Source: an uncultured Candidatus Saccharibacteria bacterium (lineage in GTDB: Bacteria > Patescibacteriota > Minisyncoccia > Phycocordibacterales > JACOZG01). From it: a stretch of 64,000 nucleotides of DNA. The stretch covers positions 38,624 through 102,623 of the forward strand of contig CAYWPU010000001.1 in assembly GCA_964460805.1 (NCBI GenBank), written 5' to 3'. Shown piece after piece: positions 1 through 64,000 of this stretch. The notes under the pieces are model-generated. The model was given only the letters and a program-made list of their open reading frames with translations. It was not told the origin of the DNA and ran no database searches. The translations under genes and the position numbers were made by a program. Every line of letters starts with the position of its first letter. The first letter of the stretch is position 1.

Positions 1-470
1 AATCAGATCAGCACCAGCGACATATTCCAGACACTTATCCAGATCCCAGCTTACCGGCGGATCGGTAGCTACCGAGCGCACATTAGCAATCTGGTCAGCG
101 AGCTTGACCCGCTTCACGCTTGCGTCTTTCCCCTTCACCCTTTCGGCCTGCAGAGACTTACGTTCCACCAACGGCAGACCTTTGAACTCCGGCGGATCAG
201 TGAGACCATCAACGATCTCGGCTACCCTAGCGCCAAATAGCGTCTTGATCTGGCTTAGAGTTACCGAGGTGTCCTCAACCGTGTCGTGTAGCCAGGCCGC
301 GGCAACCTCCTCCACCGAGCCACCAGAGAATGAAACCAGCCCGGCAACCTCCTTGGGGTGGATAATAAAAGGTGAAGCAGCCTTATTCTTCCGGAACTGT
401 CCCTCATGAGCATGATGAGCAAACTTAGAAGCCTTGGCCACTAGTCCATCCAGCGATACATCAGACATAA
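1..470 (-). CDS. RelA/SpoT-family HD-domain (p)ppGpp hydrolase, partial (continues past window start)
   Basis: Minus-strand translation from ATG at 468-470 gives MSDVSLDGLVAKASKFAHHAHEGQFRKNKAASPFIIHPKEVAG...AAWLHDTVEDT...KRVKLADQIANVRS. HDxxED and KLADRLHN-like motifs are typical of the SpoT/Rel HD domain. The listed + ORF 104..409 is on the opposite strand of this. Confidence 0.7.
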
Positions 471-704
471 ATCTCTCCTCAAAGCAAAAGGTTTCTCTTG
501 TTTTCAAAATTTAACGTCCAACACTAGCCCAAAACTAGCTTATATATCTGAGGATGTCAACTACTCTAACATTGTCGTTTTCTAAAAGTATCTTATGTGA
601 ATTTGGTGCGGCGATTACCGCGTCGGTGTTATCTGTTGTCATTGGGGGGATGTTAGAACCGCGTTTGAGCAATTAAATACTACCAGGATTCGTGTTTTTG
701 TCTT

Positions 705-1436
705 TTAAACAAATCTCTTAAACCATTTTACGGTTTCTCGATAAAGCTCCTCCTGCTTTCCTTCTTCAGTGAAATTGTGAGAGGCATCAGAGATTACGAC
801 CATCTCCTTTTCTTGAGAAATGGCTTTAAATATCTTTTTTGCCCCAGTCAAATTACCTTCTTTGGGTATAGTAATGAGCTTAATTGGTTTTTTGAATTCT
901 TCGGCTAACTTAACTGTGTTAATCTTATTTTCTTCTTTAACCATTCCCTCTCCCATAATTGTTACATATCCCTCATCTAAGAGTCTGCCTTGTATAGGTT
1001 TAGAAATTTTCTTTAACTTTGAAAAGCTGGTTCTTGGTAAAACCGAGCCATCCCAAGACGCAAGAGCCTTGATGATATCTGCTTTTGCATGAAGAATTGA
1101 AGGAAAACCATAGCTATGCCCTACCGCAAAAATTATTATTACACCTTTTGATTTTAGAAATTTGAGCACAGTATTAATATCTGTTCCGTGAGTTTTGAGA
1201 GTGCACTCGTGAAGTTTTCGATTCTGCTTTTTCCACGAGTAAAGGTTGAATCGGAAAGATGAAAAACCTTCCTTTTCAAAATATCGAGCAGCATTATAAT
1301 GCATCGCCTCATTCATATTTCCACAAAGACCGTGAACAATGAGGACCAAAGGTTTTTGAACAGAGCCCATTAAGATACCTTCAATTACTTTTCCATCAGA
1401 AGTTTTTATTTTATATTCTTTTTCCATTGTGGGCAT
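705..1436 (-). CDS. alpha/beta hydrolase fold protein (esterase/lipase-like)
   Basis: HGLCGNMNE oxyanion-type region and GHSYGF nucleophile elbow (GxSxG). 243 aa. Confidence 0.7.
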   Translation of the reverse strand: MPTMEKEYKIKTSDGKVIEGILMGSVQKPLVLIVHGLCGNMNEAMHYNAARYFEKEGFSSFRFNLYSWKKQNRKLHECTLKTHGTDINTVLKFLKSKGVIIIFAVGHSYGFPSILHAKADIIKALASWDGSVLPRTSFSKLKKISKPIQGRLLDEGYVTIMGEGMVKEENKINTVKLAEEFKKPIKLITIPKEGNLTGAKKIFKAISQEKEMVVISDASHNFTEEGKQEELYRETVKWFKRFV

Positions 1437-1498
1437 ATTCCAGTTAGAACCAATTATACGACCTAACCATCAATTATTTTTACTAAAATTTATTTTTG

Positions 1499-1571
1499 GG
1501 TGCCTACTGGGAATCGAACCCAGATTGAGAGATCCACAATCTCTAGTGTTAACCGTTACACCATAGGCACC
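1499..1571 (-). tRNA. tRNA-His (GTG)
   Basis: Hand-folded cloverleaf: G-1 plus GTGCCTA acceptor, anticodon loop TTGTGGA, TTCGATT T-loop, C73 discriminator. CCA not encoded. Confidence 0.85.
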
Positions 1572-1619
1572 ATGCGTGCTGACTTCTGTATATCCTGTCT
1601 ATCGGTTTATCTGTACAGT

Positions 1620-2162
1620 TTATTTATAAGAAGGCGGCTGCTCCTTTATACCAGACTTATGGTTGGCTAGTCTAGCAAGAGCATAGAGGAGAGAGGAGAG
1701 CCGGTTCAAGTAAGCCAGCGTGGTAGGCGCGATCTTGGCTTGACCCTCCTCGCTCACCGCCACCACGCGCCGCTCGGCGCGGCGGGCCAGCGTGCGGGCA
1801 TAGTCCAGAGTGGCGGCGAGCGATGTGCCACCGGAGATGAAGAAAGTCTTAATCGGCGGCAGTTCTTGCTCTATGCTGTCTATAATTTGCTCTAGCTCTG
1901 TCACTTTTCCTGGCTGAAGAACCTTATCAGAACCAGCCACTTGCGCTTGAATGATAAACAGCTTCTCCTGCACGCTCAGTAAAATCTTTGCTAAATCTGG
2001 AATAATCTTAGAGCTATTTTCCAGACACTTAGCTACGCCCAAAAACGAATTGATTTCATCTAAGCTGCCCAACGCCTCGGCAATAGCCGAGCTCTTGGAG
2101 ACGCGCTGGTCACAGCCGAAAGTCTTAGTCGTGCCGGTGTCACCCTTGCGCGTGTATAGCAT
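1620..2162 (-). CDS. PduO-type ATP:cob(I)alamin adenosyltransferase
   Basis: MLYTRKGDTGTTKTFGCDQRVSKSSAIAEALGSLDEINSFLG is the characteristic N-terminus of the MMAB/PduO family. Start set at the internal Met because a tRNA begins at 2164. Confidence 0.8.
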   Translation of the reverse strand: MLYTRKGDTGTTKTFGCDQRVSKSSAIAEALGSLDEINSFLGVAKCLENSSKIIPDLAKILLSVQEKLFIIQAQVAGSDKVLQPGKVTELEQIIDSIEQELPPIKTFFISGGTSLAATLDYARTLARRAERRVVAVSEEGQAKIAPTTLAYLNRLSSLLYALARLANHKSGIKEQPPSYK

Positions 2163-2163
2163 G

Positions 2164-2235
2164 TGCTCTCGGCAGGAATCGAACCTGCATCGTGGGTTCC
2201 GCAAACCCATATTCTATCCATTGAACTACGAGAGC
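2164..2235 (-). tRNA. tRNA-Arg (anticodon read as GCG)
   Basis: Acceptor GCTCTCG/CGAGAGC, D-arm GTTC-AATGGATA-GAAT, anticodon stem TGGGT/ACCCA with loop TTGCGGA, T-arm GCAGG-TTCGATT-CCTGC, A73. The GCG anticodon is unusual and rests on my hand fold. Confidence 0.6.
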
Positions 2236-2295
2236 TCGCCAGAGGCGAGTAAACCTCCTCACCACCTTAGCAAAAATAGCGCTAAAACACTAGAA

Positions 2296-2763
2296 CTAGA
2301 AGCCGAAGTAGTCACTGAGCAAGTCGCCCAAGCTCTCCTCTTGCCTCAGCTCCGGCAAGTGCTGTTTGAGATACTCGCGTAAGTGCTCGGCGTTGATCTG
2401 TGGGGCCAGCGGCATCACAATGTGCGGCAACACAGCCCGCTCGCTCTCCACAATCAGCTTGCGCCCCCGCTCGCTCTCCAGCACCCAGAAGGATTTGAGA
2501 TAATCGTAAGGATAGAGGCGATTATGGAAGCGCACACCGCGGTGCGTAACCGCGAACTTGATCAGCTCTGGCTGGCGGCCGCCATAGAGCATGATGGTAA
2601 AGCTCGCGATCAAGATTAAGATCACAACGAGAAAATTAGCGGTGAAGAGTGCGAGCAAGGCGAGCACTCCGGCTACAATAAACACCGCCCAGTACCAATT
2701 TGGCGTCTTGGGATGGAACTCGTACTCCGGCGCTTGCCACTCAATAACTTGCAGTGGAGACAT
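2296..2763 (-). CDS. hypothetical membrane protein (two predicted TM helices near N-terminus)
   Basis: Long ORF with hydrophobic stretch WYWAVFIVAGVLALLALFTANFLVVILILIASFTIM. No recognisable catalytic motif. Confidence 0.45.
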   Translation of the reverse strand: MSPLQVIEWQAPEYEFHPKTPNWYWAVFIVAGVLALLALFTANFLVVILILIASFTIMLYGGRQPELIKFAVTHRGVRFHNRLYPYDYLKSFWVLESERGRKLIVESERAVLPHIVMPLAPQINAEHLREYLKQHLPELRQEESLGDLLSDYFGF

Positions 2764-3045
2764 GTTGTGATAATTATAACAAGAAAAGAAAAAGCCCGCT
2801 TCCCTACCACTGCATAACGAGATGCAATAGCTGAGAAGCGGGCCGAGACGGGAGTGTGCGAGCCGGACTAGAATGCGCCAACCGCCGGCTTGCTACTGGT
2901 ATAGAGCCACAGGAGCCCAACCACCAGCATTACCGAGAACATGCTGTACACAACCACTCGCCTGTCCATATATTTCCTCCCTGAAAACAATGAACTAACC
3001 TCCCCCAACCCCCATTATAGCAAATGGGTAGAGTTTGTCAAGAGG

Positions 3046-3132
3046 CGGATGGGGTGAGATTCGAACTCACGATACCCTTTCGGATATGACGGTTTTCAAG
3101 ACCGTTGCCTTAAACCACTCAGCCACCCATCC
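3046..3132 (-). tRNA. tRNA-Ser (TGA)
   Basis: GGATGGGTGGCTGAGTGGTTTAAGGC start, anticodon stem ACGGT/ACCGT with loop CTTGAAA, long variable arm, GTGAG-TTCGAAT-CTCAC T-arm, G73. Confidence 0.85.
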
Positions 3133-3141
3133 TATTTCTAT

Positions 3142-3396
3142 TTATTCTGTTGACCCAGACTGATCTGGGTTGGCTCCCGTTGCGCCACCTTGGATCCTAG
3201 CGACTAGGAAGAGATAAATCAACGGCAAGATCGCCAGCGAGTTAGCCACCAGGATCGCGATGAACCAAGTCTTCTGCCCGCGCTTGGCGGCGTGCCAGAG
3301 GCCAAAGCCTTTCGCGACCAGGTCAACGAGGATCAGCGGCCCCAGCCACTAGAACTCAAATAATTGCTGGACTGTCTTGGTTGTGAACATTGTCAT
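3142..3396 (-). pseudogene. DUF5652-like small membrane protein ORF interrupted by an in-frame TAG
   Basis: Minus-strand reading gives MTMFTTKTVQQLFEF-TAG-WLGPLILVDLVAKGFGLWHAAKRGQKTWFIAILVANSLAILPLIYLFLVARIQGG... The second part matches the PLxxLxxxLKGxALWxAAKxxxKxWFIxLLVxNxLGILPIIYL pattern I recall for the DUF5652 family. There is no ATG/GTG/TTG start after the TAG (positions 3349-3351). Confidence 0.4.
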
Positions 3397-3425
3397 ATCT
3401 ATCTATGCTAGCATAAACATTAAAT

Positions 3426-3797
3426 ATGCGTTACCTCGGCATTGATTACGGCGCGCGGCGGATCGGCCTGGCTCTCTCGGACGAGTCGGGCAAAATTGCT
3501 TTCCCAGAAGCTGTATTAAGTAATGACAAATACACACTGGGTAAAATAAAAAAGCTGTGTGAAGAGAAAAAAGTGGGGAAAATAATCTTGGGCGAATCGC
3601 TGAACTATAAGCGCGAGGCTAATCTGATCATGGGCGAAATAAAAACTTTTAGAGAAAAACTGGGCGCAGAAATTGGATTAGAAATTATCTTGGAGCCAGA
3701 ATGGCTCACTTCTGCACTCGCCGCGCGCTCGGGCGCAGATAATCTGGACTCAGCGGCCGCTGCATTAATTCTCCAAACTTATTTGGATAGGTTATAA
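3426..3797 (+). CDS. yqgF: putative pre-16S rRNA nuclease / Holliday junction resolvase-like protein YqgF (RuvX)
   Basis: MRYLGIDYGARRIGLALSDESGKIAFP N-terminus is the classic YqgF/RuvX signature. Confidence 0.8.
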   Translation: MRYLGIDYGARRIGLALSDESGKIAFPEAVLSNDKYTLGKIKKLCEEKKVGKIILGESLNYKREANLIMGEIKTFREKLGAEIGLEIILEPEWLTSALAARSGADNLDSAAAALILQTYLDRL

Positions 3798-3806
3798 TAA
3801 ATAGCG

Positions 3807-4877
3807 ATGAGAACATCGCTCTTCAGTCGCCTCTTCCCGCCGCCACATTATCTCGCCATGCCCGCCACTGGCTTAGATCTCTCGGACCGCTCGCTCAAGT
3901 TTGTCACCTTCCGGCACAATCACGGACAGCGACGCTTGCACCAGTTTGGCCAAGTGGAGATCCCCTTAGACGTGGTGCAGTCCGGGCAGATCAAAGACAA
4001 ACCAGCGCTGGTGAAGATCCTGCAGGACTTGAAGGCAAAGTGGCAACTGGAGCACGTGATCATGGCCTTGCCGGAAGAGCATGCTTACATTGTGCGCATG
4101 CCACTTCCACTTGTCCCGCCCAGCGAGCAGCGCGAGAGTATAGAGCTACAGCTGGAAGAACATGTGCCGCTCAAGGCAAGCGAGGCGATCTTTGACTACG
4201 AGCCGGTGGCGGGCAAGAAGAACGCGGCGATTGTTTCTGTCTTCCCCGCCAACCTGGTGCAAGATTATGAAGAAGTTTTACTGGAAGCGGGACTATTGCC
4301 GCTGGCGGGCGAGATTGAAGCGCAAGCAATCGCCCACGCCGTGGTGCCAGCCACCGAGCGGGAAACAGTGCTGGTGGTAGACTTTGGTAAAACCAGAACC
4401 GGTTTCTTTATCGTCCGCGAGCGACAGGTCCTCTTCACCTCCACCACTCGCCAGCTTGGCGGCGACCTCATCACGCTCGCAATCAGTAAAAATTTAAATC
4501 TGCCAACCGAGCAAGCCGAGACACTCAAGCTCAAGCAAGGACTCTTGAGCGGGAACGAACAAGAGCTCTTGGCCGTTGCCCTGGTGCCGGCTCTCTCAGC
4601 ACTCTGTGATGAGATCAAGAAGATAGATAATTACTGGAACAGACATCTTGAAGCGGCTGGCGCTGGCGAGGGCCGGATTGCCCGAGTGATCCTCTGCGGT
4701 GGCGAGGCCACATTGCCTGGCTTAGTTGAGTACCTCAGCAACCGCTTGTCGCTCCCAGTCGCGTTGGCCCAAGTGTGGACCAACGCGCTAGATAGTGAGG
4801 CAAACGTGCCAGAGTTGCCGCACAGGCAATCGCTCCGTTATGCCACCGCCATCGGGCTGGCCCTGCGCTCGCATTAA
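3807..4877 (+). CDS. pilM: type IV pilus assembly protein PilM (actin-like ATPase fold)
   Basis: 356 aa. VVDFGKTRTGFFIV and ILCGGEATLPGLVEYL segments are typical of the PilM/FtsA-like fold. It is followed by PilN and PilO-like genes. Confidence 0.75.
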   Translation: MRTSLFSRLFPPPHYLAMPATGLDLSDRSLKFVTFRHNHGQRRLHQFGQVEIPLDVVQSGQIKDKPALVKILQDLKAKWQLEHVIMALPEEHAYIVRMPLPLVPPSEQRESIELQLEEHVPLKASEAIFDYEPVAGKKNAAIVSVFPANLVQDYEEVLLEAGLLPLAGEIEAQAIAHAVVPATERETVLVVDFGKTRTGFFIVRERQVLFTSTTRQLGGDLITLAISKNLNLPTEQAETLKLKQGLLSGNEQELLAVALVPALSALCDEIKKIDNYWNRHLEAAGAGEGRIARVILCGGEATLPGLVEYLSNRLSLPVALAQVWTNALDSEANVPELPHRQSLRYATAIGLALRSH

Positions 4878-4901
4878 GCTCGCCACATCATCACCAGCAC
4901 C

Positions 4902-5441
4902 ATGATCAATTTATTATCCCCCACACAGAAAGCACTCATCCAGCAGGAGTACCGCGCCCGGCGGCGGATCACCGCTGGCGGTCTCTGCCTAGGGATCCTG
5001 GTGATGTCGCTGGTGCTGGGTGGCCTGCTATCTTCCCACATACAGATCAAACAAGATGAGGCTACTGCTGCCTTGCTCCAGTTGGATAATAAAGACTTAG
5101 AGAACACCAGCCAGACACTCCAGACGGCGGCCAGTGCTGTGGCCATAGCCCGCGCCGGAGCGGACCGCGAATCGCTCTCGGAGCTCTTTACTCTCGTTGC
5201 CGAGGTCACGCCAGAGGCAATACAGATCACCGAGCGGCAGTGGCAAGCACCAAACGGCGAGACGCCAGCCAGTCTCAGCCTAAGTGGAGAAGCGGCAGAT
5301 CGCCAGAGCTTGCTTAATTTTATCGCTCAGTTGGAGAGTCTGGAACGCGCGGCTCAAGTGGAGTCTCCCATTGCCAACCTGATCCAGAGTCGGGACAGCA
5401 AATTTAATATTGAGATCACCCTCAAGCCTTATGAGCAATAA
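4902..5441 (+). CDS. pilN: PilN-like type IV pilus biogenesis protein (single N-terminal TM)
   Basis: Position directly after pilM. N-terminal RRRITAGGLCLGILVMSLVLGGLL TM then a periplasmic domain. Assignment rests on context and architecture. Confidence 0.5.
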   Translation: MINLLSPTQKALIQQEYRARRRITAGGLCLGILVMSLVLGGLLSSHIQIKQDEATAALLQLDNKDLENTSQTLQTAASAVAIARAGADRESLSELFTLVAEVTPEAIQITERQWQAPNGETPASLSLSGEAADRQSLLNFIAQLESLERAAQVESPIANLIQSRDSKFNIEITLKPYEQ

Positions 5442-5934
5442 ACATCACCAGAGATCACGGCTCGCCTGGATCATGCTGGCTCTCAACTGTGCCGCCGCGC
5501 TCTTGCTGGCTGGTCTAATTTGGTACTTGCAGGCAGAAGGTCGCGAACTGAGAGATCTCTACACCAATCTGCGCAACGCCCGCGCTAGCACCAGCGAGCA
5601 ACAACAAGCAGAGGCACTGCTAGAGGAAACTGTCAGCCAGCGCGCCCTACTTGCCCAGTCTATTGTGACAGAAGCCAGCCTGCCAGTATTTATTGAAACA
5701 CTAGAACAAGTCGCCAGCGCGAGCGGTGTGGCGCTAGAGCTCACCCAAGCTACTCCCGGGAGCGAGAGTAATCCAAATATTGTCCTCGCTTTCACCATTG
5801 AGGGCAGTCAGGGTGCAATGAGATACTTTACCCAGCTCCTAGACGCACTGCCGCACCAGATGCAGATCAGGCACGCGCGCTTTGGCATCGAGAACGCGGA
5901 TTATTATATAGAACTACTTGGCCATGGAATTTAA
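5410..5934 (+). CDS. pilO: PilO-like type IV pilus biogenesis protein
   Basis: Third gene of the pilM-N-O arrangement. N-terminal TM LAWIMLALNCAAALLLAGLIWYL followed by a coiled-coil. Confidence 0.45.
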   Translation: MRSPSSLMSNKHHQRSRLAWIMLALNCAAALLLAGLIWYLQAEGRELRDLYTNLRNARASTSEQQQAEALLEETVSQRALLAQSIVTEASLPVFIETLEQVASASGVALELTQATPGSESNPNIVLAFTIEGSQGAMRYFTQLLDALPHQMQIRHARFGIENADYYIELLGHGI

Positions 5935-6229
5935 ACTCGCAAAAATTAACTGGCGCTTTTGGCAAAACAATCAGAGGGAACTGGTCTCGCCGGAGCGCGA
6001 CTGGCGCTTGATGTGCGCACTTGCCGCGCTGGCGATTATTGCTATCTTTGTTCTCTACTTTTGGGCCGGACGGGTGGTAGATAATATGGAAGATAATCTA
6101 AATCTAGAGGCTCAGGACACTGGTAATCCTGTAAAATTATTTACGCGCGAGGAAATTGCTAAGCATGCTGAAGGCCTGCAACTCAAACAAGCAAAGTTTG
6201 AGCGGCTAATAGGCGGCGAGAGCAACTAG
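5918..6229 (+). CDS. hypothetical small membrane protein, last gene of pilMNO cluster
   Basis: 103 aa, one TM (LMCALAALAIIAIFVLYFWAG). It overlaps the pilO end, suggesting translational coupling. Confidence 0.4.
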   Translation: MAMEFKLAKINWRFWQNNQRELVSPERDWRLMCALAALAIIAIFVLYFWAGRVVDNMEDNLNLEAQDTGNPVKLFTREEIAKHAEGLQLKQAKFERLIGGESN

Positions 6230-6232
6230 TTG

Positions 6233-6304
6233 TCCTCCCGGAGGGAATCGAACCCCCATAGCCGGCTTAGAAGTCCGGAGTTCTATCCATTGAACTACGG
6301 GAGG
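6233..6304 (-). tRNA. tRNA-Arg (TCT)
   Basis: Acceptor CCTCCCG/CGGGAGG, D-arm GTTC-AATGGATA-GAAC, anticodon loop CTTCTAA, T-arm GGGGG-TTCGATT-CCCTC, A73. Confidence 0.8.
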
Positions 6305-6306
6305 AG

Positions 6307-6380
6307 GGTGGGCGGTAAGGGATTTGAACCCCTGACCTTCGCTGTGTAAAAGCGCTGCTCTACCACTGAGCTAACCGCCC
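6307..6380 (-). tRNA. tRNA-Val (TAC)
   Basis: GGGCGGTTAGCTCAGTGGTAGAGC start, anticodon loop TTTACAC, T-arm AGGGG-TTCAAAT-CCCTT, acceptor ACCGCCC, A73. Confidence 0.8.
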
Positions 6381-6485
6381 AAATTTATTTAACTATTCCA
6401 GAATAAGCGAGAAAGGAGAAATTTACAAACTTACCAGCCTATAGCAAGCGGGAGACGGGTCTCATTCACCAATCTCATAGACAAG

Positions 6486-7925
6486 TTAGATTTTCTGCAA
6501 ACCACCAATGAAGCGACAAGAGTTTCTGCTTTCTGCGTCTTGGACCTTGTTACACAACGAGTAATCGTTTGTCGCCCCAGCAAGAATCTGATAACAATTA
6601 TCCCTTGTATCAGAGTGGGCAACCAGAGCACAAAGGCCAACGTTGTATGGCTCTTCGGTAGCTATAAATGAGTAACATGTATCGCGGGTATCGTCGCCAA
6701 TAATCTTGGCACACAGAAGGGGATCCTTCTTGGCTTCCCCCACTGCGCTATAACAGGAGTCCACCGACAAGACATCAGCGGGGTCAATCTTCTGACATAT
6801 GGTGGCATCTCTACTAGCCTCGGCTACATCCTTGTAGCAACCCGCGGTCAGCTTGGTAAGCCGACCATTAACCCGATACTCCACAATTGAGTGGCAGTGG
6901 GATAGATCCCCGCTAGCCACTGCGGCGCTGGTATAACAGAAGTTAGCTCTTGGAGTAGCGATCTGTTCGCAAATTTCTACATCTCCTGTTCGTTGGACAA
7001 TAAAACCCAAACAACTATCTAGTTTGTTCTGGTCAAAACTGTAAATCTGGCACATGGATGGATCTCTCAAAGCTGCCGCTGTAGCCAAGTAACAACGTTC
7101 GCGCATATTGGATGCCGATAACTGATTACACACTTGAGAATTTTTGGCCGAAAAAGCAACTCTGTCTACACAAATATATCCCTTGGTATCTCCAAAGCCT
7201 TGGCAGAGAGAGATATCAGTGCTGGAAATAGCAACCCGGGAGAAACACTCCGCCTTAACGTCGTTATAATCTGCAACCTGCTCACAGAACTGACTAGACG
7301 GTATCTCTGGCAAAAATCCCAGTAAACATTCCTGCGTCTGACGAACATCAAGGTTATACTCTTTTTTCGTACAGTCAGCGACAGACATAGGAGAAACCGA
7401 GCGAACAGATTTAACATGAAATAGAGACGAGACGTTGAGAAACACCACAACCAAGAGCAACACGAAAACGATGATCCGACTCTTGAAGTAACTAGGAACT
7501 TCTGTAGGCGAAGTCAAGGTGGTGGATGAAAAAGGGACTGAGCTATGGAATAGTCCAATCGTTTTCTTTCTTAAACCTAACCAAATAACTTCCAAAAAGG
7601 CAACGGAAAGAAAACCAATACCGTAGGTGGGCACAGTATTTCTGGAAAGTAAGCTGGAGACCCCGGACAGGAACATGAGTAAAAAAATTAAGGAGATGAT
7701 TCGAGCCCAATTCTTAAAGAACCAGAGTCCGATATTAACGATTACTCCCAGAACAACCATCAAGATCATTCCTCCCATAAACAACAAAATATCTTTTCCC
7801 GCTTGAGCAGCACCAGGACTCATAAAGAAGATTGGCGACAATAGTAGTGGTAACACAAAATAAGTCGCCATAATAACCAGATTCACCGATACAAAGAGCC
7901 TGGTAATTAACCTGTCGAGATTCAT
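6486..7925 (-). CDS. polytopic membrane protein with C-terminal cysteine-rich tandem-repeat domain
   Basis: About 5 N-terminal TM helices. The C-terminal ~280 aa consists of about 12 degenerate ~24-aa units, each with two Cys (e.g. DTRDTCYSFIATEEPYNVGLCALVAHS / DTRDNCYQILAGATNDYSLCNKVQDAES). Confidence 0.6.
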   Translation of the reverse strand: MNLDRLITRLFVSVNLVIMATYFVLPLLLSPIFFMSPGAAQAGKDILLFMGGMILMVVLGVIVNIGLWFFKNWARIISLIFLLMFLSGVSSLLSRNTVPTYGIGFLSVAFLEVIWLGLRKKTIGLFHSSVPFSSTTLTSPTEVPSYFKSRIIVFVLLLVVVFLNVSSLFHVKSVRSVSPMSVADCTKKEYNLDVRQTQECLLGFLPEIPSSQFCEQVADYNDVKAECFSRVAISSTDISLCQGFGDTKGYICVDRVAFSAKNSQVCNQLSASNMRERCYLATAAALRDPSMCQIYSFDQNKLDSCLGFIVQRTGDVEICEQIATPRANFCYTSAAVASGDLSHCHSIVEYRVNGRLTKLTAGCYKDVAEASRDATICQKIDPADVLSVDSCYSAVGEAKKDPLLCAKIIGDDTRDTCYSFIATEEPYNVGLCALVAHSDTRDNCYQILAGATNDYSLCNKVQDAESRNSCRFIGGLQKI

Positions 7926-7962
7926 TGGTAAAGTATAACATAATAAACTAATATGATGACTG

Positions 7963-8625
7963 ATGAGATTTAATATGCTCTACGAGGACGGCGATGTGCT
8001 GGCACTAGATAAACCCAGTGGCGTGATAGTCACTGATTTATTAGCCGAGGTGCTGGAGAAATATCCCAGCGCCCTGCTCGCCCACCGCCTAGATAGAGAC
8101 ACTACCGGCGTGCTAGTCATCGCCAAGCATGAACGCGCTCACAAGTATCTCAAGCGGCAGTTCCAAGAGCGGAAGGTGAAAAAGTTGTACCAGGCGATCT
8201 TGGTGGGTACGCTCTTGCCAGAGGGCGGCCGGCCCACCGGGACGATCAACGTGCCGATTGGCCGACACCCCAGCGATGCGCGGCGGCGCGCCACGGGTAA
8301 AAAAGCAGAAGAGCCCAGGCGCGAGGCGGTAACGCATTACCGGATCATTAAGAATTACCCAAACTTCACGCATGTGGAAGCGCGGCCAGAAACAGGCCGC
8401 ACCCACCAGCTCCGTGTCCACTTCAAGCAACTCGGCTACCCCATTGCCCACGACACACTCTACGCGCCTTTCACCACCCGGCCGCCAGTGATCAAGCGCC
8501 AGGCTCTGCACGCCCACAAGCTGGCGCTCAAGCTGCCGAGTGGCGTGGAACAAGAATTCACCGCGCCAATCCCGGCTGACTTCCAGCAAGCGCTTGGTGC
8601 CCTTGATACTTTAGCCAGCTCGTGA
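7963..8625 (+). CDS. RluA-family pseudouridine synthase
   Basis: LALDKPSGV and HRLDRDTTGVLVIAKH catalytic Asp motif. No N-terminal S4 domain, so probably starts at internal MLYEDGD. Confidence 0.8.
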   Translation: MRFNMLYEDGDVLALDKPSGVIVTDLLAEVLEKYPSALLAHRLDRDTTGVLVIAKHERAHKYLKRQFQERKVKKLYQAILVGTLLPEGGRPTGTINVPIGRHPSDARRRATGKKAEEPRREAVTHYRIIKNYPNFTHVEARPETGRTHQLRVHFKQLGYPIAHDTLYAPFTTRPPVIKRQALHAHKLALKLPSGVEQEFTAPIPADFQQALGALDTLASS

Positions 8626-9089
8626 TAGATTATGCGGGCTTAAACAATATGATTAAAACCTCTCCCGTAGACATGGACAAGCGCGCCAAGCTGGACCTCC
8701 GAGCTGGGTACACTGTGCGCGTGTGGCAAAAGATCCAAGAAAAGGGCAAAACCCGCCTGCAAGCCTTTGAGGGTCTGGTGATCGCGCGCAAGCATGGCAC
8801 CGAGGCCGGGGCGACCTTCACTGTGCGGCGAATGTCCGGCACCATGGGCGTGGAGAAGATCTTCCCGCTCTACTCGCCTAATATTGATAAAATAGAGATC
8901 ATCAAGAAGTCCCGCGTCCGCCGCGCCAAGCTCTATTATGTGCGCGATAAGGCTGCCAAAGAGATCCGCCGCCAGATGCGCAACCTGATCTCACTCAAAG
9001 AAGAGAAAGAGGCCAGCGCTGAAGTAGCTGACGAGGCAAAAGATGAGAATAAAGAGAGCGGAAAAGAAACGGCTGAAGCGACAGTCTAG
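8622..9089 (+). CDS. rplS: 50S ribosomal protein L19 with acidic/lysine-rich C-terminal extension
   Basis: YTVRVWQKIQEKGKTRLQAFEGLVIARKHGTEAGATFTVRRMSGTMGVEKIFPLYSPNIDKIEIIKKSRVRRAKLYY matches the L19 core. True start may be MIKT at 8649. Confidence 0.85.
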   Translation: MIDYAGLNNMIKTSPVDMDKRAKLDLRAGYTVRVWQKIQEKGKTRLQAFEGLVIARKHGTEAGATFTVRRMSGTMGVEKIFPLYSPNIDKIEIIKKSRVRRAKLYYVRDKAAKEIRRQMRNLISLKEEKEASAEVADEAKDENKESGKETAEATV

Positions 9090-9108
9090 TTTGCTATAAT
9101 AAGAACCT

Positions 9109-9192
9109 GCGCGGGTGGCGAAATTGGCAGACGCACTACCTTGAGGTGGTAGCGCCCGCAAGGGCATGGAGGTTCAAATCCTCTCCCGCGCA
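9109..9192 (+). tRNA. tRNA-Leu (GAG)
   Basis: Acceptor GCGCGGG/CCCGCGC, anticodon stem CTACC/GGTAG with loop TTGAGGT, long variable arm, GGAGG-TTCAAAT-CCTCT T-arm, A73. Confidence 0.85.
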
Positions 9193-9225
9193 CATGGTAA
9201 CTAAAACCGCCCTCTCGGGGCGGTT

Positions 9226-9468
9226 TTAGTTAGCTTTCTTAATCAGCTTCGCCAGTCGCGCTTTCTTCCTCGCCGCGTTATTCTTCTTGATGATCCCCCG
9301 CTTGGCGGCTTTGTCTATGGCCTGGTAAGCGGCTGGGAGGAGTTGCGCAGACGGCGCTTTAAGGAAATCCTTGGTAGCCTCGCGCATCGCCTTTTGCCGG
9401 CGAGCGTTATAGACCCGCTTGCGGGCCGAGCTCCGGATCGCCTTCTTGGCTGATTTGATAATTGCCAT
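9226..9468 (-). CDS. rpsT: 30S ribosomal protein S20
   Basis: MAIIKSAKKAIRSSARKRVYNARRQKAMREATK is typical of S20. Confidence 0.85.
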   Translation of the reverse strand: MAIIKSAKKAIRSSARKRVYNARRQKAMREATKDFLKAPSAQLLPAAYQAIDKAAKRGIIKKNNAARKKARLAKLIKKAN

Positions 9469-9554
9469 ATTTACTTGATTTACTGTAAGTAGCGATAGTA
9501 TAAACGAATTAGAGAAAAAGGCAAGATTTTGCTATAGTTCTAGGTAAATTAGCC

Positions 9555-10124
9555 ATGATCGGCCAACTAACAGGTATAGTTGCGAGACGGGATCAGAAAT
9601 CAGTTATTTTAGACGTGAGCGGCGTGGGCTACAAGCTCTGGGTCTCGCTAGAGACGCTCAAGGGTATCAAAGCTGATGACAAACTCACGCTCCAGACTTA
9701 TCTCGCCGTGCGCGAGAATGCGCTAGATCTCTACGGCTTTGCTAATGCGCGTGAGCTACAGTTCTTTGAGCTGTTATTGTCTGTGTCTGGAATCGGACCC
9801 AAGAGTGCGCTGGCGATACTTTCGCTCGCGCCGCCGGAGGTGCTAGAGAAAGCGATTGTCTCTGGCGACTCGGCTTACCTGACAAAAGTCTCCGGCGTGG
9901 GCAAGAAGAGCGCGGAGAAAATTGTCCTGGAACTGAAAGATAAACTTGGCGCGCTGGAAGGCTACGGCAATGGCGAACTGCAAACAGAAGCAGAAGCGGT
10001 GGAAGCACTCCAGGCGCTGGGCTATAGCCTGGCAGAAGCGCGCCAAGCGTTGAAAAATCTCCCGGCAGATATCACAGACACTGGCGAGAGAGTGAAACAC
10101 GCGTTAAAGTATCTTGGAAAATAA
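9555..10124 (+). CDS. ruvA: Holliday junction branch migration protein RuvA
   Basis: MIGQLTGIVARRDQKSVILDVSGVGYKLWVS N-terminus, HhH region and C-terminal domain III. Confidence 0.9.
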   Translation: MIGQLTGIVARRDQKSVILDVSGVGYKLWVSLETLKGIKADDKLTLQTYLAVRENALDLYGFANARELQFFELLLSVSGIGPKSALAILSLAPPEVLEKAIVSGDSAYLTKVSGVGKKSAEKIVLELKDKLGALEGYGNGELQTEAEAVEALQALGYSLAEARQALKNLPADITDTGERVKHALKYLGK

Positions 10125-11361
10125 AATGGACAAGTTAAAGAAAATTTACCACTTCCTACTCGCGCTAATCGGTGTGCTAATTTATCGTTTCCCGTCCCGG
10201 AAAATTAAAGTGGTTGGCATTACGGGCACAAAAGGAAAAACTAGCACAGTAGAAATCTTAAGCACTATCTTAGAAGAAGCGGGATACCACACGGCCATTT
10301 CTTCAACACTGCGCTTTAAAATTGGGAACGAGAGTAAAAATAATTTACTGAAGATGACAATGCCGGGACGATTTTTCATCCAGCAATTTCTCCACCGCGC
10401 GGTGAGTGCTGGCTGTACTCACGCGGTGATTGAGATGACCAGCGAGGGAGTGAAGCAGTTCCGGCATAAATTTATTGACCTAGACGCGCTTGTTGTCACC
10501 AATATCGCGCCAGAACACATAGAATCACACGGCTCTTATGAGAATTATGTGGCGGCGAAACTAGAAATCGCCAAGCAACTCGGTAAGTCTCAAAAAACAG
10601 AAAAAATACTGATAGTGAACGGCGACGACAAAGAACATGAGAAATTTATTGCCGCGGCGGAGGGGGTAGAACACAAAAAATACAAGCTGGCTGATGTTGC
10701 GCCTTACAGCGCCAGTGATCGCGGTTCTGAACTAACACTAGAGGGCGCGCGGATCAGTTCTCGCTTGCCCGGGCTCTTTAATCTCAATAATCTGCTCGCC
10801 GCTATCACTCTGGCTAGGCACTGGGGCATGAATGCTGAGATAATCCGCGACGCGCTTGCCAACTTCTCCGGCATCCGCGGCCGGATGGAACCAGTGGGCC
10901 TGCAAGAGTTTGATGTAATCGTGGATTATGCCCACACAGCCGACTCACTCCAAGCTGTTTACGAGACACTCAAACACAAGAGGAAGATCTGCGTCCTGGG
11001 CGGCACGGGCGGCGGCCGCGACCACTGGAAGCGGCCACTGATGGGTCAGATCACTGATCAGTACTGCCAGCAAATATTCCTCACCGATGAAGATCCGTAT
11101 GATGAGGATCCAGAAAAGATCGTGCGAGAAGTGGCAACCGGCATCAAATCTGGTAATTATAAAATAATTATGGACAGGCGCCTGGCGATCAGGGAAGCGA
11201 TTAAGTCGGCTAAGAAAGATGACGTGGTAATCATCACCGGCAAGGGCACTGATCCTTATATCATGAAAGCGAAAGGTGAGAAAATACCCTGGAGCGATGC
11301 GGCAGTGGCCCATGAAGAGCTGGAAAGACTAAAAGCAACGCGCGATGCCGGAACTGCCTGA
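10114..11361 (+). CDS. murE: Mur ligase family protein, MurE-like (UDP-MurNAc-tripeptide synthetase), N-terminally compact
   Basis: P-loop VVGITGTKGKTST, DYAHTADSL motif, C-terminal Mur ligase domain. Only about 415 aa, so the usual N-terminal domain is reduced. Confidence 0.7.
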   Translation: MENKMDKLKKIYHFLLALIGVLIYRFPSRKIKVVGITGTKGKTSTVEILSTILEEAGYHTAISSTLRFKIGNESKNNLLKMTMPGRFFIQQFLHRAVSAGCTHAVIEMTSEGVKQFRHKFIDLDALVVTNIAPEHIESHGSYENYVAAKLEIAKQLGKSQKTEKILIVNGDDKEHEKFIAAAEGVEHKKYKLADVAPYSASDRGSELTLEGARISSRLPGLFNLNNLLAAITLARHWGMNAEIIRDALANFSGIRGRMEPVGLQEFDVIVDYAHTADSLQAVYETLKHKRKICVLGGTGGGRDHWKRPLMGQITDQYCQQIFLTDEDPYDEDPEKIVREVATGIKSGNYKIIMDRRLAIREAIKSAKKDDVVIITGKGTDPYIMKAKGEKIPWSDAAVAHEELERLKATRDAGTA

Positions 11362-12157
11362 AGTAGAGACGCTCAAGCGCGAGCTGGCGCTGATTGCAGG
11401 TAAAAAGTTTAAAACTGCCAGCGTTTTCTCTGCTCAACTCAAAAACCGGAAAATCATCAGCGTAGAGAGGCGCGCCAAAATTTTAATTATTAACTTAGAT
11501 TCTGAGCAAAAACTGCTGGTGCACCTCAAGATGACGGGCCAGCTAATTTACCAGCCAAAAATTGGCAAATTAATAATTGGCGGGCACCCGGAGCAGAATC
11601 CCTTCAAGTACACCCGCGCGACTTTCACTTTTACCGACAACTCAAAATTATACTTCAATGACTTGCGCAAATTTGGCTGGCTCAAATTACTCAAACCGAT
11701 TCACGCTGGCAAAATCTTAGATAAACATGGCGTTGAGCCGTTATCTAAACTATTTACGTTCAAAAATTTCCAAGATTTATTGCAAAGATATCCAAACCGG
11801 AAAATAAAACAATTTCTCTTAGATCAAAGTTTAATTGCCGGCCTGGGGAATATCTATGTGGACGAGGCTTGCTTCTTGGCCAGAATCCTGCCAACCAGAC
11901 TGGTAAAAAGTCTAACCAAATTAGAGCAGAAAAATCTGCACGGGAGTATTATCAAAGTTCTCAAACTTTCTATTTCTAAAAAGGGTACTTCGGCAAAAAA
12001 TTATGTGCGGAGCGACGGCACCAAAGGTGGCTTTGTCCCCTATCTCAATGTCTATGGCCGCAAAGGTGAACTGTGTAAGCGGTGTAAAAAGTCTAAAATC
12101 ACAAAAACAAAACTAAACGGCAGAGGAACGCATTTTTGTGAGAATTGTCAGAAATAA
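11345..12157 (+). CDS. mutM: formamidopyrimidine-DNA glycosylase (Fpg/MutM)
   Basis: MPELPEVETLKRELA N-terminus with catalytic Pro2/Glu3, and C-terminal zinc finger CKRC...CENC. Confidence 0.85.
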   Translation: MPELPEVETLKRELALIAGKKFKTASVFSAQLKNRKIISVERRAKILIINLDSEQKLLVHLKMTGQLIYQPKIGKLIIGGHPEQNPFKYTRATFTFTDNSKLYFNDLRKFGWLKLLKPIHAGKILDKHGVEPLSKLFTFKNFQDLLQRYPNRKIKQFLLDQSLIAGLGNIYVDEACFLARILPTRLVKSLTKLEQKNLHGSIIKVLKLSISKKGTSAKNYVRSDGTKGGFVPYLNVYGRKGELCKRCKKSKITKTKLNGRGTHFCENCQK

Positions 12158-12159
12158 AC

Positions 12160-12660
12160 TTACAAATCAAGTAGCCGGAAAATCGCAATACCCGCCGCCA
12201 CGCTCACGTTGAGCGACTCCTTCTCTCCTCTCATCGGGATTTCTATTATTTTGTCGCAAATTTGCAAGATTTCTGGTGTGATTCCTTCCACTTCGTTGCC
12301 CAAAATTAACGCTAAATTCTCATCCTTATTTTCTCGCGCAAATTGTTTATAATCCACACTGTTTTTGTCCTGCTCTAATGCAATTATTTTAAATTTTTCT
12401 CGTTTTAATCTATTTATTATTTCAGACAAACTTTCTACTTCCCCGCCTTTGGCGAGGCGGGTCTGCCACTTCACTATTTTCTCTGCGCCCAGTGCAGTTT
12501 TAGCAATCTCTTTATTCTCACGCTCAAAATTATCTCGCGGCGCAGGTGTGTAACCAGTGAGAAATATCTTTTTAACTCCAGCACATTCTGCCGTACGGAA
12601 AATAGAACCAACGTTGTGGCTACTCCGGATATTATGTAGAATTAGTGTGATGTTGAGCAT
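12160..12660 (-). CDS. SpoU/TrmH-family RNA 2'-O-methyltransferase
   Basis: LILHNIRSSHNVGSIFRTAECAGV and SLNVSVAAGIAIFRL motifs of SPOUT methyltransferases. Confidence 0.8.
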   Translation of the reverse strand: MLNITLILHNIRSSHNVGSIFRTAECAGVKKIFLTGYTPAPRDNFERENKEIAKTALGAEKIVKWQTRLAKGGEVESLSEIINRLKREKFKIIALEQDKNSVDYKQFARENKDENLALILGNEVEGITPEILQICDKIIEIPMRGEKESLNVSVAAGIAIFRLLDL

Positions 12661-12964
12661 ATTCCCCGGTCTCTTGCCTTATGGCCCCGCCCTAGCGCCG
12701 CTGATACTCCGCCTAGCGCTGGGCGGCGTGCTGGCCTACTCCGGCTACCGTTCGCCCCGGCCAGCTGTCCGTTATAGCCTAGTCGTCATCGGCGCGGGAT
12801 TGATCGCTGGCTTCCTCGTCCAGCCGCTAGCTCTGCTGGTTCTGCTTCTCTCAGCCTACAGACTCTACCACAAAACGAGCGGTCAGTGGTTACTGCTCGG
12901 CGCCAGCGCGCTGGCGCTCCTCTTCCTTGGCCCGGGAATCCTCGCCATTGATTTACCGCTATAA
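12650..12964 (+). CDS. hypothetical membrane protein (DoxX-like topology)
   Basis: ORF 12557..12964 overlaps trmH, so I placed the start at ATG 12650 (MLSIFPGLLPYGPALAPLILRLALGGVLAYSGY). Three predicted TM helices. Confidence 0.4.
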   Translation: MLSIFPGLLPYGPALAPLILRLALGGVLAYSGYRSPRPAVRYSLVVIGAGLIAGFLVQPLALLVLLLSAYRLYHKTSGQWLLLGASALALLFLGPGILAIDLPL

Positions 12965-12984
12965 AGTGCTAGAGTTTCACAGTC

Positions 12985-13057
12985 GCCCCGTTAGCTCAGT
13001 TGGTAGAGCAGTTGCCTTTTAAGCAAACGGTCGCAGGTTCAATTCCTGCACGGGGCA
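12985..13057 (+). tRNA. tRNA-Lys (TTT)
   Basis: GCCCCGTTAGCTCAGTTGGTAGAGC start, anticodon loop CTTTTAA, T-arm GCAGG-TTCAATT-CCTGC, A73. Confidence 0.85.
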
Positions 13058-13063
13058 CAAACG

Positions 13064-13630
13064 CTAGACTGTCAGCAAGAGACGCTCTAGCTCTAGATTA
13101 AAATCTCTTCCCTCTTCCCGCTTGGTGTCGTGCCAGAGGCGGACTAACTTAGCAGAGAGAGATGCCAGCTCCGGGCGAGTATAGCGCCGCGAGCCGGACT
13201 GTAAGAGTGTCTTGACCTTCCACACCAGCGCACGCCAGTAGATCTCCTCCCCGCTCACACCCGCCAGGAGCGCTTGCTGATAGCCCAGCCAGAGCTGGGC
13301 CCGATCTCGCGCGGCGAGAGCGTCAGCCAGCGCGAACAAGTTAAAGCCAGCGCGCTTGGCTAGCAATTCTGGCTTAAAGCGCAAGACCTTGGTCGCGCTC
13401 GCTTTAATCTTCTCTAGCGCTATTTCTCCTAACTCAGCAATATCATCCAGCACAATCAAACTCTGCTCGCCAAATAAATCCGCTCCGCTCTCCAATAATT
13501 CTGCCAGCTTCTCCTGCTCTGCCGCAAAATTATCGTTATCAAATTTATACACCGCACCGCCCGGATTCTTGTCTCTGAACTGCGCAACCGCTTTTGCCAA
13601 TTTCTCTCGGTTGTTAAATAAATACAGCAT
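13064..13630 (-). CDS. DNA polymerase III delta subunit-like protein (HolA-like, strongly shortened)
   Basis: MLYLFNNRE... start and helical C-terminal region resemble delta-subunit domains. 188 aa is far shorter than canonical HolA, so this is tentative. Confidence 0.35.
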   Translation of the reverse strand: MLYLFNNREKLAKAVAQFRDKNPGGAVYKFDNDNFAAEQEKLAELLESGADLFGEQSLIVLDDIAELGEIALEKIKASATKVLRFKPELLAKRAGFNLFALADALAARDRAQLWLGYQQALLAGVSGEEIYWRALVWKVKTLLQSGSRRYTRPELASLSAKLVRLWHDTKREEGRDFNLELERLLLTV

Positions 13631-13647
13631 ATCCAGATTTTTTGTTT

Positions 13648-14424
13648 TTATATTTCTAACTTAATCCCCACCGGACAATGATCAGAACCAAGCACTTGAT
13701 CTAAAATAAAAGCATCTGTTACTTTATTTTTCAAAATCTCGCTCACAAAGAAGTAATCTATCCGCCAGCCGATATTGCGCTCTCGCGCAAAAGTCCGATA
13801 GCTCCACCAGCTATACTGCACTTTATTTTTATTTATCAGTCTAAACGTATCCACAAAGCCGTTCTTAATCAACTTATCCGCCCAGGCGCGCTCCTCCCGA
13901 GTAAAGCCAGAATTACCCTCATTATCCTTCGGCCTCGCCAAGTCTAGCTCCTCGCGCGCCACGTTAAAGTCGCCGGTGAGAATAACTGGCTTTTTCTTCT
14001 CTAATTTTTTCACAAATTTAAGATAAGCGTCATTAAATTTTAATTTATAATCCAGTCTAGATAATTCGTGATTGGCGTTAGGGAAATAAGCGTTCACAAA
14101 ATAAAATTTTTCAAACTCCATCGTCTGCACGCGACCCTCGCAGTCAAATTCTGCGACTCCCATGCCATTTTGCACACTCGGTGGCTCAAGCTTAGCGAGG
14201 AAAGCCGTGCCGCTATAACCCGCTCTCTCCGCCGGATGCCAGTATTCCTCATACCCAACAAAATCAAATTCTTCTTTTTCCCTCGCCGCGTTGCTGATCT
14301 TGATCTCTTGCAGAGCCAGCACGTCTGGCCTGTGTTCTTGCAGAAAATCAACAAAACCATTCTTCACCGCCGCGCGGATGCCGTTGACGTTCCAGCTCAT
14401 GAGCGTGAGGGTCTGCTTAGCCAT
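13648..14424 (-). CDS. xth: exodeoxyribonuclease III (Xth, AP endonuclease)
   Basis: LMSWNVNGIRA, LQEIK, final SDHCPVGIKLEI motifs. Start chosen at MAKQ; MSWNVNG at 14400 is an alternative. Confidence 0.85.
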   Translation of the reverse strand: MAKQTLTLMSWNVNGIRAAVKNGFVDFLQEHRPDVLALQEIKISNAAREKEEFDFVGYEEYWHPAERAGYSGTAFLAKLEPPSVQNGMGVAEFDCEGRVQTMEFEKFYFVNAYFPNANHELSRLDYKLKFNDAYLKFVKKLEKKKPVILTGDFNVAREELDLARPKDNEGNSGFTREERAWADKLIKNGFVDTFRLINKNKVQYSWWSYRTFARERNIGWRIDYFFVSEILKNKVTDAFILDQVLGSDHCPVGIKLEI

Positions 14425-14510
14425 TTGCGGCCAGTTTAACATTTTTTAAGCCAGAAAAAAGCTCCCGCGTGACACCACGCAGGAGCTTGGGATGTTACAG
14501 ACAAAGATTC

Positions 14511-14984
14511 TCAAGAAACAGCAGTGGAGAGTCGGTTGTCAATATAATTTACGAGGTAATCGACAGTAAAGCAATCCGCCAAACGGTGTAGAACTGGATC
14601 TCGTCGGAAAACCGACAAATCCAGTCTGGGCATCGCATCTTGGATCTTCACCAATCCCCGGGGTGTAAATCTACCTTCTTGGCAAAATTCCGGAACATAC
14701 ACCACCTGCTCCCAAAAAACTTTGTCGGGGAAAAGCTCACCGGCTGGGATAGTAACTGAAAAACTTTTCTCCAGTCTAAAGACAATATCCAAAAAATCAA
14801 TAGACTCGGCACCCAGGTCTGTGATGAGGGTAGAATCTAATTTAACCTCGCTCGCGTCCACCCCCAAAACCTCCCTCAGTACATGTCGGATTTTTTCAAA
14901 AACTTCAATCCTGTCCAAAGCGCACCTCTCTTTCTCAATGAACGCGCCACCTATATATCTATCACAGCCCCTCCAGTTTTGCAA
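14511..14984 (-). CDS. acyl-carrier-protein-like (PP-binding) domain protein with C-terminal extension
   Basis: IRHVLREVLGVDASEVKLDSTLITDLGAESIDFLDIVFRLEKSF resembles the ACP helix II region with a Ser in a DSL-like context. About 60 extra C-terminal residues. Confidence 0.4.
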   Translation of the reverse strand: MQNWRGCDRYIGGAFIEKERCALDRIEVFEKIRHVLREVLGVDASEVKLDSTLITDLGAESIDFLDIVFRLEKSFSVTIPAGELFPDKVFWEQVVYVPEFCQEGRFTPRGLVKIQDAMPRLDLSVFRRDPVLHRLADCFTVDYLVNYIDNRLSTAVS

Positions 14985-15573
14985 AATCCTCTCTCAGCGT
15001 ATCTAATAGCCCGCGGTTATAGATTGCCGCGGCAGGATGATAGAGCGGCAGGATTTGCACTTTGCCGTAACTCGTCTCTGCTTCAAATAATTGCCCGTGT
15101 ATCTGACTAATACTGCGCAAAACATCAGCCAAACCGAACTTCATCATAATATATTGCATAGAGAAGCGACCGAGAGTAGCAATCACTTTTGGCTGGATAA
15201 TTTCAATTTGCCTGTCTAAAAATGGCCCATAAGCCGCAATCTCCTCCGGCAAGGGGTCGCGATTCTGAGGCGGGCGGTCTTTCACGATATTTGTAACGTA
15301 AACAGAGGCGCGGGTAATATTTACAGATGCTAACAGCTCGTCCAGCAATTTGCCGGAAGCGCCGCAGAACGGCCGACCGGTTGCCGCTTCATTCTTGCCC
15401 GGCGCCTCGCCCACGAACATTATCTTTGCCTCATGGCTCCCCTCGCCAATCACCGGCAAATTTTTATTTACAGTTCTAAAGGCGTAAAGCGGCGAGCTAG
15501 TGAGCGCGAGTACTTCGTCTTTGATCTGTTTGAGCGCCAGAGTGCGCTCGGTGAGAGATAAGCTAATTGCCAT
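14962..15573 (-). CDS. uracil-DNA glycosylase, family 4
   Basis: IMFVGEAPGKNEAATGRPFCGASGKLLDELL is the family-4 UDG signature. Confidence 0.8.
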   Translation of the reverse strand: MAISLSLTERTLALKQIKDEVLALTSSPLYAFRTVNKNLPVIGEGSHEAKIMFVGEAPGKNEAATGRPFCGASGKLLDELLASVNITRASVYVTNIVKDRPPQNRDPLPEEIAAYGPFLDRQIEIIQPKVIATLGRFSMQYIMMKFGLADVLRSISQIHGQLFEAETSYGKVQILPLYHPAAAIYNRGLLDTLREDFAKLEGL

Positions 15574-16039
15574 TGCCGCCTGCCTTATCGCCAGCCAGGA
15601 ACTGCTCCAAGGACCAGAAGACGGTGAAGATGAGGAGCGTGAGCACAGCCACCAAAAGCGCGAGAGTATAGAAGCCGTAACCCACGGCCATGCCTAGGCC
15701 AGCGGCCACCCAGAGGCCAGCCGCCGTGGTGAGACCACTAACCTTCTGATCTTTGAAAATAATAAGACCAGTACCGAGGAAGCCGATACCCACAATCACC
15801 TGAGAAGCCACGCGGAGCGGATCAAAAGTGCGAATCCCCAGCGCCAAGTACTGCCGCGACACCAAGTCGGCGATGACGATGAAGAGCGCCGAGCCTAGGC
15901 TGACCAAGGCATAAGTGCGCATGCCAGCCGTCTTGCCCGCCAGCGAGCGCTCTATCCCCAGCGCGCCGCCCAGCACGAGCGCAAAGACGAGCTTGAGCAC
16001 GATCTCCCAGTTTGCAGTTACTAGTTCAATCTCTGGCAT
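15563..16039 (-). CDS. MgtC/SapB-family membrane protein
   Basis: LGIERSLAGKTAGMRTYALVSLGSALF is characteristic of the MgtC family. Confidence 0.75.
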   Translation of the reverse strand: MPEIELVTANWEIVLKLVFALVLGGALGIERSLAGKTAGMRTYALVSLGSALFIVIADLVSRQYLALGIRTFDPLRVASQVIVGIGFLGTGLIIFKDQKVSGLTTAAGLWVAAGLGMAVGYGFYTLALLVAVLTLLIFTVFWSLEQFLAGDKAGGNGN

Positions 16040-16054
16040 AGATATTTGCCCTGA

Positions 16055-16819
16055 TTATACCAAGCCCGCTTCCACCTCGCCAGCCTGGGCGCGATATAAG
16101 CAATAATCGCAACCCTCGCTCGCCTCTGGCAAGTGCTTGCTCACTAGGCAAGCTTTAATTTGTAAAATAGCCGGCTCTATCCAATCTGTTTTGCCCGTGT
16201 AAGGGATCAGTTTAACATCAAATTCTAGCTTGCCATCAAAGGCTTCCGCATCGCGCTTGCCGTTCACATACACAAAGTAGCCAGTATCAGAAACTTTAAA
16301 ATCGTTCTTTCTTAGCAAATACTGATAGAACTCCATCTGGCGCTTATAACCACCTTGCCACTCAGCGTCTAGATTAACCTCATCATCTTTGCTCGTCGCC
16401 TTGTAATCCACCACGATCAATTCGTCGTCTTTATTTTGCCAGACATCATCCACACCACCAGTTAGTAATAAATTAGTCTGCTCATGCAAGTACTGCACGC
16501 CCGCGCGCAGTGAGTCGCGCCACTTATCCATCTCCGGATGATTGAACGGCACAGCCTCCAAGCCATAAGCGCGCATAAGCGGATGCGCTGTCTGCTCTGT
16601 TCTGTGCACGTCAAACTCCTTCTTGAGCAAGTGGTCCACAGCAGAATTGAGATTGAAAGGGAAGCCCGGCGGGCGGTCCACGCCCAGTCTCCGGTCTAAA
16701 TAAAAACATCTGGGACATTCTAAGAATCTATCCACCTTGCTCCGGCTGAGTTTGAAGGGTTCGCCAGATGCCGGATCAAAAATATTCCGCGTCCGCTTGC
16801 CTTTGTAATATTGGGACAT
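16055..16819 (-). CDS. PD-(D/E)XK nuclease superfamily protein, Cas4/RecB-like with 4-Cys cluster
   Basis: N-terminal CPRC, motif II D in GGVDDV, motif III in IVVDYKATS (D/E-x-K), C-terminal CDYC. No CRISPR array nearby. Confidence 0.55.
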   Translation of the reverse strand: MSQYYKGKRTRNIFDPASGEPFKLSRSKVDRFLECPRCFYLDRRLGVDRPPGFPFNLNSAVDHLLKKEFDVHRTEQTAHPLMRAYGLEAVPFNHPEMDKWRDSLRAGVQYLHEQTNLLLTGGVDDVWQNKDDELIVVDYKATSKDDEVNLDAEWQGGYKRQMEFYQYLLRKNDFKVSDTGYFVYVNGKRDAEAFDGKLEFDVKLIPYTGKTDWIEPAILQIKACLVSKHLPEASEGCDYCLYRAQAGEVEAGLV

Positions 16820-16861
16820 GTTGGGAGTTTAGCATGAAAAATTTTGAAGGCTAAATCGGCC

Positions 16862-19231
16862 CTATCTTGCCTCCGCCCAATTTGGTCCTGATTGGGCCGT
16901 AACAACAAGTGGCAAGTTGAAACCTCTGATATTTTCCATTTTCTCTTTGATTTTTGGCAAAATCTCACTCGCTTTCTCCGTTTTTATTTCATAGATCAAC
17001 TCATCATGAACTTGGAGCAAGAGGTGCGCACTCTCTTGCCAGCTATTCTCTGCCAGCAATTTATTTACTTCTATCATTGCGATCTTCACGATATCCGCCG
17101 CAGTGCCTTGCAGGGGCGCGTTCATGGCCATGCGCTCGTTCATGGCGCGGATAAACGGGATACGCGAGCGGAGGCCGGGGAAATAGCGCCGGCGGCCATA
17201 GAGTGTCTGGGTATAGCCAAGCTTGGCCGCTTGCAGTTTAACATCATCAAAGTATTGCCTGATCTGAGGGAAAGCGAGGAAATAATCATCGTAGAACTTC
17301 TGCGCCTCGGCTCTAGTGGTATTTAAGTTGGCTCTCAGGGCTGTCACGCCCATGCCGTAGATGATGCCAAAGTTGATCACTTTTGCTCGCCGCCTCATCT
17401 CTTTCGTCACTTCTTCCGGTTTAACGCCAAAAACACGCACCGCCACACTGGTGTGCACATCCTCGCCAGCGTTGAAAATTCTAATTAGCTCTCCATCCCC
17501 AGATAAGAGCGCCAGCACACGCATCTCAATCTGAGAGTAGTCCAGCGCGCACCAGGTGTGGCCGGGCGAGGCGAGGAAGGCGCGCCGGATCGCCGCGCCG
17601 TGCGTCTCACTAGCCGGGATATTCTGCAGATTGGGGTCAGAGGAGCTCATCCGGCCCGTGGCCGCGCCCGTCTGGTTGAGGTGGGAGTGGAGGCGGCTTT
17701 CCCTATCGGCCAGCGCGGGCAGATTATCCACGTAAGTAGAGAGCAACTTTTGCAATTCGCGATACTTAAGAATGTGCGCTATGACCGGATGCGCGTCTTG
17801 TAATTTTAATAATTCAGATTCTTTGGTACTCCGCGCGCCGGCGGCGGTCTTTTTACCAGTCTTGAGATGTAATTTATCAAACAAGATTTCGCCAAGCTGT
17901 TTAGGCGAGTTGAGATTAAACTGCTCCCCCGCCAGTTCATAGATTTTATTTTCTAAACTACTTAATTCTGCATGATATTTCTCTGATAACTCAGCTAGAT
18001 ATTTTTTATCCAGCAAGATCCCCCGCTCCTGCGCGCGGGCAAGGATTGGAATAAGCGGCAGCTCTATCTCGCGATAAATTTTTTCCAGATTATTATGCTT
18101 GATCTCAGCTAGCACTTTCTCTTCACCACCCAGATTCTCTAGATCAGTCGCGGTTGGCGCAGTTAGTTCCGAGTTAACCAGCCACACGGCAATTTTCAAT
18201 TCCGGCGATAATTCTGGTTTTGCTGCCTCAGCCTCTACTTCAGTCTCAATTTCTTCTCTTTTCGTCTTTGTTTTTTGCTCTGCTTTGCTAGACTTTTCAC
18301 TCAGCACCGCTCGCAGTCTGGCGCCCAGCGTGCGGAATTCTAACTTGGCAAATAACTTATCTACTGTTTCTAGATTTAAATTCTCGCGCCACTGATTCTT
18401 TCCCAACACAAACTCAATCCCCGCGTCTCGTCTAATAGTTGCGAGCGTTTTAGAAAATAGCGCTTCTTCTTCGCCTTCTGCGAGTAATTTAATCATCCGG
18501 TCTGTCAGTCCCGCTTGCTTTAATTTTTCCTGACCTGTTTTGGCTTTTAGAATTTTATAGATATTCTCTACTGTGCCGAAGTTGCTGACCAAAATAGTAG
18601 CCGTCTTCTCGCCGATGCCATCAATGCCAATGATATTATCGCTCGGGTCGCCGCGCAGGCCTTTCCAATCCGGCAAGAGTGCGGGCTTAAAGCCAAAGCG
18701 CTCCAGCACCTTTTGCTCGTTATATAAAATAGTATCGTTGATCCCCTTCTTGAGCGTATAAACTACCACTTTCTCATCGTCAACTAACTGCAGCGTGTCC
18801 ATGTCGCCAGAAGCGATGATGACTTGAATATTTGTCGTTTTTTTATTTTTATCTCGCGTTACTTGTTCCACAATAGTGCCGATGATATCGTCAGCCTCAA
18901 AGCCAGCCAGATCATAGATGGGTATACCAAAAGCAGAAAACAAGTTGCGTGAGCTCTCTAGTTGCGCCACTAACGCCTCGTCTGTTTTAGCTCGGCCAGC
19001 TTTATAGTTCTCGTAAATTTCTTTTCTAAAAGTCGCCTCGGCGCGATCGTAGCAAGCGACTAAGTAATCTGGCTTTAGGTCAGCAATGATCTTGATCAGC
19101 ATCGCCGCTAAGCCGTAGAGCGCGCCCGTGGGCTCACCCGCGCTGTTCTGGAAGTCAGGCAGGGCGTGATACGCGCGGTGGATAACAGCGTGCGCGTCAA
19201 GCAAAACTAATTTCTCGGCTTTCTTCATCAA
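16862..19231 (-). CDS. polA: DNA polymerase I (5'-3' exonuclease + polymerase domains)
   Basis: N-terminal LVLLDAHAVIHRAYHAL 5'-nuclease region. C-terminal motif A (DYSQIEMR), RRRAKVINFGIIYG motif B, and QVHDEL motif C. Confidence 0.9.
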   Translation of the reverse strand: MMKKAEKLVLLDAHAVIHRAYHALPDFQNSAGEPTGALYGLAAMLIKIIADLKPDYLVACYDRAEATFRKEIYENYKAGRAKTDEALVAQLESSRNLFSAFGIPIYDLAGFEADDIIGTIVEQVTRDKNKKTTNIQVIIASGDMDTLQLVDDEKVVVYTLKKGINDTILYNEQKVLERFGFKPALLPDWKGLRGDPSDNIIGIDGIGEKTATILVSNFGTVENIYKILKAKTGQEKLKQAGLTDRMIKLLAEGEEEALFSKTLATIRRDAGIEFVLGKNQWRENLNLETVDKLFAKLEFRTLGARLRAVLSEKSSKAEQKTKTKREEIETEVEAEAAKPELSPELKIAVWLVNSELTAPTATDLENLGGEEKVLAEIKHNNLEKIYREIELPLIPILARAQERGILLDKKYLAELSEKYHAELSSLENKIYELAGEQFNLNSPKQLGEILFDKLHLKTGKKTAAGARSTKESELLKLQDAHPVIAHILKYRELQKLLSTYVDNLPALADRESRLHSHLNQTGAATGRMSSSDPNLQNIPASETHGAAIRRAFLASPGHTWCALDYSQIEMRVLALLSGDGELIRIFNAGEDVHTSVAVRVFGVKPEEVTKEMRRRAKVINFGIIYGMGVTALRANLNTTRAEAQKFYDDYFLAFPQIRQYFDDVKLQAAKLGYTQTLYGRRRYFPGLRSRIPFIRAMNERMAMNAPLQGTAADIVKIAMIEVNKLLAENSWQESAHLLLQVHDELIYEIKTEKASEILPKIKEKMENIRGFNLPLVVTAQSGPNWAEAR

Positions 19232-19634
19232 TAAATTTAAAATTTATTTGCTTTAAATCTGGCAGAACCTCCCGCACGCGCTCTACCCACTCTATAATTA
19301 TCAAATTATTTTTGTCCTGCAATAAATCAGCTAAATCTAACTTTAATAATTCCTCGCCGTTCTCTAATCTATAAGCATCAATGTGCACCAGTTTGGCAAA
19401 TTTCTGCCCGGACAATCTATACACCTTCTCCAGCACAAACGTGGGACTGGTAATATTTTCCCCCACGCCCAGTTCTCGCGCAACGGCCTGAGTGAACGCC
19501 GTTTTGCCGCTCCCGAGCTCACCGCTCAGGCCAAGCACAGTGGCTCGCTCTCTCTCCGGCACAAGGCCAGCCAAATAATCCCGCGCCAATTGCTTGGTCT
19601 CGTCTAAGCTCTTGCTGATCACCGCCTCCGGCAT
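19197..19634 (-). CDS. tsaE: tRNA threonylcarbamoyladenosine biosynthesis protein TsaE
   Basis: LSGELGSGKTAFTQAVARELGV P-loop typical of YjeE/TsaE. Overlaps the polA start. Confidence 0.8.
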   Translation of the reverse strand: MPEAVISKSLDETKQLARDYLAGLVPERERATVLGLSGELGSGKTAFTQAVARELGVGENITSPTFVLEKVYRLSGQKFAKLVHIDAYRLENGEELLKLDLADLLQDKNNLIIIEWVERVREVLPDLKQINFKFIDEESREISFA

Positions 19635-19681
19635 AAGCCGATTCTAGCACCCGCCTGCGCCAAAGGCTACGGCTGGGCAAA

Positions 19682-19721
19682 TAAAAAAGGCTCCGGCTTG
19701 CTTGCGCAAACCAGAGCCTGT
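19682..19721 (-). terminator. putative rho-independent terminator (minus strand)
   Basis: AGGCTC...GAGCCT stem with a T-run on the minus strand, downstream of the secreted-protein gene ending at 19751. Confidence 0.4.
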
Positions 19722-19750
19722 GTTGCCTCCGGGCCGGGAGACGCCAGCAA

Positions 19751-20362
19751 TTAGTCGTCGTAAGACTCGTAGTTGCCGTAGTCGTCAAACTCAATCTCAA
19801 ACTTTTCCCGCTTCTCCACGACCTCTTCCTTCCCCTCCTCGTTCTTGCGAGTGATCGTCCAGGTGGCTATATACTCCACCTCTTCAATCACTCTTGCTCC
19901 CTTGGTGGTCTGGAAGTCCTGCTTGTATATCGTAACCACCAGGTTCCCCGCGTCCTTATCCAATTTCTTAGACAAGGCACGGAACTTCTCCTCACCCAGC
20001 TGGAGCAGAGACTCTTCGTCCCAGTCCACCACCCGCACGGGCGGTTCCACTCGGATCACCGGCTGGCTGTAGACCACCGGAGGCGAGTAGATCACTGGCG
20101 CAGAGCGATAGCTGTAGCCACCGCTCCACCAGCCGCCACTCCGATAGCTACTCCGGTAAGAGTAACTACTGCGGTAGTAGGAGCGCCCAAAGTCCCGGCT
20201 GTAACGTGGCGGGCCAACTCGGTACCGCGGCGCCGGACGACAATATCGCCCACCCGCCTCGGCTTTTTCTGCCGAGCAAAACCCAAAACCGAGAACCAAC
20301 ATCACGCAAACCATCAGATTTTTCATCTCATTCTCCTTTTCTGTCGTTCTTTCGGGTTTCAA
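19751..20362 (-). CDS. secreted protein with Ser/Tyr/Arg-rich low-complexity region
   Basis: Signal peptide MKNLMVCVMLVLGFGFCSA, then RYSRDFGRSYYRSSYSYRSSYRSGGWWSGGYSYRS, then a structured acidic C-terminal domain. Confidence 0.5.
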   Translation of the reverse strand: MKPERTTEKENEMKNLMVCVMLVLGFGFCSAEKAEAGGRYCRPAPRYRVGPPRYSRDFGRSYYRSSYSYRSSYRSGGWWSGGYSYRSAPVIYSPPVVYSQPVIRVEPPVRVVDWDEESLLQLGEEKFRALSKKLDKDAGNLVVTIYKQDFQTTKGARVIEEVEYIATWTITRKNEEGKEEVVEKREKFEIEFDDYGNYESYDD

Positions 20363-20383
20363 TCCAGTTGCGACCAGCGCACG

Positions 20384-20629
20384 CTAGTCGTCGTAGTTGA
20401 TCGGCGAATAGTTGCACCCGCCGATGGATGGCAAGTAGCCACCCCAACCACCCCGTCCACCGCCACCGCAGTAGCAATCGGAATACGAATACGATTCAAC
20501 GTACTCGTACCAATCCGAGCCACCCCAGTAGCTCCCACCCCACTGGGCCATTGCCAGTGCGGGTGTGAAGAGAGACAGGCAGAGCACAAACATCAGACAC
20601 CACTTGATTTTCAACGAACGATTTTTCAT
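20384..20629 (-). CDS. small secreted Gly/Tyr/Trp-rich protein
   Basis: Signal peptide MKNRSLKIKWCLMFVLCLSLFTPALAMA then GGSYWGGSDWYEYVESYSYSDCYCGGGGRGGWGGY. 21 nt upstream of the previous gene. Confidence 0.45.
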   Translation of the reverse strand: MKNRSLKIKWCLMFVLCLSLFTPALAMAQWGGSYWGGSDWYEYVESYSYSDCYCGGGGRGGWGGYLPSIGGCNYSPINYDD

Positions 20630-20796
20630 GGCTTATTTCTCCTATTCTGCCCTGAGGGCGGAAAAGCCACTTTTGACCTAACTAACCCTAGTATAGCAAA
20701 TTGCGGTTTTCTTGTCAAGGGGGTAAAAATGGCCCAAAATAAAGCTAAGTTATGCGTTGTTTTGGGGCAAGAAAAAAGCTAGAGTTAGGGTAAGTC

Positions 20797-22491
20797 ATGC
20801 TCACGTTCAACGATACCAGAGATAAGCGCGTGGACGAACTGCATAGTCAGGAGGCGGAGAGCCTTGCTCAGATGCTCTCCAGCAAATACGACCTCCCCTA
20901 CATTGATCTCTCTAAATTCCCCATCAACACAGACGCGCTGAAGGTCCTACCAGAGGAGGAAGCGCGGCGGGCTAATCTTGCGGCTTTTAAGATCAATGGG
21001 AAAAATTTATTTCTCGTTACTATGTCTCCGGCAAAAGAGGAGACCAAAGCGGCCCTGCAAGACCTGCGGGAGAAGAATTACCAGCTCCACGTCTACCTCG
21101 GCTCGGAGGCTAGTCTCACCCGCGCTTGGGAGCGCTACCCGGAGATCTCGCGCTCGCGGCGGACGGAGGCCGGCGTGATTGATATCAGCGACGAGGCAAT
21201 TGCCGAGTTTGCCAAGCAGATCAGCGATGTAGACAGCTTGAACAAAGCCTTTAGCACCGAGGGCGTGGCGGCGCTCTCCTCCGGCGGTGTCTCTAATCTC
21301 TTGGAGGTGCTACTCGCCGGCGCGATTGTGACCGACGCCTCAGACATCCACATTGAGCCGGAGACTGAGCGCGTGCGCTTGCGCTTCCGCCTAGATGGCG
21401 TGCTACACGATGTGAGCTTCCTAGAGCCTCGCCTCTACCGCCACATGATCTCGCGGATCAAATTACTCTCGGGATTAAAATTAAATGTGCAGAAGTCAGC
21501 CCAAGACGGGCGGCTCAGTATCAGACTGGAAGATAACGATATTGAGATCAGAACGTCTATCCTGCCAGGTGCCTACGGAGAATCTGTCGTCTTGCGTATC
21601 TTGAATCCTAAAGCGATTGCGGTCACTTTTGAAACATTAGGTATAGAGCCAGCGCTCTTTGAGATCGTGAAGAAGCAGATCACCAAGCCAAACGGCGCGA
21701 TCTTCCTCACCGGCCCCACTGGCTCGGGTAAAACAACCACGCTTTACTCTTTTCTCCGCTATATCTCCACTGGCGAGAACAAGACGATCACGATAGAAGA
21801 TCCAATAGAGTATCACTTGAAAGGGATCAGCCAGACGCAGGTTAACCCAGATAAAAATTACACTTTTCTCACCGGCCTCAGATCAGCTCTGCGCCAAGAT
21901 CCAGATATCATCATGGTCGGCGAGATCCGAGATAAAGAAACGGCAAAAATTGCGATCAACGCCTCGCTCACCGGCCACCTGGTCTTCTCTACTCTGCACA
22001 CCAATAACGCCGCCGGCACGATCCCGCGATTGATAGACTTAGACGTGAATCCGAAAATTATTGATTCGGCGCTTAACTTAGCAATGGCGCAGAGATTGCT
22101 CAGGAATCTTTGTCGCGCTTGCAAGCAAGAGAGCACACCCACAGCAGAAGAGCAGAAGTTGATAGACGGCGTGGTGGCGTCTATCAAGGAGAAGCGGCCA
22201 GATCTCGCTCCCACGCAGACGAGCAAGATCTGGCGGGCGGCAGAGTCCGGCTGTGCGGCCTGCAACCACACGGGTTACAAGGGTCGGCAGGGTATCTTTG
22301 AGGCTGTGCTGATAGACGAGCTGGTGGCACCGCTACTGCTCAGTAACCCGAGCGAGCGGGAAATAAAAATCGCCGCCAAAGGGCAGCGCATACTGGATAT
22401 GCGGCAAGATGGTATGCTAAAGGTGCTCGCCGGCGAGACAGCACTGGAGGAACTGGCCCGCGTGGTGGATATAAACGAGGAGATTATCTAG
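20797..22491 (+). CDS. pilB: type IV pilus assembly ATPase PilB (GspE family)
   Basis: Walker A GPTGSGKTTT, Asp box and His box regions, tetracysteine CRAC...CAAC motif. 564 aa. Confidence 0.85.
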   Translation: MLTFNDTRDKRVDELHSQEAESLAQMLSSKYDLPYIDLSKFPINTDALKVLPEEEARRANLAAFKINGKNLFLVTMSPAKEETKAALQDLREKNYQLHVYLGSEASLTRAWERYPEISRSRRTEAGVIDISDEAIAEFAKQISDVDSLNKAFSTEGVAALSSGGVSNLLEVLLAGAIVTDASDIHIEPETERVRLRFRLDGVLHDVSFLEPRLYRHMISRIKLLSGLKLNVQKSAQDGRLSIRLEDNDIEIRTSILPGAYGESVVLRILNPKAIAVTFETLGIEPALFEIVKKQITKPNGAIFLTGPTGSGKTTTLYSFLRYISTGENKTITIEDPIEYHLKGISQTQVNPDKNYTFLTGLRSALRQDPDIIMVGEIRDKETAKIAINASLTGHLVFSTLHTNNAAGTIPRLIDLDVNPKIIDSALNLAMAQRLLRNLCRACKQESTPTAEEQKLIDGVVASIKEKRPDLAPTQTSKIWRAAESGCAACNHTGYKGRQGIFEAVLIDELVAPLLLSNPSEREIKIAAKGQRILDMRQDGMLKVLAGETALEELARVVDINEEII

Positions 22492-22509
22492 ATCCCTGAC
22501 AATCGAGAA

Positions 22510-22662
22510 CATAAACCTCTAAGCAAGCCTCCAACGCAAGCGCTGGAGTGAGGTAAGGCCGCAAGGATAGAGCAAGCAAGGTGACCAAAGTCGCCAAACT
22601 GTCTCGTCCTCTTGGCCAAACCCGTTTAAACCCGGAAGAGCTTAGTTGCTTAGAGGTTTATG
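22510..22662. repeat. intergenic element closed by a perfect 17-bp inverted repeat (candidate structured RNA or MITE-like element)
   Basis: CATAAACCTCTAAGCAA at 22510-22526 and its exact reverse complement TTGCTTAGAGGTTTATG at 22646-22662 enclose 119 nt. The interior is rich in GCAA/GNRA-type hairpins (CTCCA-ACGCAAGCGC-TGGAG, CC-GCAA-GG). Confidence 0.4.
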
Positions 22663-22718
22663 GTCTGGATTAATGCTAATATAAAGATCTTGGGGCATGC
22701 TAGCATATAACGTTATAA

Positions 22719-23729
22719 ATGTCAAGAGGTAAAGAAACGAGCGGCGGAGACTGGTTCCTGGATAGCGCCCTGCGCCCAAGCGCTTGGGGAGACTATATTG
22801 GCCAGAAAAATATCAAAGAAAACTTGCAAATCCTCCTGCAAGCGGCTAAGGACCGCGCCCAAGCGCCGGAACATCTCCTCTTCTACGGACCTCCGGGGCT
22901 GGGTAAGACGACTCTCGCCCACCTGATCGCCAGAGAGATCGGCGCACAACTCAAGATCACCTCCGGTCCGGCCATTGAGCGCGTGGGCGATCTCGCTTCC
23001 ATCCTCACCAATCTCTCAGCTGGCGATATGCTCTTTATTGATGAAGTGCATCGGCTAAACAAAATGATTGAAGAAGTGCTCTACCCGGCCATGGAGAGCG
23101 GCAAGCTTAATATTGTGATCGGCAAGGGCCCGGGCGCGCGAGTTATCCAACTGGACCTGCCACCCTTCACTCTAGTGGCCGCCACCACGCGACCGGCGCT
23201 CCTCTCGGCGCCGCTCCGCTCGCGCTTCTCCGGCGGCACCTTCCGGCTCGAGTTCTACTCTGATGCCGAGATCGGACAGATCATCCAGCGCTCGGCCCAG
23301 ATCCTGGGCGTGGAGCTAGACCAAGAAGCGGCGCTGGAGATCGCACGGCGGAGCCGCTTTACCCCCCGGATGGCCAACCAGTTCCTCAAGCGTTGCCGAG
23401 ACCTGGCGCAACTCCGGAATCAGATTATTAATAAAACCGTGGCGCGCGAGGCCCTCACGCTAATGGGTATTGATGAGCTTGGTCTCAATGAGAGCGACCG
23501 CAAGATCCTCTCGACGCTTATTGAGAAGTTCAACGGCGGTCCAGTTGGTCTGGGCACGCTGGCCACGGCCACTCATGAGGAAGAAGCGACAATTGAGGAG
23601 GTCCACGAGCCTTATCTAATCCAGCTTGGAATGCTGGAGCGCACAGCGCGCGGCCGCGTGGCTACCAAGCGCGCTTACGAACATCTGGGCTATGATTATC
23701 CGGCGGATAAACAGGGTAAATTGATCTAA
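22719..23729 (+). CDS. ruvB: Holliday junction DNA helicase RuvB
   Basis: Walker A GPPGLGKTT, Walker B MLFIDEVHRL, sensor regions. 336 aa. Confidence 0.9.
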   Translation: MSRGKETSGGDWFLDSALRPSAWGDYIGQKNIKENLQILLQAAKDRAQAPEHLLFYGPPGLGKTTLAHLIAREIGAQLKITSGPAIERVGDLASILTNLSAGDMLFIDEVHRLNKMIEEVLYPAMESGKLNIVIGKGPGARVIQLDLPPFTLVAATTRPALLSAPLRSRFSGGTFRLEFYSDAEIGQIIQRSAQILGVELDQEAALEIARRSRFTPRMANQFLKRCRDLAQLRNQIINKTVAREALTLMGIDELGLNESDRKILSTLIEKFNGGPVGLGTLATATHEEEATIEEVHEPYLIQLGMLERTARGRVATKRAYEHLGYDYPADKQGKLI

Positions 23730-23738
23730 ATCTAAAAC

Positions 23739-24215
23739 ATGAAGATATTGGGCATTGATCCCGGCTACGATCGCCTCGGCGTGGCAGTACTGGAATCTGG
23801 AACAAAGCAACCAGAATTAATCTATTCTGATTGCTTAACCAGCAGCAAAAAAACAGAATTTGCTAAGAGATTATCTGAACTGGGTGCAAAACTAGAAAAA
23901 ATTATTGCAGCACATCAACCAGAACAACTCGCGCTGGAGACACTCTTCTTTGCCAAGAACCGCAAAACAGCGATGCTGGTAAGCGAGACGCGCGGCATGA
24001 TTTTATATCTAGCCGGGAAAAATAATTTACCGGTGGTGGAGGTCTCGCCCGGGAGCGTCAAGCTCGCGATCACCGGCTATGGTCAGGCTAGCAAAGAGCA
24101 AATCAGCGCCATGCTCCCGCGGCTGCTAAAGATCCAAAAAGTGATTAAACACGATGATGAATACGACGCGATTGCTGTGGCCCTAACAGCTTTATCCACA
24201 GTTAAGCTAAAATAG
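23739..24215 (+). CDS. ruvC: crossover junction endodeoxyribonuclease RuvC
   Basis: MKILGIDPGYDRLGVAVLE N-terminus with catalytic Asp. Confidence 0.9.
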   Translation: MKILGIDPGYDRLGVAVLESGTKQPELIYSDCLTSSKKTEFAKRLSELGAKLEKIIAAHQPEQLALETLFFAKNRKTAMLVSETRGMILYLAGKNNLPVVEVSPGSVKLAITGYGQASKEQISAMLPRLLKIQKVIKHDDEYDAIAVALTALSTVKLK

Positions 24216-24282
24216 TATTGCCAAGCTCGGGCACAGGTGCTAAAAATGAGGCGTTATTAGCAGATTTAATATAATCTAAACT

Positions 24283-24396
24283 ATGGACGAGATGGAGAAG
24301 GATCCAATGCTCGATGGCGAAATGGATGAGGAGACCGAGATGCCAGATGAACTAGGAGAGGGCGACGACGAGAGCATGGACGAGGACGATATGTAG
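24283..24396 (+). CDS. possible 37-aa highly acidic mini-protein
   Basis: MDEMEKDPMLDGEMDEETEMPDELGEGDDESMDEDDM. TATAAT at 24270-24275 lies upstream and a strong terminator follows. Too short for the ORF track; coding status unproven. Confidence 0.25.
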   Translation: MDEMEKDPMLDGEMDEETEMPDELGEGDDESMDEDDM

Positions 24397-24403
24397 TTCC
24401 TAA

Positions 24404-24440
24404 AACTAAAACTCCCTGCCTAGGCGGGGAGTTTTAGTTT
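24404..24440. terminator. bidirectional rho-independent terminator between convergent genes
   Basis: AAACTAAAACTCCC / GGGAGTTTTAGTTT ~14-bp stem around a TGCCTAGGC loop, with A/T runs on both sides. Sits between the acidic mini-ORF (+) and tyrS (-). Confidence 0.7.
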
Positions 24441-24443
24441 GTC

Positions 24444-25604
24444 TTAATTTTGAATTTTGATCTGGATAAAGCGCTTTTTGCCGATCTTCAATTTTAGCTC
24501 TTGCTCTAGAGTGGCATCCGGATCGCTGAGCTCACCCTCCGGCCAGAGATGAACGGCTTTCTCATCCACCAGCCGTCGCCAGGCTGATTTAGATTCCACC
24601 GCACTAGCTCGCAATAATACTTCTGCTAATTTCTCTCCTTTTTTGCCAGTAATATTTTCCCACTGTTCTGGCTCTTCACCTTTCTGGAAAGTTTTGATAA
24701 ATCCCTGCTCGGCTTGCTCGGCTGCTGAGGTACCGTGATAGAGCGAGACAATCTCCCGCGCCAATCTCATCTTCGCATCTCTAGGGTGCCCAGCCAGTAT
24801 CTCCTCAATCTCCCCGCTCGCCACGCGCGTGCAGAGCTCAAAGCCAAGCGGCAGGAGCGCATCAGACCAACTCATCACCTTGCCATACATCTCGCTCGGA
24901 TTATCAGCTAACGTGATCATGTTGCCTTCAGTCTTGCTCATCTTGGCTTCACCCGGCGCGGCTAATAGTTTAGTCGCCAGCACAAACTTCTCTTTACTTC
25001 TCACACTCTTCATCAAGTCTCGCCCTACGAGCATATTGAAAGTCTGATCATTCCCGCCGATCTCCGCGTCCACGTCCAGCGCCACGCTGTCATAGCCCTG
25101 CATCACTGGATAGAGCAACTCGTGCAGGAACAATTCCTTGCCCTCATCTAAACGCTTCTGGAACATCTCGCGCTTCAAGAGCTGGGGAACAGTTAGATTA
25201 GACGCGAGTTCTAATACTTCAGCAAAATTTAATTTACTTAACCACTCGCTATTGTACTTCACTTCAGTCTTCTTCTCGTCCAGGATCTTCCAAGCCTGCC
25301 CGAGATAATTCCGGCAATTCTCTCTCACCTGCTCAGCAGACAGTTTAACACGCGTGGCCGTCTTATCTGTGGGATCGCCGATCATGGCCGTAAAGTCGCC
25401 GATCAACAAAATCACTTCGTGATCCAAGTCTTGCAACTCGCGCAGTTTCATCATTGGCACAGCATGGCCAAGGTGGAGATCCGGCCCAGTGGGGTCAATG
25501 CCAAAATAAATTTTCAGTTTTTTGCCGCTCTCCAGAGCTTTTTTAAAACTCTCGGTGTTGGGGTAAATATTAGAAACAGCGCGCGTGAGCAATTCTGGAT
25601 TCAT
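24444..25604 (-). CDS. tyrS: tyrosine--tRNA ligase with C-terminal S4 domain
   Basis: Class I HIGH-like DLHLGHAVP and KMSKT (KMSKTEGN) motifs. Confidence 0.9.
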   Translation of the reverse strand: MNPELLTRAVSNIYPNTESFKKALESGKKLKIYFGIDPTGPDLHLGHAVPMMKLRELQDLDHEVILLIGDFTAMIGDPTDKTATRVKLSAEQVRENCRNYLGQAWKILDEKKTEVKYNSEWLSKLNFAEVLELASNLTVPQLLKREMFQKRLDEGKELFLHELLYPVMQGYDSVALDVDAEIGGNDQTFNMLVGRDLMKSVRSKEKFVLATKLLAAPGEAKMSKTEGNMITLADNPSEMYGKVMSWSDALLPLGFELCTRVASGEIEEILAGHPRDAKMRLAREIVSLYHGTSAAEQAEQGFIKTFQKGEEPEQWENITGKKGEKLAEVLLRASAVESKSAWRRLVDEKAVHLWPEGELSDPDATLEQELKLKIGKKRFIQIKIQN

Positions 25605-25709
25605 TGGTTTAATCTTAACACAAAAACCCGCCCATTTTCATCTCTATTGCAAAAAATGGCTTAAAATATAGCCTTTCTAGCAAGGAAGACCAGAATCCCG
25701 CCAAACCCC

Positions 25710-25738
25710 TTGACAAACAGACCCAGTGGGTATATAAT
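25710..25738 (+). promoter_or_regulatory. near-consensus sigma70-type promoter
   Basis: TTGACA (25710-25715), a 17-nt spacer, TATAAT (25733-25738). About 70 nt upstream of the 25808 ORF, which has AAGGAG 8 nt before its ATG. Confidence 0.6.
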
Positions 25739-25807
25739 GGTTAATAGTAGGTTCAGAGTGTTCTGGAACCTTGAAAACTGGAAAACCCTTCTTCACAAGG
25801 AGAAAAA

Positions 25808-26230
25808 ATGTCCCCGCTAGTTCCGTTCATTGTGGCTATCATCACGCTCATCGGGGGTTGTATCTTCCTGACCTTCAGATTTGGTAGCACCAAACAAGCA
25901 AGTTGGGATCGGGTAATGGGTTTAGTGCTTGTGGCAGTGGCGGCGTTCTTGTTTACTCTGTGTGGGTACTTTATCGGCACAGGCAAACCGGCAAACCCGG
26001 CAAATTGTCTGGAAAACGGCACCATCTACAAGGTGGTCCAGAGTTTTCCCATGAGGAATGGAGTATGGGGGCTGGCACTGAGTGACCAGGAAGACGCAAT
26101 CAGGGTATGTAGCTGGGGAGGCGTGCCTCCTTCTGCCGGTCTCGTCAAAGCCGTAAATATTGGCCAGGTGTTCAGAAGGGAGTATGAACTGAGACCATAC
26201 CCATCCCCGCCCACCCCAAAGACAGACTGA
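25808..26230 (+). CDS. hypothetical small membrane protein (two TM helices)
   Basis: Consensus promoter, AAGGAG RBS, and a terminator downstream. TM segments VPFIVAIITLIGGCIFLTF and LVLVAVAAFLFTLCGYFIG. Preferred over the overlapping minus ORF 25753..26025. Confidence 0.5.
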   Translation: MSPLVPFIVAIITLIGGCIFLTFRFGSTKQASWDRVMGLVLVAVAAFLFTLCGYFIGTGKPANPANCLENGTIYKVVQSFPMRNGVWGLALSDQEDAIRVCSWGGVPPSAGLVKAVNIGQVFRREYELRPYPSPPTPKTD

Positions 26231-26260
26231 GGAAAAGAGTGGGGGGCGTTTCCTCATCAA

Positions 26261-26301
26261 GCCTCGCGTGTTCGTCAGATGACGGCATGCGAGGCTTTTT
26301 T
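26261..26301 (+). terminator. rho-independent terminator
   Basis: GCCTCGC ... GCGAGGC stem followed by TTTTTTATTT. Confidence 0.7.
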
Positions 26302-26344
26302 ATTTGTAGATATTTATTTTCTAAAATCTCTAAACTCTGTTATA

Positions 26345-28783
26345 ATGCAAGCTATTCGTGAGTTAATCCTCAAAATTGTGCTGGTCGGCGTGATCCTCGG
26401 TCTGCTGGCGGGCGGCGGACTCTTGCTCTGGGTCAGCACGCTGGAGATGCCCTCGTTTGACTCGTTTAGTGAACGAGTCGTTGCTAAATCTACCAAAATT
26501 TACGACCGCACTGGCGAGATCTTACTCTATGATGTGTATAAAGATGTGAAGCGGCAGATTGTGCCCTTTGAGAATATTTCTAAAAATATCAAGAACGCCA
26601 CGCTAGCGATAGAAGATAACGAGTTCTACCAGCATGCGGGAGTGAAGCCTTTCTCTATCCTCCGCGCTTTCCTCGTCAATCTCAGCGCGGGCGAGAACTT
26701 GCAAGGCGGCTCAACTATCACCCAACAATTGGTGAAGAAGGCGCTCCTGACTGACGAAAAGCTCTGGACTCGGAAGATCAAAGAACTGATCTTGTCGCTG
26801 AAATTAGAAAAGCAACTAAACAAAGACGAGATCCTGAACCACTATCTCAACGAGATGCCCTACGGCGGCAGTATCTACGGCGTAGAGGAGGCCTCGCAAG
26901 CTTATTTTGGCCAGTCAGCGGCTGAGCTGGGAGTAGCCGAGTCGGCTTACTTGGCTGCGATGCTGAAAGCGCCAAGTTATTATTCCCCTTTTGGCAAAAA
27001 CAAAGATAAATTAGACGAGCGCAAGAATGTGGTGATCAACCGCATGGCCGAGCTTGGCTTTATCACTCCGGAAGAAGCGGCACAAGAGAAGACGAGGAAA
27101 ATTGAATTCTTACCTAAAGCCGAACGCGGAATCAAAGCTCCCCACTTTGTGCTCTGGATCCGGGAATATCTGGAAGAGGAGTATGGCGAGGAGGCACTCC
27201 ACGCGCGCGGCTTGAGAGTGACCACTACGCTGGACTGGCCGATGCAGGAGATTGCCGAGCGTGTGGTGGGAGAGTACGGTGCCAGCAACAAAGAGCAATT
27301 CAACGCCAATAATGCGGCCCTCACGGCCATTGACCCCAAAACGGGGCAAATCCTCACAATGGTGGGCTCCAAAGATTACTTTAACGCTGAGGACGACGGC
27401 AACTTTAATATCGCACTCGCTCACCGCCAACCTGGATCATCCTTCAAGCCTTTTGCTTATGCTGAGGCGTTCAATAAAGGCTTCACGCCAGAAACAATGC
27501 TCTTTGATCTGGAAACACAATTTGATACCAGCTGCGCGCGTGGTGGTAATTGCTATAAGCCAAGTAATTATGACGACAAATTCCGCGGGCCCATGAGCTT
27601 GCGCGAGGCGCTGGCGCAGTCTATCAATATCCCTGCAATTAAAGTTCTCTACCTAGCCGGTCTCCGCGACACTCTCAACTTAGCCAAGAACATGGGCATC
27701 ACCAGCCTAGGTAACGCTAACCAATACGGCCTCACGCTGGTGCTGGGTGGCGGCGAAGTCTCGCTATTAGATATGACCAGCGCTTATAGCGTCTTTGCCA
27801 ATGATGGTATCCGCAATCCTTACACTAATATCTTAAAAATTGAGGATGACAAGGGTAATGTGTTAGAAGAATATGCTCCGCGCCCAAATAGAGTACTACC
27901 AGAAAATACTGCCCGACTGGTCTCCAACATTCTCTCTGATAATGCGGCGCGCATCCCCAGTTTCGCCCCCGGCGGGCCACTGGAGTTCCGTACCCAGGCG
28001 GTGGCCGTTAAAACTGGTACAACTAACGACTACAAAGACGCCTGGATCCTGGGATATACTCCCAACTTGGCAGCTGGTGCTTGGGCCGGCAATAGCAACA
28101 ACACACCGATGGAGAAAAAAGTGGCCGGCCTGATCGTCGCACCACTCTGGCGCGCCTTTATGGACGAGGCACTTAAACTGGTACCCAAGGAGGACTTCCC
28201 CGCGCCAGAACCAACTAACCCAGAACTCTTGCCGGTTCTACGTGGTTATTGGCAGGGCGGACGAGGCTACTTTATAGATAAAATCTCCGGCAAACTCGCA
28301 ACGGAATACACGCCGCCGGAACTGCGCGAGGAAAAAGTGCTGACCCAGGTCCACTCAATTCTCTACTGGCTAGATCGCCGTGATGATGCGCAGTTCCCAC
28401 TTTGGGAAGAACCAATCCGGCGTTGGGTGGCAACACAGAACATTAGAGAAGACCGGGACAGCGATATCCCCACAGAAGAAGATGATATCCATGGTCCAGA
28501 AAAATTACCAAGACTAAGAGTCTTGAGCCCGGATGACAAACTCAAATATAATCCAGAACAGCCTATCAGCTTCCGGTTTAGCTACCAGGGTGTTTACCCC
28601 TTAGCTTCTCTGGAATTCTTCTTTAACGAGCAATATCTCGGCTCTAGTGATCAAGAACCTTTTGCCTTCTCCTTTCGCCCCAGCGACTATAATCCAGCCC
28701 AAACGCGCAACGAGTTGCGAGTGGTGGCCAAAGATAATGTCGGCAACCGGAACACAGTACTGGTAACAATTAATCTAGAGTAA
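26345..28783 (+). CDS. class A penicillin-binding protein (PBP1A; glycosyltransferase GT51 + transpeptidase)
   Basis: GT51 motifs (LAIEDNEFYQHAGV, TITQQL), transpeptidase SSFK (SxxK) in QPGSSFKP, KTGTT motif. Start moved to ATG 26345 (MQAIRELILK, TM follows) because 26279 overlaps the upstream terminator. Confidence 0.85.
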   Translation: MQAIRELILKIVLVGVILGLLAGGGLLLWVSTLEMPSFDSFSERVVAKSTKIYDRTGEILLYDVYKDVKRQIVPFENISKNIKNATLAIEDNEFYQHAGVKPFSILRAFLVNLSAGENLQGGSTITQQLVKKALLTDEKLWTRKIKELILSLKLEKQLNKDEILNHYLNEMPYGGSIYGVEEASQAYFGQSAAELGVAESAYLAAMLKAPSYYSPFGKNKDKLDERKNVVINRMAELGFITPEEAAQEKTRKIEFLPKAERGIKAPHFVLWIREYLEEEYGEEALHARGLRVTTTLDWPMQEIAERVVGEYGASNKEQFNANNAALTAIDPKTGQILTMVGSKDYFNAEDDGNFNIALAHRQPGSSFKPFAYAEAFNKGFTPETMLFDLETQFDTSCARGGNCYKPSNYDDKFRGPMSLREALAQSINIPAIKVLYLAGLRDTLNLAKNMGITSLGNANQYGLTLVLGGGEVSLLDMTSAYSVFANDGIRNPYTNILKIEDDKGNVLEEYAPRPNRVLPENTARLVSNILSDNAARIPSFAPGGPLEFRTQAVAVKTGTTNDYKDAWILGYTPNLAAGAWAGNSNNTPMEKKVAGLIVAPLWRAFMDEALKLVPKEDFPAPEPTNPELLPVLRGYWQGGRGYFIDKISGKLATEYTPPELREEKVLTQVHSILYWLDRRDDAQFPLWEEPIRRWVATQNIREDRDSDIPTEEDDIHGPEKLPRLRVLSPDDKLKYNPEQPISFRFSYQGVYPLASLEFFFNEQYLGSSDQEPFAFSFRPSDYNPAQTRNELRVVAKDNVGNRNTVLVTINLE

Positions 28784-28788
28784 ACAAG

Positions 28789-29046
28789 CTAAGACAGGCG
28801 CCGCGGGCGCGGTTCGCCCAAGCGCTTGGTAATCTGCTCGGTAACGCGCTCGCGGTTAATAAAAAGCAGATTTTTCACCAGTGGCGAAACTTGGATATAA
28901 ATCTGCCCCCTCTTCACTTCTATCTGGTCTAGATTTAACTCTAGATCTAATTCTTCACTCAAGACTTGCTTGGTCGCCTCTTTCACCCTCGCGTCTGGCG
29001 GCAATAATTGCGTAAAACGAGCAAGAAATAAGTTTACACGTTCCAC
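28789..29046 (-). CDS. small conserved protein downstream of dnaN (DUF721-like)
   Basis: 85 aa. Position after dnaN and the IEVKRGQIYIQVSPLVKNLLFINRERV region resemble DUF721-type proteins. Tentative. Confidence 0.35.
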   Translation of the reverse strand: MERVNLFLARFTQLLPPDARVKEATKQVLSEELDLELNLDQIEVKRGQIYIQVSPLVKNLLFINRERVTEQITKRLGEPRPRRLS

Positions 29047-29061
29047 ACTTTAGATCTTAGA

Positions 29062-30168
29062 CTAGCGATTAAGCGGCATGATGAGATAACGGAAAGTGTC
29101 GTCCCGCAAGCCGGTGAGCAAGATCGGCTTGGTCCGGCCGTTGAATTGTAATTGGACTTGATCATCAGCCAGCGCCTGCAGGCCATCTAGGAGATAGCGG
29201 AGGTTAAAGCTTACTGTTAACTCCTCACCCGATATTTCCGCCGGCAGGAGGCTGGTATTCTCCCCCACCTCGCCGTTTTGGCTTGTTAGCTCTAGAGTCC
29301 CGTCTTCCGGCCTAACTTTAAGTGTCACATGATTCAGTCTATCAGTAAAAATCTGCGATAATCTCAGGCTATTTAAGAGCACCTCTCTATCTAGAGTCAC
29401 TTGAGTAAGAGACTTCGCCGGCATAATTTGCCGGTAATCGGGGAAGATACCATCAACCAAACGAGAGGTAACGGTTAATTGATCGCTCTTGATCGTGAGC
29501 TGGTTGCGGTTATGGTGCCAGCTCATGTCTCCGGATTGCGCTTCAAGCAACCGCATTATTTCTGCCACATTCCTGATCGGCAAAATTAACCTGACTTCTT
29601 CGCCCGTTTCCACAGGATTAACTGCGAGACGCTTTTCTGCTAAACGGAAAGAGTCTGTGGCGACTAAATACATGTTACTTTCACTCGTGTGGAGATAGAT
29701 ACTGGCGATCTCCGGCTTAATATCAGTGAGTGCGGCGGCGTAAGAGGTAGCGCGAGCGGCGGAAATAAATTCGCCAGCTGCCAGACTAAACTCCCCCACC
29801 TGATCCAACTCAGGTAGAGAGGGAAACTCTTCTCCAGACTGAACTTTCACTACTGTTGAACTATTAGCCGTAGCCACCATCAAGTTAGCCCCTTCTGTGG
29901 CCAAAGTTATCTTATCAACGCCGCTGATAGTCGCGAGGAAATTGTGTAAAACCGCTCCCGGGACCAATATCTCGCCAGGCGCGCTCACCTTAGCCGGCAA
30001 ACGCCACTCGCAACCAAGATCAAGATTAGTAGATCTGATCACCAGTGAGTGCTCGCTGGCCGAGAGTAAAATCTGACCCAAGATCGGCAAAGATAAATTT
30101 TTACCAGTCACCCGTTCAGCCAGGCCGATAGCTTGCTTAAGTCTTTCCCTCTGACATTCCAGTTTCAT
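29062..30168 (-). CDS. dnaN: DNA polymerase III beta sliding clamp
   Basis: MKLECQRERLKQAIGLAERVTGKNLSLPILGQILL N-terminus, three-domain length (368 aa), directly downstream of dnaA. Confidence 0.9.
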   Translation of the reverse strand: MKLECQRERLKQAIGLAERVTGKNLSLPILGQILLSASEHSLVIRSTNLDLGCEWRLPAKVSAPGEILVPGAVLHNFLATISGVDKITLATEGANLMVATANSSTVVKVQSGEEFPSLPELDQVGEFSLAAGEFISAARATSYAAALTDIKPEIASIYLHTSESNMYLVATDSFRLAEKRLAVNPVETGEEVRLILPIRNVAEIMRLLEAQSGDMSWHHNRNQLTIKSDQLTVTSRLVDGIFPDYRQIMPAKSLTQVTLDREVLLNSLRLSQIFTDRLNHVTLKVRPEDGTLELTSQNGEVGENTSLLPAEISGEELTVSFNLRYLLDGLQALADDQVQLQFNGRTKPILLTGLRDDTFRYLIMPLNR

Positions 30169-30343
30169 AGCTATTAATTAATTATATTTAATCTAAATTT
30201 ATTATTACTATTAGTGCTGTGAATTAGTCTTGTCTTTATTTCTAGCCCTATTTTGTTATTTAACATTGTGGATTATTTTTGGTAAGTTTTTTAATTCCAA
30301 ATTTATGCTCAAGTTATCCCGTGTTATCCATAGTTTATCCCTG
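30169..30343. promoter_or_regulatory. AT-rich dnaA-dnaN intergenic region with DnaA-box-like 9-mers (oriC candidate)
   Basis: TGTGGATTA at 30267-30275 is the reverse complement of TAATCCACA. TTATCCATA at 30324-30332, TTATCCCGT at 30314-30322, TTATCCCTG at 30335-30343. Strongly AT-rich from 30170 to 30300. Confidence 0.5.
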
Positions 30344-31681
30344 ATATATCAAGTTCCTGATCTGCTCTATCTCTTGCTGTAGTGGTTGATTGATGAGGAT
30401 GTCTTTTTTAATCTTCTCGTAAGCGTGGATTACTGTGGTGTGATCCCTCCCGCCCAACTTCTGGCCAATATACGGGTAAGAAGTGTTAAAGTCTTCGCGC
30501 AACAAGTACATGATCACTTGCCGGGGCTTAACCACTTCTTTCTTTCTCGTTTTCTCGTATAAGTTTTTCTCGTTAATGTTATAGAAATTAGCCACAGCTT
30601 CCGCCACATCTTTCACTGAGACCATCTTCTTGGGCTTAATATTATTTTTGATCAGTGTTTTGATCTCGTTCAAGTTTAAGTGTCGGTTCTTGAGCTGGCT
30701 CTGGCAGACTACAGTATTCAAGCACCCCTCTAGTTCTCTGATATTATCTTGGATAACTTCAGCGATATATTCCAGCACCTCATTGGCTAGCAATAACTGA
30801 TGTTGCTTGATCTTGTTCTTGAGGATGGCCAGGCGAGATTCGTAGTCCGGTTTGATCACATCCACAATCATGCCGCCCTCAAAGCGGGAACGCAGGCGCT
30901 CTTCCAGGCCGGTGATATATTTTGGCGATTTATCAGACGAGAAGATGATCTGCCGGTTGCTCTCGTGGAGATGATTGAAGAGATGGAACAGCTCTTCTTG
31001 CGTCTTCTCTTTATTAGAGAAAAACTGGACGTCATCCATAATCAACACGTCGTATTTGCGGTATTTCTCTTTAAACGCATTAATTCTATTCTGTTGCATT
31101 GAGTTCACGTAATCCATCGTGAACTGCTCAGAAGTGACGTAATAGACTTTCTTATTCGGATGCGTTTTCTTCACATAATTACCCAGGGCTTGGATCAAGT
31201 GTGTTTTGCCAAGGCCGGTACTGCCGTAGATAAAGAGCGGATTATAGATCTGGCCCAGCTTCTGCGACGAGGCCCGGACGGCTGCGTGGGCTAGCTCATT
31301 AAATGGCCCAACGGTGAAAGTCTCAAAGATATATTTAGGATTGAGATTATCTTCTCGGTTAGTGTACATCTCCAAGTTCATCTGGGGACTGGCCGGCATT
31401 GGAGCGATCGCCGCGGGCTGCTCTACCGTCTCGCCCTTGGTAATGGTGTACTCTATTGCCCTTACCTCCGGCACCAAGTGGCGGAGCGACTTGAGGATAG
31501 ACTTATGATACTTTTTATACAGCCAGTCTTTAACAAAAGCGTTGGGTACGCCCAGGTAGATAACGCCATCGCTATCCTTAATAATCCGCGTACTGCGGAA
31601 CCAGGTGCCAAAATTGGCCTTAGATACTTCCAGTTCAATCTCCACCAACGCGTTTTCCCAGAGCGTTTTGTGGTCTAGCAT
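30335..31681 (-). CDS. dnaA: chromosomal replication initiator protein DnaA
   Basis: Walker A GSTGLGKTHL, AAA+ motifs, C-terminal DNA-binding domain (HTTVIHAYEKI). Confidence 0.9.
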   Translation of the reverse strand: MLDHKTLWENALVEIELEVSKANFGTWFRSTRIIKDSDGVIYLGVPNAFVKDWLYKKYHKSILKSLRHLVPEVRAIEYTITKGETVEQPAAIAPMPASPQMNLEMYTNREDNLNPKYIFETFTVGPFNELAHAAVRASSQKLGQIYNPLFIYGSTGLGKTHLIQALGNYVKKTHPNKKVYYVTSEQFTMDYVNSMQQNRINAFKEKYRKYDVLIMDDVQFFSNKEKTQEELFHLFNHLHESNRQIIFSSDKSPKYITGLEERLRSRFEGGMIVDVIKPDYESRLAILKNKIKQHQLLLANEVLEYIAEVIQDNIRELEGCLNTVVCQSQLKNRHLNLNEIKTLIKNNIKPKKMVSVKDVAEAVANFYNINEKNLYEKTRKKEVVKPRQVIMYLLREDFNTSYPYIGQKLGGRDHTTVIHAYEKIKKDILINQPLQQEIEQIRNLIYQG

Positions 31682-31740
31682 GACAGGAATTATATGCTCT
31701 TGCTCTCAACTATCCAACTAGCGCAATCTGTTAATAATCA

Positions 31741-31760
31741 GTGGATTAATGTGGATAAAC
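31741..31760. promoter_or_regulatory. DnaA boxes upstream of dnaA / in rpmH promoter region
   Basis: TGTGGATAA at 31750-31758 is the reverse complement of the perfect consensus TTATCCACA. The adjacent GTGGATTAA at 31741-31749 is a 1-mismatch copy. Confidence 0.55.
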
Positions 31761-31776
31761 ATGCTAGACTCTTGCC

Positions 31777-31911
31777 ATGTCACGAACATACCAACCCAAA
31801 AAGCGCAAACGCAAGACTACTCACGGCTTCCTTGTCCGCAGTGCCTCCAAGGCTGGCAAGCGGGTGATCAAACGCCGCCGGCAGAAGGGTCGCAAGCGCC
31901 TCGCCGTTTAG
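31777..31911 (+). CDS. rpmH: 50S ribosomal protein L34 (not in ORF track because <60 aa)
   Basis: My translation of 31777-31911: [44 protein letters not shown]. Followed by rnpA as in the conserved rpmH-rnpA-yidC arrangement. Confidence 0.85.
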
Positions 31912-31915
31912 CCAG

Positions 31916-32248
31916 ATGCTCCCCCGCGTTAACCGCCTGAGCCGGGCCGAGATTGATGAGATTGTCAGGCGCGGCCGGAGGGCTGGCCGGAGGCCGCTCG
32001 GCTTGCGTTATCTGCTGGTGCCGGGCCCAGCGCGCTTTGCCATAGTAGTGCCAGCTAAAGAGATTAGGCAATCTGTGGCCCGCCATCGTCTCAAGCGCCG
32101 GATCCGTGCCCTAATCCGCGAGCAAGCAGGGCAGTTTAAGCCCAGCCGGAGCTGTCACGCTGTGATCTTTGCTGGTAGCCCAGCCTCTCAGCTCCCTTTC
32201 CCCGATCTGCGCGAGCAATTAACTCAATTATTTAAACAAATCCAATGA
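31916..32248 (+). CDS. rnpA: ribonuclease P protein component
   Basis: MLPRVNRLSRAEIDEIVRRGRR, basic, 110 aa. Sits between rpmH and yidC. Confidence 0.8.
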   Translation: MLPRVNRLSRAEIDEIVRRGRRAGRRPLGLRYLLVPGPARFAIVVPAKEIRQSVARHRLKRRIRALIREQAGQFKPSRSCHAVIFAGSPASQLPFPDLREQLTQLFKQIQ

Positions 32249-32976
32249 TTTCCAGCGCTTTCCGCCACATCTTCTTCCTCCCTCTCTATAATGCCCTCGT
32301 CTGGCTCAGCACAGTGTTGCCTGGGGCCGATATTGGCTTGGCGATCATTATCCTCACTCTGGCTGTCCGCTTTATCCTCTTCCCGCTCCAGCATCGCATG
32401 AGCAAGACCCAGAGGGCGCTCAAGTTGCTTGAGCCCAAGCTGGCTGAGCTTAAGGCTAAATATGCTGATGACAAGAGCGAGCAGGCCAAGAAGCTGATGG
32501 AGCTCTACCGCGAGCATGGGGTCAATCCTTTTGCCGGCTTTGTGCTCCTCCTCATCCAGTTGCCCATTCTCTTAGCTTTGTACTGGGTCTTCCGTGATAG
32601 CTTTGTGATCCAAACCGACTGGCTCTACTCGTTTATCACTCCCCCGGCCGCCTTGGGTACCCACTTCCTCGGCTGGCTGGATATCACCACCAAGAGCTGG
32701 CCTCTAGCCCTGATAGTGGGTATTACCCAGTTCATCCAGATGAAGCTGGTGATGCCTCCCAGCGCCCCTATTGCCCCCGATGCGCCCAAGTCCCTCTCTG
32801 CCGATCTCCAGCGCAGTATGAGCCTGCAGATGCGTTACTTTATGCCTCTGATGGTTACTTTCATTGCCTTTGGCTTGCCAGCTGCTATCCCCCTCTACTG
32901 GATAACCAGCAATATCTTTGCCATTGGCCACGAGCTCTTAGTTAACAGAAAAGCGCGGGACTTAGCTAGTGATTAG
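32245..32976 (+). CDS. yidC: membrane protein insertase YidC (short Oxa1-type form)
   Basis: LAIIILTLAVRFILFPL first TM with conserved Arg, KLAELKAKYADDKSEQAKKLMELYREHGVNPFAG amphipathic region. 243 aa. Confidence 0.85.
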   Translation: MISSAFRHIFFLPLYNALVWLSTVLPGADIGLAIIILTLAVRFILFPLQHRMSKTQRALKLLEPKLAELKAKYADDKSEQAKKLMELYREHGVNPFAGFVLLLIQLPILLALYWVFRDSFVIQTDWLYSFITPPAALGTHFLGWLDITTKSWPLALIVGITQFIQMKLVMPPSAPIAPDAPKSLSADLQRSMSLQMRYFMPLMVTFIAFGLPAAIPLYWITSNIFAIGHELLVNRKARDLASD

Positions 32977-33004
32977 TATTTTTTAAATTTAGAGAAAGAA
33001 AAAA

Positions 33005-33030
33005 GCGCATCCAATGGATGCGCTTTTTTG
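33005..33030. terminator. bidirectional rho-independent terminator
   Basis: GCGCATCC-AAT-GGATGCGC hairpin with an A-run before and a T-run after. Between yidC (+) and the 33032..33400 gene (-). Confidence 0.75.
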
Positions 33031-33031
33031 C

Positions 33032-33400
33032 TTAGACTGATGTTTCGCACAGCTCTATCTTTCCAGTGCCATGTCTGACGTTGTAAATACCCCTGATTGC
33101 CAGATCCCCCTGCGCTGTGGGCCAGTAACCGATGAAGTTCCAATCCTCGTCCTCTGCGCCACTGACGGGTGAACAATGCACGCGCGACAACGCATTGATT
33201 CTTACACGGCCCATGCACTTAATGTGACTTTCTGGGCTACTGACTTGGAAAAATACACCCGAACGATTGGTGGCGTGACCCTCAAACAAAGCAACCGCCA
33301 ATTCCCATTTTGATGGTCCAGCAACAATATCTAGCTTTAACATGATTTGTCTCTCCAAGATAGAATCTCTTGGCCTCCAACCTGCTACGCTGCAAGTCAA
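33032..33400 (-). CDS. hypothetical protein, last gene of the T4SS-like gene string
   Basis: ORF likely starting at MLKLDIVAGPSKWELAV. No recognisable motif. Confidence 0.4.
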   Translation of the reverse strand: MTCSVAGWRPRDSILERQIMLKLDIVAGPSKWELAVALFEGHATNRSGVFFQVSSPESHIKCMGRVRINALSRVHCSPVSGAEDEDWNFIGYWPTAQGDLAIRGIYNVRHGTGKIELCETSV

Positions 33401-33544
33401 AGATCAATTGTTAACTAATTTAAGTATAGCAAATTACAGTCTGCTTGTCAAGGGTTTCTACAATACAACACAATTGTCAATCTTGACTTGCCAGAATAGC
33501 CTTATTTCTAGCCACTATTAGAACATATTTATCTAGAAACTTGC

Positions 33545-34822
33545 CTAGAAGCTGCCACTGATGTCCAACGCCCAGAGTCTCTGGTCGTAGCGGTTATTGA
33601 TGTAGAGGGTCTTTTCCTCAGGGTCTAGCAGGAGCTTGTCGGCATCTAAGTTGATGTCTAGATTGCTGGTGGTGGGGCTAAAGATGATCTCATTCTGGTC
33701 GGTTACAGTATCTATTTTCCAGATATTATCGTTCAGTCTCACTTCTCCTCGGTACCAATCGTCCGGATAGCGGTAGCCGCTTGGCAGTCCGGCTGGCACC
33801 GCGCAATAGGCCGTCAGGCCCGCTCTGGACCACACGCACTTCTCCGTCCAAGTTCTCATGTTTAACCGGCTAAAGAACTTTTTGCTCCTGTCGTAGATGC
33901 CAAAGACCAGACCCTGCTCTCCCAGGCCGCTGTAGAGTACCCGATTGAGGTCGGGATTAACCAGAGTGCTTAAGCCGGGCACGCCAGTGATGACAGGTTC
34001 CAGCTCTTTGGACCTCAAGTCCCACAAGTAGAGCGAGCCATTGGCTAGTTCGGAACTGCGGCTCTGTAGGGCGATCACAGTAGGACTGACCCAGCTGGCT
34101 TGCCACTCTTGGTAAGGTGAGCGGAAGAGGGTTTGTTTGTTGCTACCATCAAGCTGGGCGAGATAAGCAACTGATTGATTGCCGCTCGGCTCTAGCCAGA
34201 AGACTTGGCTATGGTCTGGCGATACGGCCAGAGAGAGGATCTCCGCTGGCCAGGCTCGGGTGGCTAGGGTTGGCAAGTCAGACTCCGGCAGGCTGAGGAA
34301 GTCGTCTCCGGCTAAAGTGGGGCGGATATCCAGGCTGACGGCGATGGTCTGGAGACGGCCCTCGCGCAGGTGGCTGATGATCAGCTCGGTGCTGGTGCCG
34401 CTCTGGCCCGCGGCCAGGCTATAGACTTTTGGGATAGTAGTATTGGAGATGCGCTCGGCGGCGGCTCCTGGCTGGAGGCGGTAGAGATGGCCGGTAATCT
34501 TCTCGGCATAGATGAGAGCGCTGGAGGTGGCTTGGCCCACCAGTGCCAAGCCACCAATTGGCCGGGCTGAGACGCGGTAGAAGCGGCCGGTTGCATCGCT
34601 CACTGTTCCCTCTTCAGCCAACGGACTACTAGAGGCGGTATTGCTGGTAAAAATATCTCCGCCCGGCAGGAGCTCGCCACTCGGGAAGAGCTCGTTGCTC
34701 ACCACCGCTTGATCGCTTGGCACTTCTTCTTGCCCGCGCCACTTGGCCCATGCCAGCGCAATCATGATTATGATGATCAGCGCGCTGCCGGTGAGAATAA
34801 GAGTTTTAGTCTTTTTAGACAT
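33545..34822 (-). CDS. secreted/membrane-anchored protein of T4SS-like operon (N-terminal TM, large extracytoplasmic domain)
   Basis: MSKKTKTLILTGSALIIIIMIALAWA anchor. 425 aa with repeated hydrophobic/W-containing segments compatible with a beta-rich fold. Confidence 0.5.
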   Translation of the reverse strand: MSKKTKTLILTGSALIIIIMIALAWAKWRGQEEVPSDQAVVSNELFPSGELLPGGDIFTSNTASSSPLAEEGTVSDATGRFYRVSARPIGGLALVGQATSSALIYAEKITGHLYRLQPGAAAERISNTTIPKVYSLAAGQSGTSTELIISHLREGRLQTIAVSLDIRPTLAGDDFLSLPESDLPTLATRAWPAEILSLAVSPDHSQVFWLEPSGNQSVAYLAQLDGSNKQTLFRSPYQEWQASWVSPTVIALQSRSSELANGSLYLWDLRSKELEPVITGVPGLSTLVNPDLNRVLYSGLGEQGLVFGIYDRSKKFFSRLNMRTWTEKCVWSRAGLTAYCAVPAGLPSGYRYPDDWYRGEVRLNDNIWKIDTVTDQNEIIFSPTTSNLDINLDADKLLLDPEEKTLYINNRYDQRLWALDISGSF

Positions 34823-34828
34823 TTGTTT

Positions 34829-35203
34829 TTATTGACCCAGATTGCCCAGTGTACCCAGGGTGTTCACAATATCTGGGTTAATCTCGTTTAAGATTACCCA
34901 GGCGACCAGTGCGAGCAATAGACCCCAGAGCGCGCTCTTGATGCGCTCGGTGCCCTCACTCTTGCCGCCCGGCTTCATGCTCAGCACATGCTGCAGTCCG
35001 CCCCAAGTAACCATCACCACCGCCAGAGTGATTGCCACGCCCAGGAAGATGGGAAAGGCCACCTGCACATATTCACCAATAGAGCTGATCTCTGATCCGG
35101 CAGAGCCGGTGCCAGTATTGAGGGGCGCCAGGAGGTTAACTTGGTTCTGGGCCAGAGCCTTTTCTGTAAAAAAATTAAGTAGATTACTTAGCATGTTTTT
35201 CAA
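34829..35203 (-). CDS. VirB2/TrbC-like T4SS pilin candidate
   Basis: 124 aa. N-terminal leader, then two hydrophobic segments (VQVAFPIFLGVAITLAVVMVTWGGL and IKSALWGLLLALVAWVILNEI) separated by a short charged loop, the classic VirB2/TrbC architecture. By topology only. Confidence 0.45.
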   Translation of the reverse strand: MKNMLSNLLNFFTEKALAQNQVNLLAPLNTGTGSAGSEISSIGEYVQVAFPIFLGVAITLAVVMVTWGGLQHVLSMKPGGKSEGTERIKSALWGLLLALVAWVILNEINPDIVNTLGTLGNLGQ

Positions 35204-35931
35204 AAATTAAAGACGCCTGTGTTTCCAAAGTTGATCCGGAACTCGCGCTTGGCTGTCTGGAAGAGATTATTTAAGCTCTCTGTGGTGAGCTTGATGATAC
35301 TCTCACCGCTAATGCCACTGGGCGCGGCAAAGGTAATGAGGCGGTTATCTACTGGCGAGGGCACCACCTTCTGATCGTTCAGCGTCCAACGGTAATCAAT
35401 TTTGCCAGTCTGGACATCTACATTATTAAAGAAATAGGGCTCAGCCGCTAGGTTGATCTCTGGTTGAGTGAGCGTGAGACTGGTGCCCAGAGCGCGGTGG
35501 TAATTGATCCCCAGCAGTGGATCGTCCTCGTAGATGCTGATTACTGGATTGACCACTAGTATCTCCACCAGGCGGTTTGCTGATCCTGTTTTGCCGGGCG
35601 CGGTCACCAGCACTTGGACTTGATGCCTCTCCCTCGCTTGGCCAGCAGTGAAGCTGAGAGTACTCTGGCCAAGGCCCGAGGACTTGGGTACTGCTTGGCC
35701 GTCTCTCTGCCAGCGGTACTCAAGTTGCTCTGGACTCACACCCGGCCAGGCGGCTAGTGCCACCACGCGCACAGTGCTCTGGGGAGTGGCTTGGCTATGA
35801 CCCAAGTAGAAGGCTGGTTTGTACGTGCTAGCGCTCCAGAGCAGATCTACACTGGGAGCGCTCTGAGCCTGGGCGCCGGGCGCGGTGAGTATTAATGTAA
35901 AAAGAGTGAGGAGAGTGGTAAAAAATTTCAT
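35200..35931 (-). CDS. secreted protein of T4SS-like operon
   Basis: Signal peptide MKFFTTLLTLFTLILTAPGAQA. 243 aa, no recognisable motif. Confidence 0.45.
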   Translation of the reverse strand: MKFFTTLLTLFTLILTAPGAQAQSAPSVDLLWSASTYKPAFYLGHSQATPQSTVRVVALAAWPGVSPEQLEYRWQRDGQAVPKSSGLGQSTLSFTAGQARERHQVQVLVTAPGKTGSANRLVEILVVNPVISIYEDDPLLGINYHRALGTSLTLTQPEINLAAEPYFFNNVDVQTGKIDYRWTLNDQKVVPSPVDNRLITFAAPSGISGESIIKLTTESLNNLFQTAKREFRINFGNTGVFNF

Positions 35932-36251
35932 TTTACTAGAGGCAACTTAATACCCAGCTTGTCTTCTGATTTTACCATACCGATGATAACGATTACACCC
36001 ACAGTGACTGACGGTAAGACGCTGAGTATAGGAATGATTTCTACAAGAGCGCTCACGCCGGCTGTGGCCAGGCGCTTGATGGTAAAGGGACTCACTCCCA
36101 ATAGCAGTAACCAAATACCAATCACAATCCATCCCATTGCCCCCGCGCCGGGTATCAACAGACTTAAGAGATCAAAAAACAGAGCCACCACGGGCATGAA
36201 GATGATAGTGGCTAGGCCGATACGGTTTCTCTTTGGTTGTTCTTCACTCAT
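35928..36251 (-). CDS. small polytopic membrane protein of T4SS-like operon
   Basis: 107 aa, 2-3 TM. Overlaps both neighbours by 4-8 nt, suggesting translational coupling. Confidence 0.45.
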   Translation of the reverse strand: MSEEQPKRNRIGLATIIFMPVVALFFDLLSLLIPGAGAMGWIVIGIWLLLLGVSPFTIKRLATAGVSALVEIIPILSVLPSVTVGVIVIIGMVKSEDKLGIKLPLVK

Positions 36252-38073
36252 CTAGAGTTTCTTTGTCGCGCTTGGCTTGCTTGATCGCTAAGATTTGCGA
36301 GGGATCAGAGGTGATGATCTGATCTTCGGTATAAGAGGCGATAATCTTAATAGCCACGTGTTTGAGGCCGGCAAAGAAGATACCCTCGCCCACCCCAGAC
36401 TCTAGCAGGAGATATTTCTCGCCATCGGTGAGCTGGAAGGTTTGCTGGATCAGGTCAATGGCGGCAGGCGACTGCTTTAATAATAACTGGATAGAAGAGT
36501 TAGTGATAATTGGTGTGCCGTATTCTGACTTTAAGAAGTCGCCCACGTCTTGGGTGATAGTAGCCACGCCGAGATAATACTTTCTCCCGCGCTTCACAAG
36601 AGAGAACAAGAACGAGGCTGTATCTTTGCTCTTCATCATCCACCAGGCCTCGTCTATTACCAGCAGGCGCTTCTTCAAGTTGCGCCGGATGGCGTTCCAG
36701 ATATTGTGCATCACGATGTACATCGCCACGGGTTTGAGCTCGTCTTCCATATCGCGGACCGAGAAGACCACAAACTTTTTATTGATATCTACGTTAGTTG
36801 GCTTATTGATAAAACCAGCCCAAGTGCCGCGGGTGTACTTGAGCAATCTCTGTGCTAGCGCTTCCCCGCCGTCCATCCCTACCAGCACTAGTTCTAGATC
36901 AGAGAGGAGTGGCGCCGGTTTATTGGTGAAGTCAGAATCAGCTGTAATATCTTTAAGCGCATAGGTCTCAGTGATTGCGTTGTCCATGATCGCGTCTTCC
37001 TCCGGCGTTAAGCCGCCAAGCATCAGTCTAAACAAGCCAACGAGATTGATGATATTAGAGCGCAAGACGTCAGCCGGTGATTCATCTTCTCTCGGGAATG
37101 GCAGATCAAACGGATTAATGTGGTGCTCGGAGGTGAGTGAGATATTGAAGTAGCGTCCGCCTACGGCCTCTGACAAGAACTCATATTCTCGTTCCGGGTC
37201 TATAACTAAAACATCCGTATCAAACATCAAACTGCGCAGGATTTCTAATTTAGTCGCGTAACTCTTACCAGAACCAGATTTGGCAAAAGTGACAGAGTTA
37301 TAGTTCTCTAAGCTAAAGCGATCAAACAAGATCAGCGAAGAATTATGCCTATTTATTCCATACAAAATTCCCTTATTAGAAGTGAGGTCAAACGAGACGA
37401 ACGGGAAGAGTGAGGAAAGTGGCGAGGAGTTGAGTTTATAATTGATGCCGAGTTGGTCGTCGGCTGTGGGGATCACGCTGCGGAAGCCCTCAGCCTGCTG
37501 GAAGAGGGCTGGCTTGAGATAAACCAACTTAGCGTCCAAGATGCCCTTCACTTCTGTTTCGGTTTTGTTTAACTCATCTTCCGTGTCGCCATAGATGGTG
37601 ATATAGACGCCGACATCAAAGATCTTCTCTCGCGCTTGTTGCAGGCTGTCTCGGAGTGTTTCAATATCAGAATAAGCAGTGTCTAGCACTGGATCGCGGA
37701 CTAAGCCGCGGCTCTCTTTAATACTGATCTGACTCTGCACCTCTGCCACCTTTTTCTCCAATTGCCGGAGGGCGATGGAGGTGTCTATGGGGTGGATGAG
37801 GATAGAAATGTCAAAGACTTTGTCTAGGTTGATGAGCGGCGAGAACCAGTCACCTGATAAGAATCTGGGATAAGAGATTACGTAGAAAGTGCGCGCGACT
37901 TTATCGCCCAGGTTGAGCAGTCTGGGTGTGACGCGGAGTGCCGATGGCGCGAGGATATCGCGCAGGCTCAGGACGCCCATCTGGTAGATATCTTGCGGGA
38001 AGACAGGCGCAACCACTGGTGCTGTTTCTCCCCTTTTCTTCTCTCCCTCTTTAGTTTTACCTAAGCCGAACAT
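36244..38073 (-). CDS. VirB4/TrsE/TraE-family type IV secretion ATPase
   Basis: Walker A FAKSGSGKSYATK and Walker B LLVIDEAWWMM (the VIDEAW motif typical of VirB4/TraC) followed by ATITQD. N-terminal region resembles VirB4 N-domain. 609 aa, compact like Gram-positive VirB4 homologues. Confidence 0.8.
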   Translation of the reverse strand: MFGLGKTKEGEKKRGETAPVVAPVFPQDIYQMGVLSLRDILAPSALRVTPRLLNLGDKVARTFYVISYPRFLSGDWFSPLINLDKVFDISILIHPIDTSIALRQLEKKVAEVQSQISIKESRGLVRDPVLDTAYSDIETLRDSLQQAREKIFDVGVYITIYGDTEDELNKTETEVKGILDAKLVYLKPALFQQAEGFRSVIPTADDQLGINYKLNSSPLSSLFPFVSFDLTSNKGILYGINRHNSSLILFDRFSLENYNSVTFAKSGSGKSYATKLEILRSLMFDTDVLVIDPEREYEFLSEAVGGRYFNISLTSEHHINPFDLPFPREDESPADVLRSNIINLVGLFRLMLGGLTPEEDAIMDNAITETYALKDITADSDFTNKPAPLLSDLELVLVGMDGGEALAQRLLKYTRGTWAGFINKPTNVDINKKFVVFSVRDMEDELKPVAMYIVMHNIWNAIRRNLKKRLLVIDEAWWMMKSKDTASFLFSLVKRGRKYYLGVATITQDVGDFLKSEYGTPIITNSSIQLLLKQSPAAIDLIQQTFQLTDGEKYLLLESGVGEGIFFAGLKHVAIKIIASYTEDQIITSDPSQILAIKQAKRDKETLDE

Positions 38074-38088
38074 GTTTTTAATTTATTT

Positions 38089-38739
38089 CTAATTTAAACT
38101 CGGAATATCGTTCTCGCCCGGGTTAAAAATTTTAAAGTATAACTCCACCAATTCTTCAGTCCCCAACTGTGCCACGCGCAAGCCGATGCGAGAGAAGCCT
38201 TGCTCCACCACTGCCGCGCGCTGCTCTAGCTGAGTGCGGTGTTCTTCAAATTCAGCAGATAGATCGCGTTTGGCGCTCTGGCTACCCAGGCCGGGCAGTT
38301 TAGAGAGCAGTCCGCCCTTGCCCTGTCCGAGTTGGACGGGAGGGCTATACGGGATCACAGCAAAGAAGCTCTTGGCCATGATATCAGTTGATTCTGTGAA
38401 CTTCCTGATGAAGTCAATATATTCTCTGGTCTGAATTTTAAGCAAATCATTAGTTTGGGCGACTAGGCGCTCTTCCAGAGTGTTGAGATACGGCCTGATG
38501 TCTAGTCTCCGTGACTGCACAAAGAGCTGGATGTGGAAGTCTAGCGAGTTTAGGAAGTTCTGGAACTGGAGCAAAATCGCCGTCTGCTCGTCTTCGCCCT
38601 TGAGCGCAAAGTTGACGGACGAGATCATTAGCACCATCCGCAGGGCGCCGTTCTTGAGCACCGCCACACCATCGCGGATCTCCTTGATGGGGAGGAAGTC
38701 TTGCGAGGCTTGGCCATTTGTCTGTGTCGCTGTCGCCAT
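38089..38739 (-). CDS. hypothetical T4SS-associated cytoplasmic protein
   Basis: 216 aa, no TM. Sits between the PrgI/VirB3-like gene and the VirB4-like gene. LPIKEIRDGVAVLKNGALRMVLMISSVNFALKGEDEQ is reminiscent of conjugation-ATPase N-terminal regions, unverified. Confidence 0.45.
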   Translation of the reverse strand: MATATQTNGQASQDFLPIKEIRDGVAVLKNGALRMVLMISSVNFALKGEDEQTAILLQFQNFLNSLDFHIQLFVQSRRLDIRPYLNTLEERLVAQTNDLLKIQTREYIDFIRKFTESTDIMAKSFFAVIPYSPPVQLGQGKGGLLSKLPGLGSQSAKRDLSAEFEEHRTQLEQRAAVVEQGFSRIGLRVAQLGTEELVELYFKIFNPGENDIPSLN

Positions 38740-38758
38740 CCGCTTAATTGTAACAGAC

Positions 38759-39196
38759 TTATTTGATTTTTTCTCGGATATCCAAGCTCCAAGAGAGATC
38801 TTTTAGTTTGCTCTTCGAGAGTTTGGGCACTGTCAGCGCGCGTGGTTGATCAGCTGGTCTTGTTGCTGTTTGTCCACTATTTGTGCCAGTCCCTGTGCCA
38901 TTTGGATTTGCACCAGAGCGCTTCCAGATATAGAGCTTGTGGGTGGTGGCGTAACGGAAGGCCGCTTCTAGTATCAGGATAAACGAGCGGTTATTCACTT
39001 TATAGAACGCTAGCGCCAGGGCGAGTCCGAGTACGGGGATAATCAAGAGGACAGCCAGCCAGCGGTAAGGCAGGTAGACCCAGAACATGAAGCACGCTCC
39101 CGCCCCACCCACCACGTAGATAAACTGCTTAAAGGTGAGCGGACCAAATATTTTGTCTTCTATTTCAATAAATTGCGGGACTTGGAAGTTGAGCAT
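38759..39196 (-). CDS. PrgI/TcpE/VirB3-like small membrane protein
   Basis: QVPQFIEIEDKIFGPLTFKQFIYVVGGAGACFMFWVYLP followed by a second TM. Matches the PrgI-family pattern (PKDL...DKI.GPLT.RQ..YL) and the VirB3-before-VirB4 order. Confidence 0.55.
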   Translation of the reverse strand: MLNFQVPQFIEIEDKIFGPLTFKQFIYVVGGAGACFMFWVYLPYRWLAVLLIIPVLGLALALAFYKVNNRSFILILEAAFRYATTHKLYIWKRSGANPNGTGTGTNSGQTATRPADQPRALTVPKLSKSKLKDLSWSLDIREKIK

Positions 39197-39201
39197 AATT
39201 T

Positions 39202-39741
39202 TTATTCCAGCCTTTCCCGATAAGGATCCACGTGTGCTGGACGCTCCAGCTCGGCTGGCGTATCCGGCGTACCCATGATCCCCTCTTCTACCGGCTTAAG
39301 GTTCACCGGTTCTGATAATTTCCGTTCCATCACGTTTAGACTTGGCTCTGATGTTTTACCTGTCACAGTAGTAGGACTGTTCATTTCCCTCAGCAAGTCC
39401 TCCGGCGCGGGCGTATTCTGCCGTTCCTCCAGTTGCTTGAGCGATTCCCTGATCTTCATAAAGATTTCTTTGTTCACTTCCATCGCAATCTGCTCCGCCT
39501 CTGCCGCGCTAATACCCAACCGCTCTTGGATATTGGCGGTGAATTTAATAGATGGTTCTAGTCCAAGGATCACATAATCAATCTCGTCTACCAGGCCACC
39601 AACCTGGTCAATATGTAATTGATGAGCGCTACCAATACGCCTGATTACGGCGATAGTTTCGTCCGCGTACATAATTTTCCGGAGCAACTCTGGCGCCTCA
39701 TCGTATTTTTTATCTAGTATTTCTTGAGTGTAATTAGACAT
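39202..39741 (-). CDS. hypothetical soluble protein of T4SS-like operon
   Basis: 179 aa, acidic, no TM, no motif recognised. Confidence 0.4.
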   Translation of the reverse strand: MSNYTQEILDKKYDEAPELLRKIMYADETIAVIRRIGSAHQLHIDQVGGLVDEIDYVILGLEPSIKFTANIQERLGISAAEAEQIAMEVNKEIFMKIRESLKQLEERQNTPAPEDLLREMNSPTTVTGKTSEPSLNVMERKLSEPVNLKPVEEGIMGTPDTPAELERPAHVDPYRERLE

Positions 39742-39743
39742 AA

Positions 39744-42176
39744 TTAATTTCTTCCTTCGTGGTAGTTAATGTTGGCGTTTATGTTTTGAGGGTTAGTGTT
39801 GTTGCTTCTTGGTGATGGCCATTCGTAGCTTCTGTTTGACCCCGTTCCTGAGGGTGTCACGCTGGCCACTGTTGTGGTTTGAGTTGTTGTCGCTCCTACC
39901 GGACTTGCGGTAGCCGCTCCCGCCGCACGTCTCCTGATCTCTTGTAATCGATTGCGCTTGTTTATTTCCCCGGAATTCCGGAGTTGTTCCAGTCTTCCGG
40001 TTCCTAAGTTGCTTGCGATCGTCTGCAGGATGTTTTTGTAATCAGCGTCCTTGTCGTCCAGGTCGTTTACTAGTTTGGCAATTAGGGCCGTTGGTGTTTG
40101 CGCTAATGTTGTGCCCACAGCAGCGCTCTCTCCTCCAAGATTCGAGCGCAGTGTGTCTTCCAACTGACTCATCTTTTGTTCTCTCTGCGCTCTGATCGCT
40201 TCTTTCGTGGCATCGTCTATGTCGTTATCTTTTTCAATCGCCTTGACCTGATTTTCTGAGAAGAGGTGTGCCAGAGTCTTCAGTGTCGTGGCGTCTAACT
40301 TAACCACGTTTTTATCCTTCATCTTCTTGATGGCTTTCTCGGCCTCTGTTTCTTCCTGAGATCCCGGAGTCAGTTTATTGCCGTTGATCTGATTGGCGAT
40401 CTTCTGAGCGGTAGCTTTGGTCTTTTGTTTTTCGTTGTCTTCTTTTTCTTCCTGTGTTTTCTTTTTATCTTTCACCTCGCCCAGTATTTCTACACCAGTA
40501 ATACTAGATACGGCCTTATTAAACGCCTCGTCTGGCTTCTTAAAGGTATCAGCGATTTTCCCTTTAATATTGCCGCCGCTGGATGTAATAACAGATGCTG
40601 CCTTTGTAGCTCCGGCGGCGGCACCCACAAATGGGCTGGTTGCTACCTTCCGTAATCCAACGCCCACATCTCGCACACCCCTCCAGCCACCGCTTTGTAC
40701 CCCCTTGTACACCTCTTTAAATCCTCCGTACGCCGACTTAGCGGTTCCCCCCACTAAACCACCAGTAGCACCCCCAATGGTTTTGAGTGCGAATCGATTA
40801 ATGCCTCCTGCCGCCTTCGTCGCCATCGCCGCTCCCGCTACGCCCAGTTCTTTAGCCACCATCAGCGAGCCAAGCATGAGGCCGTTGGCGATGAGGTAAG
40901 CGAGTAATAGGTTGAAAAACTTATCATTACCCGTATTGATATTACTATTCACCACCTGGGTCACCTTAATGCTCATAAAGATGAAGAGCATGAAGGCGGG
41001 TGCAAATATTAGTTGATTTGAGAGTGCATCTTTCCATTTATTGCTGATCTTGTCTAATGCTTTTGCTCCCACCGCAAAGGCGAGGAAAGCTACGGGAGAG
41101 GCCGCGAGCACAAAGACGAGTATCAATGCTCTGATAAGGAAGAGGATTGCTCCGGCCATGAAGACGGTAGTAGCAATAATAATCAAGATGATCTGCCCCA
41201 CCAGAGAGGCGGCCTGGCTCTTGAGGCGGTTGATATTGGCGTCTGCAGAAGTGAGTGGCATGCGGTCCCTCAGTTGAGCGGCTATCCCCTTGTTCACTGC
41301 GCTATCACTATTTGTGGGGTCTATGGGGCCGGACATCAGCGCTTTCACAATATCTGGACGACCTCCTTCGCCTGCCGCTTGGCCACTTTGTGTTTGACCC
41401 GCTTTGATATACAAACCATTTGCCACCACGTTGCTGGCGTCTATCATTATGCTAGTGAAGAAGAAGCTGAAGTTGACCAGGAGAGCGGCGATTATGACGT
41501 TCTTAAGCAGGTTTTTGCCCTTGACCCCATTAAGCTGGAGTATGGTGCCGATGGCAATGTAGAGCAAAGTGAAGATGAAGGTGAGATTCACCAAGTCGCG
41601 GAAGACTCGCCACGCCTCTCGTAAGCCAACACCCACCTTGTCTCTAAAGTTGCGGACCGAGAAGTCAATACTCAGATCCAGCAGGTAATTAGCCGCTTCC
41701 AAGAGCCATTTCACCACCCAGTGGAAGGCCGTGAGTACACCCACAGCGAACTTCCAGCCGTAACACTCAATATCTAAATATCCGCAAGAGACTGGGCCTT
41801 TCTGGTTCTCCAGTATTTGTCTGTACTCATTATCCGATAGTACACCCTGGTCACCGTGGTTGAGAGTTTGGTTTCCGGTGTCTTGGACTGGCGTACCGCC
41901 GGGTCTGGCAGCTAGCGCCCGATTAATTAGGTTGATGTCTGCTTGGATACTGTTTTGTGTGTCTCCACCGGAGTAGTTGCCACTGTCTCGGTATGCTTGG
42001 AGTTGCCTAACGGCACTCTGTAAGTCTTCTGTGCTAATGCTCCAGCCAGATCCTACAGGATTATTCAGTGCTTCAATCCTGTTCTCATACTGCACGCCGT
42101 TAATTGTAATCGCCCACGCTTGTCCGGCGCTGAGGAGCAGGAGGAGTATTACTAAGATGTGAGCCAGGCGCTTCAT
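39744..42176 (-). CDS. VirB6/TrbL-like polytopic membrane protein with N-terminal secreted domain and long C-terminal hydrophilic extension
   Basis: Signal peptide MKRLAHILVILLLLLSAGQAWA. At least 6 TM helices in the central ~350 aa (e.g. LVGQIILIIIATTVFMAGAILFLIRALILVFVLAASPVAFLAF). C-terminal ~330 aa is lysine/glutamate-rich with coiled-coil character. 810 aa. Confidence 0.55.
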   Translation of the reverse strand: MKRLAHILVILLLLLSAGQAWAITINGVQYENRIEALNNPVGSGWSISTEDLQSAVRQLQAYRDSGNYSGGDTQNSIQADINLINRALAARPGGTPVQDTGNQTLNHGDQGVLSDNEYRQILENQKGPVSCGYLDIECYGWKFAVGVLTAFHWVVKWLLEAANYLLDLSIDFSVRNFRDKVGVGLREAWRVFRDLVNLTFIFTLLYIAIGTILQLNGVKGKNLLKNVIIAALLVNFSFFFTSIMIDASNVVANGLYIKAGQTQSGQAAGEGGRPDIVKALMSGPIDPTNSDSAVNKGIAAQLRDRMPLTSADANINRLKSQAASLVGQIILIIIATTVFMAGAILFLIRALILVFVLAASPVAFLAFAVGAKALDKISNKWKDALSNQLIFAPAFMLFIFMSIKVTQVVNSNINTGNDKFFNLLLAYLIANGLMLGSLMVAKELGVAGAAMATKAAGGINRFALKTIGGATGGLVGGTAKSAYGGFKEVYKGVQSGGWRGVRDVGVGLRKVATSPFVGAAAGATKAASVITSSGGNIKGKIADTFKKPDEAFNKAVSSITGVEILGEVKDKKKTQEEKEDNEKQKTKATAQKIANQINGNKLTPGSQEETEAEKAIKKMKDKNVVKLDATTLKTLAHLFSENQVKAIEKDNDIDDATKEAIRAQREQKMSQLEDTLRSNLGGESAAVGTTLAQTPTALIAKLVNDLDDKDADYKNILQTIASNLGTGRLEQLRNSGEINKRNRLQEIRRRAAGAATASPVGATTTQTTTVASVTPSGTGSNRSYEWPSPRSNNTNPQNINANINYHEGRN

Positions 42177-42201
42177 TTAGTAAATATAGTGATATTTTAC
42201 T

Positions 42202-45200
42202 CTAGTTCTGGTTGAGGACAGCGTTGATAATGGCCACGATGATGGCTTGCAGGAGCTCGTTAAACTGACCGGTCTGTAGGGCGCTGGCACCAGGTGTATT
42301 GCTGAGTGCGTTGCGCACCGTGTCTTGGAAGCGCAAACTCCCGCCGTTGCTAAAGTCGGAACGGTAGAAGCCGCCGCTATTGAAGCCGCTGGTTAGCTGA
42401 TTCTCAAACTGGTTGATAGACATGCTGGCTTGGTTAAACAAGTTGCCTACCCCAGTTTCCAGTCCATCAGCCAGACCATTTTCAAAAATTCCTCCAATTG
42501 TCAGGGGCGCATTATTATAGCCATAGAGACTATTGCCGCTGAGCCAGTTATTGCCGTACTGGAAGAGCTGTTCCAGGTACTGATCCTCGCCATAGCCATC
42601 GGTGCTGAGGGCGGCATTAATCGCCAAGGTGCTATAGGCTGTGTCTTTAGCCCTCGCCAGGTCGCCTGGTTCCGTTACCACCCACCAGCCATCACAGATC
42701 TGGTGGCCTTGATAAGTAACTAGTCGTCCTTTACACTCACGTTTGGAGTTGCGGCCGTAGACAGCAAATTCTTTTTCCTCCTGTGCTTGGCGGGCGGCGC
42801 TGGCTCTAGTGGCAGAGTCCCAGATTAATATCTGTGCCTCCAGTGGCAGATCATCGATATAGTTGCCACTATCGCCTCCAGTACCAACGGTGCCATTCGC
42901 AGCCCTGACCAGCTCTTGTTGTATCCTGGTTGTGTTAACGCCGGTAACATTTTGCAAGTGATAGGCCGTGAGCAGGTATCCTTCTCGAGCGGCATCTGCT
43001 AAGTTTTGTTGCAGGTTAGTAGTTACTCCCTGTTCCTCCCCCGTACGGCTGGTGGCTCCAGTTTGGCGGCTGGCGATGCCGTATTCTGCCGCTTTATTGG
43101 TCAGTGTTTGCAGACTATTGCCACGAGCGGTGGGGTTGAGGTGCATCAGCACTCGCTGTGTTGCCCGCGCGGCCCGGGCGTTTTTCTTATTCTGCATGCA
43201 GTCGCGGAAGATTCGGTCTAACTCTATTTGTTGCTGTTTCAGCGCTTCTGTATTCTGTTTATTGTTTGTGGTGCCAAGGCCCTGCAGTTTGGCGTAGCCC
43301 TTTGAGGCTATCTTGGCTTGCGCTTTGCCCGTGTTGGCCACAGTACCGGCAATGCTTGTCCTCGCTGGTATATCCTCCACCCACCAAGCCTCTAGATCTG
43401 ACCCCGGGACCACTCCCAATAGGTGACTGAGAGTGAGCTCTACTACTTGCTCCGCTACCGGGGACAAGAGACCTCCCACATAAGGGATGCCATCTACAAT
43501 GCTGCCAATTCCGCCAGAAATACCACTGACCAGGGCGCCTTGCAAGTCGCCGGCAATCTGGTTGCCTAGATTGCCCAGTCCAGCACCCAGAGTCCCTGTC
43601 TTGCCGGCGGCATTATTGGCGATATTATCGGCTCCGGCACTCACCGATCCAGCAGCATCGGCACCGATGCTATCTGCTGGAGCGATCGGGCCTGGGTACT
43701 CACCCACTGCAATATCGCCCGAACTCACAAATGCATCGTAGCTAGGCAGTGCTGGTGGTCCGGCTACGCCAGGGGCTAGGTCACTGACCTGTCCAGAATT
43801 TAAACCACTCAATGTGCCGCTACTCAGTGGCACGTCGTAGCCGTGACTATTTAACGCAGCCATATAGTTGGCACCGGCCGGACTCAGGTCGGCCGCCAGT
43901 CTAATCGTTTCAATACTCGGCATGCCGCCGCCGTAGCCGATGGTTGCTAGGTTTGTGATCGCCCTGTCGTAGCCAGAGAAGCCCACGCCGGATACCAGCG
44001 CCGTGGCAATGGGTTGGGATAGTTCGTTGGCTAGGGGTTTAAAGTCAAAACCGGCCGCAGCTAGGATGTCATTCCCAGCCCAGTCGTTAAAATTGAAGCC
44101 GCTTCCTCCAGTGCCAGTATTGCTGGCAATTTGATTAAAGTTTAGTCCGTTTAATTGACCCAGGACTCCTCCATTGCCTCCTGGAGCGCCACCCATCACC
44201 ATCTGCATGATCACCGGCAGCATCTGGTCTACCAAGCGATCTATGCCACCGCTCTTACTCACGCCGCGCGCGGCCTCGTTGGCGATGCCATTACCTACTT
44301 GCGAGACCAGCCCAGTTAGGAGTAGCTCCAACTGTTGTTGGAGCAGTTGCATTGACTGCTGGATCTGTTGGGTCATTGTCTGGGCTAAGCTTTGTCCAAC
44401 TTGTTGGAAGGTTGTTGGTTCTCCAGAGAGGGCTCCCTCTAGATGTTGTTGTAGCACCTGCTGGACGACCGGGATAATATTAGCCGGATTAAACTGCTCC
44501 ATTAATTGACTGCCGGGCCCAAAGCTGGCCAGGAGATGCTGTTGGAACATCGCGTCGTTCTGGAGTATGGGAGAGTGCCACTCCGTCTCTGGCAGGCGGT
44601 TGCCGTTCTCGTCCGTTGTCGTCCAGAGCAGCTTCTGGATTTCCAAGTCCATATTATTACGGAGGTTGCCTTGGAGGCCGTTTCTTAGTCCACCGGGCAG
44701 GTCTTGGCGGATGATCTGAGGTAGGATCTGGGCGATTACCTGCCGGAAGTCGTCTGCGCTAGGCTGTCCGCCGGTGCGCCCACTAGAGCGCATGTGCCGA
44801 TCCAGCGCCGAGGGCAACTGGTTCCTGAGGCCGCGCTCTATCACCTGTGGCAACACTTGGCCGATCTGCCGCTGGACCAGGCCCTCCAGGTTGCGGCTGA
44901 CCACTCGGTTGATAGCTTCAGAGAGATTCCGCTGTATCCCACGGCTTATCACATTCTGCAGGCTGGAGGCCAATCCGGCGCCAGCCACTTGTTCTTTACA
45001 CTCGCGCGTGTCTTGGTCAATCTCCTGCCACTCTCGCTGGAGGGCGTCAGCTGTCTGTGCGCTAAAGGCATCAACTCCAAGAGAAGTCTCGTTGGCAAAA
45101 GGTTCTTGAGTCGTATCTATCACTTGCGCCAGCACGAGGTGAGGCAAGAGCAAGCTCAAGGTGAGCAGGCTGGCGGTGATTTTTTTATAATATTCTTGCT

Positions 45201-45207
45201 GTCTCAT
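42202..45207 (-). CDS. giant secreted low-complexity protein (1001 aa; Gly/Gln/Asn/Leu-rich)
   Basis: Signal peptide MRQQEYYKKITASLLTLSLLLPHLVLAQ. Internal degenerate repeats of the form LRNxLP / LPQ[VI]I[ER] (RNLEGLVQRQIGQVLPQVIERGLRNQLP; VIAQILPQIIRQDLPGGLRNGLQGNLRN). Long G/N/S/A-rich tracts, almost no Cys. Overlaps its upstream neighbour by 4 nt. Confidence 0.6.
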   Translation of the reverse strand: MRQQEYYKKITASLLTLSLLLPHLVLAQVIDTTQEPFANETSLGVDAFSAQTADALQREWQEIDQDTRECKEQVAGAGLASSLQNVISRGIQRNLSEAINRVVSRNLEGLVQRQIGQVLPQVIERGLRNQLPSALDRHMRSSGRTGGQPSADDFRQVIAQILPQIIRQDLPGGLRNGLQGNLRNNMDLEIQKLLWTTTDENGNRLPETEWHSPILQNDAMFQQHLLASFGPGSQLMEQFNPANIIPVVQQVLQQHLEGALSGEPTTFQQVGQSLAQTMTQQIQQSMQLLQQQLELLLTGLVSQVGNGIANEAARGVSKSGGIDRLVDQMLPVIMQMVMGGAPGGNGGVLGQLNGLNFNQIASNTGTGGSGFNFNDWAGNDILAAAGFDFKPLANELSQPIATALVSGVGFSGYDRAITNLATIGYGGGMPSIETIRLAADLSPAGANYMAALNSHGYDVPLSSGTLSGLNSGQVSDLAPGVAGPPALPSYDAFVSSGDIAVGEYPGPIAPADSIGADAAGSVSAGADNIANNAAGKTGTLGAGLGNLGNQIAGDLQGALVSGISGGIGSIVDGIPYVGGLLSPVAEQVVELTLSHLLGVVPGSDLEAWWVEDIPARTSIAGTVANTGKAQAKIASKGYAKLQGLGTTNNKQNTEALKQQQIELDRIFRDCMQNKKNARAARATQRVLMHLNPTARGNSLQTLTNKAAEYGIASRQTGATSRTGEEQGVTTNLQQNLADAAREGYLLTAYHLQNVTGVNTTRIQQELVRAANGTVGTGGDSGNYIDDLPLEAQILIWDSATRASAARQAQEEKEFAVYGRNSKRECKGRLVTYQGHQICDGWWVVTEPGDLARAKDTAYSTLAINAALSTDGYGEDQYLEQLFQYGNNWLSGNSLYGYNNAPLTIGGIFENGLADGLETGVGNLFNQASMSINQFENQLTSGFNSGGFYRSDFSNGGSLRFQDTVRNALSNTPGASALQTGQFNELLQAIIVAIINAVLNQN

Positions 45208-45902
45208 GGTTTTGCCAGATATCTATCCAGCGCGCTGATGGCTAGTAGTAGTCTGTAATATTGGTCTTGATACAGCTCAGCACTCTCGCTGGCCAATAAT
45301 GGTTCCGTGTTCGCCTGACTCATATTATAGATTACTTGATCCAAGCTAGCCATGCTGTTTAAGAGTTGTAGGTGGAAAAAGGTAGCTGAGGCAGGCGTGG
45401 GTGTGGCCACGAGGGCGTCTATTGTTGTCTGGATGTGTTGGTGAGACTGGCGTAGCTTGTCTAATTCCGCTGTTTTGCCTGTTTGGAAATAATTAAGCAT
45501 TGCCGTCCGCTCGTCTCCTGTCAGGCCAGCACTGTATTTGGTTAGGATCGTTTGTATGGCTTTGCTGTATGAGGCTTTTGTTACGCTTCCATCTCCGCTC
45601 GTAACCTTGATATCACCATAGGTGTAAGTGGTTTTACGTAGTTGTGTGTGAGCTAGTGTTTGTAGTGGTGCTCCCGATTTATTTTCAATTGCCTGTGTGG
45701 CTATCGCTAACGTGGTGGTGGAGACGGCGGCAATGGCGCGTTCGGCATCTTGTTGCGCCAGACGCTCGGCTTCCACCGCCTCTTGCCGCACTCGTTCGGC
45801 CTCTTGCTCTCTCTGCTCCAGCGCGCGGTTGCCCAGCCACCAGAGAACCGCGCTGCTGAGGATCAGCAACGGAATTAGGATCAATAAAATCTTCCGGATC
45901 AC
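45204..45902 (-). CDS. membrane-anchored coiled-coil protein, first gene of T4SS-like operon
   Basis: N-terminal TM ILLILIPLLILSSAVLWWL, then EQREQEAERVRQEAVEAERLAQQDAERA coiled-coil. 232 aa. Bitopic architecture is compatible with a VirB8/VirB10-type scaffold, unproven. Confidence 0.45.
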   Translation of the reverse strand: MIRKILLILIPLLILSSAVLWWLGNRALEQREQEAERVRQEAVEAERLAQQDAERAIAAVSTTTLAIATQAIENKSGAPLQTLAHTQLRKTTYTYGDIKVTSGDGSVTKASYSKAIQTILTKYSAGLTGDERTAMLNYFQTGKTAELDKLRQSHQHIQTTIDALVATPTPASATFFHLQLLNSMASLDQVIYNMSQANTEPLLASESAELYQDQYYRLLLAISALDRYLAKP

Positions 45903-45909
45903 GCTTTAA

Positions 45910-46338
45910 TTATAAAGCCTTATCGCCTATTTCCCAACCGAGTTTTGCACTTTTGCCGGCGTTCAGTTCCAGTACGTATCTAATTGGCTCTGCTGGTGAG
46001 AAAGTTCGCGGATAAGTTTCTGGCGCAATATTTTTTTCTATGCCAATGATCTTAAAGTTCTCGTCCAGCCAGACTATATCTATAGGGAAGCGCATCTCTT
46101 TCATCCAGAACTGAGGCACCACATCTTCTTGGTAAACAAATAACATCCCGGCGTCTTCATCTAAGCTCTCACGATAAGATAGCCCCAGCTCTTGCTCGGC
46201 TGGCGTTACAGCATATTCTAGTTTTAATTTGCTCAGTTCGGGCAAGTTTCTATCCTGCTTTACGGCAGACCAAGCTGCTACTGCCACCAGCGCCACACTG
46301 AGAGCGATTAAAACTATTTGCTTGCTAGGCATAGCCAA
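45910..46338 (-). CDS. DUF192-family protein (COG1430-like)
   Basis: MLFVYQEDVVPQFWMKEMRFPIDIVWLDENFKIIGIEKNIAPE matches the DUF192 signature. N-terminal signal/TM. Confidence 0.65.
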   Translation of the reverse strand: MAMPSKQIVLIALSVALVAVAAWSAVKQDRNLPELSKLKLEYAVTPAEQELGLSYRESLDEDAGMLFVYQEDVVPQFWMKEMRFPIDIVWLDENFKIIGIEKNIAPETYPRTFSPAEPIRYVLELNAGKSAKLGWEIGDKAL

Positions 46339-47084
46339 TTTTCTAAACTTAAATCTTCGGCCCTGTTTTTCTCACTCACACCACACTGGGCAAATTTTGC
46401 CGGAGCAATATCAGCTAGATTATTCCGCAACATTTTGCGTTTGCTGCTAAAGCCGTTTTTCACCACTTCAAAAAAATCTTTCTCGCTCACTGAGCTATTT
46501 TTGAAATTATTTTTATTAATATTTTCTATCAGCAAGATTGCTGAGTCTACTTTTGGCGCTGGTGAAAAATATTTCGCTGGCACTTTTTTAATATATTTTG
46601 GTGCGCCATAAGCTTTAACAGAAATAGAGAGAATACTTTCTTTACCATCTCGCGCCACGATTCTCTTTGCCACTTCATCTTGCAACATCAGCACCATCAA
46701 TCTTGGCTGGCTGGTTGTTTCTAAAAATTTTCGCAGAACCTGACCGGTGATGTAATACGGAATATTCGCGACCAGTTTATATTTTTCCGGCAGAGCAATT
46801 TCTGTTGTTAAAATATCACCGTGTAACAATTTTAATTTCCCTGACGCTGTCTCGCCAGAGAATGTGTTTTCCAGAACGGGAATCGCGCGATCGTCTTTCT
46901 CAACCGCGATCACTTGCGCGCCAGTCTCTAGCAGGAATTTGGTTAAGTAGCCTTTGCCGGGGCCAATCTCCAGCACAGTGTCACTCGCGCTCAGGCTCGC
47001 TACGCGGACAATTTCCCGCGCAATCGTTTCGGACTTCAGCCAATTCTGACCGAGAGATTTTTTCGCTTTCATCTTGCTCAGCAT
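46314..47084 (-). CDS. rsmA: 16S rRNA (adenine1518/1519-N6)-dimethyltransferase RsmA/KsgA
   Basis: KSLGQNWLKSETIAREIV, SAM-binding LEIGPGKGYLT, ANIPYYIT motif. Confidence 0.85.
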   Translation of the reverse strand: MLSKMKAKKSLGQNWLKSETIAREIVRVASLSASDTVLEIGPGKGYLTKFLLETGAQVIAVEKDDRAIPVLENTFSGETASGKLKLLHGDILTTEIALPEKYKLVANIPYYITGQVLRKFLETTSQPRLMVLMLQDEVAKRIVARDGKESILSISVKAYGAPKYIKKVPAKYFSPAPKVDSAILLIENINKNNFKNSSVSEKDFFEVVKNGFSSKRKMLRNNLADIAPAKFAQCGVSEKNRAEDLSLENWLCLASK

Positions 47085-47132
47085 AGCAAAACGGAGCCAG
47101 AATAACAGCGTTTCACAAGGTTTGGGAAACAG

Positions 47133-49073
47133 TCAGAACTCCACAAAGCTCACCGGATCGTTCTCGGCTTCAATTAGTTCAGGCGCGATATCGCCGATAA
47201 ACTCGCTCGGCAGGGTGGGCTGGCGCGAACCATAAATAGTCCGGATTTGCGCATACGAGAGTCGCAATTTTTCTTTTGCTCTAGTGAGTGCTACATAGAA
47301 TAATCTCCGCTCTTCTTCTGTGTCGCGCGTTTCATCATTATCGTGTCTTTGATGTGGAAATAAATTTTGTTCCAGTCCAACGATGAAGACGTGACGGAAC
47401 TCCAGGCCCTTTGCCGCGTGCACTGTCATCAATCTCACGCCTTCTCGCTTTTTATCTTTCTCGTCCAGGCTATCCTGATCGCTCGCGAGCGCGGCATCGT
47501 CCAGTAACTTCTCAATCCCCTCGCCTGGCGCCAGTTCATCATACTTCAGCGCCAGCGTTGCCAGTTCTTTCGCATTTTCTAATCTCTCTGCATCATCTGG
47601 TCCGCCCTCGCGCCACATCTTGGCCAAGCCAGTTTGCTCTACCACGGTTCTGATTAAGTCAGAAGGCTTTTGCATCTCTGCACTGGCTTTGATACTCGCC
47701 AGAATCTTTCTGAACTCAGTAATCTTTGTGAGAGTTTTGGCTGGTAGCAGGTCTTCCTGACCGGAGAAGACTTTAGCAAGCGTAGCTTTGCCCAAGCCGC
47801 GTGGCGGTAGGTTGATCACTCGCTTCGCGCTCACGATGTCATCTGGATTTAACGCGGCGCGCAAGTAAGCCAGCACGTCTTTGATCTCTTGCCGCTCAAA
47901 GAATTTAGTACCCAGAACTTGGTACGGCACATCCTCGCGCAAGAAGGCTTCTTCTAAAACACGAGACTGAAAGTTGGCGCGGTAGAGCACAGCAATCTCG
48001 CCCGCTGGCACTCCGGAGCCGATTAATTTTCTGCAAGTGTCTGCCACCAATTGCGCTTCTTCTTTTTCATCCAAACCAATCAGCAAGCCAATCCGTTCGC
48101 CCTCGTGATTATTGGTAAATAAATTTTTCTCATGTCGTTCCGTATTTTTCTTGATCACAGCATTGGCGGCTTCCAGAATAGTTTTAGTAGAGCGGTAATT
48201 TTCTTCTAGCAAAACCACTTTTGCATCCGGATAATCTTGCTCAAATCTGAGTAAGTTTCTAAAGTCCGCTCCCCGCCAAGAATAAATAGACTGGTCCACA
48301 TCTCCCACCACACAGATATTTCTCTTTTCGCCAGCTAGCAATTTCGCCAATCTATATTGAATAGCGTTAGTGTCTTGATATTCATCAATGTGGATGTACT
48401 GCCAGCGCGTTTGATAGCTCTTCAATACTTCCTGATTCTGCTCCAGCAACTGCACGGTTTCTAACAATAGATCATCAAAGTCTAGCGCTTTCTGCTCGCG
48501 CAATTTCGCTTCATATCGCCGCCACACGTTCAAGACCGTGTCGTTAAAGTAGCTAGTCTGAGATTGCTCAGCAAAGTCTTGCAGATTCACGCCGTTGCCT
48601 TTTGAGCGGGAAATTGCGCCCAAGATTCTTCTTGGTTCTACAGTTTTTGGCTCGAAGCCCAGTTCGGTTAAGATAGTTTTTATTTCTCGCAATGAGTCGT
48701 CTTTATCAAAGATGGTGAAGTGGCGGTTCAAGCCAATCGCCTGGGCATTCTCGCGCAAGATGTGCACGCCCAGCGCGTGGAAAGTGCTCACGAACGGCTG
48801 GTGACTATAGGCTGTTTGGGAGTAGCTCTGGGCTAAGAGCGCCTGGACCCGCTCGCGCATCTCTTTGGCCGCTTTGTTGGTAAAAGTGATGGCCAAGATT
48901 GCCTCCGGAGCCACGCCGCTCTGGATCAGCGCCAGGATCCGGCAGGAGATGGTCTTGGTTTTGCCCGCTCCGGCTCCAGCTACTACCAGCAAGGGGCCGG
49001 TGACGTGCTCTACGGCCTCGCGCTGGCCTTTATTTAGTCCGGCTAAGTGCTCCATATCAGGGCAGTTTAGCAT
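47133..49073 (-). CDS. pcrA: ATP-dependent DNA helicase PcrA/UvrD family
   Basis: LNKGQREAVEHVTGPLLVVAGAGAGKTKTI (motif I), DEYQDTN (motif II), helicase motifs III-VI downstream. 646 aa. Confidence 0.9.
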   Translation of the reverse strand: MLNCPDMEHLAGLNKGQREAVEHVTGPLLVVAGAGAGKTKTISCRILALIQSGVAPEAILAITFTNKAAKEMRERVQALLAQSYSQTAYSHQPFVSTFHALGVHILRENAQAIGLNRHFTIFDKDDSLREIKTILTELGFEPKTVEPRRILGAISRSKGNGVNLQDFAEQSQTSYFNDTVLNVWRRYEAKLREQKALDFDDLLLETVQLLEQNQEVLKSYQTRWQYIHIDEYQDTNAIQYRLAKLLAGEKRNICVVGDVDQSIYSWRGADFRNLLRFEQDYPDAKVVLLEENYRSTKTILEAANAVIKKNTERHEKNLFTNNHEGERIGLLIGLDEKEEAQLVADTCRKLIGSGVPAGEIAVLYRANFQSRVLEEAFLREDVPYQVLGTKFFERQEIKDVLAYLRAALNPDDIVSAKRVINLPPRGLGKATLAKVFSGQEDLLPAKTLTKITEFRKILASIKASAEMQKPSDLIRTVVEQTGLAKMWREGGPDDAERLENAKELATLALKYDELAPGEGIEKLLDDAALASDQDSLDEKDKKREGVRLMTVHAAKGLEFRHVFIVGLEQNLFPHQRHDNDETRDTEEERRLFYVALTRAKEKLRLSYAQIRTIYGSRQPTLPSEFIGDIAPELIEAENDPVSFVEF

Positions 49074-49279
49074 ATCTGAGTTTATCCACAGTCAAGGCTG
49101 GCGGGATTGAAACCAGCCTCTATTTATGCTAAGCTTAACCCCAAGCCCGCCTATCAGAAAACGGCTTAAAATATAGATATTTCCCGCCTGGCGCTTATTT
49201 TTTGGCTTAGAATAGACTTATTTTACCTGGTGCCCACAATCCACGGCTAACTCCCAAGCTTTCTCTCTGGAAGCTTATT

Positions 49280-50227
49280 TTGCTTGGTTCAGCTCTGGTC
49301 GCTATCCCAGCGCTCTTGATTAACCGCCACTCGGCTCTGGCTGGTTCTCTGGGGTCTAATTCCCAGAACATTGGCCTTTCCAGCTCAGCCCCGCTCATTT
49401 TAGCTCTCTCTGGCTCGGATACCGGCGGCGGCGATATCACCATCAGCCGGGATGCGCTCTTGCCAGAGAGCGGCGTGCTCGGCACCTCGGCAGATATTGT
49501 AGAGATACCCCAGAGCGACCAGATCAGCCTCTACGTGGTCCGCGCGGGCGATACGCTCTCGGGCATCGCTGAGATGTACGACGTCTCGGTCAATACCATT
49601 GTGTGGGCTAACGATCTGGCTCGCGGTGCGGCGCTTAGGGAGGGACAGGAGCTCACTATCTTGCCAATCAACGGCTTGCGGCATACGGTGCAGAAGGGTG
49701 AGACACTCGCGAGCATTGCTAAGAAGTTTGGCGGGGACGAGAAGGAGATACTGCAATTTAACGATCTTGGTGCTGAGACTAGACTAGCTGTGGGTCAGGT
49801 GATTATGATCCCTGGCGGTGAGTTGCCGGTGACTAAGACTCCCAGCAAGACGCCGGTCAAGGGCGCGAGCGGTCCCACCTATGCTGGTTACTATATCCGG
49901 CCGATCAATGGTGGAGTGAAGACGCAAGGCTTGCACGGCTATAACGCCGTGGACTTGGCCAGCCGCGTGGGTACACCGGTGCTGGCATCCGCCGCTGGCC
50001 GTGTGATCGTGAGCCGCCAGGGTGGCTGGAACGGTGGTTACGGCAACTACGTGGTAATAGAGCACGGCAACGGCACGCAGACGCTCTATGCTCACCTCAA
50101 CGACACTATTGTGAGCACGGGTACGCGCGTGGAGCAGGGCGAGGTCATTGGCCACTTGGGCAATACCGGCCGCTCTACCGGCCCACACCTCCACTTTGAG
50201 ATCCGTGGTGCCAAGAATCCGTTTTAG
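49280..50227 (+). CDS. LysM-domain M23 family peptidoglycan endopeptidase
   Basis: Two LysM repeats (YVVRAGDTLSGIAEMYDVSVNTIVWAN; HTVQKGETLASIAKKFGGDEKEILQFN). M23 motifs HGYNAVDLA and GHLGNTGRSTGPHLHFEIR. Apparent TTG start at 49280. Confidence 0.8.
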   Translation: MLGSALVAIPALLINRHSALAGSLGSNSQNIGLSSSAPLILALSGSDTGGGDITISRDALLPESGVLGTSADIVEIPQSDQISLYVVRAGDTLSGIAEMYDVSVNTIVWANDLARGAALREGQELTILPINGLRHTVQKGETLASIAKKFGGDEKEILQFNDLGAETRLAVGQVIMIPGGELPVTKTPSKTPVKGASGPTYAGYYIRPINGGVKTQGLHGYNAVDLASRVGTPVLASAAGRVIVSRQGGWNGGYGNYVVIEHGNGTQTLYAHLNDTIVSTGTRVEQGEVIGHLGNTGRSTGPHLHFEIRGAKNPF

Positions 50228-50233
50228 TTTTTC

Positions 50234-50731
50234 TTACCTCGCGATTTTATAAACGTACCGCTTTCTGCCGTCAGCAAAATTTTCCTCACTGATCAGAGAC
50301 AACGCTGGTGGATTGCTAAAAACTTTTATTCCAGAGCCAATTTTTTCTGGGAGAATGTTTAAGATTACTTGGTCCACGAGATTTTTTTCTAAAAAAGCCT
50401 GGTTAAGATTTGGACCACTTGAGAGCAATATATTTTGTCCGAGAGCCATTGCCTCTTCTGGGGAGTTAACCACGAGATATTTCTCATTCGCCTTAAAACC
50501 CGCATCTCTCGTTACGATTACGCGCTTGATATTGAGAGTCTCAAAATCTCTGAGCAGATTTTCCGGATATTTTTGTATTGCTTCGTAAGTTTTGCGGCCC
50601 ATGATTACCGCATCATTCTCTTTGCAGAGATCAATAAAATCGGTCCACAAATCGTCAGGGATAAAGTCTTCGTCGCCATCTTCGCGCGCGATGAAACCAT
50701 CTTGAGAGATCACATTATAGAGTGTGAGCAT
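50234..50731 (-). CDS. dihydrofolate reductase-like / RibD C-terminal domain family protein
   Basis: MLTLYNVISQDGFIAREDGDEDFIP...AVIMGRKTYEAI is typical of the bacterial RibD_C/DHFR-like reductase family. Confidence 0.7.
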   Translation of the reverse strand: MLTLYNVISQDGFIAREDGDEDFIPDDLWTDFIDLCKENDAVIMGRKTYEAIQKYPENLLRDFETLNIKRVIVTRDAGFKANEKYLVVNSPEEAMALGQNILLSSGPNLNQAFLEKNLVDQVILNILPEKIGSGIKVFSNPPALSLISEENFADGRKRYVYKIAR

Positions 50732-50736
50732 AAATT

Positions 50737-52293
50737 TTATTTTTGTTTCGGTCTATATTGCAACGCCTCCAATAAGTGTTTCTCGTTCACGTTTGCATCT
50801 CCAGCTAGATCAGCAATTGTCCTGGCTAGTTTGATGACTCGGTGATAAGCGCGTGCGGAGAGGTCTAGTCTCTTTGCTGACTCATTTAATAATCTAGTAG
50901 CCGGATCAGATAACGGCGCAAAAGTCTTGAGCTCGCGGACACCCATCTCGCTGTTCAGTTTTAATTTGCTACCCGCTTGGGCAAAGCGTGCTTGCTGTTG
51001 CTCCCTAGCCCTCTTCACTCTCGCTCTGACTGTGCTGGAGCTCTCTTCTGGTTTGCTCTCGTCGCTCAGTTTGGCGTGGTCTACTTGCCCGACTTCTAAC
51101 CACAAGTCAATCCGGTCGGCAATTGGGCCCGAGATCTTGCGCTGGTAATGAGTTACAGCCAGTTGCGAGCAGATGCAGGATTTGTTTTTCAGACCTCTGT
51201 TGCCGCAGGGGCAAGGATTCATCGCGGCGATCAAGATAAAGTGCGCGGGGAAGCTCATGCTCCCGCGTGCGCGGGAAATGTGGATGATCCGGTCTTCCAA
51301 TGGTTGCCTAAGCGCTTCTAATACGCGCTTTTCAAATTCTGGGAATTCGTCTAGGAAGAGAACGCCCCGGTGCGCCAGAGTGATCTCCCCCGGCCGCGGG
51401 TAATTGCCGCCGCCCACGAGAGACACGTAGCTAGAAGTGTGATGCGGTGCGCGGAAGGGCGGATGCGTGAGTAGAGTCTCGCCCAGCAGGCCGGCCGCCG
51501 AGTGGATACTGGTAGTCTCTAGAATTTCCTCAAAGTCTAGCGAGGGCAAGATGCTGGCAAAAGCTTTGGCCAGCATCGTCTTGCCAGTTCCCGGCGGGCC
51601 CGACATGGCTAGGTTGTGGCCGCCAGCCGCGGCGATCTCCAGTCCCCGCTTGGCCGTGGGCTGGCCCTTGATCTCGGCGAGATCGTTGAGATAATCCGGC
51701 TCGGTGTATCTAAGTTTAGTGGGTGTGCGCGCCGTGAGCTTGGCTGGTGTTGGGTTATTGTCTCTATCTATTTTAGTCTCTGGCGAGAGATGGACCACCA
51801 GCTCTCGCAAATTATTAACAGGGTAAATCTGCAGATCGTGCACCAGAGCCGCTTCTAACGCATTGCCAGCCGGCAGGTATAATTCTTTAAAACCCTTTTT
51901 AGCCGCTTGGCGAGCCATGCCCAGCGCGCCTTTGATCCGTCTCAGTGTCCCGTCTAGGCCAAGCTCACCCAAGAAGATTTTATCTCTAGCGTCAAATTTT
52001 ATTTCTCCACTGGCCTGCAGGTAAGCCAGTGCGATTGCGAGATCAAAGATCGGCCCCTCTTTCTTAATGTCTGCCGGCGCGAGGGAAACAATCACTTTTT
52101 TATTACTCTTCTGGGGTGAAGCAAAACCGGAGTTCTTGATCGCGGCGCTTAACCTATCCCGCGCCTCTTCCACTGCTTTATCTGGCAGGCCAACTATTGT
52201 GAACGAGTGCAGGCCTCGCGCGATGTCCACCTCCACATCAATAATCTCTGGCTTAAGACCAACCAGTTGGGCCGAGTGGACTTTGCCAAGCAT
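50737..52293 (-). CDS. comM: YifB/ComM-family Mg-chelatase-like AAA+ ATPase
   Basis: N-terminal Lon-like domain (LVGLKPEIIDVEVDIARGLHSFTIVGLPDKAVEEARDRL), Walker A GPPGTGKTMLAKA, Walker B VLFLDEFPEF, C-terminal zinc-ribbon-like Cys cluster. Confidence 0.85.
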   Translation of the reverse strand: MLGKVHSAQLVGLKPEIIDVEVDIARGLHSFTIVGLPDKAVEEARDRLSAAIKNSGFASPQKSNKKVIVSLAPADIKKEGPIFDLAIALAYLQASGEIKFDARDKIFLGELGLDGTLRRIKGALGMARQAAKKGFKELYLPAGNALEAALVHDLQIYPVNNLRELVVHLSPETKIDRDNNPTPAKLTARTPTKLRYTEPDYLNDLAEIKGQPTAKRGLEIAAAGGHNLAMSGPPGTGKTMLAKAFASILPSLDFEEILETTSIHSAAGLLGETLLTHPPFRAPHHTSSYVSLVGGGNYPRPGEITLAHRGVLFLDEFPEFEKRVLEALRQPLEDRIIHISRARGSMSFPAHFILIAAMNPCPCGNRGLKNKSCICSQLAVTHYQRKISGPIADRIDLWLEVGQVDHAKLSDESKPEESSSTVRARVKRAREQQQARFAQAGSKLKLNSEMGVRELKTFAPLSDPATRLLNESAKRLDLSARAYHRVIKLARTIADLAGDANVNEKHLLEALQYRPKQK

Positions 52294-52300
52294 GAGGGCT

Positions 52301-52675
52301 CTAGTTTAGATCAGCTTCTTGCTCAACGTGCGCTTTACAAGTCCGGGCGGCGGGGTTGGCTTCCAGTCTCTCCGCTTCAATCTCTTCACCGCTAATCTCA
52401 CAAGTGCCGTAAGTGCCTGCTTGGATCCTGGCCAGCGCGGCTTGGACCTGCTTAAGGCGTTTCTCCAGTCCCAGTTCCACGTCTTCACGTTCGTCCATTT
52501 CTTCTAATTCGCTGGCGATATCATCGCGGGTCTGGGCCTCTTCACGGTCTGTCAATGGCGTTGGTTCCCAGTCGCCAGGCTGATTTGGATTAGGTCGACC
52601 CACGGTCTTGAGCTGATTTTCCAGCCCGGCTTTTTCTCGCTCTAGTTTATCTTGCCAGTGCTTGGTGTCTATCAT
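52301..52675 (-). CDS. DksA/TraR-family C4 zinc-finger protein
   Basis: Coiled-coil N-terminus plus CEISGEEIEAERLEANPAARTC zinc finger (CxxC-N17-C, fourth ligand likely upstream). Confidence 0.65.
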   Translation of the reverse strand: MIDTKHWQDKLEREKAGLENQLKTVGRPNPNQPGDWEPTPLTDREEAQTRDDIASELEEMDEREDVELGLEKRLKQVQAALARIQAGTYGTCEISGEEIEAERLEANPAARTCKAHVEQEADLN

Positions 52676-52697
52676 GCACTAAACTTTAGCAGATATG

Positions 52698-53894
52698 TTA
52701 AGCCTCTTCAATCAAACGCTTGTAGACCTCTACAAACGCGCTCTCGTTCCTGGCGATTAAAATAGTCTGTTCATTAAGGAAGCTGTAGAGCAAGACAGTT
52801 TCACCAGCTTCGTTTTTAGCTTCTCGGACATCTTTATTCCTGATGATCCGGTCACTCCAGCTTACGCGGTTATCGTTAGGTGTGTGCAATAAAGTAGAGA
52901 GGTCGCCGACCATGTAGCGTTCCCAGTCAAAGGTCGCCGACCAGGCCTGGTCAAAGAAGCTGGTCTGTAGGATCAAGAATCTGGAACGCGACTCCCCGCT
53001 ATCATAGAGGCCAAAGAGGAAATTGTCTCGGAGATGGCGAGTGAGGTTATCAGGGATGCTGAGGCTCAGCGCCTGGCGGAAGGAGGCAAAGCTTAGCTCT
53101 ACGCCGCTCCGGGTTAGATAGATCTCTATTATGCCGGTGTCGCCGCCAGGCGATGGGGTCTCATTTCTCGTCAGCGCTGCCGCCTCCACTGCCTCATAGG
53201 TCTCGCTGAGGGTGCGGAAATTGTCTAGCTCTAGCCCTAGTCTGGAGTCCGCGCGCAGAATCGGGTTGCTTGGCGTGGTAATCGGCGTCTCAGCGCTTTC
53301 TGTACTAGTCTCTTGACCATACCACCACCAGGCTCCCAGACCGCCGGCGATCAGAACTACGCTCACAATAGCGGCAATTATCATCTTGCGGCCACCGCTC
53401 TCGGCTACTATGACGGGCGACTGGCTAGCTGGCCCTCGGCCCTGCATTGCGGCAATCTTGGAGAGTGAGAGTCCTTGTTCCCGCACCGCTTTGGCCATAT
53501 CTGTTTTAATAGTGCGGAAGGAGCTCAGCTTCAAGTCGCTTTGTTTAAGCTGGTTGGTGGTTGCATCCGCCTTGGCAATCCTCGCCTTTTGCTCAGCAGC
53601 GGCGGTGAGGGTGGCTGTCTCAGCGGCGGCTCGCTCGGCTGCTGCCCGCGCAATTGCCGCCGCTTTGCTTGCCTCATTTGCCGCTCGCTCCTCCACCTTC
53701 CTCTTAGTCTGCTCGGCATCGGCTTTAGCCTTTAGTTCCTCCAGCTCGCGTCGGTCCTTGTGCTTCTCTCCCTCCATCGCAAGCATCGCCTCGCGTCGCC
53801 GCTTCTCAGCGCTGGCCTCTTGTTGCGCCAACTTCTCCCCGCCCAGAGCGGCTTGGGCCTCCCGCAAACGGTCCGGTGTATTATTTTCAGGCAT
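52698..53894 (-). CDS. hypothetical membrane-anchored protein with N-terminal Ala/Glu/Lys-rich coiled-coil
   Basis: 398 aa. Long AEQ/AAK-rich helix, one TM (IIAAIVSVVLIAGGLGAWWWY), then an extracytoplasmic domain. Confidence 0.45.
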   Translation of the reverse strand: MPENNTPDRLREAQAALGGEKLAQQEASAEKRRREAMLAMEGEKHKDRRELEELKAKADAEQTKRKVEERAANEASKAAAIARAAAERAAAETATLTAAAEQKARIAKADATTNQLKQSDLKLSSFRTIKTDMAKAVREQGLSLSKIAAMQGRGPASQSPVIVAESGGRKMIIAAIVSVVLIAGGLGAWWWYGQETSTESAETPITTPSNPILRADSRLGLELDNFRTLSETYEAVEAAALTRNETPSPGGDTGIIEIYLTRSGVELSFASFRQALSLSIPDNLTRHLRDNFLFGLYDSGESRSRFLILQTSFFDQAWSATFDWERYMVGDLSTLLHTPNDNRVSWSDRIIRNKDVREAKNEAGETVLLYSFLNEQTILIARNESAFVEVYKRLIEEA

Positions 53895-54480
53895 TTTCTG
53901 TGTTTTGATTATTAGCGCTCAGGCCGGCTAGCTCCAGCTTCAGTTGTTCCAGTTGCTTACCAACCTTCTCCTCTTCATCTAGGATAGCACGGTAACGAGT
54001 AGTGTTCTCTTGGATTGTTGATTCTATTTTAGCGAGCTTTTCTTCCTCATTCCACTTCTTCTGCTCTATTTCCTTGCGCTTATCTTGCACGACCCAACGT
54101 TTTTTCTCCACCACTTGCTTATCTGCCGCCAAGCCAGTTTTCCCCTCCTCTATCTCCAGCGCGATCTCCTCTGTCTCCACCTTTTTCTCTTCATCTAATA
54201 GTGGATTCAATACAGTTCGGACAGTTCGCCGCTGGTTATCCAGCTCAATCCAGCTTAGTTCCAGTTTTTCCTTCTCTTTTGCCGTTTCTGCCAGACGCTT
54301 AGTGATCTCGGCAATTTCCGTTTGCAAAGTTTTAGTCCTAGATTCGCGTTCGCGCTTCTCTGTCCACTCGGCACCAGCTAGCGCCGCTTGTGCCTCGCTA
54401 CGCTTGTCTCGCGTTTCTGTTTTTACCTCAGTCTCAGGAGTAACTTGAGCTGATTTATTTTGCCGATCGGGATTATCCAT
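53887..54480 (-). CDS. hypothetical charged coiled-coil protein
   Basis: 197 aa, K/E-rich heptad-like sequence. Overlaps the downstream gene by 8 nt. Confidence 0.4.
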   Translation of the reverse strand: MDNPDRQNKSAQVTPETEVKTETRDKRSEAQAALAGAEWTEKRERESRTKTLQTEIAEITKRLAETAKEKEKLELSWIELDNQRRTVRTVLNPLLDEEKKVETEEIALEIEEGKTGLAADKQVVEKKRWVVQDKRKEIEQKKWNEEEKLAKIESTIQENTTRYRAILDEEEKVGKQLEQLKLELAGLSANNQNTENA

Positions 54481-54525
54481 CCCGTCTAGTATAACAAATT
54501 TTACAGAATTAAATTAACCGGCAAC

Positions 54526-55152
54526 CTAAGCAGTAGCGGTAGTCGTCTTTTCTGTCCCAGTGCTAGTCACTGGCGCTCTTCCGCGGCGAGTAGAGTGTCG
54601 GCGGTTGGGACTAAGCAAATATTTCCGTGGATCAGCACCCAGGTCAATAAAGTCGTCGGCAATCTCTTTCAGTCTCCCGCTCGTGCTCTTGCCAAATGAC
54701 ATCACCTCCACTTGGTTGCCGCTATGATTCTTTAAATATTCCACCAGAGGCACAAAGTCGCCATCGCCGGTAGCTAAGACTACGGCGTCTAGTCTAGGTG
54801 CCATTTTCACTGCATCCACAGCTAGACCCACATCCCAGTCCGCCTTCTTGGCTCCGCCGGCAAAGATCTGCAAATCTTTAGTCTTGATCTCAATGCCCAT
54901 TTTACTCATCGCTTCAAAAAAGTTCTTCTCTTCTCCAGACTCTGTGGTGACCACGTAAGCCACTGCTCTCACCAGATTTCTATCTGCTACGGCTTCTTTG
55001 ATTATTGCACCAAAGTTGACGCGCGCGCCGTAGAGATTCTTTGCACAATGATACAAATTCTGGGTGTCAATAAAAACGCCCACCCGCTGGCCTTTATGTT
55101 TAATAATGCTCATATTTAATTTTTTAGCTCGGTTCTTGTTAACTTCTATCAA
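54526..55152 (-). CDS. NYN-domain (LabA-like PIN-related) protein
   Basis: GVFIDTQNLYH, VVLATGDGDFVPLVEYL and EVMSFG motifs are characteristic of the NYN/LabA family. Confidence 0.7.
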   Translation of the reverse strand: MIEVNKNRAKKLNMSIIKHKGQRVGVFIDTQNLYHCAKNLYGARVNFGAIIKEAVADRNLVRAVAYVVTTESGEEKNFFEAMSKMGIEIKTKDLQIFAGGAKKADWDVGLAVDAVKMAPRLDAVVLATGDGDFVPLVEYLKNHSGNQVEVMSFGKSTSGRLKEIADDFIDLGADPRKYLLSPNRRHSTRRGRAPVTSTGTEKTTTATA

Positions 55153-55188
55153 ATTCTCCCCTATCTTACTGCTTGGCGGGGCACAGCG

Positions 55189-55419
55189 CTAGCGCGCGAG
55201 CTTCTGCTTCGCCAGGTACTTCTCGTGTGTGCGCCGCTTGGCCACCATCTTGAGCAAGCCTCGCCGTGAGTGCTCATCCTTCTGATTCTTCTTTAAATGC
55301 TTAGTCAGTTCTGCGATTTTCTCATTTAAAAGGGCCACTTGCACGGCGCTAGAGCCCGTGTCTTTCTCGTGGACGCGGTTTTTCTTAATCAAATCGGCTT
55401 TTTTCTTACTTTTCAGCAT
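55189..55419 (-). CDS. rpsO: 30S ribosomal protein S15
   Basis: [44 protein letters not shown] matches the S15 consensus. Confidence 0.85.
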
Positions 55420-55507
55420 ATATCCTAGCTTAGCACAAGTCGCTTAAAAAAGCAAGCCCCGGCGCTAATTGCCGGGGCCCTGGGTTCTTGCTCGGGTGGG
55501 AGCTCTG

Positions 55508-55693
55508 CTAGCAGTTCAGTTGCTCCTCACGGTGGCAATTGTAGCAGACTTTGGTCCAATTCGCTCGCCCGTTATGGGAGACTAAAATGGTTTTAGGACT
55601 GCCGCAATGGACACAGCGTCGGCCACTCGTCAGCCAGCAGATCAGCCAACCAAGCAAAAGCAGAATGAGAATGAGTACTAATTTAATGATCAC
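55508..55693 (-). CDS. small TM + zinc-ribbon protein
   Basis: MIIKLVLILILLLLGWLICWL TM followed by CVHC...CYNC four-Cys ribbon. 61 aa. Confidence 0.35.
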   Translation of the reverse strand: MIIKLVLILILLLLGWLICWLTSGRRCVHCGSPKTILVSHNGRANWTKVCYNCHREEQLNC

Positions 55694-55794
55694 GCCACTC
55701 CTCCTCTCTTTTCAAGAACGCAGACTAACAAAAGAGCACTGAGCAGAATTTAACACAAGATTTTGGTTGAGGCAAAAAATGCTAGAATCTAATC

Positions 55795-56673
55795 ATGTCG
55801 CAAAATGTAGCCACGCTCCAGCGCGAGTTTCTGGAATATCTGGAAATAGAGAAAGGCCGGAGTCTAAAAACAGTGGCTAATTATGAGCGCTATTTGAGTC
55901 ACTTTTTCCAGACTAGCGAGATTGGCAAAGTGAGCGAGATTACTGATGAAGTTGTCCGGAGCTGGCGCTTGGTACTCAATCGTCGTGGGCAAAAGAAGAA
56001 CACCCAGAACTATCATCTCATCGCTCTCCGTGCGTTCTTAAAATATCTCGCTTGGCGGAACATAGACTCGCTGGCTGCTAACCGGATAGAGCTGGCCAAG
56101 ACCGGCGCGCGCGAGCTGGACTTGATCAGCGTCAACGAACTGGCCAGATTGCTGGAAGCGCCAAAAGGCAAAACCGAGAGAGAACTGCGCGATAAAGCAA
56201 TTTTAGAACTATTTTTCTCTACCGGCTTGCGCGTCTCTGAACTATGCAATTTAGACCGCGATAGCTTTGATCTCAAACAAGATGAGTTCACTGTGCGAGG
56301 TAAGGGCGATAAGGTTCGTCTCGTCTTCCTCTCCCCCACTGCGCGAGAGGCTCTAAAAAATTATTTAGCCAAGCGCCAGGATCTCACCGGCGAGGCGCTC
56401 TTTACCAACGAGAAGGGTGGCCGTCTCACGCCACGCAGTGTGGAACGGTTGATCAAACATTATGCGATTAAAGCCGGTATTTCTAAAAAAGTAACGCCTC
56501 ACGTGATCCGCCACAGCTTTGCCACTGATCTCTTGCAAAACGGCGCTGATATCCGCGCGGTGCAAGTTCTCCTCGGCCACGCCAATATCGCCACCACGCA
56601 GATCTATACTCACGTTACCGATAAACATTTGCGCGAGGTACACAGGAAGTTCCATGGCAGAGAGCGGAAGTGA
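55795..56673 (+). CDS. tyrosine recombinase XerC/XerD family
   Basis: N-terminal core-binding domain (LEYLEIEKGRSLKTVANYERYL). Catalytic RHSFATDLL / HxxR / LLGHANIATTQIYTHV with the tyrosine nucleophile. Confidence 0.85.
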   Translation: MSQNVATLQREFLEYLEIEKGRSLKTVANYERYLSHFFQTSEIGKVSEITDEVVRSWRLVLNRRGQKKNTQNYHLIALRAFLKYLAWRNIDSLAANRIELAKTGARELDLISVNELARLLEAPKGKTERELRDKAILELFFSTGLRVSELCNLDRDSFDLKQDEFTVRGKGDKVRLVFLSPTAREALKNYLAKRQDLTGEALFTNEKGGRLTPRSVERLIKHYAIKAGISKKVTPHVIRHSFATDLLQNGADIRAVQVLLGHANIATTQIYTHVTDKHLREVHRKFHGRERK

Positions 56674-56767
56674 GGGTTGACAAACTGGCCCTATTCGCTA
56701 TCTTGTAGACAAGATCCGAGAATGGCTCGGATTGAAGTTCTTTGTCACTTGTTAAGAGGAAAAAGCA

Positions 56768-57223
56768 ATGTACCGCAACAAAGTCGTGGTCGCTTTTCTA
56801 ATTGTTTGTGCTCTTGTCGCCGCTGGTATAGCCTGCTGGCCTTCGGGCGCTCACGCGGATCCGGGACTTGATAGTCCTGACCAGGCTTTCCTCGAGCGCG
56901 GCCGGATTAAGGATACACTGGTGGAATTATCCAGATCATCCTCGGCCATCACCTTTTCATTGGTCGCGGACGTGCCTAGCCCACGACCAAGAGATCGGTG
57001 GGTGATAAGGATAGAAGCACCGGAAGCGGCTAAGTCGCCGCCCGCTCCTCTAGACTTTGCCGTTGCACTGGGTCGTCTTTCGGAGGTTTATAAAATCGAG
57101 AGCGCGGTGCCCATTGTTGAGACTTTTGGGCTCTGGCGCGGGCGGCGGAAGATAAGAGAAAGAGTCATCGAATCTCACACGACCACTACAGAGATGTTGG
57201 TGGTCGTCGAGTATCCACGTTAG
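56768..57223 (+). CDS. hypothetical secreted protein
   Basis: Signal peptide MYRNKVVVAFLIVCALVAAGIACWPSGAHA. 151 aa. Confidence 0.4.
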   Translation: MYRNKVVVAFLIVCALVAAGIACWPSGAHADPGLDSPDQAFLERGRIKDTLVELSRSSSAITFSLVADVPSPRPRDRWVIRIEAPEAAKSPPAPLDFAVALGRLSEVYKIESAVPIVETFGLWRGRRKIRERVIESHTTTTEMLVVVEYPR

Positions 57224-57260
57224 TTTTAGTTTGCGCTAGAAGTGGTGATTGAGAATCCAC

Positions 57261-57300
57261 AACCCCCTCCTTCCACAGCAAGGCAGGGGGTTATTTTTTT
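57261..57300 (+). terminator. rho-independent terminator
   Basis: AACCCCCT...AGGGGGTT 8-bp stem followed by ATTTTTTT. Confidence 0.65.
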
Positions 57301-57551
57301 GCCCAAGAATAAAATCTTAAGTTATCCCCAGTTATCCACTTTTTTCTCTTGCGCCGTCTTTTAGGCTATGAGACACTATAGGACAGATACGATTTGGTCT
57401 TTAAGACGAGGATCCTAATCTTCACAGACTTATAGCAGTTTGCATTTGGCTATAATTCATATTTTTTCTCCACCAGTGGAGATTCGCGATATAGTCGGCC
57501 GCCACACTCGTTGTTGGCGGTTTTTTTCTTGCCCTGAGCTTGTCGAAAGGG

Positions 57552-59075
57552 TTACTTAACGTGATGCTTCCTCTTGATCTCCTCCAGCGCCTCCCCTTCT
57601 AGTTCTTCTATCTTCTCTTTTCCCTTTTCCCCCAGCTTCTTCAGTTCAGCTTCGTCTAGTTCGGCTAGTTCTATTGCTCGTGTAGCGAGATACTCAGCAG
57701 TGTTTAGCTCCGGCTTCTCTAGCACCTCTTCCAGCAAAGCATGGAGAATAAAGCCGATTTTTGGCCCTGGAGTGATGCCTGTTTCACGAATAACGCTATT
57801 CCCGTCTATTTTCAGCATGCTTACAGAAGTAGGCTGTCTCAGCGCCTCGTCTATCATGGCCTGGAACTTGCGCAATCTATAGGGATTCTCTTTAGGCCGG
57901 CCCATGCCGATCCGGTCGCACCAGCGCACTTTTAGCAAGTCTTCTATGTTTTCCCTGCCTACTCTAGTGATGATCCGCCGGACGGCTGATAATGTGATCT
58001 GCTCGCTATCACTGAAGAACATGTGATTCCGCACCAGAGTAACCACCTTCTCGCTTGTTTCACGTGAAAATTTGAGTCTGGATAGGATATTTTTAGCCAT
58101 TTTGGCGCCTACTATCTCGTGATTGTAAAACGTGAAACCGTCTTTTTTAGCACTAGGCTCGGCTGTGCGCGGCTTGGCAATATCGTGGAACAAGCAGGCT
58201 AGTCTCACTTCTAGGCTATAATTCTTATCTGCGGCGTGTTGCAACACTCTCAGCGTGTGCTCCCACACATCGTAGATATGCTCTCCACCCTGTTTCACGT
58301 GCAACCCCTCCTCTAGTTCTGGTAACAAATAACTAATAATTCCCAGTTTGTGGCAAAGAACCAGACCGATCATCGGATTGGCTGACATAATGATCCGGCA
58401 GAACTCTTCCCGCACGCGCTCTACGGCTATTTCTTTAATTAAATGACTATTTTTAGCCATACTTTCAGCCGTTTCACTGCTCAGCGTGAAGTCTAGCTCT
58501 ACCGCCAGCCTGATTCCCCGCAAGATTCTTAGCGCATCTTCGTTAAATCGCGCGTCTGGATCCCCCACCGCGCGGATCAGCTTGTCTTTTATGTCTTTTT
58601 TGCCGTCAAAAAGGTCAATAATCTGATAGCCAGCCTCTGTTCTGTCTTTTAGACTCAAGTCCAGCGCCAGAGCGTTTACCGTGAAGTCTCGCCTATTCAG
58701 ATCATCTTCCACCTTCTCGCTAAACTTCACCTCATCCGGATGGCGTCTGTCAGAGTAAGCACTCTCTAGTCTAAATGGCGTAATTTCTATATTTTTTAAG
58801 CTATTTTCACTTGTTTCCTCATTTACCACTGTTACTGTGCCGAATTTGTTCTCGTAAAACGTCTTTAAACCCGTAATATTGGCAAAAACAGCCTCTATTT
58901 GCTCCGGTTTGGCGTTGGTGGCTATGTCCCAGTCTCGCGGCTCCCTATTGAGCAATAAATCGCGCACACAGCCACCTACGAGATAAGCTGAAAAGCCGGC
59001 TTGCGTGAGAGCGCTGGTTACACGGGAAACTTCCGGAGGGATCTTGAATTGTTGGAGCTCTAGAGACAGAGACAT
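57552..59075 (-). CDS. cca: CCA tRNA nucleotidyltransferase (polymerase beta head + HD domain)
   Basis: LVGGCVRDLLLNREPRDWDIATNAKPEQ head motif, HD domain (HDIAK), C-terminal extension. Start placed at MSLSLELQQ (59075) because a tRNA occupies 59095-59165. Confidence 0.85.
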   Translation of the reverse strand: MSLSLELQQFKIPPEVSRVTSALTQAGFSAYLVGGCVRDLLLNREPRDWDIATNAKPEQIEAVFANITGLKTFYENKFGTVTVVNEETSENSLKNIEITPFRLESAYSDRRHPDEVKFSEKVEDDLNRRDFTVNALALDLSLKDRTEAGYQIIDLFDGKKDIKDKLIRAVGDPDARFNEDALRILRGIRLAVELDFTLSSETAESMAKNSHLIKEIAVERVREEFCRIIMSANPMIGLVLCHKLGIISYLLPELEEGLHVKQGGEHIYDVWEHTLRVLQHAADKNYSLEVRLACLFHDIAKPRTAEPSAKKDGFTFYNHEIVGAKMAKNILSRLKFSRETSEKVVTLVRNHMFFSDSEQITLSAVRRIITRVGRENIEDLLKVRWCDRIGMGRPKENPYRLRKFQAMIDEALRQPTSVSMLKIDGNSVIRETGITPGPKIGFILHALLEEVLEKPELNTAEYLATRAIELAELDEAELKKLGEKGKEKIEELEGEALEEIKRKHHVK

Positions 59076-59094
59076 AAGAGGGAAACTTAATCTG

Positions 59095-59165
59095 TGCGGG
59101 TAGGGAGAATCGAACTCCCGCCTCGTCCTTGGCAAGGACGTGTTTTACCACTAAACTACACCCGC
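59095..59165 (-). tRNA. tRNA-Gly (GCC)
   Basis: GCGGGTGTAGTTTAGTGGTAAAAC start, anticodon stem CGTCC/GGACG with loop TTGCCAA, T-arm GGGAG-TTCGATT-CTCCC, A73. Confidence 0.85.
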
Positions 59166-59204
59166 AACTGTTCCATGTTATCATAAAATGTTGGAGTTTC
59201 AAGA

Positions 59205-59277
59205 GCTCTCGTGGTGAAATGGATATCACAACGGTCTTCGGAACCGTCGTTGGGGGTTCGAGTCCCTCCGAGAGCAC
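59205..59277 (+). tRNA. tRNA-Arg (TCG)
   Basis: Acceptor GCTCTCG/CGAGAGC (same as the Arg-GCG tRNA), D-arm GTGA-AATGGATA-TCAC, anticodon stem ACGGT/ACCGT with loop CTTCGGA, T-arm GGGGG-TTCGAGT-CCCTC, A73. Confidence 0.8.
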
Positions 59278-59352
59278 TGGTGGTTAGTCCCAGGCTGGTA
59301 AGTCTTTAAAGTCTCAGAAGACTAGCTAATTAGAGCCATAAAATAGCCAACT

Positions 59353-59817
59353 GTGGATAACTTTGGGGACAATGTGCATAAAGGACAGGGACATAAGAGC
59401 CAAATGGCTGATAATAAGGCTAAAATAGGCAAAATTGGCGAAGATCTAGCCTGTGTGTTTCTGGTGAAACATGGTTACACGATAATTAGCCGGAATTATT
59501 GGAAAAAGTGGGGTGAAATAGATATCGTGGCTAAGAATAAAGCTGGTTTGCGATTTGTGGAAGTGAAAACGGTTACTCGCTCTGGTGTTACACGTGAAAT
59601 TCTAGGGCAAAATAAGGGTGATTACGAGCCGGAAGATAATATGCATCCCTGGAAGCGGCAGAGGCTGAGGAGGGTGATAGAAACTTATTTGCTAGAGCAG
59701 GAAGAGAAAGGCGAGATAGGCGAAGATACTGAGTGGCAAGTAGACGCGATCTCTGTTTATATAGATCAAGAGGGGAGGGAACTTAAGATAGACTGGCTGG
59801 AGGATATTGTCTTATAG
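59353..59817 (+). CDS. YraN-family (UPF0102) putative endonuclease
   Basis: IGKIGEDLACVFLVKHGYTIISRNYW...GEIDIVAKNKAGLRFVEVKTVTR matches the YraN pattern. Likely true start is MADNKAKIG at 59401. Confidence 0.6.
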   Translation: MDNFGDNVHKGQGHKSQMADNKAKIGKIGEDLACVFLVKHGYTIISRNYWKKWGEIDIVAKNKAGLRFVEVKTVTRSGVTREILGQNKGDYEPEDNMHPWKRQRLRRVIETYLLEQEEKGEIGEDTEWQVDAISVYIDQEGRELKIDWLEDIVL

Positions 59818-59821
59818 AAAA

Positions 59822-59850
59822 ATCCCCGACACAAAGTCGGGGATTTGGGT
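59822..59850. terminator. bidirectional terminator hairpin
   Basis: ATCCCCGAC-ACAAA-GTCGGGGAT with an A-run before and a T-rich tract after. Between convergent genes. Confidence 0.55.
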
Positions 59851-59875
59851 TAGTTTTTCCATTGGTGCGCGCAAG

Positions 59876-60346
59876 TTATTGCGTCGGTATGGAACCTAGG
59901 AAGCTGGGATCAGTCTCAGACTGTCGGAAAGTCTTCATGCTCATGGCAAAGCAAACTTCCGCGATCATGGCGGCGACCATGTGATCATTATGCCAATCTA
60001 AGCCGCTGACTCCAACTGCAATGCCGCCATAGCGATAGACTCCGCCTGGCCAGCCCACATCGCCCTCCTCCAACAAGTGGGGGAGATTGCGGAGATGGAG
60101 AGTGTCCATCTGGTGCTTGCGTGCCAGGCGCGCTTTGCGATGCGCAAATTTGATGTACTTGTCAGCTTTCTCGTTGCTGAGGTCGCCCCAGGTGGCATGG
60201 AATTCTGTCTTCTCGTTTGGGATGACGCTGATCGCCAATGTCCTGCACGAGAGCAACATACCAGCTCCTCCATCTGATGGGAAAAAGAGAGGCTTGATGC
60301 TCTGTAGGGCACCTCGTATCACGTCTGCTGTTAAAAGTGCACTCAT
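59876..60346 (-). CDS. GlcG/HbpS-like (DUF336) domain protein, tentative
   Basis: GGIAVGVSGLDWHNDHMVAAMIAE resembles the GxIGVSGG...D..CA core of DUF336 proteins. Weak. Confidence 0.4.
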   Translation of the reverse strand: MSALLTADVIRGALQSIKPLFFPSDGGAGMLLSCRTLAISVIPNEKTEFHATWGDLSNEKADKYIKFAHRKARLARKHQMDTLHLRNLPHLLEEGDVGWPGGVYRYGGIAVGVSGLDWHNDHMVAAMIAEVCFAMSMKTFRQSETDPSFLGSIPTQ

Positions 60347-60425
60347 CTTCTCTGCTCCTGGGCCTATGGCCGGTTTGGGTTTGTGAAGAACTAAAAAGGA
60401 AACAACTAGCTAAAGAACTAGCAAG

Positions 60426-60848
60426 TTAGGCTCGTTTTGTCAAGCTCCAGAACTTGCCAGCTTGGAAATTGATGATGATCAGCAGAGCCAGAATCAGGAT
60501 GATGTGGTCGTCTATGAGGAAAGCGTGGGAATTGGGATGAGGGAAGGGGAGTGCTAGATAGTACAGAGCCATTAAAGTGATGCCAAGCCAGGAACTGAGA
60601 CGGGTCCAGAGGCCGGTGATGAGTGAGAGGCCGAGAAGAATTAGACCCCAAGCATTGAGGAGATTAACAATTGGTAGGATGCCGGGCGCGAGGAGTGCTT
60701 GGTAGAAGCTAGTGAAGTTAACAGCGTTGCTGATATAACCAGCTGCGCTCCAGCTTGGGTCAATCACTTTGGTAAATCCAGCGTAGAAGAAAAAGAAGCC
60801 CAAGCTGACTCGCAACAGGAACAGCGAGATTTTTTGTGGCTTTGTCAT
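60426..60848 (-). CDS. DoxX-family membrane protein
   Basis: ISLFLLRVSLGFFFFYAGFTKV N-terminus, four TM helices, 140 aa. Confidence 0.7.
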   Translation of the reverse strand: MTKPQKISLFLLRVSLGFFFFYAGFTKVIDPSWSAAGYISNAVNFTSFYQALLAPGILPIVNLLNAWGLILLGLSLITGLWTRLSSWLGITLMALYYLALPFPHPNSHAFLIDDHIILILALLIIINFQAGKFWSLTKRA

Positions 60849-60898
60849 CTTTGATTGTATTCTAGCACCAAAACAGGGCAGATACTGGGGACATCTTG

Positions 60899-60970
60899 TC
60901 GGAGCGCCGGGATTCGAACCCGGAGTCTTACGAACCCGAATCGTAAATGTTGCCGTTACACCACGCTCCG
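60899..60970 (-). tRNA. tRNA-Pro (CGG)
   Basis: Acceptor CGGAGCG/CGCTCCG, anticodon stem TACGA/TCGTA with loop TTCGGGT, T-arm CCGGG-TTCGAAT-CCCGG, A73. Confidence 0.8.
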
Positions 60971-60997
60971 CTTTCGCTTCAACTTATTAAAAGCGAG

Positions 60998-61068
60998 TGG
61001 ACCTAGCGAGAATCGAACTCGCGCCTCGGCAATGCGAATGCCGCGTCGTACCACTAGACTATAGGCCC
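60998..61068 (-). tRNA. tRNA-Ala (CGC)
   Basis: Acceptor GGGCCTA/TAGGTCC containing the G3:U70 Ala identity pair, anticodon stem CGGCA/TGCCG with loop TTCGCAT, T-arm GCGAG-TTCGATT-CTCGC, A73. Confidence 0.8.
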
Positions 61069-61120
61069 TATCTTGCGGCTACTCTAGCAGAAAGGGGCGG
61101 ATTTTGCTACGCTGGGGAAT

Positions 61121-61615
61121 ATGAATAAGCAAACTTTGGTAATCATTATTATTGCTCTGGTGATCTTGCTGGCCGGCTGGCTCTTGTTCTCTGGCCAGCC
61201 GGCCAGCGCGCCTGAGCAGATAGAGGATACGGTAGCACTAGAAGACCAGACTGATAGCTCAGCGCTTAGCGATGCAACAACGGGAGAGGGGAGTCGGGTG
61301 ATTTCTATTCCAGCTCCGGTGGCGCCGGTGATTACTTATATTGATACCGGCTACACGCCCAATGTGCTACGCGTGGCGCGGGGGACGACCGTCACCTTCC
61401 AGAACGGTCACACGGTGGGCATGTGGACTGCCTCTGACGCTCACCCCACGCACGGCAATTATCCGGCTACTGGCGGCTGTATCTCTAGCACTTTTGACTC
61501 TTGCCGCGCTGTGCCAGCTGGCGAGTCTTGGAGCTTCACTTTTGATCTCCCCGGCACTTGGACTTATCACAACCACGTCCGCTCCAGCGATCACGGGACG
61601 ATTATTGTGGAGTAA
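61121..61615 (+). CDS. cupredoxin-like (plastocyanin/EfeO-type) domain lipoprotein or membrane-anchored protein
   Basis: N-terminal TM, then VARGTTVTFQNGHTVGMWTASDAHP...GTWTYHNHVRSSDHGTIIV with His/Cys positions reminiscent of a type-1 copper site. Tentative. Confidence 0.5.
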   Translation: MNKQTLVIIIIALVILLAGWLLFSGQPASAPEQIEDTVALEDQTDSSALSDATTGEGSRVISIPAPVAPVITYIDTGYTPNVLRVARGTTVTFQNGHTVGMWTASDAHPTHGNYPATGGCISSTFDSCRAVPAGESWSFTFDLPGTWTYHNHVRSSDHGTIIVE

Positions 61616-61629
61616 CTTTATTTTTCCGG

Positions 61630-61703
61630 TGGGCAATACAGGAGTCGAACCTGTGACCTTACGAATGTGAATCGTACGCTCTAACCAGCTGAGCTAATTG
61701 CCC
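61630..61703 (-). tRNA. tRNA-Val (CAC)
   Basis: GGGCAATTAGCTCAGCTGGTTAGAGC start, anticodon stem TACGA/TCGTA with loop TTCACAT, T-arm ACAGG-TTCGACT-CCTGT, A73. Confidence 0.8.
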
Positions 61704-61723
61704 TCTATTTTCTCCTCGTCTTG

Positions 61724-61796
61724 TCGGAGTGCCGGGATTCGAACCCGGAGTCGCCCGCTCCCAAAGCGGGAATGTTAGCCGTTACACCACACTCCG
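61724..61796 (-). tRNA. tRNA-Pro (TGG)
   Basis: Acceptor CGGAGTG/CACTCCG, anticodon stem CCCGC/GCGGG with loop TTTGGGA, T-arm CCGGG-TTCGAAT-CCCGG, A73. Confidence 0.8.
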
Positions 61797-61847
61797 GTGT
61801 GCCCTCGCATCCTAGCATTTTTTCAGTATAATGTCATTTGCGACAAC

Positions 61848-61919
61848 GCGGGATGTAGTATAGTGGTAATATATGCCCATGGGGTGGGTAAGCCCCGAGT
61901 TCGATTCTCGGCATCCCGA
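61848..61919 (+). tRNA. tRNA-Pro (GGG)
   Basis: Acceptor CGGGATG/CATCCCG, anticodon stem TGCCC/GGGTA with loop ATGGGGT, T-arm CCGAG-TTCGATT-CTCGG, A73. Position 32 = A is slightly unusual. Confidence 0.7.
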
Positions 61920-61942
61920 CTAGTTTTTAATTTAAATTAATT

Positions 61943-62368
61943 ATGCCTATTGTCTTTGCTCTCACCATTATCGCCGCCGCCATCTGCGGCTTTGCCATCG
62001 CTTATTATATCTGGAAGCACAAGCAGACTGGTGATAAATTAGTCTGTCCGCTAGACTTTGACTGCGAGGCGGTGGTAACCAGCAAGTATGCCAGCACCTT
62101 CGGCTTCCAGAACGAGGTCTTGGGCATGATCTACTATGCCGGCATCGGTCTGGTGTATCTCGTCTTCATTTTCTATCCGCAATTCCTGCTCGTCTCCTGG
62201 CTCTCGTGGCTGCTCCTGCTCGCGAGCTTCGGCTCTTTTGCTTTCTCTAGCTACCTGCTCTATGTGCAGTTTGTGAAATTAAAAGAGTGGTGCACTTGGT
62301 GCATCTTCTCTTCGCTCTGTTCTACTTTTATCTTCCTTTCTGCACTGGGTATCGTGTTTGTCAGTTAA
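61943..62368 (+). CDS. vitamin K epoxide reductase (VKOR)-family thiol oxidoreductase
   Basis: Four TM helices, loop cysteines CPLDFDC, and active-site CTWC in the last helix. 141 aa. Confidence 0.75.
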   Translation: MPIVFALTIIAAAICGFAIAYYIWKHKQTGDKLVCPLDFDCEAVVTSKYASTFGFQNEVLGMIYYAGIGLVYLVFIFYPQFLLVSWLSWLLLLASFGSFAFSSYLLYVQFVKLKEWCTWCIFSSLCSTFIFLSALGIVFVS

Positions 62369-63489
62369 ATATAGATCCGCTTCATGAGGGGATTGAGTCT
62401 GGTAACAATCTCGTAACTGGATGTACCAGATAAATCAGCCAGTTCTTCTGCTGTGATCTTCTCGCCCAAGAGGGTAACTTCATCGCCTGTTTTCACGTCT
62501 TTGATACTTGAAACATCTAGGATCAGCATATCCATAGAGACTCTGCCCAAAACTTTAGCTTTCTCGCCATTGATCACCACGTGGCCAATGCTGGAGAGCG
62601 CGCGCGGGTAGCCGTGCCAATAGCCCACCGGCGCGATGGCGATCTGGCCGTCTCTCTCCAGTTTTTCTGTAAAGTCATAGCCGAGCTTGCTGCCTGCGGG
62701 GAGAGCTTTCACTTCGCTCACCACCGTTTTCCAAGTTAGAGCCGGCTCTAAGTTTAATTTTTCGGCAAAGCCTGCTTGCACTTCTCTGGAGGGATACAGA
62801 CCATACATGCCAATGCCGATCCTGACTAAATCTAATTGCGATTGCGGGAAGACAATAGTGCCAGAAGTAGCCGCGGCGTGGCGGATGGGGGAGTAGCCGG
62901 CTTGTTTCATTGTTTCAGCCGCTTTGAGAAAAATATCTAACTGCGCGAGCGTCTCGCTAGGGAAAGCGGGATTCTTTGCCGCGGCAAAGTGGGTATAGAT
63001 GCCCTCAAGATTTTCGGTTTTTATTTTGTCTCTTTGCAGTCTATCCAGCACTTGCGCAACCTGCTCGGGTAGGAAGCCCTGCCGATGCATCCCGGAATCT
63101 ATTTTGATGTGAAATTTAAGATTAGGATATTTTTTTAATAAGCCAAGATTCTCAAAATTAGAAATCGTCAAGCTGAGATTATGTTTCTCTGCCTCAGCAA
63201 ATTTCTCCGGCAGAGTATAGCCGAGCACGAGAACGGGAATTTTAATTCCCGTCTCTCTCAGCGCCTCACCCTCCACAATAGAGTCTACGCCCAACCAATC
63301 AGCGCCTAATTCTTCCTGCAGTTTTGCAAACTGGTAAATATCGTGGCCATATGCGTTGCTCTTGGCTATAGCCATCAGTTTGGCTCCTGGTTTTAATAGA
63401 CTTCTAAAAACCCGATGATTATGCGCCAGCTTAGCGCGATCTATCTCCAGCCAAGTGCGGAGGCCGGTTGTGCTTTTTTCTGGTTTCAT
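62365..63489 (-). CDS. alr: alanine racemase
   Basis: PLP-lysine motif AIAKSNAYGHD, C-terminal domain with the catalytic Tyr region. 374 aa. Confidence 0.9.
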   Translation of the reverse strand: MKPEKSTTGLRTWLEIDRAKLAHNHRVFRSLLKPGAKLMAIAKSNAYGHDIYQFAKLQEELGADWLGVDSIVEGEALRETGIKIPVLVLGYTLPEKFAEAEKHNLSLTISNFENLGLLKKYPNLKFHIKIDSGMHRQGFLPEQVAQVLDRLQRDKIKTENLEGIYTHFAAAKNPAFPSETLAQLDIFLKAAETMKQAGYSPIRHAAATSGTIVFPQSQLDLVRIGIGMYGLYPSREVQAGFAEKLNLEPALTWKTVVSEVKALPAGSKLGYDFTEKLERDGQIAIAPVGYWHGYPRALSSIGHVVINGEKAKVLGRVSMDMLILDVSSIKDVKTGDEVTLLGEKITAEELADLSGTSSYEIVTRLNPLMKRIYI

Positions 63490-63553
63490 AACTCAGGATT
63501 ACTCTAGCAGTAAAAGTTGTAGATGTGAAACAGGTGCAGAATAACAAAACATA

Positions 63554-63586
63554 GAAAAAGCCCCGCGGTGTGCAACACCGCGGGGC
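63554..63586 (-). terminator. rho-independent terminator (minus strand)
   Basis: GCCCCGCGGTG-TGCAA-CACCGCGGGGC 11-bp stem preceded on the plus strand by GAAAAA (a T-run on the minus strand). Directly downstream of the gene ending at 63599. Confidence 0.6.
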
Positions 63587-63598
63587 TGGAATATCTGG

Positions 63599-64000
63599 CT
63601 ATCTGGAACTCTCTACATTCACCCTGCGCCTCCGGTAAGTGGCGAGCAGTAGGGCTAGCAACATGATAGTTGCCGGCTCGGGTGTCAGGCTCGCCCTCAG
63701 GCCGTCGGTGGTGACGCCATCCCCGGGGTAGATTACCCGCTTGATGGGGACGCTGGAGTGCCAGCCGTGCCACTCCAGCAGGCCATCGGCCACGGGTGCG
63801 CGGCTGTAGGTAAAAGACTCTGAGCTGATCAGCATGCCAGCAGTGTCAAAAAACTGGACATCTACGCTCGCCGGGTTGGCACTAGAGCTGGTGTATGCTC
63901 CCCAGTAAGAGCCAAACTTGGCCACCGGGATGCTGAACACGATAACCGCTACGCTGTTGGAGCCGCTAATCGCCATGGCATTGGTGCCATCAGCCACTTG
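63599..64000 (-). CDS. secreted protein with PEP-CTERM-like sorting signal, partial (N-terminus beyond window end)
   Basis: C-terminus ...LTPEPATIMLLALLLATYRRRRVNVESSR is a PEP motif, hydrophobic helix, Arg cluster. Upstream part ends ...VQFFDTAGMLISSESFTY. Confidence 0.5.
   Translation of the reverse strand, partial: QVADGTNAMAISGSNSVAVIVFSIPVAKFGSYWGAYTSSSANPASVDVQFFDTAGMLISSESFTYSRAPVADGLLEWHGWHSSVPIKRVIYPGDGVTTDGLRASLTPEPATIMLLALLLATYRRRRVNVESSR

Follow-up and report, generated by a model that had tools for sequence, protein, structure and literature searches.

What does a membrane protein that ends in a long, regularly spaced array of cysteines do in a Candidatus Saccharibacteria bacterium? 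The question is raised by a gene at 6486-7925 on the minus strand of the window, by which we mean the whole 64,000-nucleotide stretch of DNA that was analyzed. In the ORF list, it is an uninterrupted, ATG-started ORF of 479 aa plus the stop codon, and an identical 479-aa product with the same neighbors is encoded on five independent metagenome contigs. It lies divergent to an RluA-type (PseudoU_synth_2) gene at 7963-8625, as originally predicted. The original prediction had also described it as isolated from other surface-protein genes, which holds only in part: pilM, a PilN-like ORF, and a PilO-like ORF (3807-5934, plus strand) are convergent with it, with a 103-aa ORF and two tRNA genes in between. 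The gene is otherwise ordinary, standing alone among housekeeping neighbors with no pathway context, and scans for promoters and terminators in its flanks gave background levels only. The gene and its membrane part comprise the following features, with all transmembrane (TM) segments taken from Kyte-Doolittle windows >1.6 and their coordinates confirmed by translation.

6486..7925, minus strand: complete coding sequence (ORF list; identical product in metagenome contigs; homologues of the repeat domain)
7410..7898, minus strand: polytopic membrane domain, aa 10-172 (Kyte-Doolittle windows; loop charges)
7824-7898, minus strand: TM1
7716-7793, minus strand: TM2
7644-7706, minus strand: TM3
7572-7634, minus strand: TM4
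7482..7571, minus strand: predicted cytoplasmic linker, aa 119-148, predicted to be disordered (charge count; pLDDT <50)
7410-7481, minus strand: TM5

Consistent with an earlier count of about five TM helices ahead of a Cys array, five hydrophobic segments (approximately aa 10-34, 45-70, 74-94, 98-118, and 149-172) precede the Cys-rich C-terminal part. The predicted inner loops carry approximately 8-9 Lys or Arg residues versus 3 on the outer loops, and this positive-inside distribution places the C terminus outside. The protein is thus predicted to adopt an N-in/C-out topology with an extracytoplasmic array. An outside location is also favored by the relatives described below, 138 of 150 of which place a signal or anchor before their repeats. 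The linker between TM4 and TM5 is rich in K/R and in Ser, Thr, and Pro, with 4 K/R versus 1 D/E. AF2 models the membrane domain as helices, with a pLDDT of 65-85 for TM1-3 and <50 around TM4. A likeness to this domain was found in one relative only (P0071); it is weak (E=7e-4 within a 160-sequence set) and includes a common G-x-N/G-LW-x-FK-x-WA motif. No homology was detected to the polytopic domain of a Parcubacteria relative.

The array itself makes up the last ~295 residues, which are Cys-rich and periodic as had been claimed, and the three repeat peptides quoted at that time are all present in the ORF.

6489..7373, minus strand: Cys-repeat domain, aa 185-479, predicted to be an extracytoplasmic alpha-solenoid (Cys map; shuffles; AF2)

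The domain has a pI of 4.9 and holds 22 Cys, all within aa 185-470, rather than the 26 first reported. Cys accounts for 7.5% of its residues, compared with 0.45% across 15 other window proteins. The tandem organization stands, while the proposed ~12 units of ~24 aa give way to 11 Cys pairs in ~10.5 units of ~26 aa. The Cys-to-Cys gaps are, in order, 15, 14, 13, 14, 11, 14, 12, 14, 13, 14, 11, 14, 19, 14, 14, 14, 12, 15, 12, 14, and 12; a gap of 14 therefore alternates with one of 11-19, giving a unit length of 25-33 aa (family mode, 26 aa). Twenty of the 21 gaps fall within 11-15 and ten equal 14, and neither count was reached in any of 100,000 composition-preserving shuffles, the best of which had 12 gaps in the 11-15 range. 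As a second measure, we built a 32-column unit HMM from 1,005 units, all taken from proteins other than the window protein. It scored the domain at 146.4 bits, while 1,000 shuffles scored 0.65±1.94 with a maximum of 9.4. BLOSUM autocorrelation peaked at lags of 14, 27-28, 53, and 78 (z = 3.1-4.2). Shuffles, unit HMM, and autocorrelation thus all place the repeats, whose statistical support the original prediction had left to be established, far beyond chance.

Contrary to what its first description implied, the repeat is not confined to this protein. An exhaustive HMMER search of 1.84 billion representatives returned at least 2,199 family cluster representatives (clusters at 50% identity) at E<=1e-3, 475 of them at E<=1e-10, and phmmer E-values from the window protein to its relatives reach down to 7e-49. 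A word-indexed homolog search, which under-samples the family, had recovered only 2 and 7 proteins. Among the best 150 of the 2,199 matches, all align in the repeat region except the window protein's own fragment (P0001), and no full-length relative of more than ~35% identity was found among the 1.84 billion representatives outside the protein's own cluster. From 1,196 units, we derived the family consensus CYxx[VI]AxxxxDxS[IL]C[ED]KIxDxxx[KR]Dx, in which C0, Y1, V/I4, A5, D10, I/L13, C14, and I17 are conserved and positions 2, 3, 6-9, and 18-22 vary. The dominant Cys gaps in the family are 14 (n=1736) and 12 (n=1321), and the window protein fits the membership pattern C-[YFL]-x-x-[VIL]-A-x4-[DN]-x2-[IL]-C-x-[KR]-[IL] with alternating gaps of 14 and ~12. 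The earlier remark that the repeat family was not recognized agrees with the databases: at E<=10, Pfam-A, NCBIfam, and the PDB (sequence and profile) gave no meaningful model for the window protein, its repeat domain, relative P0002, 88 full-length relatives, or 31 domain segments. A literature search likewise found no description of a 26-residue Cys-pair repeat.

To place the family among organisms, we compared a synthetic consensus array of frequent 8-mers with GTDB genomes and recovered six named loci, in Ca. Parcubacteria, Iainarchaeum, and Woesearchaeota; further family proteins belong to an 'archaeon' MAG and to Nanoarchaeia. [quoted passage not shown] PolA places the window itself in Patescibacteria, close to Nomurabacteria and Vogelbacteria. 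In two PolA relatives, at 82% and 73% identity, the sequence covered stops before the expected position of the gene: one contig ends too soon, and the 10-kb flank of the other reaches L19, just short of that position. A GTDB genome scan with the window protein as query gave no match, and neither did a scan of viral contigs with the consensus array. Across the six loci, no conserved gene neighborhood pointed to a ligand or pathway. A PPIase adjoins the family gene at two of them, an anecdotal observation.

The AF2 model of the repeat domain is a purely alpha-helical solenoid (pLDDT 90.8, pTM 0.82) in which 15-residue and 6-residue helices alternate, a pattern reproduced in a full-length model from an independent alignment. 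The ~15-residue helix of each unit bears the first Cys and the ~6-residue helix the second. Apart from one 8-residue beta-hairpin in unit 7 (aa 350-357, window 6855-6878; E350-352 and E355-357), which appears in both AF2 models, all predicted secondary structure is helical. Between the two architectures suggested earlier, a solenoid or a knottin-like stack, the models favor the former and speak against the latter. Cys repeats of the insect-type antifreeze or beta-helix kind, which are beta-strand repeats of ~12 residues with Cys ladders, do not match a helical unit with a period of 26 aa.

How the cysteines pair can be read from the way family arrays begin and end. Beyond aa 30, the first Cys belongs to the short-helix type in 83 arrays versus the long-helix type in 8, whereas the last is of the long-helix type in 98 versus 1; arrays that open with one Cys type and close with the other imply that the cysteines are always paired. 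The last Cys also lies <=20 aa from the C terminus in 135 of 159 family members (median 7 aa). The window protein obeys this rule, with C185 first, C470 last (9 aa from the C terminus), and an even count of 22. The start and end phase points to C-x11-C inter-unit disulfides, and we infer that the short-helix Cys pairs with the long-helix Cys of the following unit. A co-loss test of the pairing was uninformative because Cys is almost never truly lost, most apparent losses being indels in helix A, and the array phase was used instead. The putative disulfides listed below were assigned from the Cys map with the pairing phase of the family, and their peptides were verified; for unit 7, the evidence includes the Cys gap of 19 and the hairpin in both AF2 models.

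7326..7373, minus strand: putative disulfide, unit 1, C185-C200
7245..7286, minus strand: putative disulfide, unit 2, C214-C227
7170..7205, minus strand: putative disulfide, unit 3, C241-C252
7092..7130, minus strand: putative disulfide, unit 4, C266-C278
7011..7052, minus strand: putative disulfide, unit 5, C292-C305
6936..6971, minus strand: putative disulfide, unit 6, C319-C330
6837..6896, minus strand: putative disulfide, unit 7, C344-C363, with a long 18-residue loop around the predicted beta-hairpin
6753..6797, minus strand: putative disulfide, unit 8, C377-C391
6675..6713, minus strand: putative disulfide, unit 9, C405-C417
6594..6632, minus strand: putative disulfide, unit 10, C432-C444
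6516..6554, minus strand: putative disulfide, unit 11, C458-C470

The earlier view of a disulfide-stabilized array thereby gains indirect support from Cys conservation, from the pairing of array starts and ends, and from the oxidoreductases of CPR bacteria, which are reported to be enriched in an MdbA-like oxidoreductase and VKOR (bioRxiv 10.1101/335083). No thiol oxidoreductase or VKOR gene was found within the 64-kb window.

Several known systems resemble this arrangement. LRV and HEAT_PBS-type repeats have units of ~24-30 aa in which a longer alpha-helix alternates with a short or 3-10 helix, forming a right-handed superhelix, and the window protein is likewise predicted to consist of short units with a longer and a shorter helix. 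TPR and PPR proteins and designed helical-repeat solenoids (DHR, CTPR) are also among the closest known systems, although the TPR assignment (Pfam clan CL0020) calls for a 34-residue helix-turn-helix unit that matches TPR models and superposes closely, a description that the window protein does not fit. The nearest parallel in covalent logic comes from Helicobacter HcpB and HcpC, a disulfide-bridged Sel1-like subgroup that also forms an exported alpha/alpha superhelix in which each repeat carries two Cys. Their disulfides link the end of a repeat with the beginning of the following one (PMC3851747), and the pairing of short helix (i) with long helix (i+1) proposed here follows the same logic. 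Sel1 and HCP-like proteins are among the weak fold matches, yet the Sel1 family (PF08238) has units of ~36 aa rather than 26, and no Sel1 match was obtained at E<=10 for the protein, its domain, P0002, or 31 relatives, or at E<=1e-3 in 88 relatives. The 26-residue Cys-pair repeat is a new family of an architectural kind that is already known.

We hypothesize that the protein serves on the CPR cell surface as a binding scaffold that is extracytoplasmic and stapled by disulfides, a reading that we consider probable. Its five-helix membrane domain would anchor a ~295-residue extracytoplasmic alpha-solenoid of 26-residue units with the pattern [KR]-D-x-C-Y-x-x-[VI]-A-x-x-x-x-D-x-S-[IL]-C-[ED]-K-I-x-D-x-x-x. 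Each short-helix Cys would bond to the long-helix Cys that follows it (C-x10-18-C, modal C-x11-C), and 11 such inter-unit staples would lock the superhelix as in the Hcp proteins. Their oxidation would fall to MdbA/VKOR-type enzymes, which CPR bacteria are reported to have outside the cytoplasm. The result would be a rigid, oxidation-stabilized rod with its conserved face buried and its variable positions exposed, which may bind protein or envelope ligands and possibly touch a host cell. Binding at the cell surface appears the most likely role by analogy with other alpha-solenoids, and it is the weakest step of the argument.

A passive envelope element with no specific ligand, such as a rigid spacer or a wall-associated strut in a cell that lacks an outer membrane, is an unlikely alternative. 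A rod-like solenoid with covalent staples, if correctly deduced, would suit such a task, and repeat number is highly variable: the best 150 of the 2,199 matches span 15-69 Cys and 250-1034 aa, and family proteins typically have 7-30 units. One Parcubacteria relative has ~16 nearly identical units encoded by a 78-nt tandem repeat in its DNA, which resembles length-variable spacers. In the window gene, however, TRF returned 0 rows for a DNA-level tandem repeat, from which its strongly diverged units can be taken as old; their divergence and the lack of a DNA repeat suggest that the units are maintained individually and not homogenized. The high variability of exposed positions across the family also argues against a ligand-free spacer, as does the absence of wall-binding and S-layer domains from the window protein.

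It is quite improbable that the 22 cysteines are instead unoxidized thiols that coordinate metal ions (Zn, Fe, Cu, or heavy metals) or serve as an extracellular or periplasmic thiol buffer or redox sensor. The Cys density of the domain and the absolute conservation of Cys would be in keeping with such a function, and many hosts are anaerobic. Metal binding is, moreover, often assumed for uncharacterized Cys-rich archaeal domains (PMC13607799). Yet the domain contains no CxxC or His knuckles, its minimum gap is 11, and its cysteines lie 12 and 14 residues apart on helices. Nor do they form quartets: they come in pairs, and the lengths of Cys runs in the family (16, 20, 22, 24, 28, and 30) follow no multiple-of-4 rule. 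Cys4 or zinc-ribbon-type sites were rejected on the same grounds, lack of CxxC and a Cys count that is not a multiple of four. Covalent pairs would be expected to produce the phase rule for array starts and ends, and the confident model is a regular solenoid with a hydrophobic core that needs no metal.

A TM sensor, in which the solenoid senses outside and the five-helix domain and its cytoplasmic loop relay the signal as in anti-sigma/TPR sensors, is very unlikely. The polytopic membrane domain does have a 30-residue basic cytoplasmic loop, and the weak Foldseek matches include a transmembrane anti-sigma factor (8rw5, TPR domain), but the protein has no recognizable cytoplasmic output domain and no regulator gene adjoins it. 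Furthermore, conservation across the family does not extend to the TM domain. Among the best 150 of the 2,199 matches, 138 have an N-terminal signal or anchor (a hydrophobic segment) ahead of the repeats, 64 have a lipobox-like motif, and more than 90% have a signal peptide, lipobox, or single anchor only. A chance ORF or compositional artifact, in whose favor nothing speaks beyond the lack of database annotation, can be dismissed given the shuffles, the at least 2,199 homologous clusters, the identical protein in five assemblies, and the high-confidence fold prediction.

Returning to the stapled binding scaffold, it is tempting to generalize, although we regard this extension as tentative and rather doubtful: the 26-residue 'CY-A-D-C-KI' unit may define a major undescribed class of disulfide-locked surface solenoids that is largely specific to CPR and DPANN organisms, two radiations of ultra-small episymbionts, is shared across domains by gene transfer, and acts as a diversifying module (adhesin) for the recognition of hosts or partners.

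A large part of microbial diversity belongs to the CPR bacteria and DPANN archaea, most of which spend their lives attached to other cells; to our knowledge, the surface molecules behind this lifestyle are largely undescribed. The window protein represents a very large family, of at least 2,199 clusters, for which we found no Pfam or NCBIfam model, solved structure, or description in the literature. With a curated repeat model, thousands of surface proteins now listed as 'hypothetical' would gain an annotation. With its predicted compact 26-residue helical unit and inter-unit disulfide, the repeat would be an interesting natural analog of both Hcp proteins and designed helical repeats. Extracellular disulfides are less expected in the anoxic habitats in which many CPR and DPANN organisms live. 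Should those proposed here prove real, the family would offer a handle on extracellular oxidative folding in organisms that are usually considered anaerobic.

The repeat gene is an ATG-started, unbroken frame in the ORF list of the window (6486-7925, reverse strand; 479 aa). Its product has five hydrophobic segments (aa ~10-34, 45-70, 74-94, 98-118, and 149-172; Kyte-Doolittle >1.6, 19-residue window), which bears out the original prediction of about five TM helices ahead of a Cys-repeat region. Lys and Arg number ~8-9 in the N terminus and loops 71-75 and 119-148, and 3 in loops 35-44, 95-97, and 173-184, so by the positive-inside rule the protein would be N-in/C-out, and the C-terminal domain is predicted to lie outside the cytoplasm. 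The G+C content of the gene is 44.7% versus 50.3% for the window and is lower still in the TM-encoding part.

All 22 cysteines lie within aa 185-470, and their consecutive gaps (15, 14, 13, 14, 11, 14, 12, 14, 13, 14, 11, 14, 19, 14, 14, 14, 12, 15, 12, 14, 12) reveal a near-constant spacing of 14 alternating with a variable one of 11-19. Since the Cys map gives 11 pairs, the predicted 26 cysteines and 12 units of 24 aa were slightly off (22 cysteines, ~10.5 units, modal length 26 aa), while the periodicity itself stood. At least 20 gaps within 11-15 occurred in 0 of 100,000 domain shuffles (highest count, 12), as did at least 10 gaps of exactly 14 (0 of 100,000). A unit HMM trained solely on proteins other than the query scored the repeat domain at 146.4 bits versus 0.65±1.94 in 1,000 shuffles, and BLOSUM62 autocorrelation gave self-similarity peaks at lags 14, 27-28, 53, and 78. 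The Cys repeat is thus supported statistically and is a real feature of the protein.

A word-indexed homolog search returned two sequences only, a fragment identical to the query and an archaeal protein carrying the query's repeat. Exhaustive HMMER against 1.84 billion representatives returned 2,199 proteins at E<=1e-3; tightening the cutoff to E<=1e-10 left 475, and to E<=1e-30 left 4. Among the matches listed, all except the query's own fragment align within the repeat region. The unit consensus, drawn from 1,196 units in the best 150 of the 2,199 representatives, is [KR]-D-x-C-Y-x-x-[VI]-A-x-x-x-x-D-x-S-[IL]-C-[ED]-K-I-x-D-x-x-x, and the commonest Cys gaps in the family are 14 (n=1736) and 12 (n=1321). 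The same best 150 range from 250 to 1034 aa with 15-69 cysteines. The repeat had not been recognized originally, and Pfam-A, NCBIfam, and the PDB sequences likewise gave no meaningful match to the query; no annotated Cys-repeat domain was found. No model covered the repeat in 88 full-length relatives, 31 repeat-domain segments of relatives gave scattered noise only at E<=10, the family profile had zero PDB matches at E<=10, and a literature search returned no description of the 26-aa Cys-pair repeat.

AlphaFold2 modeled aa 179-479 (31-sequence alignment) with a mean pLDDT of 90.8 and a pTM of 0.82, as ~15-residue and ~6-residue helices in strict alternation, with a lone small beta-hairpin within the long loop of unit 7. 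The full-length run, made with a different set of 33 sequences, gave the same helix pattern in the repeat domain and moderate to low confidence in the membrane part. Mapped on the model, the Cys of CY..VA sits mid long helix and that of S-I-C-E-K-I in the short helix. Foldseek against the PDB returned nothing at E<=1e-3 (TM-scores <0.3), and neither did a BFVD fold search, whose weak matches include giant-virus Sel1 and "HCP-like" proteins. Together, the model and the fold searches point to an alpha-solenoid, broadly TPR-like, whose unit is unusually short and asymmetric; the predicted fold is neither a knottin-like stack nor antifreeze-like, both raised originally.

Family members hardly ever truly lose either unit Cys; almost every case that looks like a loss is an indel that shifts its position. 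The array extends to the C terminus in 135 of 159 sequences, where the last Cys is followed by a median of 7 aa. Where its type is callable, this last Cys is a long-helix one in 98 cases versus a short-helix one in 1; the first Cys past residue 30 is of the short-helix type in 83 versus the long-helix type in 8. Because arrays start on a short helix and end on a long one, full pairing is obtained only when short helix(i) joins long helix(i+1) as C-x11-C, and from this sequence pattern we infer that the disulfides would run this way; the C-x13-C alternative leaves both terminal cysteines without a partner. The query matches the start and end rule exactly, giving the following predicted pairs:

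185-200, 214-227, 241-252, 266-278, 292-305, 319-330, 344-363, 377-391, 405-417, 432-444, 458-470

An MdbA-like thiol-disulfide oxidoreductase, often beside VKOR, is reportedly enriched in CPR bacteria (bioRxiv 10.1101/335083), which makes extracytoplasmic disulfide formation plausible; no gene for either was found within the 64-kb window.

We hypothesize that the protein is a membrane-anchored, extracytoplasmic, disulfide-stapled alpha-solenoid that would offer a rigid scaffold for binding at the surface of a cell lacking an outer membrane. This overall statement is the most likely one and is held with moderate confidence; its structural description deserves considerably more, and the binding role considerably less. 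Across the family, unit positions 0, 1, 4, 5, 10, 13, 14, and 17 are conserved and make up the core, and 2, 3, 6-9, and 18-22 vary, as is usual for solenoids whose exposed surface diversifies. A ligand-free strut or spacer is unlikely, if the strongest competitor. More doubtful still is a metal or redox thiol array; Cys run lengths in the family follow no multiple-of-four rule, which argues against Cys4 metal sites. A transmembrane sensor is improbable. The family protein P0071 has the 4+1 TM layout of the query and shares its motif G-x-N-L-W-x-F-K-x-W-A, and the polytopic N terminus of a Parcubacteria relative (locus L007) is non-homologous to the query's; since N termini differ in this way, the anchor is variable and the array is the conserved module. 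Among the best 150 representatives, a hydrophobic N-terminal segment precedes the array in 138, a lipobox-like motif occurs in 64, and 9 are polytopic. An artefact is hardly conceivable, the protein recurring unchanged, beside the same neighbors, on five independent metagenome contigs.

The window encodes DnaA, DnaN, YidC, PolA, RuvABC, a Mur ligase, a class A PBP, Alr, PilM, and PilB. An NCBI/Logan protein matches its PolA at 100% identity; proteins named Patescibacteria group or Candidatus Nomurabacteria match it at 72-73%, and those of Vogelbacteria and Yonathbacteria at ~60%, so the host is a Paceibacteria-type CPR bacterium. Named family carriers are Ca. Parcubacteria, Ca. Iainarchaeum, Ca. 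Woesearchaeota, and one unclassified bacterium; a further protein comes from Ca. Nanoarchaeia, another from an "archaeon" MAG (Hainich groundwater), where it neighbors an archaeal PAN ATPase, and weaker matches from Altiarchaeales and Peribacteria. The apparent confinement to CPR and DPANN is what this small sample of named carriers showed. Neighborhoods of six family members have no conserved gene partner. A PPIase adjoins the family gene in two of the six, and a link to extracytoplasmic folding factors, seen in these two loci only, may exist. One is the P0071 locus:

L015 (contig ZHAN22-2 scaffold_6), 4532-9071: P0071 gene, between a DUF5667 plus SurA/rotamase PPIase and a second DUF5667 protein

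A 2,174-aa alpha-2-macroglobulin is encoded near P0071, and in locus L017 the second gene upstream of the family protein P0003 encodes an FKBP-type PPIase.

No tandem repeat was found at the DNA level within the repeat gene, whose units are old and have drifted apart; the protein is identical in the five assemblies. Unit number varies widely elsewhere in the family. One Parcubacteria locus is:

L007 (Ca. Parcubacteria MAG JAPLYJ010000010.1), 3431-5257: family member of 608 aa with ~16 near-identical 26-aa units

Here the near-identical units and DNA tandem periodicities of 78, 156, and 234 nt (identity 71-77%) indicate recent amplification.

As originally described, the repeat gene is oriented divergently to an rluA-type pseudouridine synthase gene, after which L19 follows. 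The gap is 37 nt with the first ATG (7963) and 49 nt with the gene callers' start on the identical contigs (product 216 versus 220 aa), and a promoter scan of 7926-7975 stayed at background level. On its other side the gene is convergent with pilM and PilN-like and PilO-like ORFs, from which a tRNA pair, overlapping no annotated feature's tail, separates it. Co-transcription with RluA/L19, the tRNAs, or the pil genes is not indicated.

6232-6381, reverse: tRNA-Arg(TCT) and tRNA-Val(TAC), head-to-tail, on the strand of the repeat gene and ~100 nt downstream of it
3807-6229, forward: type IV pilus inner-membrane platform, PilM with a Pfam PilM_2 match (8.8e-34)
4902-5441, forward: single-TM ORF after PilM, starting MINLLSP and resembling the PilN INLLP motif; no Pfam match
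5410-5934, forward: second single-TM ORF; no Pfam match
5918-6229, forward: 103-aa ORF after the pil ORFs
20797-22491: PilB/T2SSE, 15 kb from the PilM block

Elsewhere, clustering of DnaN, DnaA, and YidC at 29062-32976 suggests a chromosomal replication origin region inside the window. The block at 33545-45902 (ORFs of 425, 243, 216, and 179 aa; 810 aa, 39744-42176; 1001 aa, 42202-45207; and 232 aa) may be a type IV secretion/conjugation-like system or another CPR-specific surface system.

29062-30168, reverse: DnaN
30335-31681, reverse: DnaA
32245-32976, forward: YidC
33545-45902, reverse: large-ORF block, mostly without Pfam match
36244-38073: TraG/VirD4-like P-loop ATPase within this block
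501-1500: low-GC island (G+C 0.35-0.37 versus 0.50 in the window)
705-1436, reverse: 243-aa ORF in this island; no Pfam match
11501-12500: second low-GC dip, over a SpoU methylase gene
16055-16819, reverse: PD-(D/E)XK/Cas4-like nuclease, directly downstream of PolA
55795-56673, forward: XerC/D-type tyrosine recombinase

By analogy, the window protein would work like a disulfide-locked helical repeat of the Hcp/Sel1 type, but neither its sequence nor its unit length fits Sel1, TPR, or PPR, and for this reason it should not be filed under any of them; it belongs to a large, uncurated repeat family inside the alpha-solenoid class. The window gene itself has no informative genomic context, and what is noteworthy is the size of the family, its apparent confinement to two ultra-small episymbiont radiations, and its predicted extracellular disulfides.

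Follow-up and report, generated by a model that had tools for sequence, protein, structure and literature searches.

What is the long inverted repeat that lies between pilB and ruvB in this genome? The window, i.e. the whole 64,000-nucleotide (64-kb) stretch of DNA that was analysed, encodes a RuvB that places the organism in the Parcubacteria group of the Patescibacteria, with Candidatus Nomurabacteria and Vogelbacteria as named relatives. The gene on one side of the gap, pilB (20797-22491, plus strand), encodes a PilB/GspE-type ATPase with PF05157 and PF00437, carried in orthologous loci, and the flanking ORF on the other side (22719-23729, plus strand) is identified as RuvB. Read directly from the sequence, CATAAACCTCTAAGCAA at 22510-22526 pairs perfectly with TTGCTTAGAGGTTTATG at 22646-22662, enclosing 119 nt. 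The perfect 17-bp repeat described in an earlier, sequence-only reading of this stretch is real, with the exact arms and neighbours given there. A repeat search lengthens the arms to 26 nt (22501-22526 and 22646-22671) with 92% complementarity, and this is the longest inverted repeat of the 64-kb window. The repeat forms helix P1 of a structured RNA of 171 nt. The gene for this RNA, which stands alone and is single-copy, lies on the minus strand at 22501-22671 (RNA position p = 22672 minus the window coordinate) and is situated convergently with pilB, whose stop codon lies 9 nt past the 3' strand of P1, and divergently from ruvB. The probability that this is a genuine structured RNA gene on the minus strand, not classified before, is put at about 95%.

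Terminal inverted repeats that are perfect over 17 bp and extend to 26 bp are also what a MITE-like mobile remnant would display, and such an origin had been suggested for this locus. However, the 17-mer arm, with up to three mismatches allowed, is present in the 64-kb window only at its two sites (chance expectation 0.16), so that a check for repeated arms yields no further copy, and covariance models R1 and R2 detect no second copy of the RNA in the window or in any related locus. The element occurs once per locus, in the same syntenic place between pilB and ruvB where RuvB is only 69-90% identical, no flanking direct repeat (target-site duplication) is visible in alignments of the gap, and there is no match in phage records. 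The arms themselves change in a compensatory manner, as the strands of an RNA helix do. A mobile remnant is rejected as scarcely credible.

The minus-strand fold has a predicted energy of -78.4 kcal/mol (z -8.5) and consists of a closing stem and three hairpins; the MFE structure makes up 14% of the ensemble. The core scores 170.8 bits with R1 and 192.8 bits with R2. The plus strand also folds better than its shuffles (-66.3 kcal/mol, z -6.2) and lies upstream of ruvB, as would be expected of a ruvB leader, attenuator or riboswitch co-transcribed from pilB. However, that fold is the weaker of the two, and several pairs of the minus-strand structure are G.U pairs, which become A.C mismatches if the plus strand is read. 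Among 24 distinct members of the family, 157 cells of the structure hold G.U or U.G, and 38 hold A.C or C.A; from this difference, the functional strand is the minus strand of the window, and the selected molecule is RNA and not duplex DNA. Also contrary to a plus-strand element are a conserved promoter on the minus strand (vide infra), a terminator on the same strand directly after P1 in about seven loci, and a terminator hairpin with T and A runs that stands between pilB and the element in about seven loci. A plus-strand element is thus very improbable, and the earlier idea of an attenuator or riboregulator of ruvB is set aside, the RNA being antisense to ruvB and equipped with a promoter of its own, to which some lineages add a separate terminator. 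The more general suggestion of a structured small RNA is borne out by covariation, with the correction that the gene runs opposite to the strand on which it was read.

The RNA forms a four-way junction of helices P1, P2, P3 and P4. The 5' strand of P1 (22646-22671, minus strand, RNA 1-26) holds the right-hand arm of the inverted repeat, and its 3' strand (22501-22526, minus strand, RNA 146-171) holds the left-hand arm. Together they make a 26-bp helix in which 91.7% of cells are paired and both-side changes affect 17 of the 26 pairs. P2 (22627-22644, minus strand, RNA 28-45, with 28-34 pairing with 39-45) is the hairpin UAAGCUC-UUCC-GGGUUUA, which includes three G.U pairs. It is weak and G.U-rich (-1.6 to -9.9 kcal/mol), but it forms in every member despite sequence differences, with both-side changes in six of seven pairs and 96.2% of cells paired. 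P4 (22529-22548, minus strand, RNA 124-143, with 124-131 pairing with 136-143) has the sequence CUCCAGCG-CUUG-CGUUGGAG and preserves 8-10 bp in every member; all eight of its pairs have changed on both sides, and 97.4% of its cells are paired. The central segments between the two long arms, P1 and P3, measure 22 and 24 nt, and each of them is folded into one of the short hairpins P2 and P4; the unpaired segments are short, at 2-4 nt.

P3 (22551-22623, minus strand, RNA 49-121) is a long, irregular hairpin of 73 nt and about 30 rungs. Its base (GGGU/ACCU) and its internal loop are invariant, the tip is variable, and compensatory changes are found in 13 of 24 pairs. The internal loop consists of AGGACG on the 5' side (22605-22610, minus strand, RNA 62-67) and CUAUCCU on the 3' side (22564-22570, minus strand, RNA 102-108). 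The invariance of GGACG in the 24 pattern-selected members was demanded by the search pattern itself, and the motif is kept in three members found without the pattern; CUAUCCU is likewise invariant in the 24 pattern-selected members, and appears as CCAUCCU in two of the three unbiased ones. Overall, the invariant and near-invariant positions fall into three clusters, namely the P3 base GGGU/ACCU with the adjoining AAC linkers, the AGGACG/CUAUCCU loop, and the outer end of P1 (pairs U3-A, C4-G and A6-U); this invariance was partly imposed by the search pattern, and in the unbiased members GGACG and AUCCU persist along with most of the remainder. The invariant nucleotides of the loop and of the P1 end suggest a sequence-specific protein partner. 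Among known motifs, an 11-nt tetraloop receptor for ACCUAAC and a K-turn or loop-E for the P3 loop were considered, and failed on inspection.

This architecture accounts for some of the interior hairpins that had been picked out earlier. The hairpin CTCCA..TGGAG of the plus strand is complementary to P4, and GAC-CAAA-GTC to the tip of P3; both correspond to real helices that had been read on the wrong strand. The proposed CC-GCAA-GG hairpin is absent from the conserved structure, and the CCGGAAG segment that had been likened to SRP helix 8 is the non-conserved loop of P2. As a separate observation, CUAAGC is duplicated in the window, occurring in both P1 and P2, so that the 3' strand of P1 could re-pair in a 6S-type rearrangement. 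Inspection of the alignment indicates that this re-pairing is possible in window-type and L011-type sequences and not in L008, L009, L017 or L024, and it was not used as evidence.

Covariation was assessed in several ways. A comparison of homologous intergenic regions had been proposed along with the inverted repeat, and when 20 sequences were aligned by MAFFT, which takes no account of structure, RNAalifold recovered P1, the greater part of P3 and a portion of P4 from them, with compensatory both-side changes in 22 of 42 pairs. Folding the variable segments member by member recovers P2 (4-8 bp), P4 (8-10 bp) and the P3 tip in essentially all 24 distinct sequences, unrelated in sequence though these segments are. 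In addition, a 65-pair structure was drawn on eight close sequences, model R2 was built from that structure, and the 24 distinct members were aligned to R2. Standard pairs occupy 93.0% of cells in this alignment, as opposed to 75.9% in shuffles, and none of 500 shuffles reaches 93.0%. Both-side changes affect 44 of the 65 pairs (shuffled mean 31.2), and the covariation score is 0.502, compared to 0.180 for shuffled alignments and at most 0.125 when partners are slid by 1-3 columns. The R2 alignment of the 24 members is fitted to the structure; the RNAalifold/MAFFT result and the member-wise folds are independent of it.

The homologues that support this structure come from Parcubacteria MAGs and metagenomes, and the 24 distinct sequences back all four helices. 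All ten contigs with a RuvB 73-90% identical to that of the window show the order pilB, gap, ruvB and carry the RNA, and in alignments of these gaps the element is far more conserved than its surroundings, with hairpins that change in a compensatory manner. In L002-L005, identity to the window is 86-96% for the RNA, 74-80% for ruvB DNA, 39-54% for ruvB third codon positions and 48-81% for the leader between the -10 element and P1. The RNA is under strong selection and is better conserved than the DNA of its neighbours ruvB and pilB.

A 22-base pattern made from invariant positions was used to scan one genome per GTDB species and the JGI metagenomes, and gave 16 matches in the former and 13 in the latter. 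Model R1 confirms 13 of the genome matches and 10 of the metagenome matches, with scores of 100-171 bits, and all of the named ones are Patescibacteria MAGs. The genome matches in Rhizobiales, Chitinophagaceae and Erysipelotrichaceae and the metagenome matches L027, L031 and L037 are confirmed by no model and were dismissed as chance. RuvB loci picked regardless of the pattern (L038-L040) carry the RNA in three of three cases, at 125-139 bits, and each of them breaks the 22-base pattern, for example with CCAUCCU or CGGGUUG. The pattern is therefore too strict and the scans understate the distribution: the RNA family is much more widespread in the clade than the pattern scans suggest.

The RNA gene is preceded by a predicted promoter of its own at 22697-22725 (minus strand), with a -35 element TTGACA (22725-22720), a 17-nt spacer and a TG-extended -10 element TAGCAT (22702-22697), giving TTGACA-17-TGcTAGCAT. 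This near-consensus site, with 10 of 12 matches plus the TG, is the only sigma-70-like site in 22300-22900, and it is among the roughly 14 best consensus matches of the 64 kb, beside the promoters of tRNA genes. The palindrome ATGCTAGCAT that had been noted at 22697-22706 is present and coincides with the extended -10 region; palindromy as such is not conserved. The -35 hexamer overlaps the ruvB start codon (22719), and the promoter stands back to back with ruvB. In most loci, CTTGACAT-N16/17-TATGCTAnnnT is found upstream of the RNA on the same strand, and the group comprising L011/L013 and L012/L015 has a TATAAT-type promoter instead. In L008, the -35 element is clear of ruvB, and its conservation is therefore no by-product of ruvB codons.

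From the position of the promoter, transcription is predicted to start near 22690, with a 5' leader at 22672-22690 (minus strand). Loci differ in the distance between the -10 element and P1, from 7 nt up to about 60 nt, and where it is 7 nt (L021 and L022), the predicted start is the first base of P1. At the other end, hairpin and U-run terminators occur 5-55 nt after P1 in L011, L012, L013, L015, L017, L023 and L025. The window clade has no terminator between P1 and pilB, and the 3' end of its RNA would be set by processing, by P1 itself or by read-through. A separate antisense hairpin within pilB (22388-22362) is confined to the window, apart from a weak form in L002 and an analogous one in L022; it follows the pilB codons, and as a terminator it is probably a chance occurrence. 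A 43-aa ORF with a TTG start (22619-22488, minus strand) overlaps the RNA. It was rejected as coding, given non-triplet indels among close homologues and the loss of an AUG internal to P1 in other members.

The relation of this promoter to the neighboring genes raises the alternative of a local regulator, in which firing of the RNA promoter would interfere with transcription of ruvB and, without a terminator, read-through would produce RNA antisense to the 3' end of pilB. The RNA is divergent from ruvB in 27 of 27 loci and convergent with pilB in 26 of them. The exception is the rearranged L009, in which a hypothetical gene replaces pilB and ruvC/yebC lie on the other side, and the RNA still adjoins ruvB. 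The overlap of the window -35 element with the ruvB ATG, and a window clade without a terminator before pilB, also fit this explanation. However, a 171-nt, four-helix structure with invariant loops exceeds what promoter interference needs, the promoter is at least 60 nt from the ruvB start in L008, and a terminator shields pilB in other lineages. Moreover, the polA-tsaE-pilB-RNA-ruvB-(yebC)-ruvC-trpS-pbp block is syntenic throughout, so the linkage between the RNA and ruvB may be historical. In a more exotic variant of this idea, RuvA/RuvB would be titrated by the RNA, whose four-way junction would pass for a Holliday junction, but these proteins bind B-form DNA, not A-form RNA. Regulation of ruvB or pilB, with this mimicry counted in, is considered unlikely.

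Known RNA families do not account for the gene. A gathering-score scan of the whole window with Rfam 15 returns 14 tRNAs only, and a permissive scan (E<=10) of the 401 nt from 22400 to 22800 returns only chance fragments of snoRNAs and PhrS, with E>5. The Rfam search that had been recommended for this region thus gives no family match even at E<=10. ARAGORN detects no tRNA or tmRNA in 22300-22900, and the Rfam tRNA matches all lie elsewhere. A retron msr/msd was discarded, as the neighbours are pilB and ruvB and no RT domain is found among the called genes of the loci. SRP (4.5S) RNA is likewise a small stable RNA with paired ends; however, the present RNA has no counterpart of the conserved helix 8, with the GNRA cap and the symmetric and asymmetric loops, its hairpin tips are variable, and neither RF00169 nor RF01854 is matched at E<=10. 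Parcubacteria are furthermore reported to be without ffh and ffs (PMC4508563), and the SRP-like identity put forward earlier does not hold.

The literature searched describes neither this RNA nor a 6S RNA from Patescibacteria, and it records no lineage-specific non-coding RNA for Parcubacteria or for the CPR/Patescibacteria at large. The gene represents a new RNA family within a known general category, the stable structured small RNAs of bacteria, and possibly a strongly divergent variant of 6S RNA. Resemblance to 6S had been raised on the basis of the sequence alone, and it survives as an analogy: length and arm layout agree, but RF00013 gives no match and the open 5' bulge is absent. Canonical 6S RNA (SsrS; RF00013) is 160-200 nt long and its ends are paired in a long closing stem (PMC8414754), and the present RNA, at 171 nt, also has a long, end-formed closing stem with small mismatches. 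Both have a central region between two long helical arms, with a hairpin on its 3' side (here P4), and an apical arm with several small internal loops (here 73 nt). Both are encoded by single-copy genes with a strong sigma-70-type promoter (here predicted), and in both the hairpin tips are poorly conserved (PMC8414754). Among 6S candidates, the central region need not be purely single-stranded, and 6S RNAs are expected to escape homology searches (PMC4227106).

6S RNA binds the sigma-70/sigma-A holoenzyme and serves as template for short product RNAs. If the analogy extends to function, the present RNA, as a stable decoy, would keep the housekeeping RNA polymerase holoenzyme occupied. P1 would mimic downstream DNA and P3 upstream DNA, the weak, G.U-rich P2 would open to provide the template side, and the unusually conserved 5' strand of P1 would template a short product RNA, by which the enzyme is set free. 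However, the 5' central segment, in 6S RNA a large and mostly single-stranded bulge with the start site of the product RNA, is here the covarying hairpin P2 of a four-way junction, and RNA polymerase would therefore have to melt it. The 6S model RF00013 has no match at the gathering score in the window or at E<=10 in 22400-22800, and the invariant nucleotides are placed in a way that is not typical of 6S RNA, some in the apical arm and others (U3, C4, A6 and the bases they pair with) at the outer P1 end. On its size and arm layout, action like that of 6S RNA is the likeliest specific function, and 6S RNA the closest resemblance, but this action is still rather doubtful. Separately, the fixed position beside ruvB could point to a local role instead of a 6S-like one.

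A few other systems bear comparison. Bacterial Y RNA (YrlA), which is bound by Rsr/Ro60, has an end-paired stem, a multi-helix, cloverleaf-like junction and a T-loop-like motif. The present RNA shares the long end-formed stem, the cloverleaf-like junction and the order stem-hairpin-hairpin-hairpin-stem. However, P4 is without a T-loop-like motif (CUUG, UUCG, UGCAU and others occur as its loop), the middle arm is long and bears a conserved loop, no Ro/TROVE gene is seen nearby, and Rfam gives no match. The Ms1 RNA of Actinobacteria, at about 300 nt, has no similarity in sequence or model to the present 171-nt RNA. Ms1 is 6S-related and binds the RNA polymerase core. It too is restricted to a lineage where canonical 6S RNA is not found, and it was recognised via synteny and not via sequence (PMC9130861). 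Finally, orphan sRNA motifs (e.g. Weinberg et al. 2010, PMC2864571) are similarly supported by covariation, independently transcribed, confined to one lineage and without an assigned function. The present RNA is none of them, as Rfam 15 includes those motifs and gives no match.

The conserved nucleotides may instead be explained if the RNA is a scaffold for a lineage-specific protein partner, forming a new ribonucleoprotein that has nothing to do with RNA polymerase. The protein would recognise AGGACG/CUAUCCU, GGGU/ACCU and the invariant outer P1 pairs, and the role of P2, P4 and the P3 tip would be confined to maintaining the geometry. Such an arrangement is consistent with sequence invariance that is concentrated in internal loops and at the ends of helices, the hairpin tips being free to vary, with the lack of similarity to any Rfam family, with unpaired segments (2-4 nt) too short for antisense targeting, and with a variable leader length that suggests end processing, as in other stable RNAs. 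However, no gene for a candidate partner accompanies the RNA; beside it lie housekeeping genes (pilB, ruvB, yebC and ruvC), and the block is conserved as a whole. This is, moreover, a class of explanations and not a mechanism. Roughly weighed, a protein partner, taken as such a class, comes near to an even chance, a 6S-like decoy stands well below that, a local role is improbable, and the remaining ideas together account for very little.

It is also conceivable, though short of an even chance, that this is an undescribed class of stable four-way-junction RNA, near-universal in a large clade of Parcubacteria (CPR), with a mechanism shared with no known bacterial RNA. It would then be neither a 6S analogue nor a local regulator and could be, for example, the RNA subunit of a new ribonucleoprotein in minimal episymbionts that lack SRP. 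The most exotic version within this same estimate would be an RNA shaped like a Holliday junction, with the RuvAB machinery encoded alongside as its target.

The CPR or Patescibacteria account for a large part of bacterial diversity; their genomes are tiny, and they cannot be cultivated on their own. The retention in such reduced genomes of a highly conserved 171-nt RNA with a strong predicted promoter makes it likely that the RNA has an important role. The promoter and terminator data provide concrete predicted transcript ends, and the covariance model built here could serve for annotation of the RNA in published MAGs. If the RNA is an equivalent of 6S RNA, it would show how far the 6S architecture can drift, to the point of a closed four-way centre, and would fill a gap in the transcription control of these organisms. 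If it is not, it would mark an undescribed ribonucleoprotein in organisms reported to have lost even the SRP.

The -10 element of the RNA gene falls within a palindrome, ATGCTAGCAT (22697-22706), and because of this symmetry a TG-extended -10, TGCTAGCAT, can also be read in the direction of ruvB. Initiation from this ruvB-facing element would give a nearly leaderless ruvB mRNA, starting approximately 6 nt 5' of the ATG (22719). In an alignment of the loci, the ruvB-strand hexamer (TAGCAT/TAACAT) is retained in three related loci (L003-L005), including where the palindrome itself is not intact. It is possible that one bidirectional -10 element serves both the RNA and ruvB.

Within the window, an extended consensus, CCCTTGACAA-N-TTTGCTATACT, with a TG-extended -10, is common to the strong promoters of this organism, and only about 14 sites of this type are found in the 64 kb. 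Examples occur on the plus strand at 25710-25738 and on the minus strand at 20690-20718, 33423-33451, 59175-59202 and 61809-61837, the last two with a tRNA gene shortly downstream. A compact unit of promoter, tiny ORF and terminator is present at 2790-3041 (minus strand), immediately preceded by a tRNA gene. Its promoter, TTGACA-16-TGcTATAAT, is a perfect consensus (12/12 matches) and drives a tiny hydrophobic ORF, MDRRVVVYSMFSVMLVVGLLWLYTSSKPAVGAF, the product of which is probably a membrane peptide; the ORF is followed by a strong hairpin terminator, GCCCGCTTC...GAAGCGGGC TTTTTCTTTT, which corresponds to inverted repeat I4.

In the RNA itself, CUAAGC occurs twice in tandem (22638-22655, minus strand; RNA positions 18-35), with one copy in the 5' strand of the closing stem P1 and the other in the 5' strand of J1/2-P2, the joint and short hairpin. 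Owing to this duplication, GCUUAG in the P1 3' strand could pair with either copy. On inspection of the alignment, the alternative pairing holds in the window-type and L011-type members and fails in L008, L009, L017 and L024; the duplication could represent a structural switch, or could be due to chance. As regards other small RNA systems, one published account (PMC4508563) reports both ffh and ffs as missing from Parcubacteria.

Within the pilB coding region, 131 nt downstream of the RNA, is an antisense hairpin that carries a U-run and resembles a terminator (22362-22388, minus strand). The window has this hairpin, L002 has a weaker form and L022 an analogous one, and the other loci lack it; given this patchy distribution, it is probably a by-product of pilB codons. 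Elsewhere, a 19-bp near-perfect palindrome, AAACTAAAACTCCCTGCCT / AGGCGGGGAGTTTTAGTTT (24403-24440), flanked by a small ORF on one side and a convergent tRNA-synthetase gene on the other, has the appearance of a bidirectional terminator, and there are comparable hairpins at 9198-9232 and 32999-33029.

In the window genome, ruvC directly follows ruvB (23729-24215), whereas all of the related loci have yebC (PF20772/PF01709) between the two genes. Often, one to three further genes separate them, including a PemK toxin pair in L039. The ruvB-ruvC interval appears to be an insertion/deletion hot spot.

Follow-up and report, generated by a model that had tools for sequence, protein, structure and literature searches.

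The type IV secretion systems (T4SSs) of Patescibacteria have been surveyed by Quinonero-Coronel et al. (2025, PMC12102498) and reviewed (PMC12857230). According to the survey, the VirB4 proteins of the phylum form a clade nested in MPF_FATA, their most frequent partner is TrsD, and PrgI/VirB3, VirB6, and VirB2-like pilins are encoded nearby. It describes relaxases as absent from these systems and places the genes near dnaA, dnaN, ksgA, rnpA, and rpmH, notably in Paceibacteria. The T4SS genes of Southlakia epibionticum, which have a similar core order, were found to be essential by Tn-seq, and epibiotic growth requires the system (Wang et al. 2023, PMC10633639). Publications of 2023-2025 had thus already reported an origin-linked, relaxase-free T4SS from the phylum, and the locus presented here is a further example and no discovery. 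It is a real 11-gene T4SS operon that lies next to the replication origin in the ultra-small genome of a member of the Patescibacteria (Paceibacteria/Parcubacteria type), contained in a 64-kb window, the whole stretch of DNA that was analyzed.

Results

In the ORF listing, 11 co-directional minus-strand genes occupy positions 33545-45902, and neighboring genes overlap by up to 8 nt or are separated by 25 nt at most, in agreement with the tightly packed run described in an earlier note made from the sequence alone. The same genes were called by an independent gene caller on the public contig, which is 100% identical to the window. The features of the locus are as follows.

45204-45902, minus strand: bitopic protein with a predicted four-helix bundle, 232 aa, first gene of the block
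42202-45207, minus strand: large surface protein with a Sec signal, 1001 aa
39744-42176, minus strand: VirB6-like polytopic membrane protein (borderline sequence signal), 810 aa
39202-39741, minus strand: acidic cytoplasmic DPYRE-motif protein, 179 aa
38759-39196, minus strand: PrgI-family protein (VirB3 equivalent), 145 aa
38089-38739, minus strand: TrsD-type protein (VirB4 N-domain), 216 aa
36244-38073, minus strand: VirB4 ATPase, middle and C-terminal P-loop domains, 609 aa
35928-36251, minus strand: three-TM protein, 107 aa, sharing 8 nt with VirB4 and 4 nt with the next gene
35200-35931, minus strand: secreted beta-rich repeat protein, 243 aa
34829-35203, minus strand: VirB2-like T4SS pilin, 124 aa (121 aa if the ATG at 35194 is used)
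33545-34822, minus strand: membrane-anchored protein with a predicted beta-propeller, 425 aa, last gene of the block
33032-33343, minus strand: stand-alone 103-aa gene outside the T4SS block, with its own promoter-like site, RBS, and terminator
32999-33029, no strand: bidirectional intrinsic terminator hairpin with 15-nt perfectly complementary arms, AAAAAAGCGCATCCA / TGGATGCGCTTTTTT

The block is flanked by yidC, rnpA, rpmH, dnaA, and dnaN on one side and by DUF192, rsmA, and pcrA on the other, the yidC/dnaA and rsmA/pcrA flanks having been named correctly in the earlier note. Upstream, DUF192, rsmA, and pcrA continue the co-directional run with no long gap (in order, a 7-nt gap, a 25-nt overlap, and a 48-nt gap), and the transcription unit may therefore begin as far up as pcrA. 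The count of eleven to twelve genes in that note stands at eleven. The supposed twelfth, an ORF at 33032-33400 lying 144 nt downstream of the block, is a separate gene with a promoter-like TTGACA-17-TATACT at 33451-33423 (11 of 12 matches, with TG). Its 122-aa reading starts too early, since an RBS (GGAGAG) and an ATG at 33343 give 103 aa, as does the public gene call. No homologue of this gene was found in 80 related loci, and just nine of 1.8 billion representatives are weak relatives of the protein, which had no Pfam match. The strong hairpin at 32999-33029, between this gene and the convergent yidC gene, is the first convincing minus-strand terminator past the 3′ side of the block.

Five of the 11 block proteins could be placed in T4SS families, while the other six are without family assignment. 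VirB4 is encoded in two genes. The 609-aa protein matched the NCBIfam CD1110-family VirB4 model over profile positions 185-733 (2.1e-105; 353.7 bits against a cut-off of 325), Pfam P-loop_TraG (1.2e-24), and, in the PDB, the solved VirB4 domain 4AG5 (2.1e-40) and TrwK (2e-7); it carries the Walker A motif AKSGSGKS and the Walker B motif LLVIDEAW. The VirB4-specific score above the curated cut-off and the match to 4AG5 rule out an FtsK/HerA-type identity, and the VirB4-family assignment of the earlier note was right, but the note missed the separate TrsD. This 216-aa N-domain, encoded upstream of the 609-aa gene, covers positions 2-105 of the CD1110 VirB4 profile (1.9e-7) and 99-220 of the Mbov_0397 VirB4 profile (4.4e-11) and matches TrsD/TraD NF041427 (1.7e-5), all in NCBIfam; the precomputed annotation of its gene is PF26593 TraC-like. 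TrsD was present in 80 of 80 related loci with a median identity of 57%. Among the GTDB species representatives, VirB4 has at least 585 relatives, the best 80 of which are all labeled as CPR/Patescibacteria or unclassified-bacterium MAGs. Its nearest relatives and best NCBIfam model suggest that it belongs to the Patescibacteria clade.

The other core assignments made by eye were also borne out. The 145-aa protein is PrgI (PF12666; 4.3e-9, 37.2 bits against a cut-off of 27), with two TM helices (25-43 and 46-64), and was found in 73 of the 80 related loci. The 810-aa protein has a signal peptide, an outside domain of ~120 aa, at least five TM helices (TM-like segments at 7-25, 191-209, 227-245, 329-347, 385-403, and 423-441), and a long, charged, coiled-coil-like C-terminal tail. 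The window's copy alone had no match in Pfam or NCBIfam, but Pfam TrbL/VirB6 was matched by 5 of 37 orthologues (best E = 6e-5), and the top PDB match of the TM-core profile of the family was TrwI (R388 VirB6, 7O3V_F; E = 0.024), a borderline signal that points to a VirB6-like protein. The 124-aa protein, a leader followed by two hydrophobic helices (42-60 and 88-106), matched PF18895 T4SS_pilin (7e-7, 29.7 bits against a cut-off of 26.6) and, below its cut-off, the NCBIfam Mbov_0395 pilin-like profile (7e-6). Among 45 orthologues in the same slot, 36 matched PF18895 and three TrbC/VirB2. Most of these orthologues are 300-600 aa long, and at least 10 of the 45 terminate in domains active on peptidoglycan (NlpC/P60, YkuD, M15/VanY, or Amidase_5), which casts doubt on the polymerization of the "pilin" into a pilus; the pilins of the window and its closest relatives are short, stand-alone, and VirB2-like.

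Of the six remaining proteins, four (232, 1001, 243, and 425 aa) are predicted envelope or secreted proteins and two are small (179 and 107 aa); the TM and signal predictions agree with the bitopic helical protein and the secreted proteins of the earlier note. The N-terminal TM helix of the bitopic 232-aa protein continues as a long helix, and its ectodomain was modeled as an extracytoplasmic antiparallel four-helix bundle (residues 106-230). The 1001-aa protein has an N-terminal hydrophobic segment (Sec signal) and a QNGSTA content of 51%, and it evolves fast. Toward its C-terminus, at about residues 640-900, lies a conserved domain in which G778, N786, G818, C825, C838, and T846-P847-G848 are near-invariant in the family. 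This family is syntenic in 50 of the 80 related loci. The window's copy had no Pfam match and no PDB sequence match, while F5/8-type-C domains occur in 6 of 38 orthologues, and some orthologues carry carbohydrate-binding modules, surface Ig-like domains, or, in one case, a phage lysozyme. The 425-aa protein has an N-terminal TM anchor, a disordered linker of ~40 aa, and an extracytoplasmic domain. Its AF2 model (32-sequence alignment; pLDDT 85.8, pTM 0.79) matched the propellers of oligogalacturonate lyase, TolB, and S9 peptidases in a Foldseek search of the PDB (E about 1e-9, TM about 0.5, no specific family singled out), and the ectodomain is accordingly modeled as a beta-propeller of the TolB-like fold class, probably with about seven blades judging from the strand pattern. 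The family occurs in 64 of the 80 related loci, and its public homologues are hypothetical proteins only, all from Patescibacteria-type MAGs. Both modeled folds are generic and neither protein is VirB8-like; the block yielded no VirB8-like (NTF2) or VirB1-like component.

The signal peptide of the beta-rich 243-aa protein ends in AQA-QS and is followed by two internal repeats. Its family (75 of the 80 related loci; alignment consensus about 330 aa) mostly has three repeats with a recurring W..(N)G motif, and weak profile matches to the Ig-like Hoc and phage decoration proteins (E = 0.03-0.07) suggest that the repeats are probably Ig-like. The acidic, cytoplasmic 179-aa protein lacks TM segments and consists of a conserved N-terminal domain of ~100 aa, a disordered middle, and a C-terminal DPYRE motif, in which D172-P173-Y174 are invariant and R175-E176 near-invariant; it had no significant match in the PDB or Pfam, and its family occupies an unchanged slot in 67 of the 80 related loci. 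The 107-aa protein (TM segments at 15-33, 41-59, and 72-90) had no match in Pfam or NCBIfam and is syntenic in 44 of the 80.

The block and its slot, from rsmA/pcrA to yidC/dnaA/dnaN, are conserved in dozens of species-level Paceibacteria genomes. The order pcrA-rsmA-(DUF192)-232-1001-VirB6-179-PrgI-TrsD-VirB4-(107)-243-pilin-425-<yidC-dnaA-dnaN is unchanged in nearly every locus spanning it, and in these genomes VirB4 has a median identity of 76%, compared with 58% for DnaA, 54.5% for PcrA, and 39% for DnaN. Given this fixed order and slot and a VirB4 more conserved than DnaA, it is strongly supported that the locus is resident and vertically inherited, as the earlier note had supposed, and is not an integrated conjugative element. 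Its GC content (0.49-0.55) is close to that of the whole window (0.44-0.56), no att-like direct repeats bound the block in the window or the related loci, and no related locus lacks the block at the same site.

As for DNA-transfer components, no relaxase or VirD4/T4CP Pfam family was found among the window ORFs of at least 150 aa, no VirB11 in the 64 kb, and no oriT-like repeat in the window, which upholds the absences reported earlier; there is no relaxase/VirD4 pair within 33 kb on one side of the block and 18 kb on the other. The window also contains ComM, PcrA, type IV pilus genes, and a tyrosine recombinase (55795-56673), the last being XerC/D-like in appearance, about 10 kb from the block, and among housekeeping genes.

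Discussion

We suggest, with a probability of about 0.85, that the locus is a chromosomal, vertically inherited Patescibacteria (CPR) T4SS, a derivative of MPF_FATA conjugation systems without a link to DNA mobilization, which serves epibiont-host traffic. By analogy with T4SS families, TrsD/VirB4 hexamers would dock on PrgI and VirB6 to form a membrane translocon, VirB4 would pull the pilin from the membrane into a pilus or a short conduit across the wall, and the exported accessory proteins may scaffold the structure or bind the host surface. The traffic could be either effector export or uptake of host material. Considering that the block comes without a relaxase or coupling protein, and that in Southlakia, the one relative tested, the T4SS is essential while a distant coupling-protein homologue and ComEC are not, contact-dependent traffic between epibiont and host cells would be most likely, rather than conjugation. 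The protein secretion or cell-contact function proposed in the earlier note may apply, with uptake equally open.

Uptake differs from our main explanation only in the direction of transport: a domesticated T4SS, likened to archaeal Ced and Helicobacter ComB, would import host DNA, nucleotides, or other macromolecules into an auxotrophic epibiont. We regard this as a possibility to be held tentatively. A chromosomal block that combines an ATPase of the VirB4 type with VirB3, a VirB6-like protein, and a VirB2-like pilin, with VirD4, VirB11, and relaxase all missing from the 64 kb, resembles minimal import sets more than effector-exporter sets, and a PNAS 2024 perspective named the T4SS a candidate route of nucleotide acquisition on the grounds that cells need the T4SS but can do without ComEC (PMC11665869; PMC12857230). 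ComM, PcrA, and the type IV pilus genes share the window, but the DNA-metabolism genes nearby are ordinary origin-proximal housekeeping genes; moreover, the ATPase is no orthologue of CedB, its score being 32 bits where the cut-off is 700, and no DNA-binding or nuclease component was recognized in the block. A T4SS-derived envelope machine acting on the cell's own wall or surface is unlikely. Here the "pilin" would be a two-helix anchor presenting wall-active enzymes and surface proteins, with VirB4 powering insertion or turnover, consistent with the long, hydrolase-bearing orthologues, with Sec-type signals or signal anchors on all the other exported block proteins, which therefore need no T4SS for their export, and with an extreme conservation and core-gene neighbors as for a housekeeping function. 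However, the short pilin of the window and its nearest relatives is not of that form, no T4SS is known to have such a role, the hydrolase fusions might just as well provide the machine with a VirB1 function of its own for taking a channel through the wall, and the carbohydrate-binding modules of some orthologues of the 1001-aa protein fit binding to a partner cell.

That the block is a recently acquired integrated conjugative element or its remnant, with a relaxase/VirD4 module beyond the window, is very improbable. The closest non-CPR VirB4 profile does come from Clostridioides CTn-type elements (CD1110 family), the pilin is similar to Mycoplasma ICE proteins, and a tyrosine recombinase is present; but that recombinase is distant and no integrase is adjacent, the flanks are core genes without repeats or a compositional shift, and the conservation of order, slot, and VirB4 sequence described above speaks for residence. 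In the published survey, any relaxase occurs in just 103 of 3,035 Patescibacteria genomes (PMC12102498). We give practically no credence to an FtsK/HerA-type ATPase lying by chance beside unrelated membrane proteins, a view that could appeal to weak side-matches of the protein in Pfam (DUF87/HerA and AAA_10). This enzyme is a genuine VirB4, its neighbors TrsD, PrgI, and T4SS_pilin score above or near family cut-offs, VirB6 is the top PDB match of the 810-aa family, and the arrangement is conserved across related loci.

Among known systems, crenarchaeal Ced (CedA, CedA1/A2, CedB; PMC9905601) and H. pylori ComB are, like the window system, chromosomally domesticated conjugation derivatives with a minimal set of a VirB4-type ATPase, a polytopic membrane protein, and VirB2-like pilins. 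They function without a relaxase or coupling protein, both also missing from the window ORFs of at least 150 aa. Ced imports DNA, a role that is proposed for Patescibacteria systems; ComB has a diderm VirB7-10 core, which the window lacks. The MPF_FATA systems compared were pGO1 TrsC/D/E, C. difficile CTn2 CD1110, pCF10 PrgH/I/J, and the Mycoplasma ICE. They provide the best profile matches for the window's VirB4 (CD1110, Mbov_0397), TrsD, PrgI, and pilin-like protein, are without an outer-membrane core (VirB7/9/10) as the window is, and in pGO1 have the same split of TrsD and VirB4. In contrast to them, the window block is devoid of relaxase, T4CP, and VirB8-like genes and of a dedicated VirB1 gene, possesses a VirB2-like pilin, and lies off mobile elements at a chromosomal site fixed across the whole class.

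Southlakia SEML1_0005-0019 has the core order VirB6-PrgI-TrsD-VirB4 in common with the window, and in both an exported, probably Ig-type protein is encoded downstream of VirB4. However, Southlakia has an array of six pilin genes and two VirB6-like genes, against one of each in the window, whose block is also without the lysozyme-like VirB1 gene and the NTF2-like protein. The closest likeness in gene content and setting is to the Patescibacteria-clade T4SS as described in the available part of PMC12102498: an MPF_FATA-type VirB4 (the best non-CPR profile in the window being CD1110) accompanied by TrsD as a protein of its own, by PrgI/VirB3 and a VirB6-like protein, and by a VirB2-like pilin, which is unusual in monoderm systems; neither a relaxase nor a T4CP in the vicinity; and a position adjoining dnaA/dnaN (in Paceibacteria, also ksgA, rnpA, and rpmH). 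The window's set of predicted four-helix-bundle, DPYRE, three-TM, and TolB-like propeller proteins is not among the known T4SS components cataloged in that part of the survey. The fold models of the propeller and four-helix-bundle proteins, and the fusions of the pilin to peptidoglycan enzymes in orthologues, are modest additions to the published picture.

The gene block and its core components

We suggest, with a probability of about 0.85, that the block of genes on the minus strand at 33545-45902 is a resident type IV secretion system (T4SS) of the Patescibacteria type, serving host interaction rather than conjugation. The block consists of eleven ORFs, named here by product length, packed so tightly that neighbours overlap by up to 8 nt or lie at most 25 nt apart. 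In a 100%-identical public contig, the gene caller gives the same proteins (1001, 810, 179, 145, 216, 609, 107, 243, 121, and 425 aa). Five of the eleven proteins were identified by profile searches. The genes discussed most in the following are these.

33545-45902, minus strand: block of eleven co-directional genes
34829-35203, minus strand: T4SS_pilin, 124 aa
36244-38073, minus strand: VirB4, 609 aa
38089-38739, minus strand: TrsD, 216 aa
38759-39196, minus strand: PrgI/VirB3, 145 aa
39202-39741, minus strand: cytoplasmic protein, 179 aa
39744-42176, minus strand: VirB6-like protein, 810 aa

The earlier note had assigned the 609-aa ATPase to the VirB4 family, and the profiles agree: the protein reaches 353.7 bits (E = 2.1e-105) with the NCBIfam model for CD1110-type VirB4, whose curated cut-off is 325, and also matches Pfam P-loop_TraG (1.2e-24), the solved VirB4 domain 4AG5 in the PDB (2.1e-40), and R388 TrwK (2e-7). 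Both its Walker A motif (AKSGSGKS) and its Walker B motif (LLVIDEAW) are intact. A non-T4SS ATPase was rejected on the VirB4-specific score above the cut-off and the 4AG5 match, and with 32.4 bits against a cut-off of 700 for the CedB model NF041017, the protein is not a CedB orthologue. What the earlier note had missed is that VirB4 is split, with a homologue of its N-domain encoded by a separate trsD gene, because the 216-aa protein directly upstream of virB4 matches only the first 100-120 or so positions of two VirB4 profiles as well as the TrsD/TraD family NF041427 (1.7e-5). This gene is present in all of the 80 related loci analyzed below.

Two further proposals of the earlier note were confirmed by Pfam scores above the cut-offs. 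The PrgI/VirB3-like protein, whose gene adjoins the TrsD-VirB4 core, matches PF12666 with 37.2 bits (cut-off 27), and the VirB2-like pilin candidate, which has two hydrophobic helices, matches PF18895 with 29.7 bits (cut-off 26.6). For the 810-aa protein, the sequence evidence for a VirB6-like identity is indirect but consistent. In topology the protein fits VirB6, having at least five TM segments besides a signal peptide and a long charged tail, and 5 of 37 orthologues match Pfam TrbL/VirB6 (PF04610; best E = 6e-5), although the window protein alone has no match. A whole-length profile of the family gave only coiled-coil noise; once it was trimmed to the TM core, the best of 177,635 PDB sequences was TrwI, the VirB6 of R388 (E = 0.024).

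Borders of the block

Upstream of the block, the same-strand run extends through DUF192, rsmA, and pcrA (7-nt gap, 25-nt overlap, and 48-nt gap), and because of these short junctions the transcription unit may start at pcrA. A promoter-like site at 45937-45909, a consensus match only, lies immediately ahead of the first T4SS gene. A scan of the block for promoters and terminators was at chance level overall, and the only two individually convincing sites belong to a stand-alone gene downstream.

33451-33423, minus strand: near-consensus promoter-like site (TTGACA-17-TATACT, extended -10) ahead of the 103-aa gene
33032-33400, minus strand: ORF of the stand-alone 103-aa gene, with ATG at 33343 and RBS GGAGAG; the public annotation likewise gives 103 aa
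32999-33029: terminator with perfect 15-bp arms after the 103-aa gene

This ORF, located 144 nt from the block on the side of yidC, had been counted as a possible twelfth gene of the operon. That part of the earlier note did not hold: the ORF is a separate gene with its own promoter-like site, RBS, and terminator, and it has no homologue in the 80 related loci. A Pfam search assigned it to no family, and only 9 weak relatives were found among 1.8 billion representatives, one of which is a protein of 926 aa with five copies of the domain.

Conservation of the block in Patescibacteria

Scanning one genome per GTDB species, we found VirB4 relatives in at least 585 loci. The best 80 of these, whose VirB4 is 73-94% identical to that of the window, come from MAGs of the CPR/Patescibacteria type (Paceibacterota, Nomura-, Taylor-, Kaiser-, Vogel-, Wolfe-, Zambryskii-bacteria, and similar) or from MAGs labelled only 'bacterium'. 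The gene order was established by tblastn and iterated local HMM searches, in which no ORF was claimed by two families. In virtually every locus spanning the region, the order is pcrA-rsmA-(DUF192)-232-1001-VirB6-179-PrgI-TrsD-VirB4-(107)-243-pilin-425; the run faces yidC convergently, and dnaA-dnaN come next. Because this order recurs, all eleven genes form a conserved unit, including the six without annotation. The synteny check called for by the earlier note thus shows the block in the same slot as well as in the same order.

Median identity of proteins of the related loci to the window protein. The VirB4 figure is somewhat inflated, as the loci were ranked by VirB4 similarity.
VirB4 (36244-38073): 76%
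DnaA (30335-31681): 58%
TrsD: 57%
PcrA: 54.5%
RsmA: 50%
PrgI: 48%
DnaN: 39%
Pilin, VirB6-like, and accessory (envelope) proteins: 27-37%

Despite the ranking bias, the higher conservation of VirB4 than of DnaA within the genomes is still striking.

Accessory proteins and the pilin slot

In a model built from 32 homologues (pLDDT 85.8), the 425-aa protein has a beta-propeller joined to a TM anchor by a disordered linker; by our reading of the model, the propeller would be about seven-bladed. Structurally it resembles the propellers of oligogalacturonate lyase, TolB, and S9 peptidases, a similarity that indicates the fold class and not the function. A VirB8-, VirB9-, or VirB10-like role was rejected for this generic propeller of the TolB/S9-peptidase type. 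The bitopic 232-aa protein was modelled as a 4-helix bundle and not as the NTF2 fold of VirB8, so that neither of the two modelled proteins is a VirB8-like bitopic protein with an NTF2 fold, and no VirB8-type protein was found in the block. Two accessory proteins therefore now have predicted folds that would exclude VirB8-like roles.

The secreted 243-aa protein has two internal beta-rich repeats, and most orthologues in the alignment have three. Its family gave only weak matches to PDB sequences, namely Ig-like decoration proteins; calmodulin and coiled-coil matches outside the 243-aa family in the same kind of search were spurious. The 1001-aa protein is a fast-evolving surface protein with a Sec signal and a conserved domain near the C-terminus, and different orthologues carry F5/8-type-C carbohydrate-binding modules, surface Ig-like domains, or a lysozyme. 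The 179-aa protein combines a conserved N-domain, a disordered middle of variable length, and an invariant C-terminal DPY(RE) motif (family alignment A7); it matched no known family. The family profiles of the 179-, 243-, and 1001-aa proteins found nothing significant among PDB sequences. The 107-aa protein has three TM segments. Word-indexed homologue searches gave few sequences for the 243-aa (n = 6) and 232-aa (n = 17) families. The window copies of both proteins are trimmed versions of their families, and the DxDxDG (TSP3/EF-hand-like) calcium-binding repeats found in many orthologues are missing from the 232-aa protein (family alignments A3 and A4).

None of the eleven block proteins carries the domain of a VirB1-like peptidoglycan hydrolase in profile searches. 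A gene with two LysM domains and an M23 peptidase domain (49280-50227, plus strand) lies just outside the T4SS run, divergent from pcrA, and may supply the VirB1-like wall remodelling that the block itself lacks. M23 and LysM domains occur in VirB1-type proteins near virB4, according to the Patescibacteria survey (PMC12102498).

The pilin of the window stands alone with 124 aa, and the pilins of its nearest relatives are likewise short and stand-alone. In most related genomes, the slot is occupied by proteins of 300-600 aa that start with a signal peptide and a variable region, continue with the two-helix T4SS_pilin domain, and end in a peptidoglycan-active domain. Among 45 orthologues, 36 match PF18895 and 3 match TrbC/VirB2; the peptidoglycan-active domains are NlpC/P60 (5), YkuD (3), M15/VanY (2), and Amidase_5 (1). 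Such fusions were found in the related loci L008, L020, L036, L037, L049, L052, L053, L069, L075, L079, and others. Judged from the domain architecture, a pilin-hydrolase fusion may represent a built-in VirB1 function. Because the pilin domain is joined to peptidoglycan-active domains, these proteins also raise the question of whether the two-helix domain always builds a pilus.

Chromosomal position and the question of mobility

On one side the block is flanked by yidC, rnpA, and rpmH (31777-31911), followed by the divergent dnaA and dnaN, and on the other by DUF192, rsmA/ksgA, and pcrA, which is the Paceibacteria pattern of a location near dnaA/dnaN/ksgA/rnpA/rpmH. DnaA boxes near the block lie at 31750, 30267, and 30324: the 95-nt dnaA-rpmH spacer holds one perfect box, and the AT-rich dnaA-dnaN spacer (36% GC) holds two with one mismatch. 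GC skew gave no clear origin signal. Gene context, with DnaA boxes in the flanking spacers, thus gives good but not conclusive support for the position next to the replication origin stated in the earlier note. If oriC is in the dnaA-rpmH or dnaA-dnaN spacer, the run from pcrA to the 425-aa gene (about 15.5 kb, within 30169-49073) would be transcribed in the direction of the origin and head-on to the replication fork. The orientation of the block relative to dnaA and yidC is constant across all related loci. In the cultured relative Southlakia epibionticum, too, transcription of the block runs towards dnaA, and SEML1_0004-0013 are minus-strand genes that follow dnaA, dnaN, and recF.

A further perfect DnaA box, TTATCCACA, is present at 49082-49090. 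It lies in the 206-nt spacer that separates pcrA from the divergent LysM-M23 peptidase gene, and the pcrA start codon is 9 nt downstream of it. The window contains more DnaA-box-like 9-mers than expected (22, counting those with at most one mismatch, versus 9.6). The rest of the window carries housekeeping genes, encoding PolA, RuvABC, PBP1, an aminoacyl-tRNA synthetase, a MurC-like ligase, the CCA enzyme, a XerC/D-like recombinase, ComM, PilB, and PilM. The type IV pilus genes (PilM, two small ORFs after it that have no Pfam match, and the PilB ATPase) and ComM, at 3807-5934, 20797-22491, and 50737-52293, thus share with the T4SS one 64-kb stretch near the origin. The only hits of Rfam and tRNA scans of the window were 14 tRNAs, none of them in the block. 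Eight of the tRNA genes (Gly, Arg, Pro x3, Ala, Val, and others) are clustered on both strands within 3 kb at 59094-61920.

A search of all window ORFs of at least 150 aa against Pfam found no relaxase and no coupling protein of the VirD4/TcpA type, and no oriT-like inverted repeat was found in 32900-46400, as the earlier note had observed by eye. No repeats flanking the block were found either, and the composition of the block is like that of its flanks. An integrative and conjugative element or a recent acquisition is excluded by the fixed synteny, the flank-like composition, and the lack, within the window, of a relaxase, a coupling protein, and flanking repeats. The block occupies the same slot in dozens of species and is resident, also as previously proposed.

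Proposed function

The composition and conservation of the block were observed directly, and from T4SS biology we infer how it might work. Hexamers of TrsD/VirB4 would sit on PrgI and the VirB6-like protein and make up a membrane translocon with them, VirB4 would pull pilin out of the membrane for assembly into a pilus or a short conduit, and the exported accessory proteins could form a scaffold through the wall or bind the host.

A coupling protein is required for classical substrate recruitment. No such protein accompanies the block, and in S. epibionticum a distant coupling-protein homologue is dispensable while the T4SS is essential (PMC10633639); conjugation is therefore unlikely to be the essential role. 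Effector export and the uptake of host DNA or nucleotides have both been considered possible (PMC11665869). Within the reading as a resident T4SS, import is possible, though we regard it as a minority option; the minimal composition is no less similar to Ced and ComB than to effector translocators (PMC9905601). A self-directed envelope role of such a T4SS seems quite improbable to us.

A bolder version of the import model, to which we give slightly less credence still, starts from a pilin-bearing T4SS that lacks a coupling protein and a relaxase, is more conserved than DnaA, and is located at Paceibacteria origins. The T4SS beside the origin might then be a feeding organelle, a Ced/ComB-like conduit that pulls in host DNA, nucleotides, or other macromolecules. 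The exported set (beta-propeller, Ig-like repeats, 4-helix bundle, and variable giant) together with the pilin-hydrolase fusions might form a new module for wall piercing and host docking. Patescibacteria make up a very large share of bacterial diversity and seem to live off other cells. Their T4SS counts among the few candidates for a host-interaction machine and is essential in the one species tested.

Comparison with known systems

The role of the Patescibacteria T4SS has been called "completely unknown" (PMC11665869), and these systems are treated in a 2025 review as a new superfamily branch (PMC12857230). The T4SS-like, relaxase-free, and resident interpretation is upheld by component profiles, conserved synteny, and the lack of a relaxase in the window. 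It is correct but already published, because the locus, with its probable VirB6, matches feature for feature the system of Quinonero-Coronel et al. 2025 (PMC12102498). There, the Patescibacteria VirB4 clade is nested in the monoderm MPF_FATA class, TrsD is the commonest VirB4 partner, PrgI/VirB3, VirB6, and VirB2-like pilins occur near virB4, and relaxases are found in only 103 of 3,035 genomes. The Paceibacteria and Microgenomatia locus is placed near dnaA, dnaN, ksgA, rnpA, and rpmH.

The window is thus a further example of a described system, and a clean and complete one from Paceibacteria, in which the full eleven-gene set is conserved and not just the four or five recognisable genes. The conservation of the accessory set, the folds assigned to two of its proteins, and the fusion of pilin and hydrolase domains in relatives offer targets for structural and genetic studies. 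They also constrain models of whether the system builds a pilus or a channel and whether it exports or imports. S. epibionticum has its equivalent cluster, SEML1_0005-0019, beside dnaA as well; epibiotic growth requires it by Tn-seq, and it has in common with the window the core order VirB6-PrgI-TrsD-VirB4 and an exported Ig-type protein (PMC10633639).
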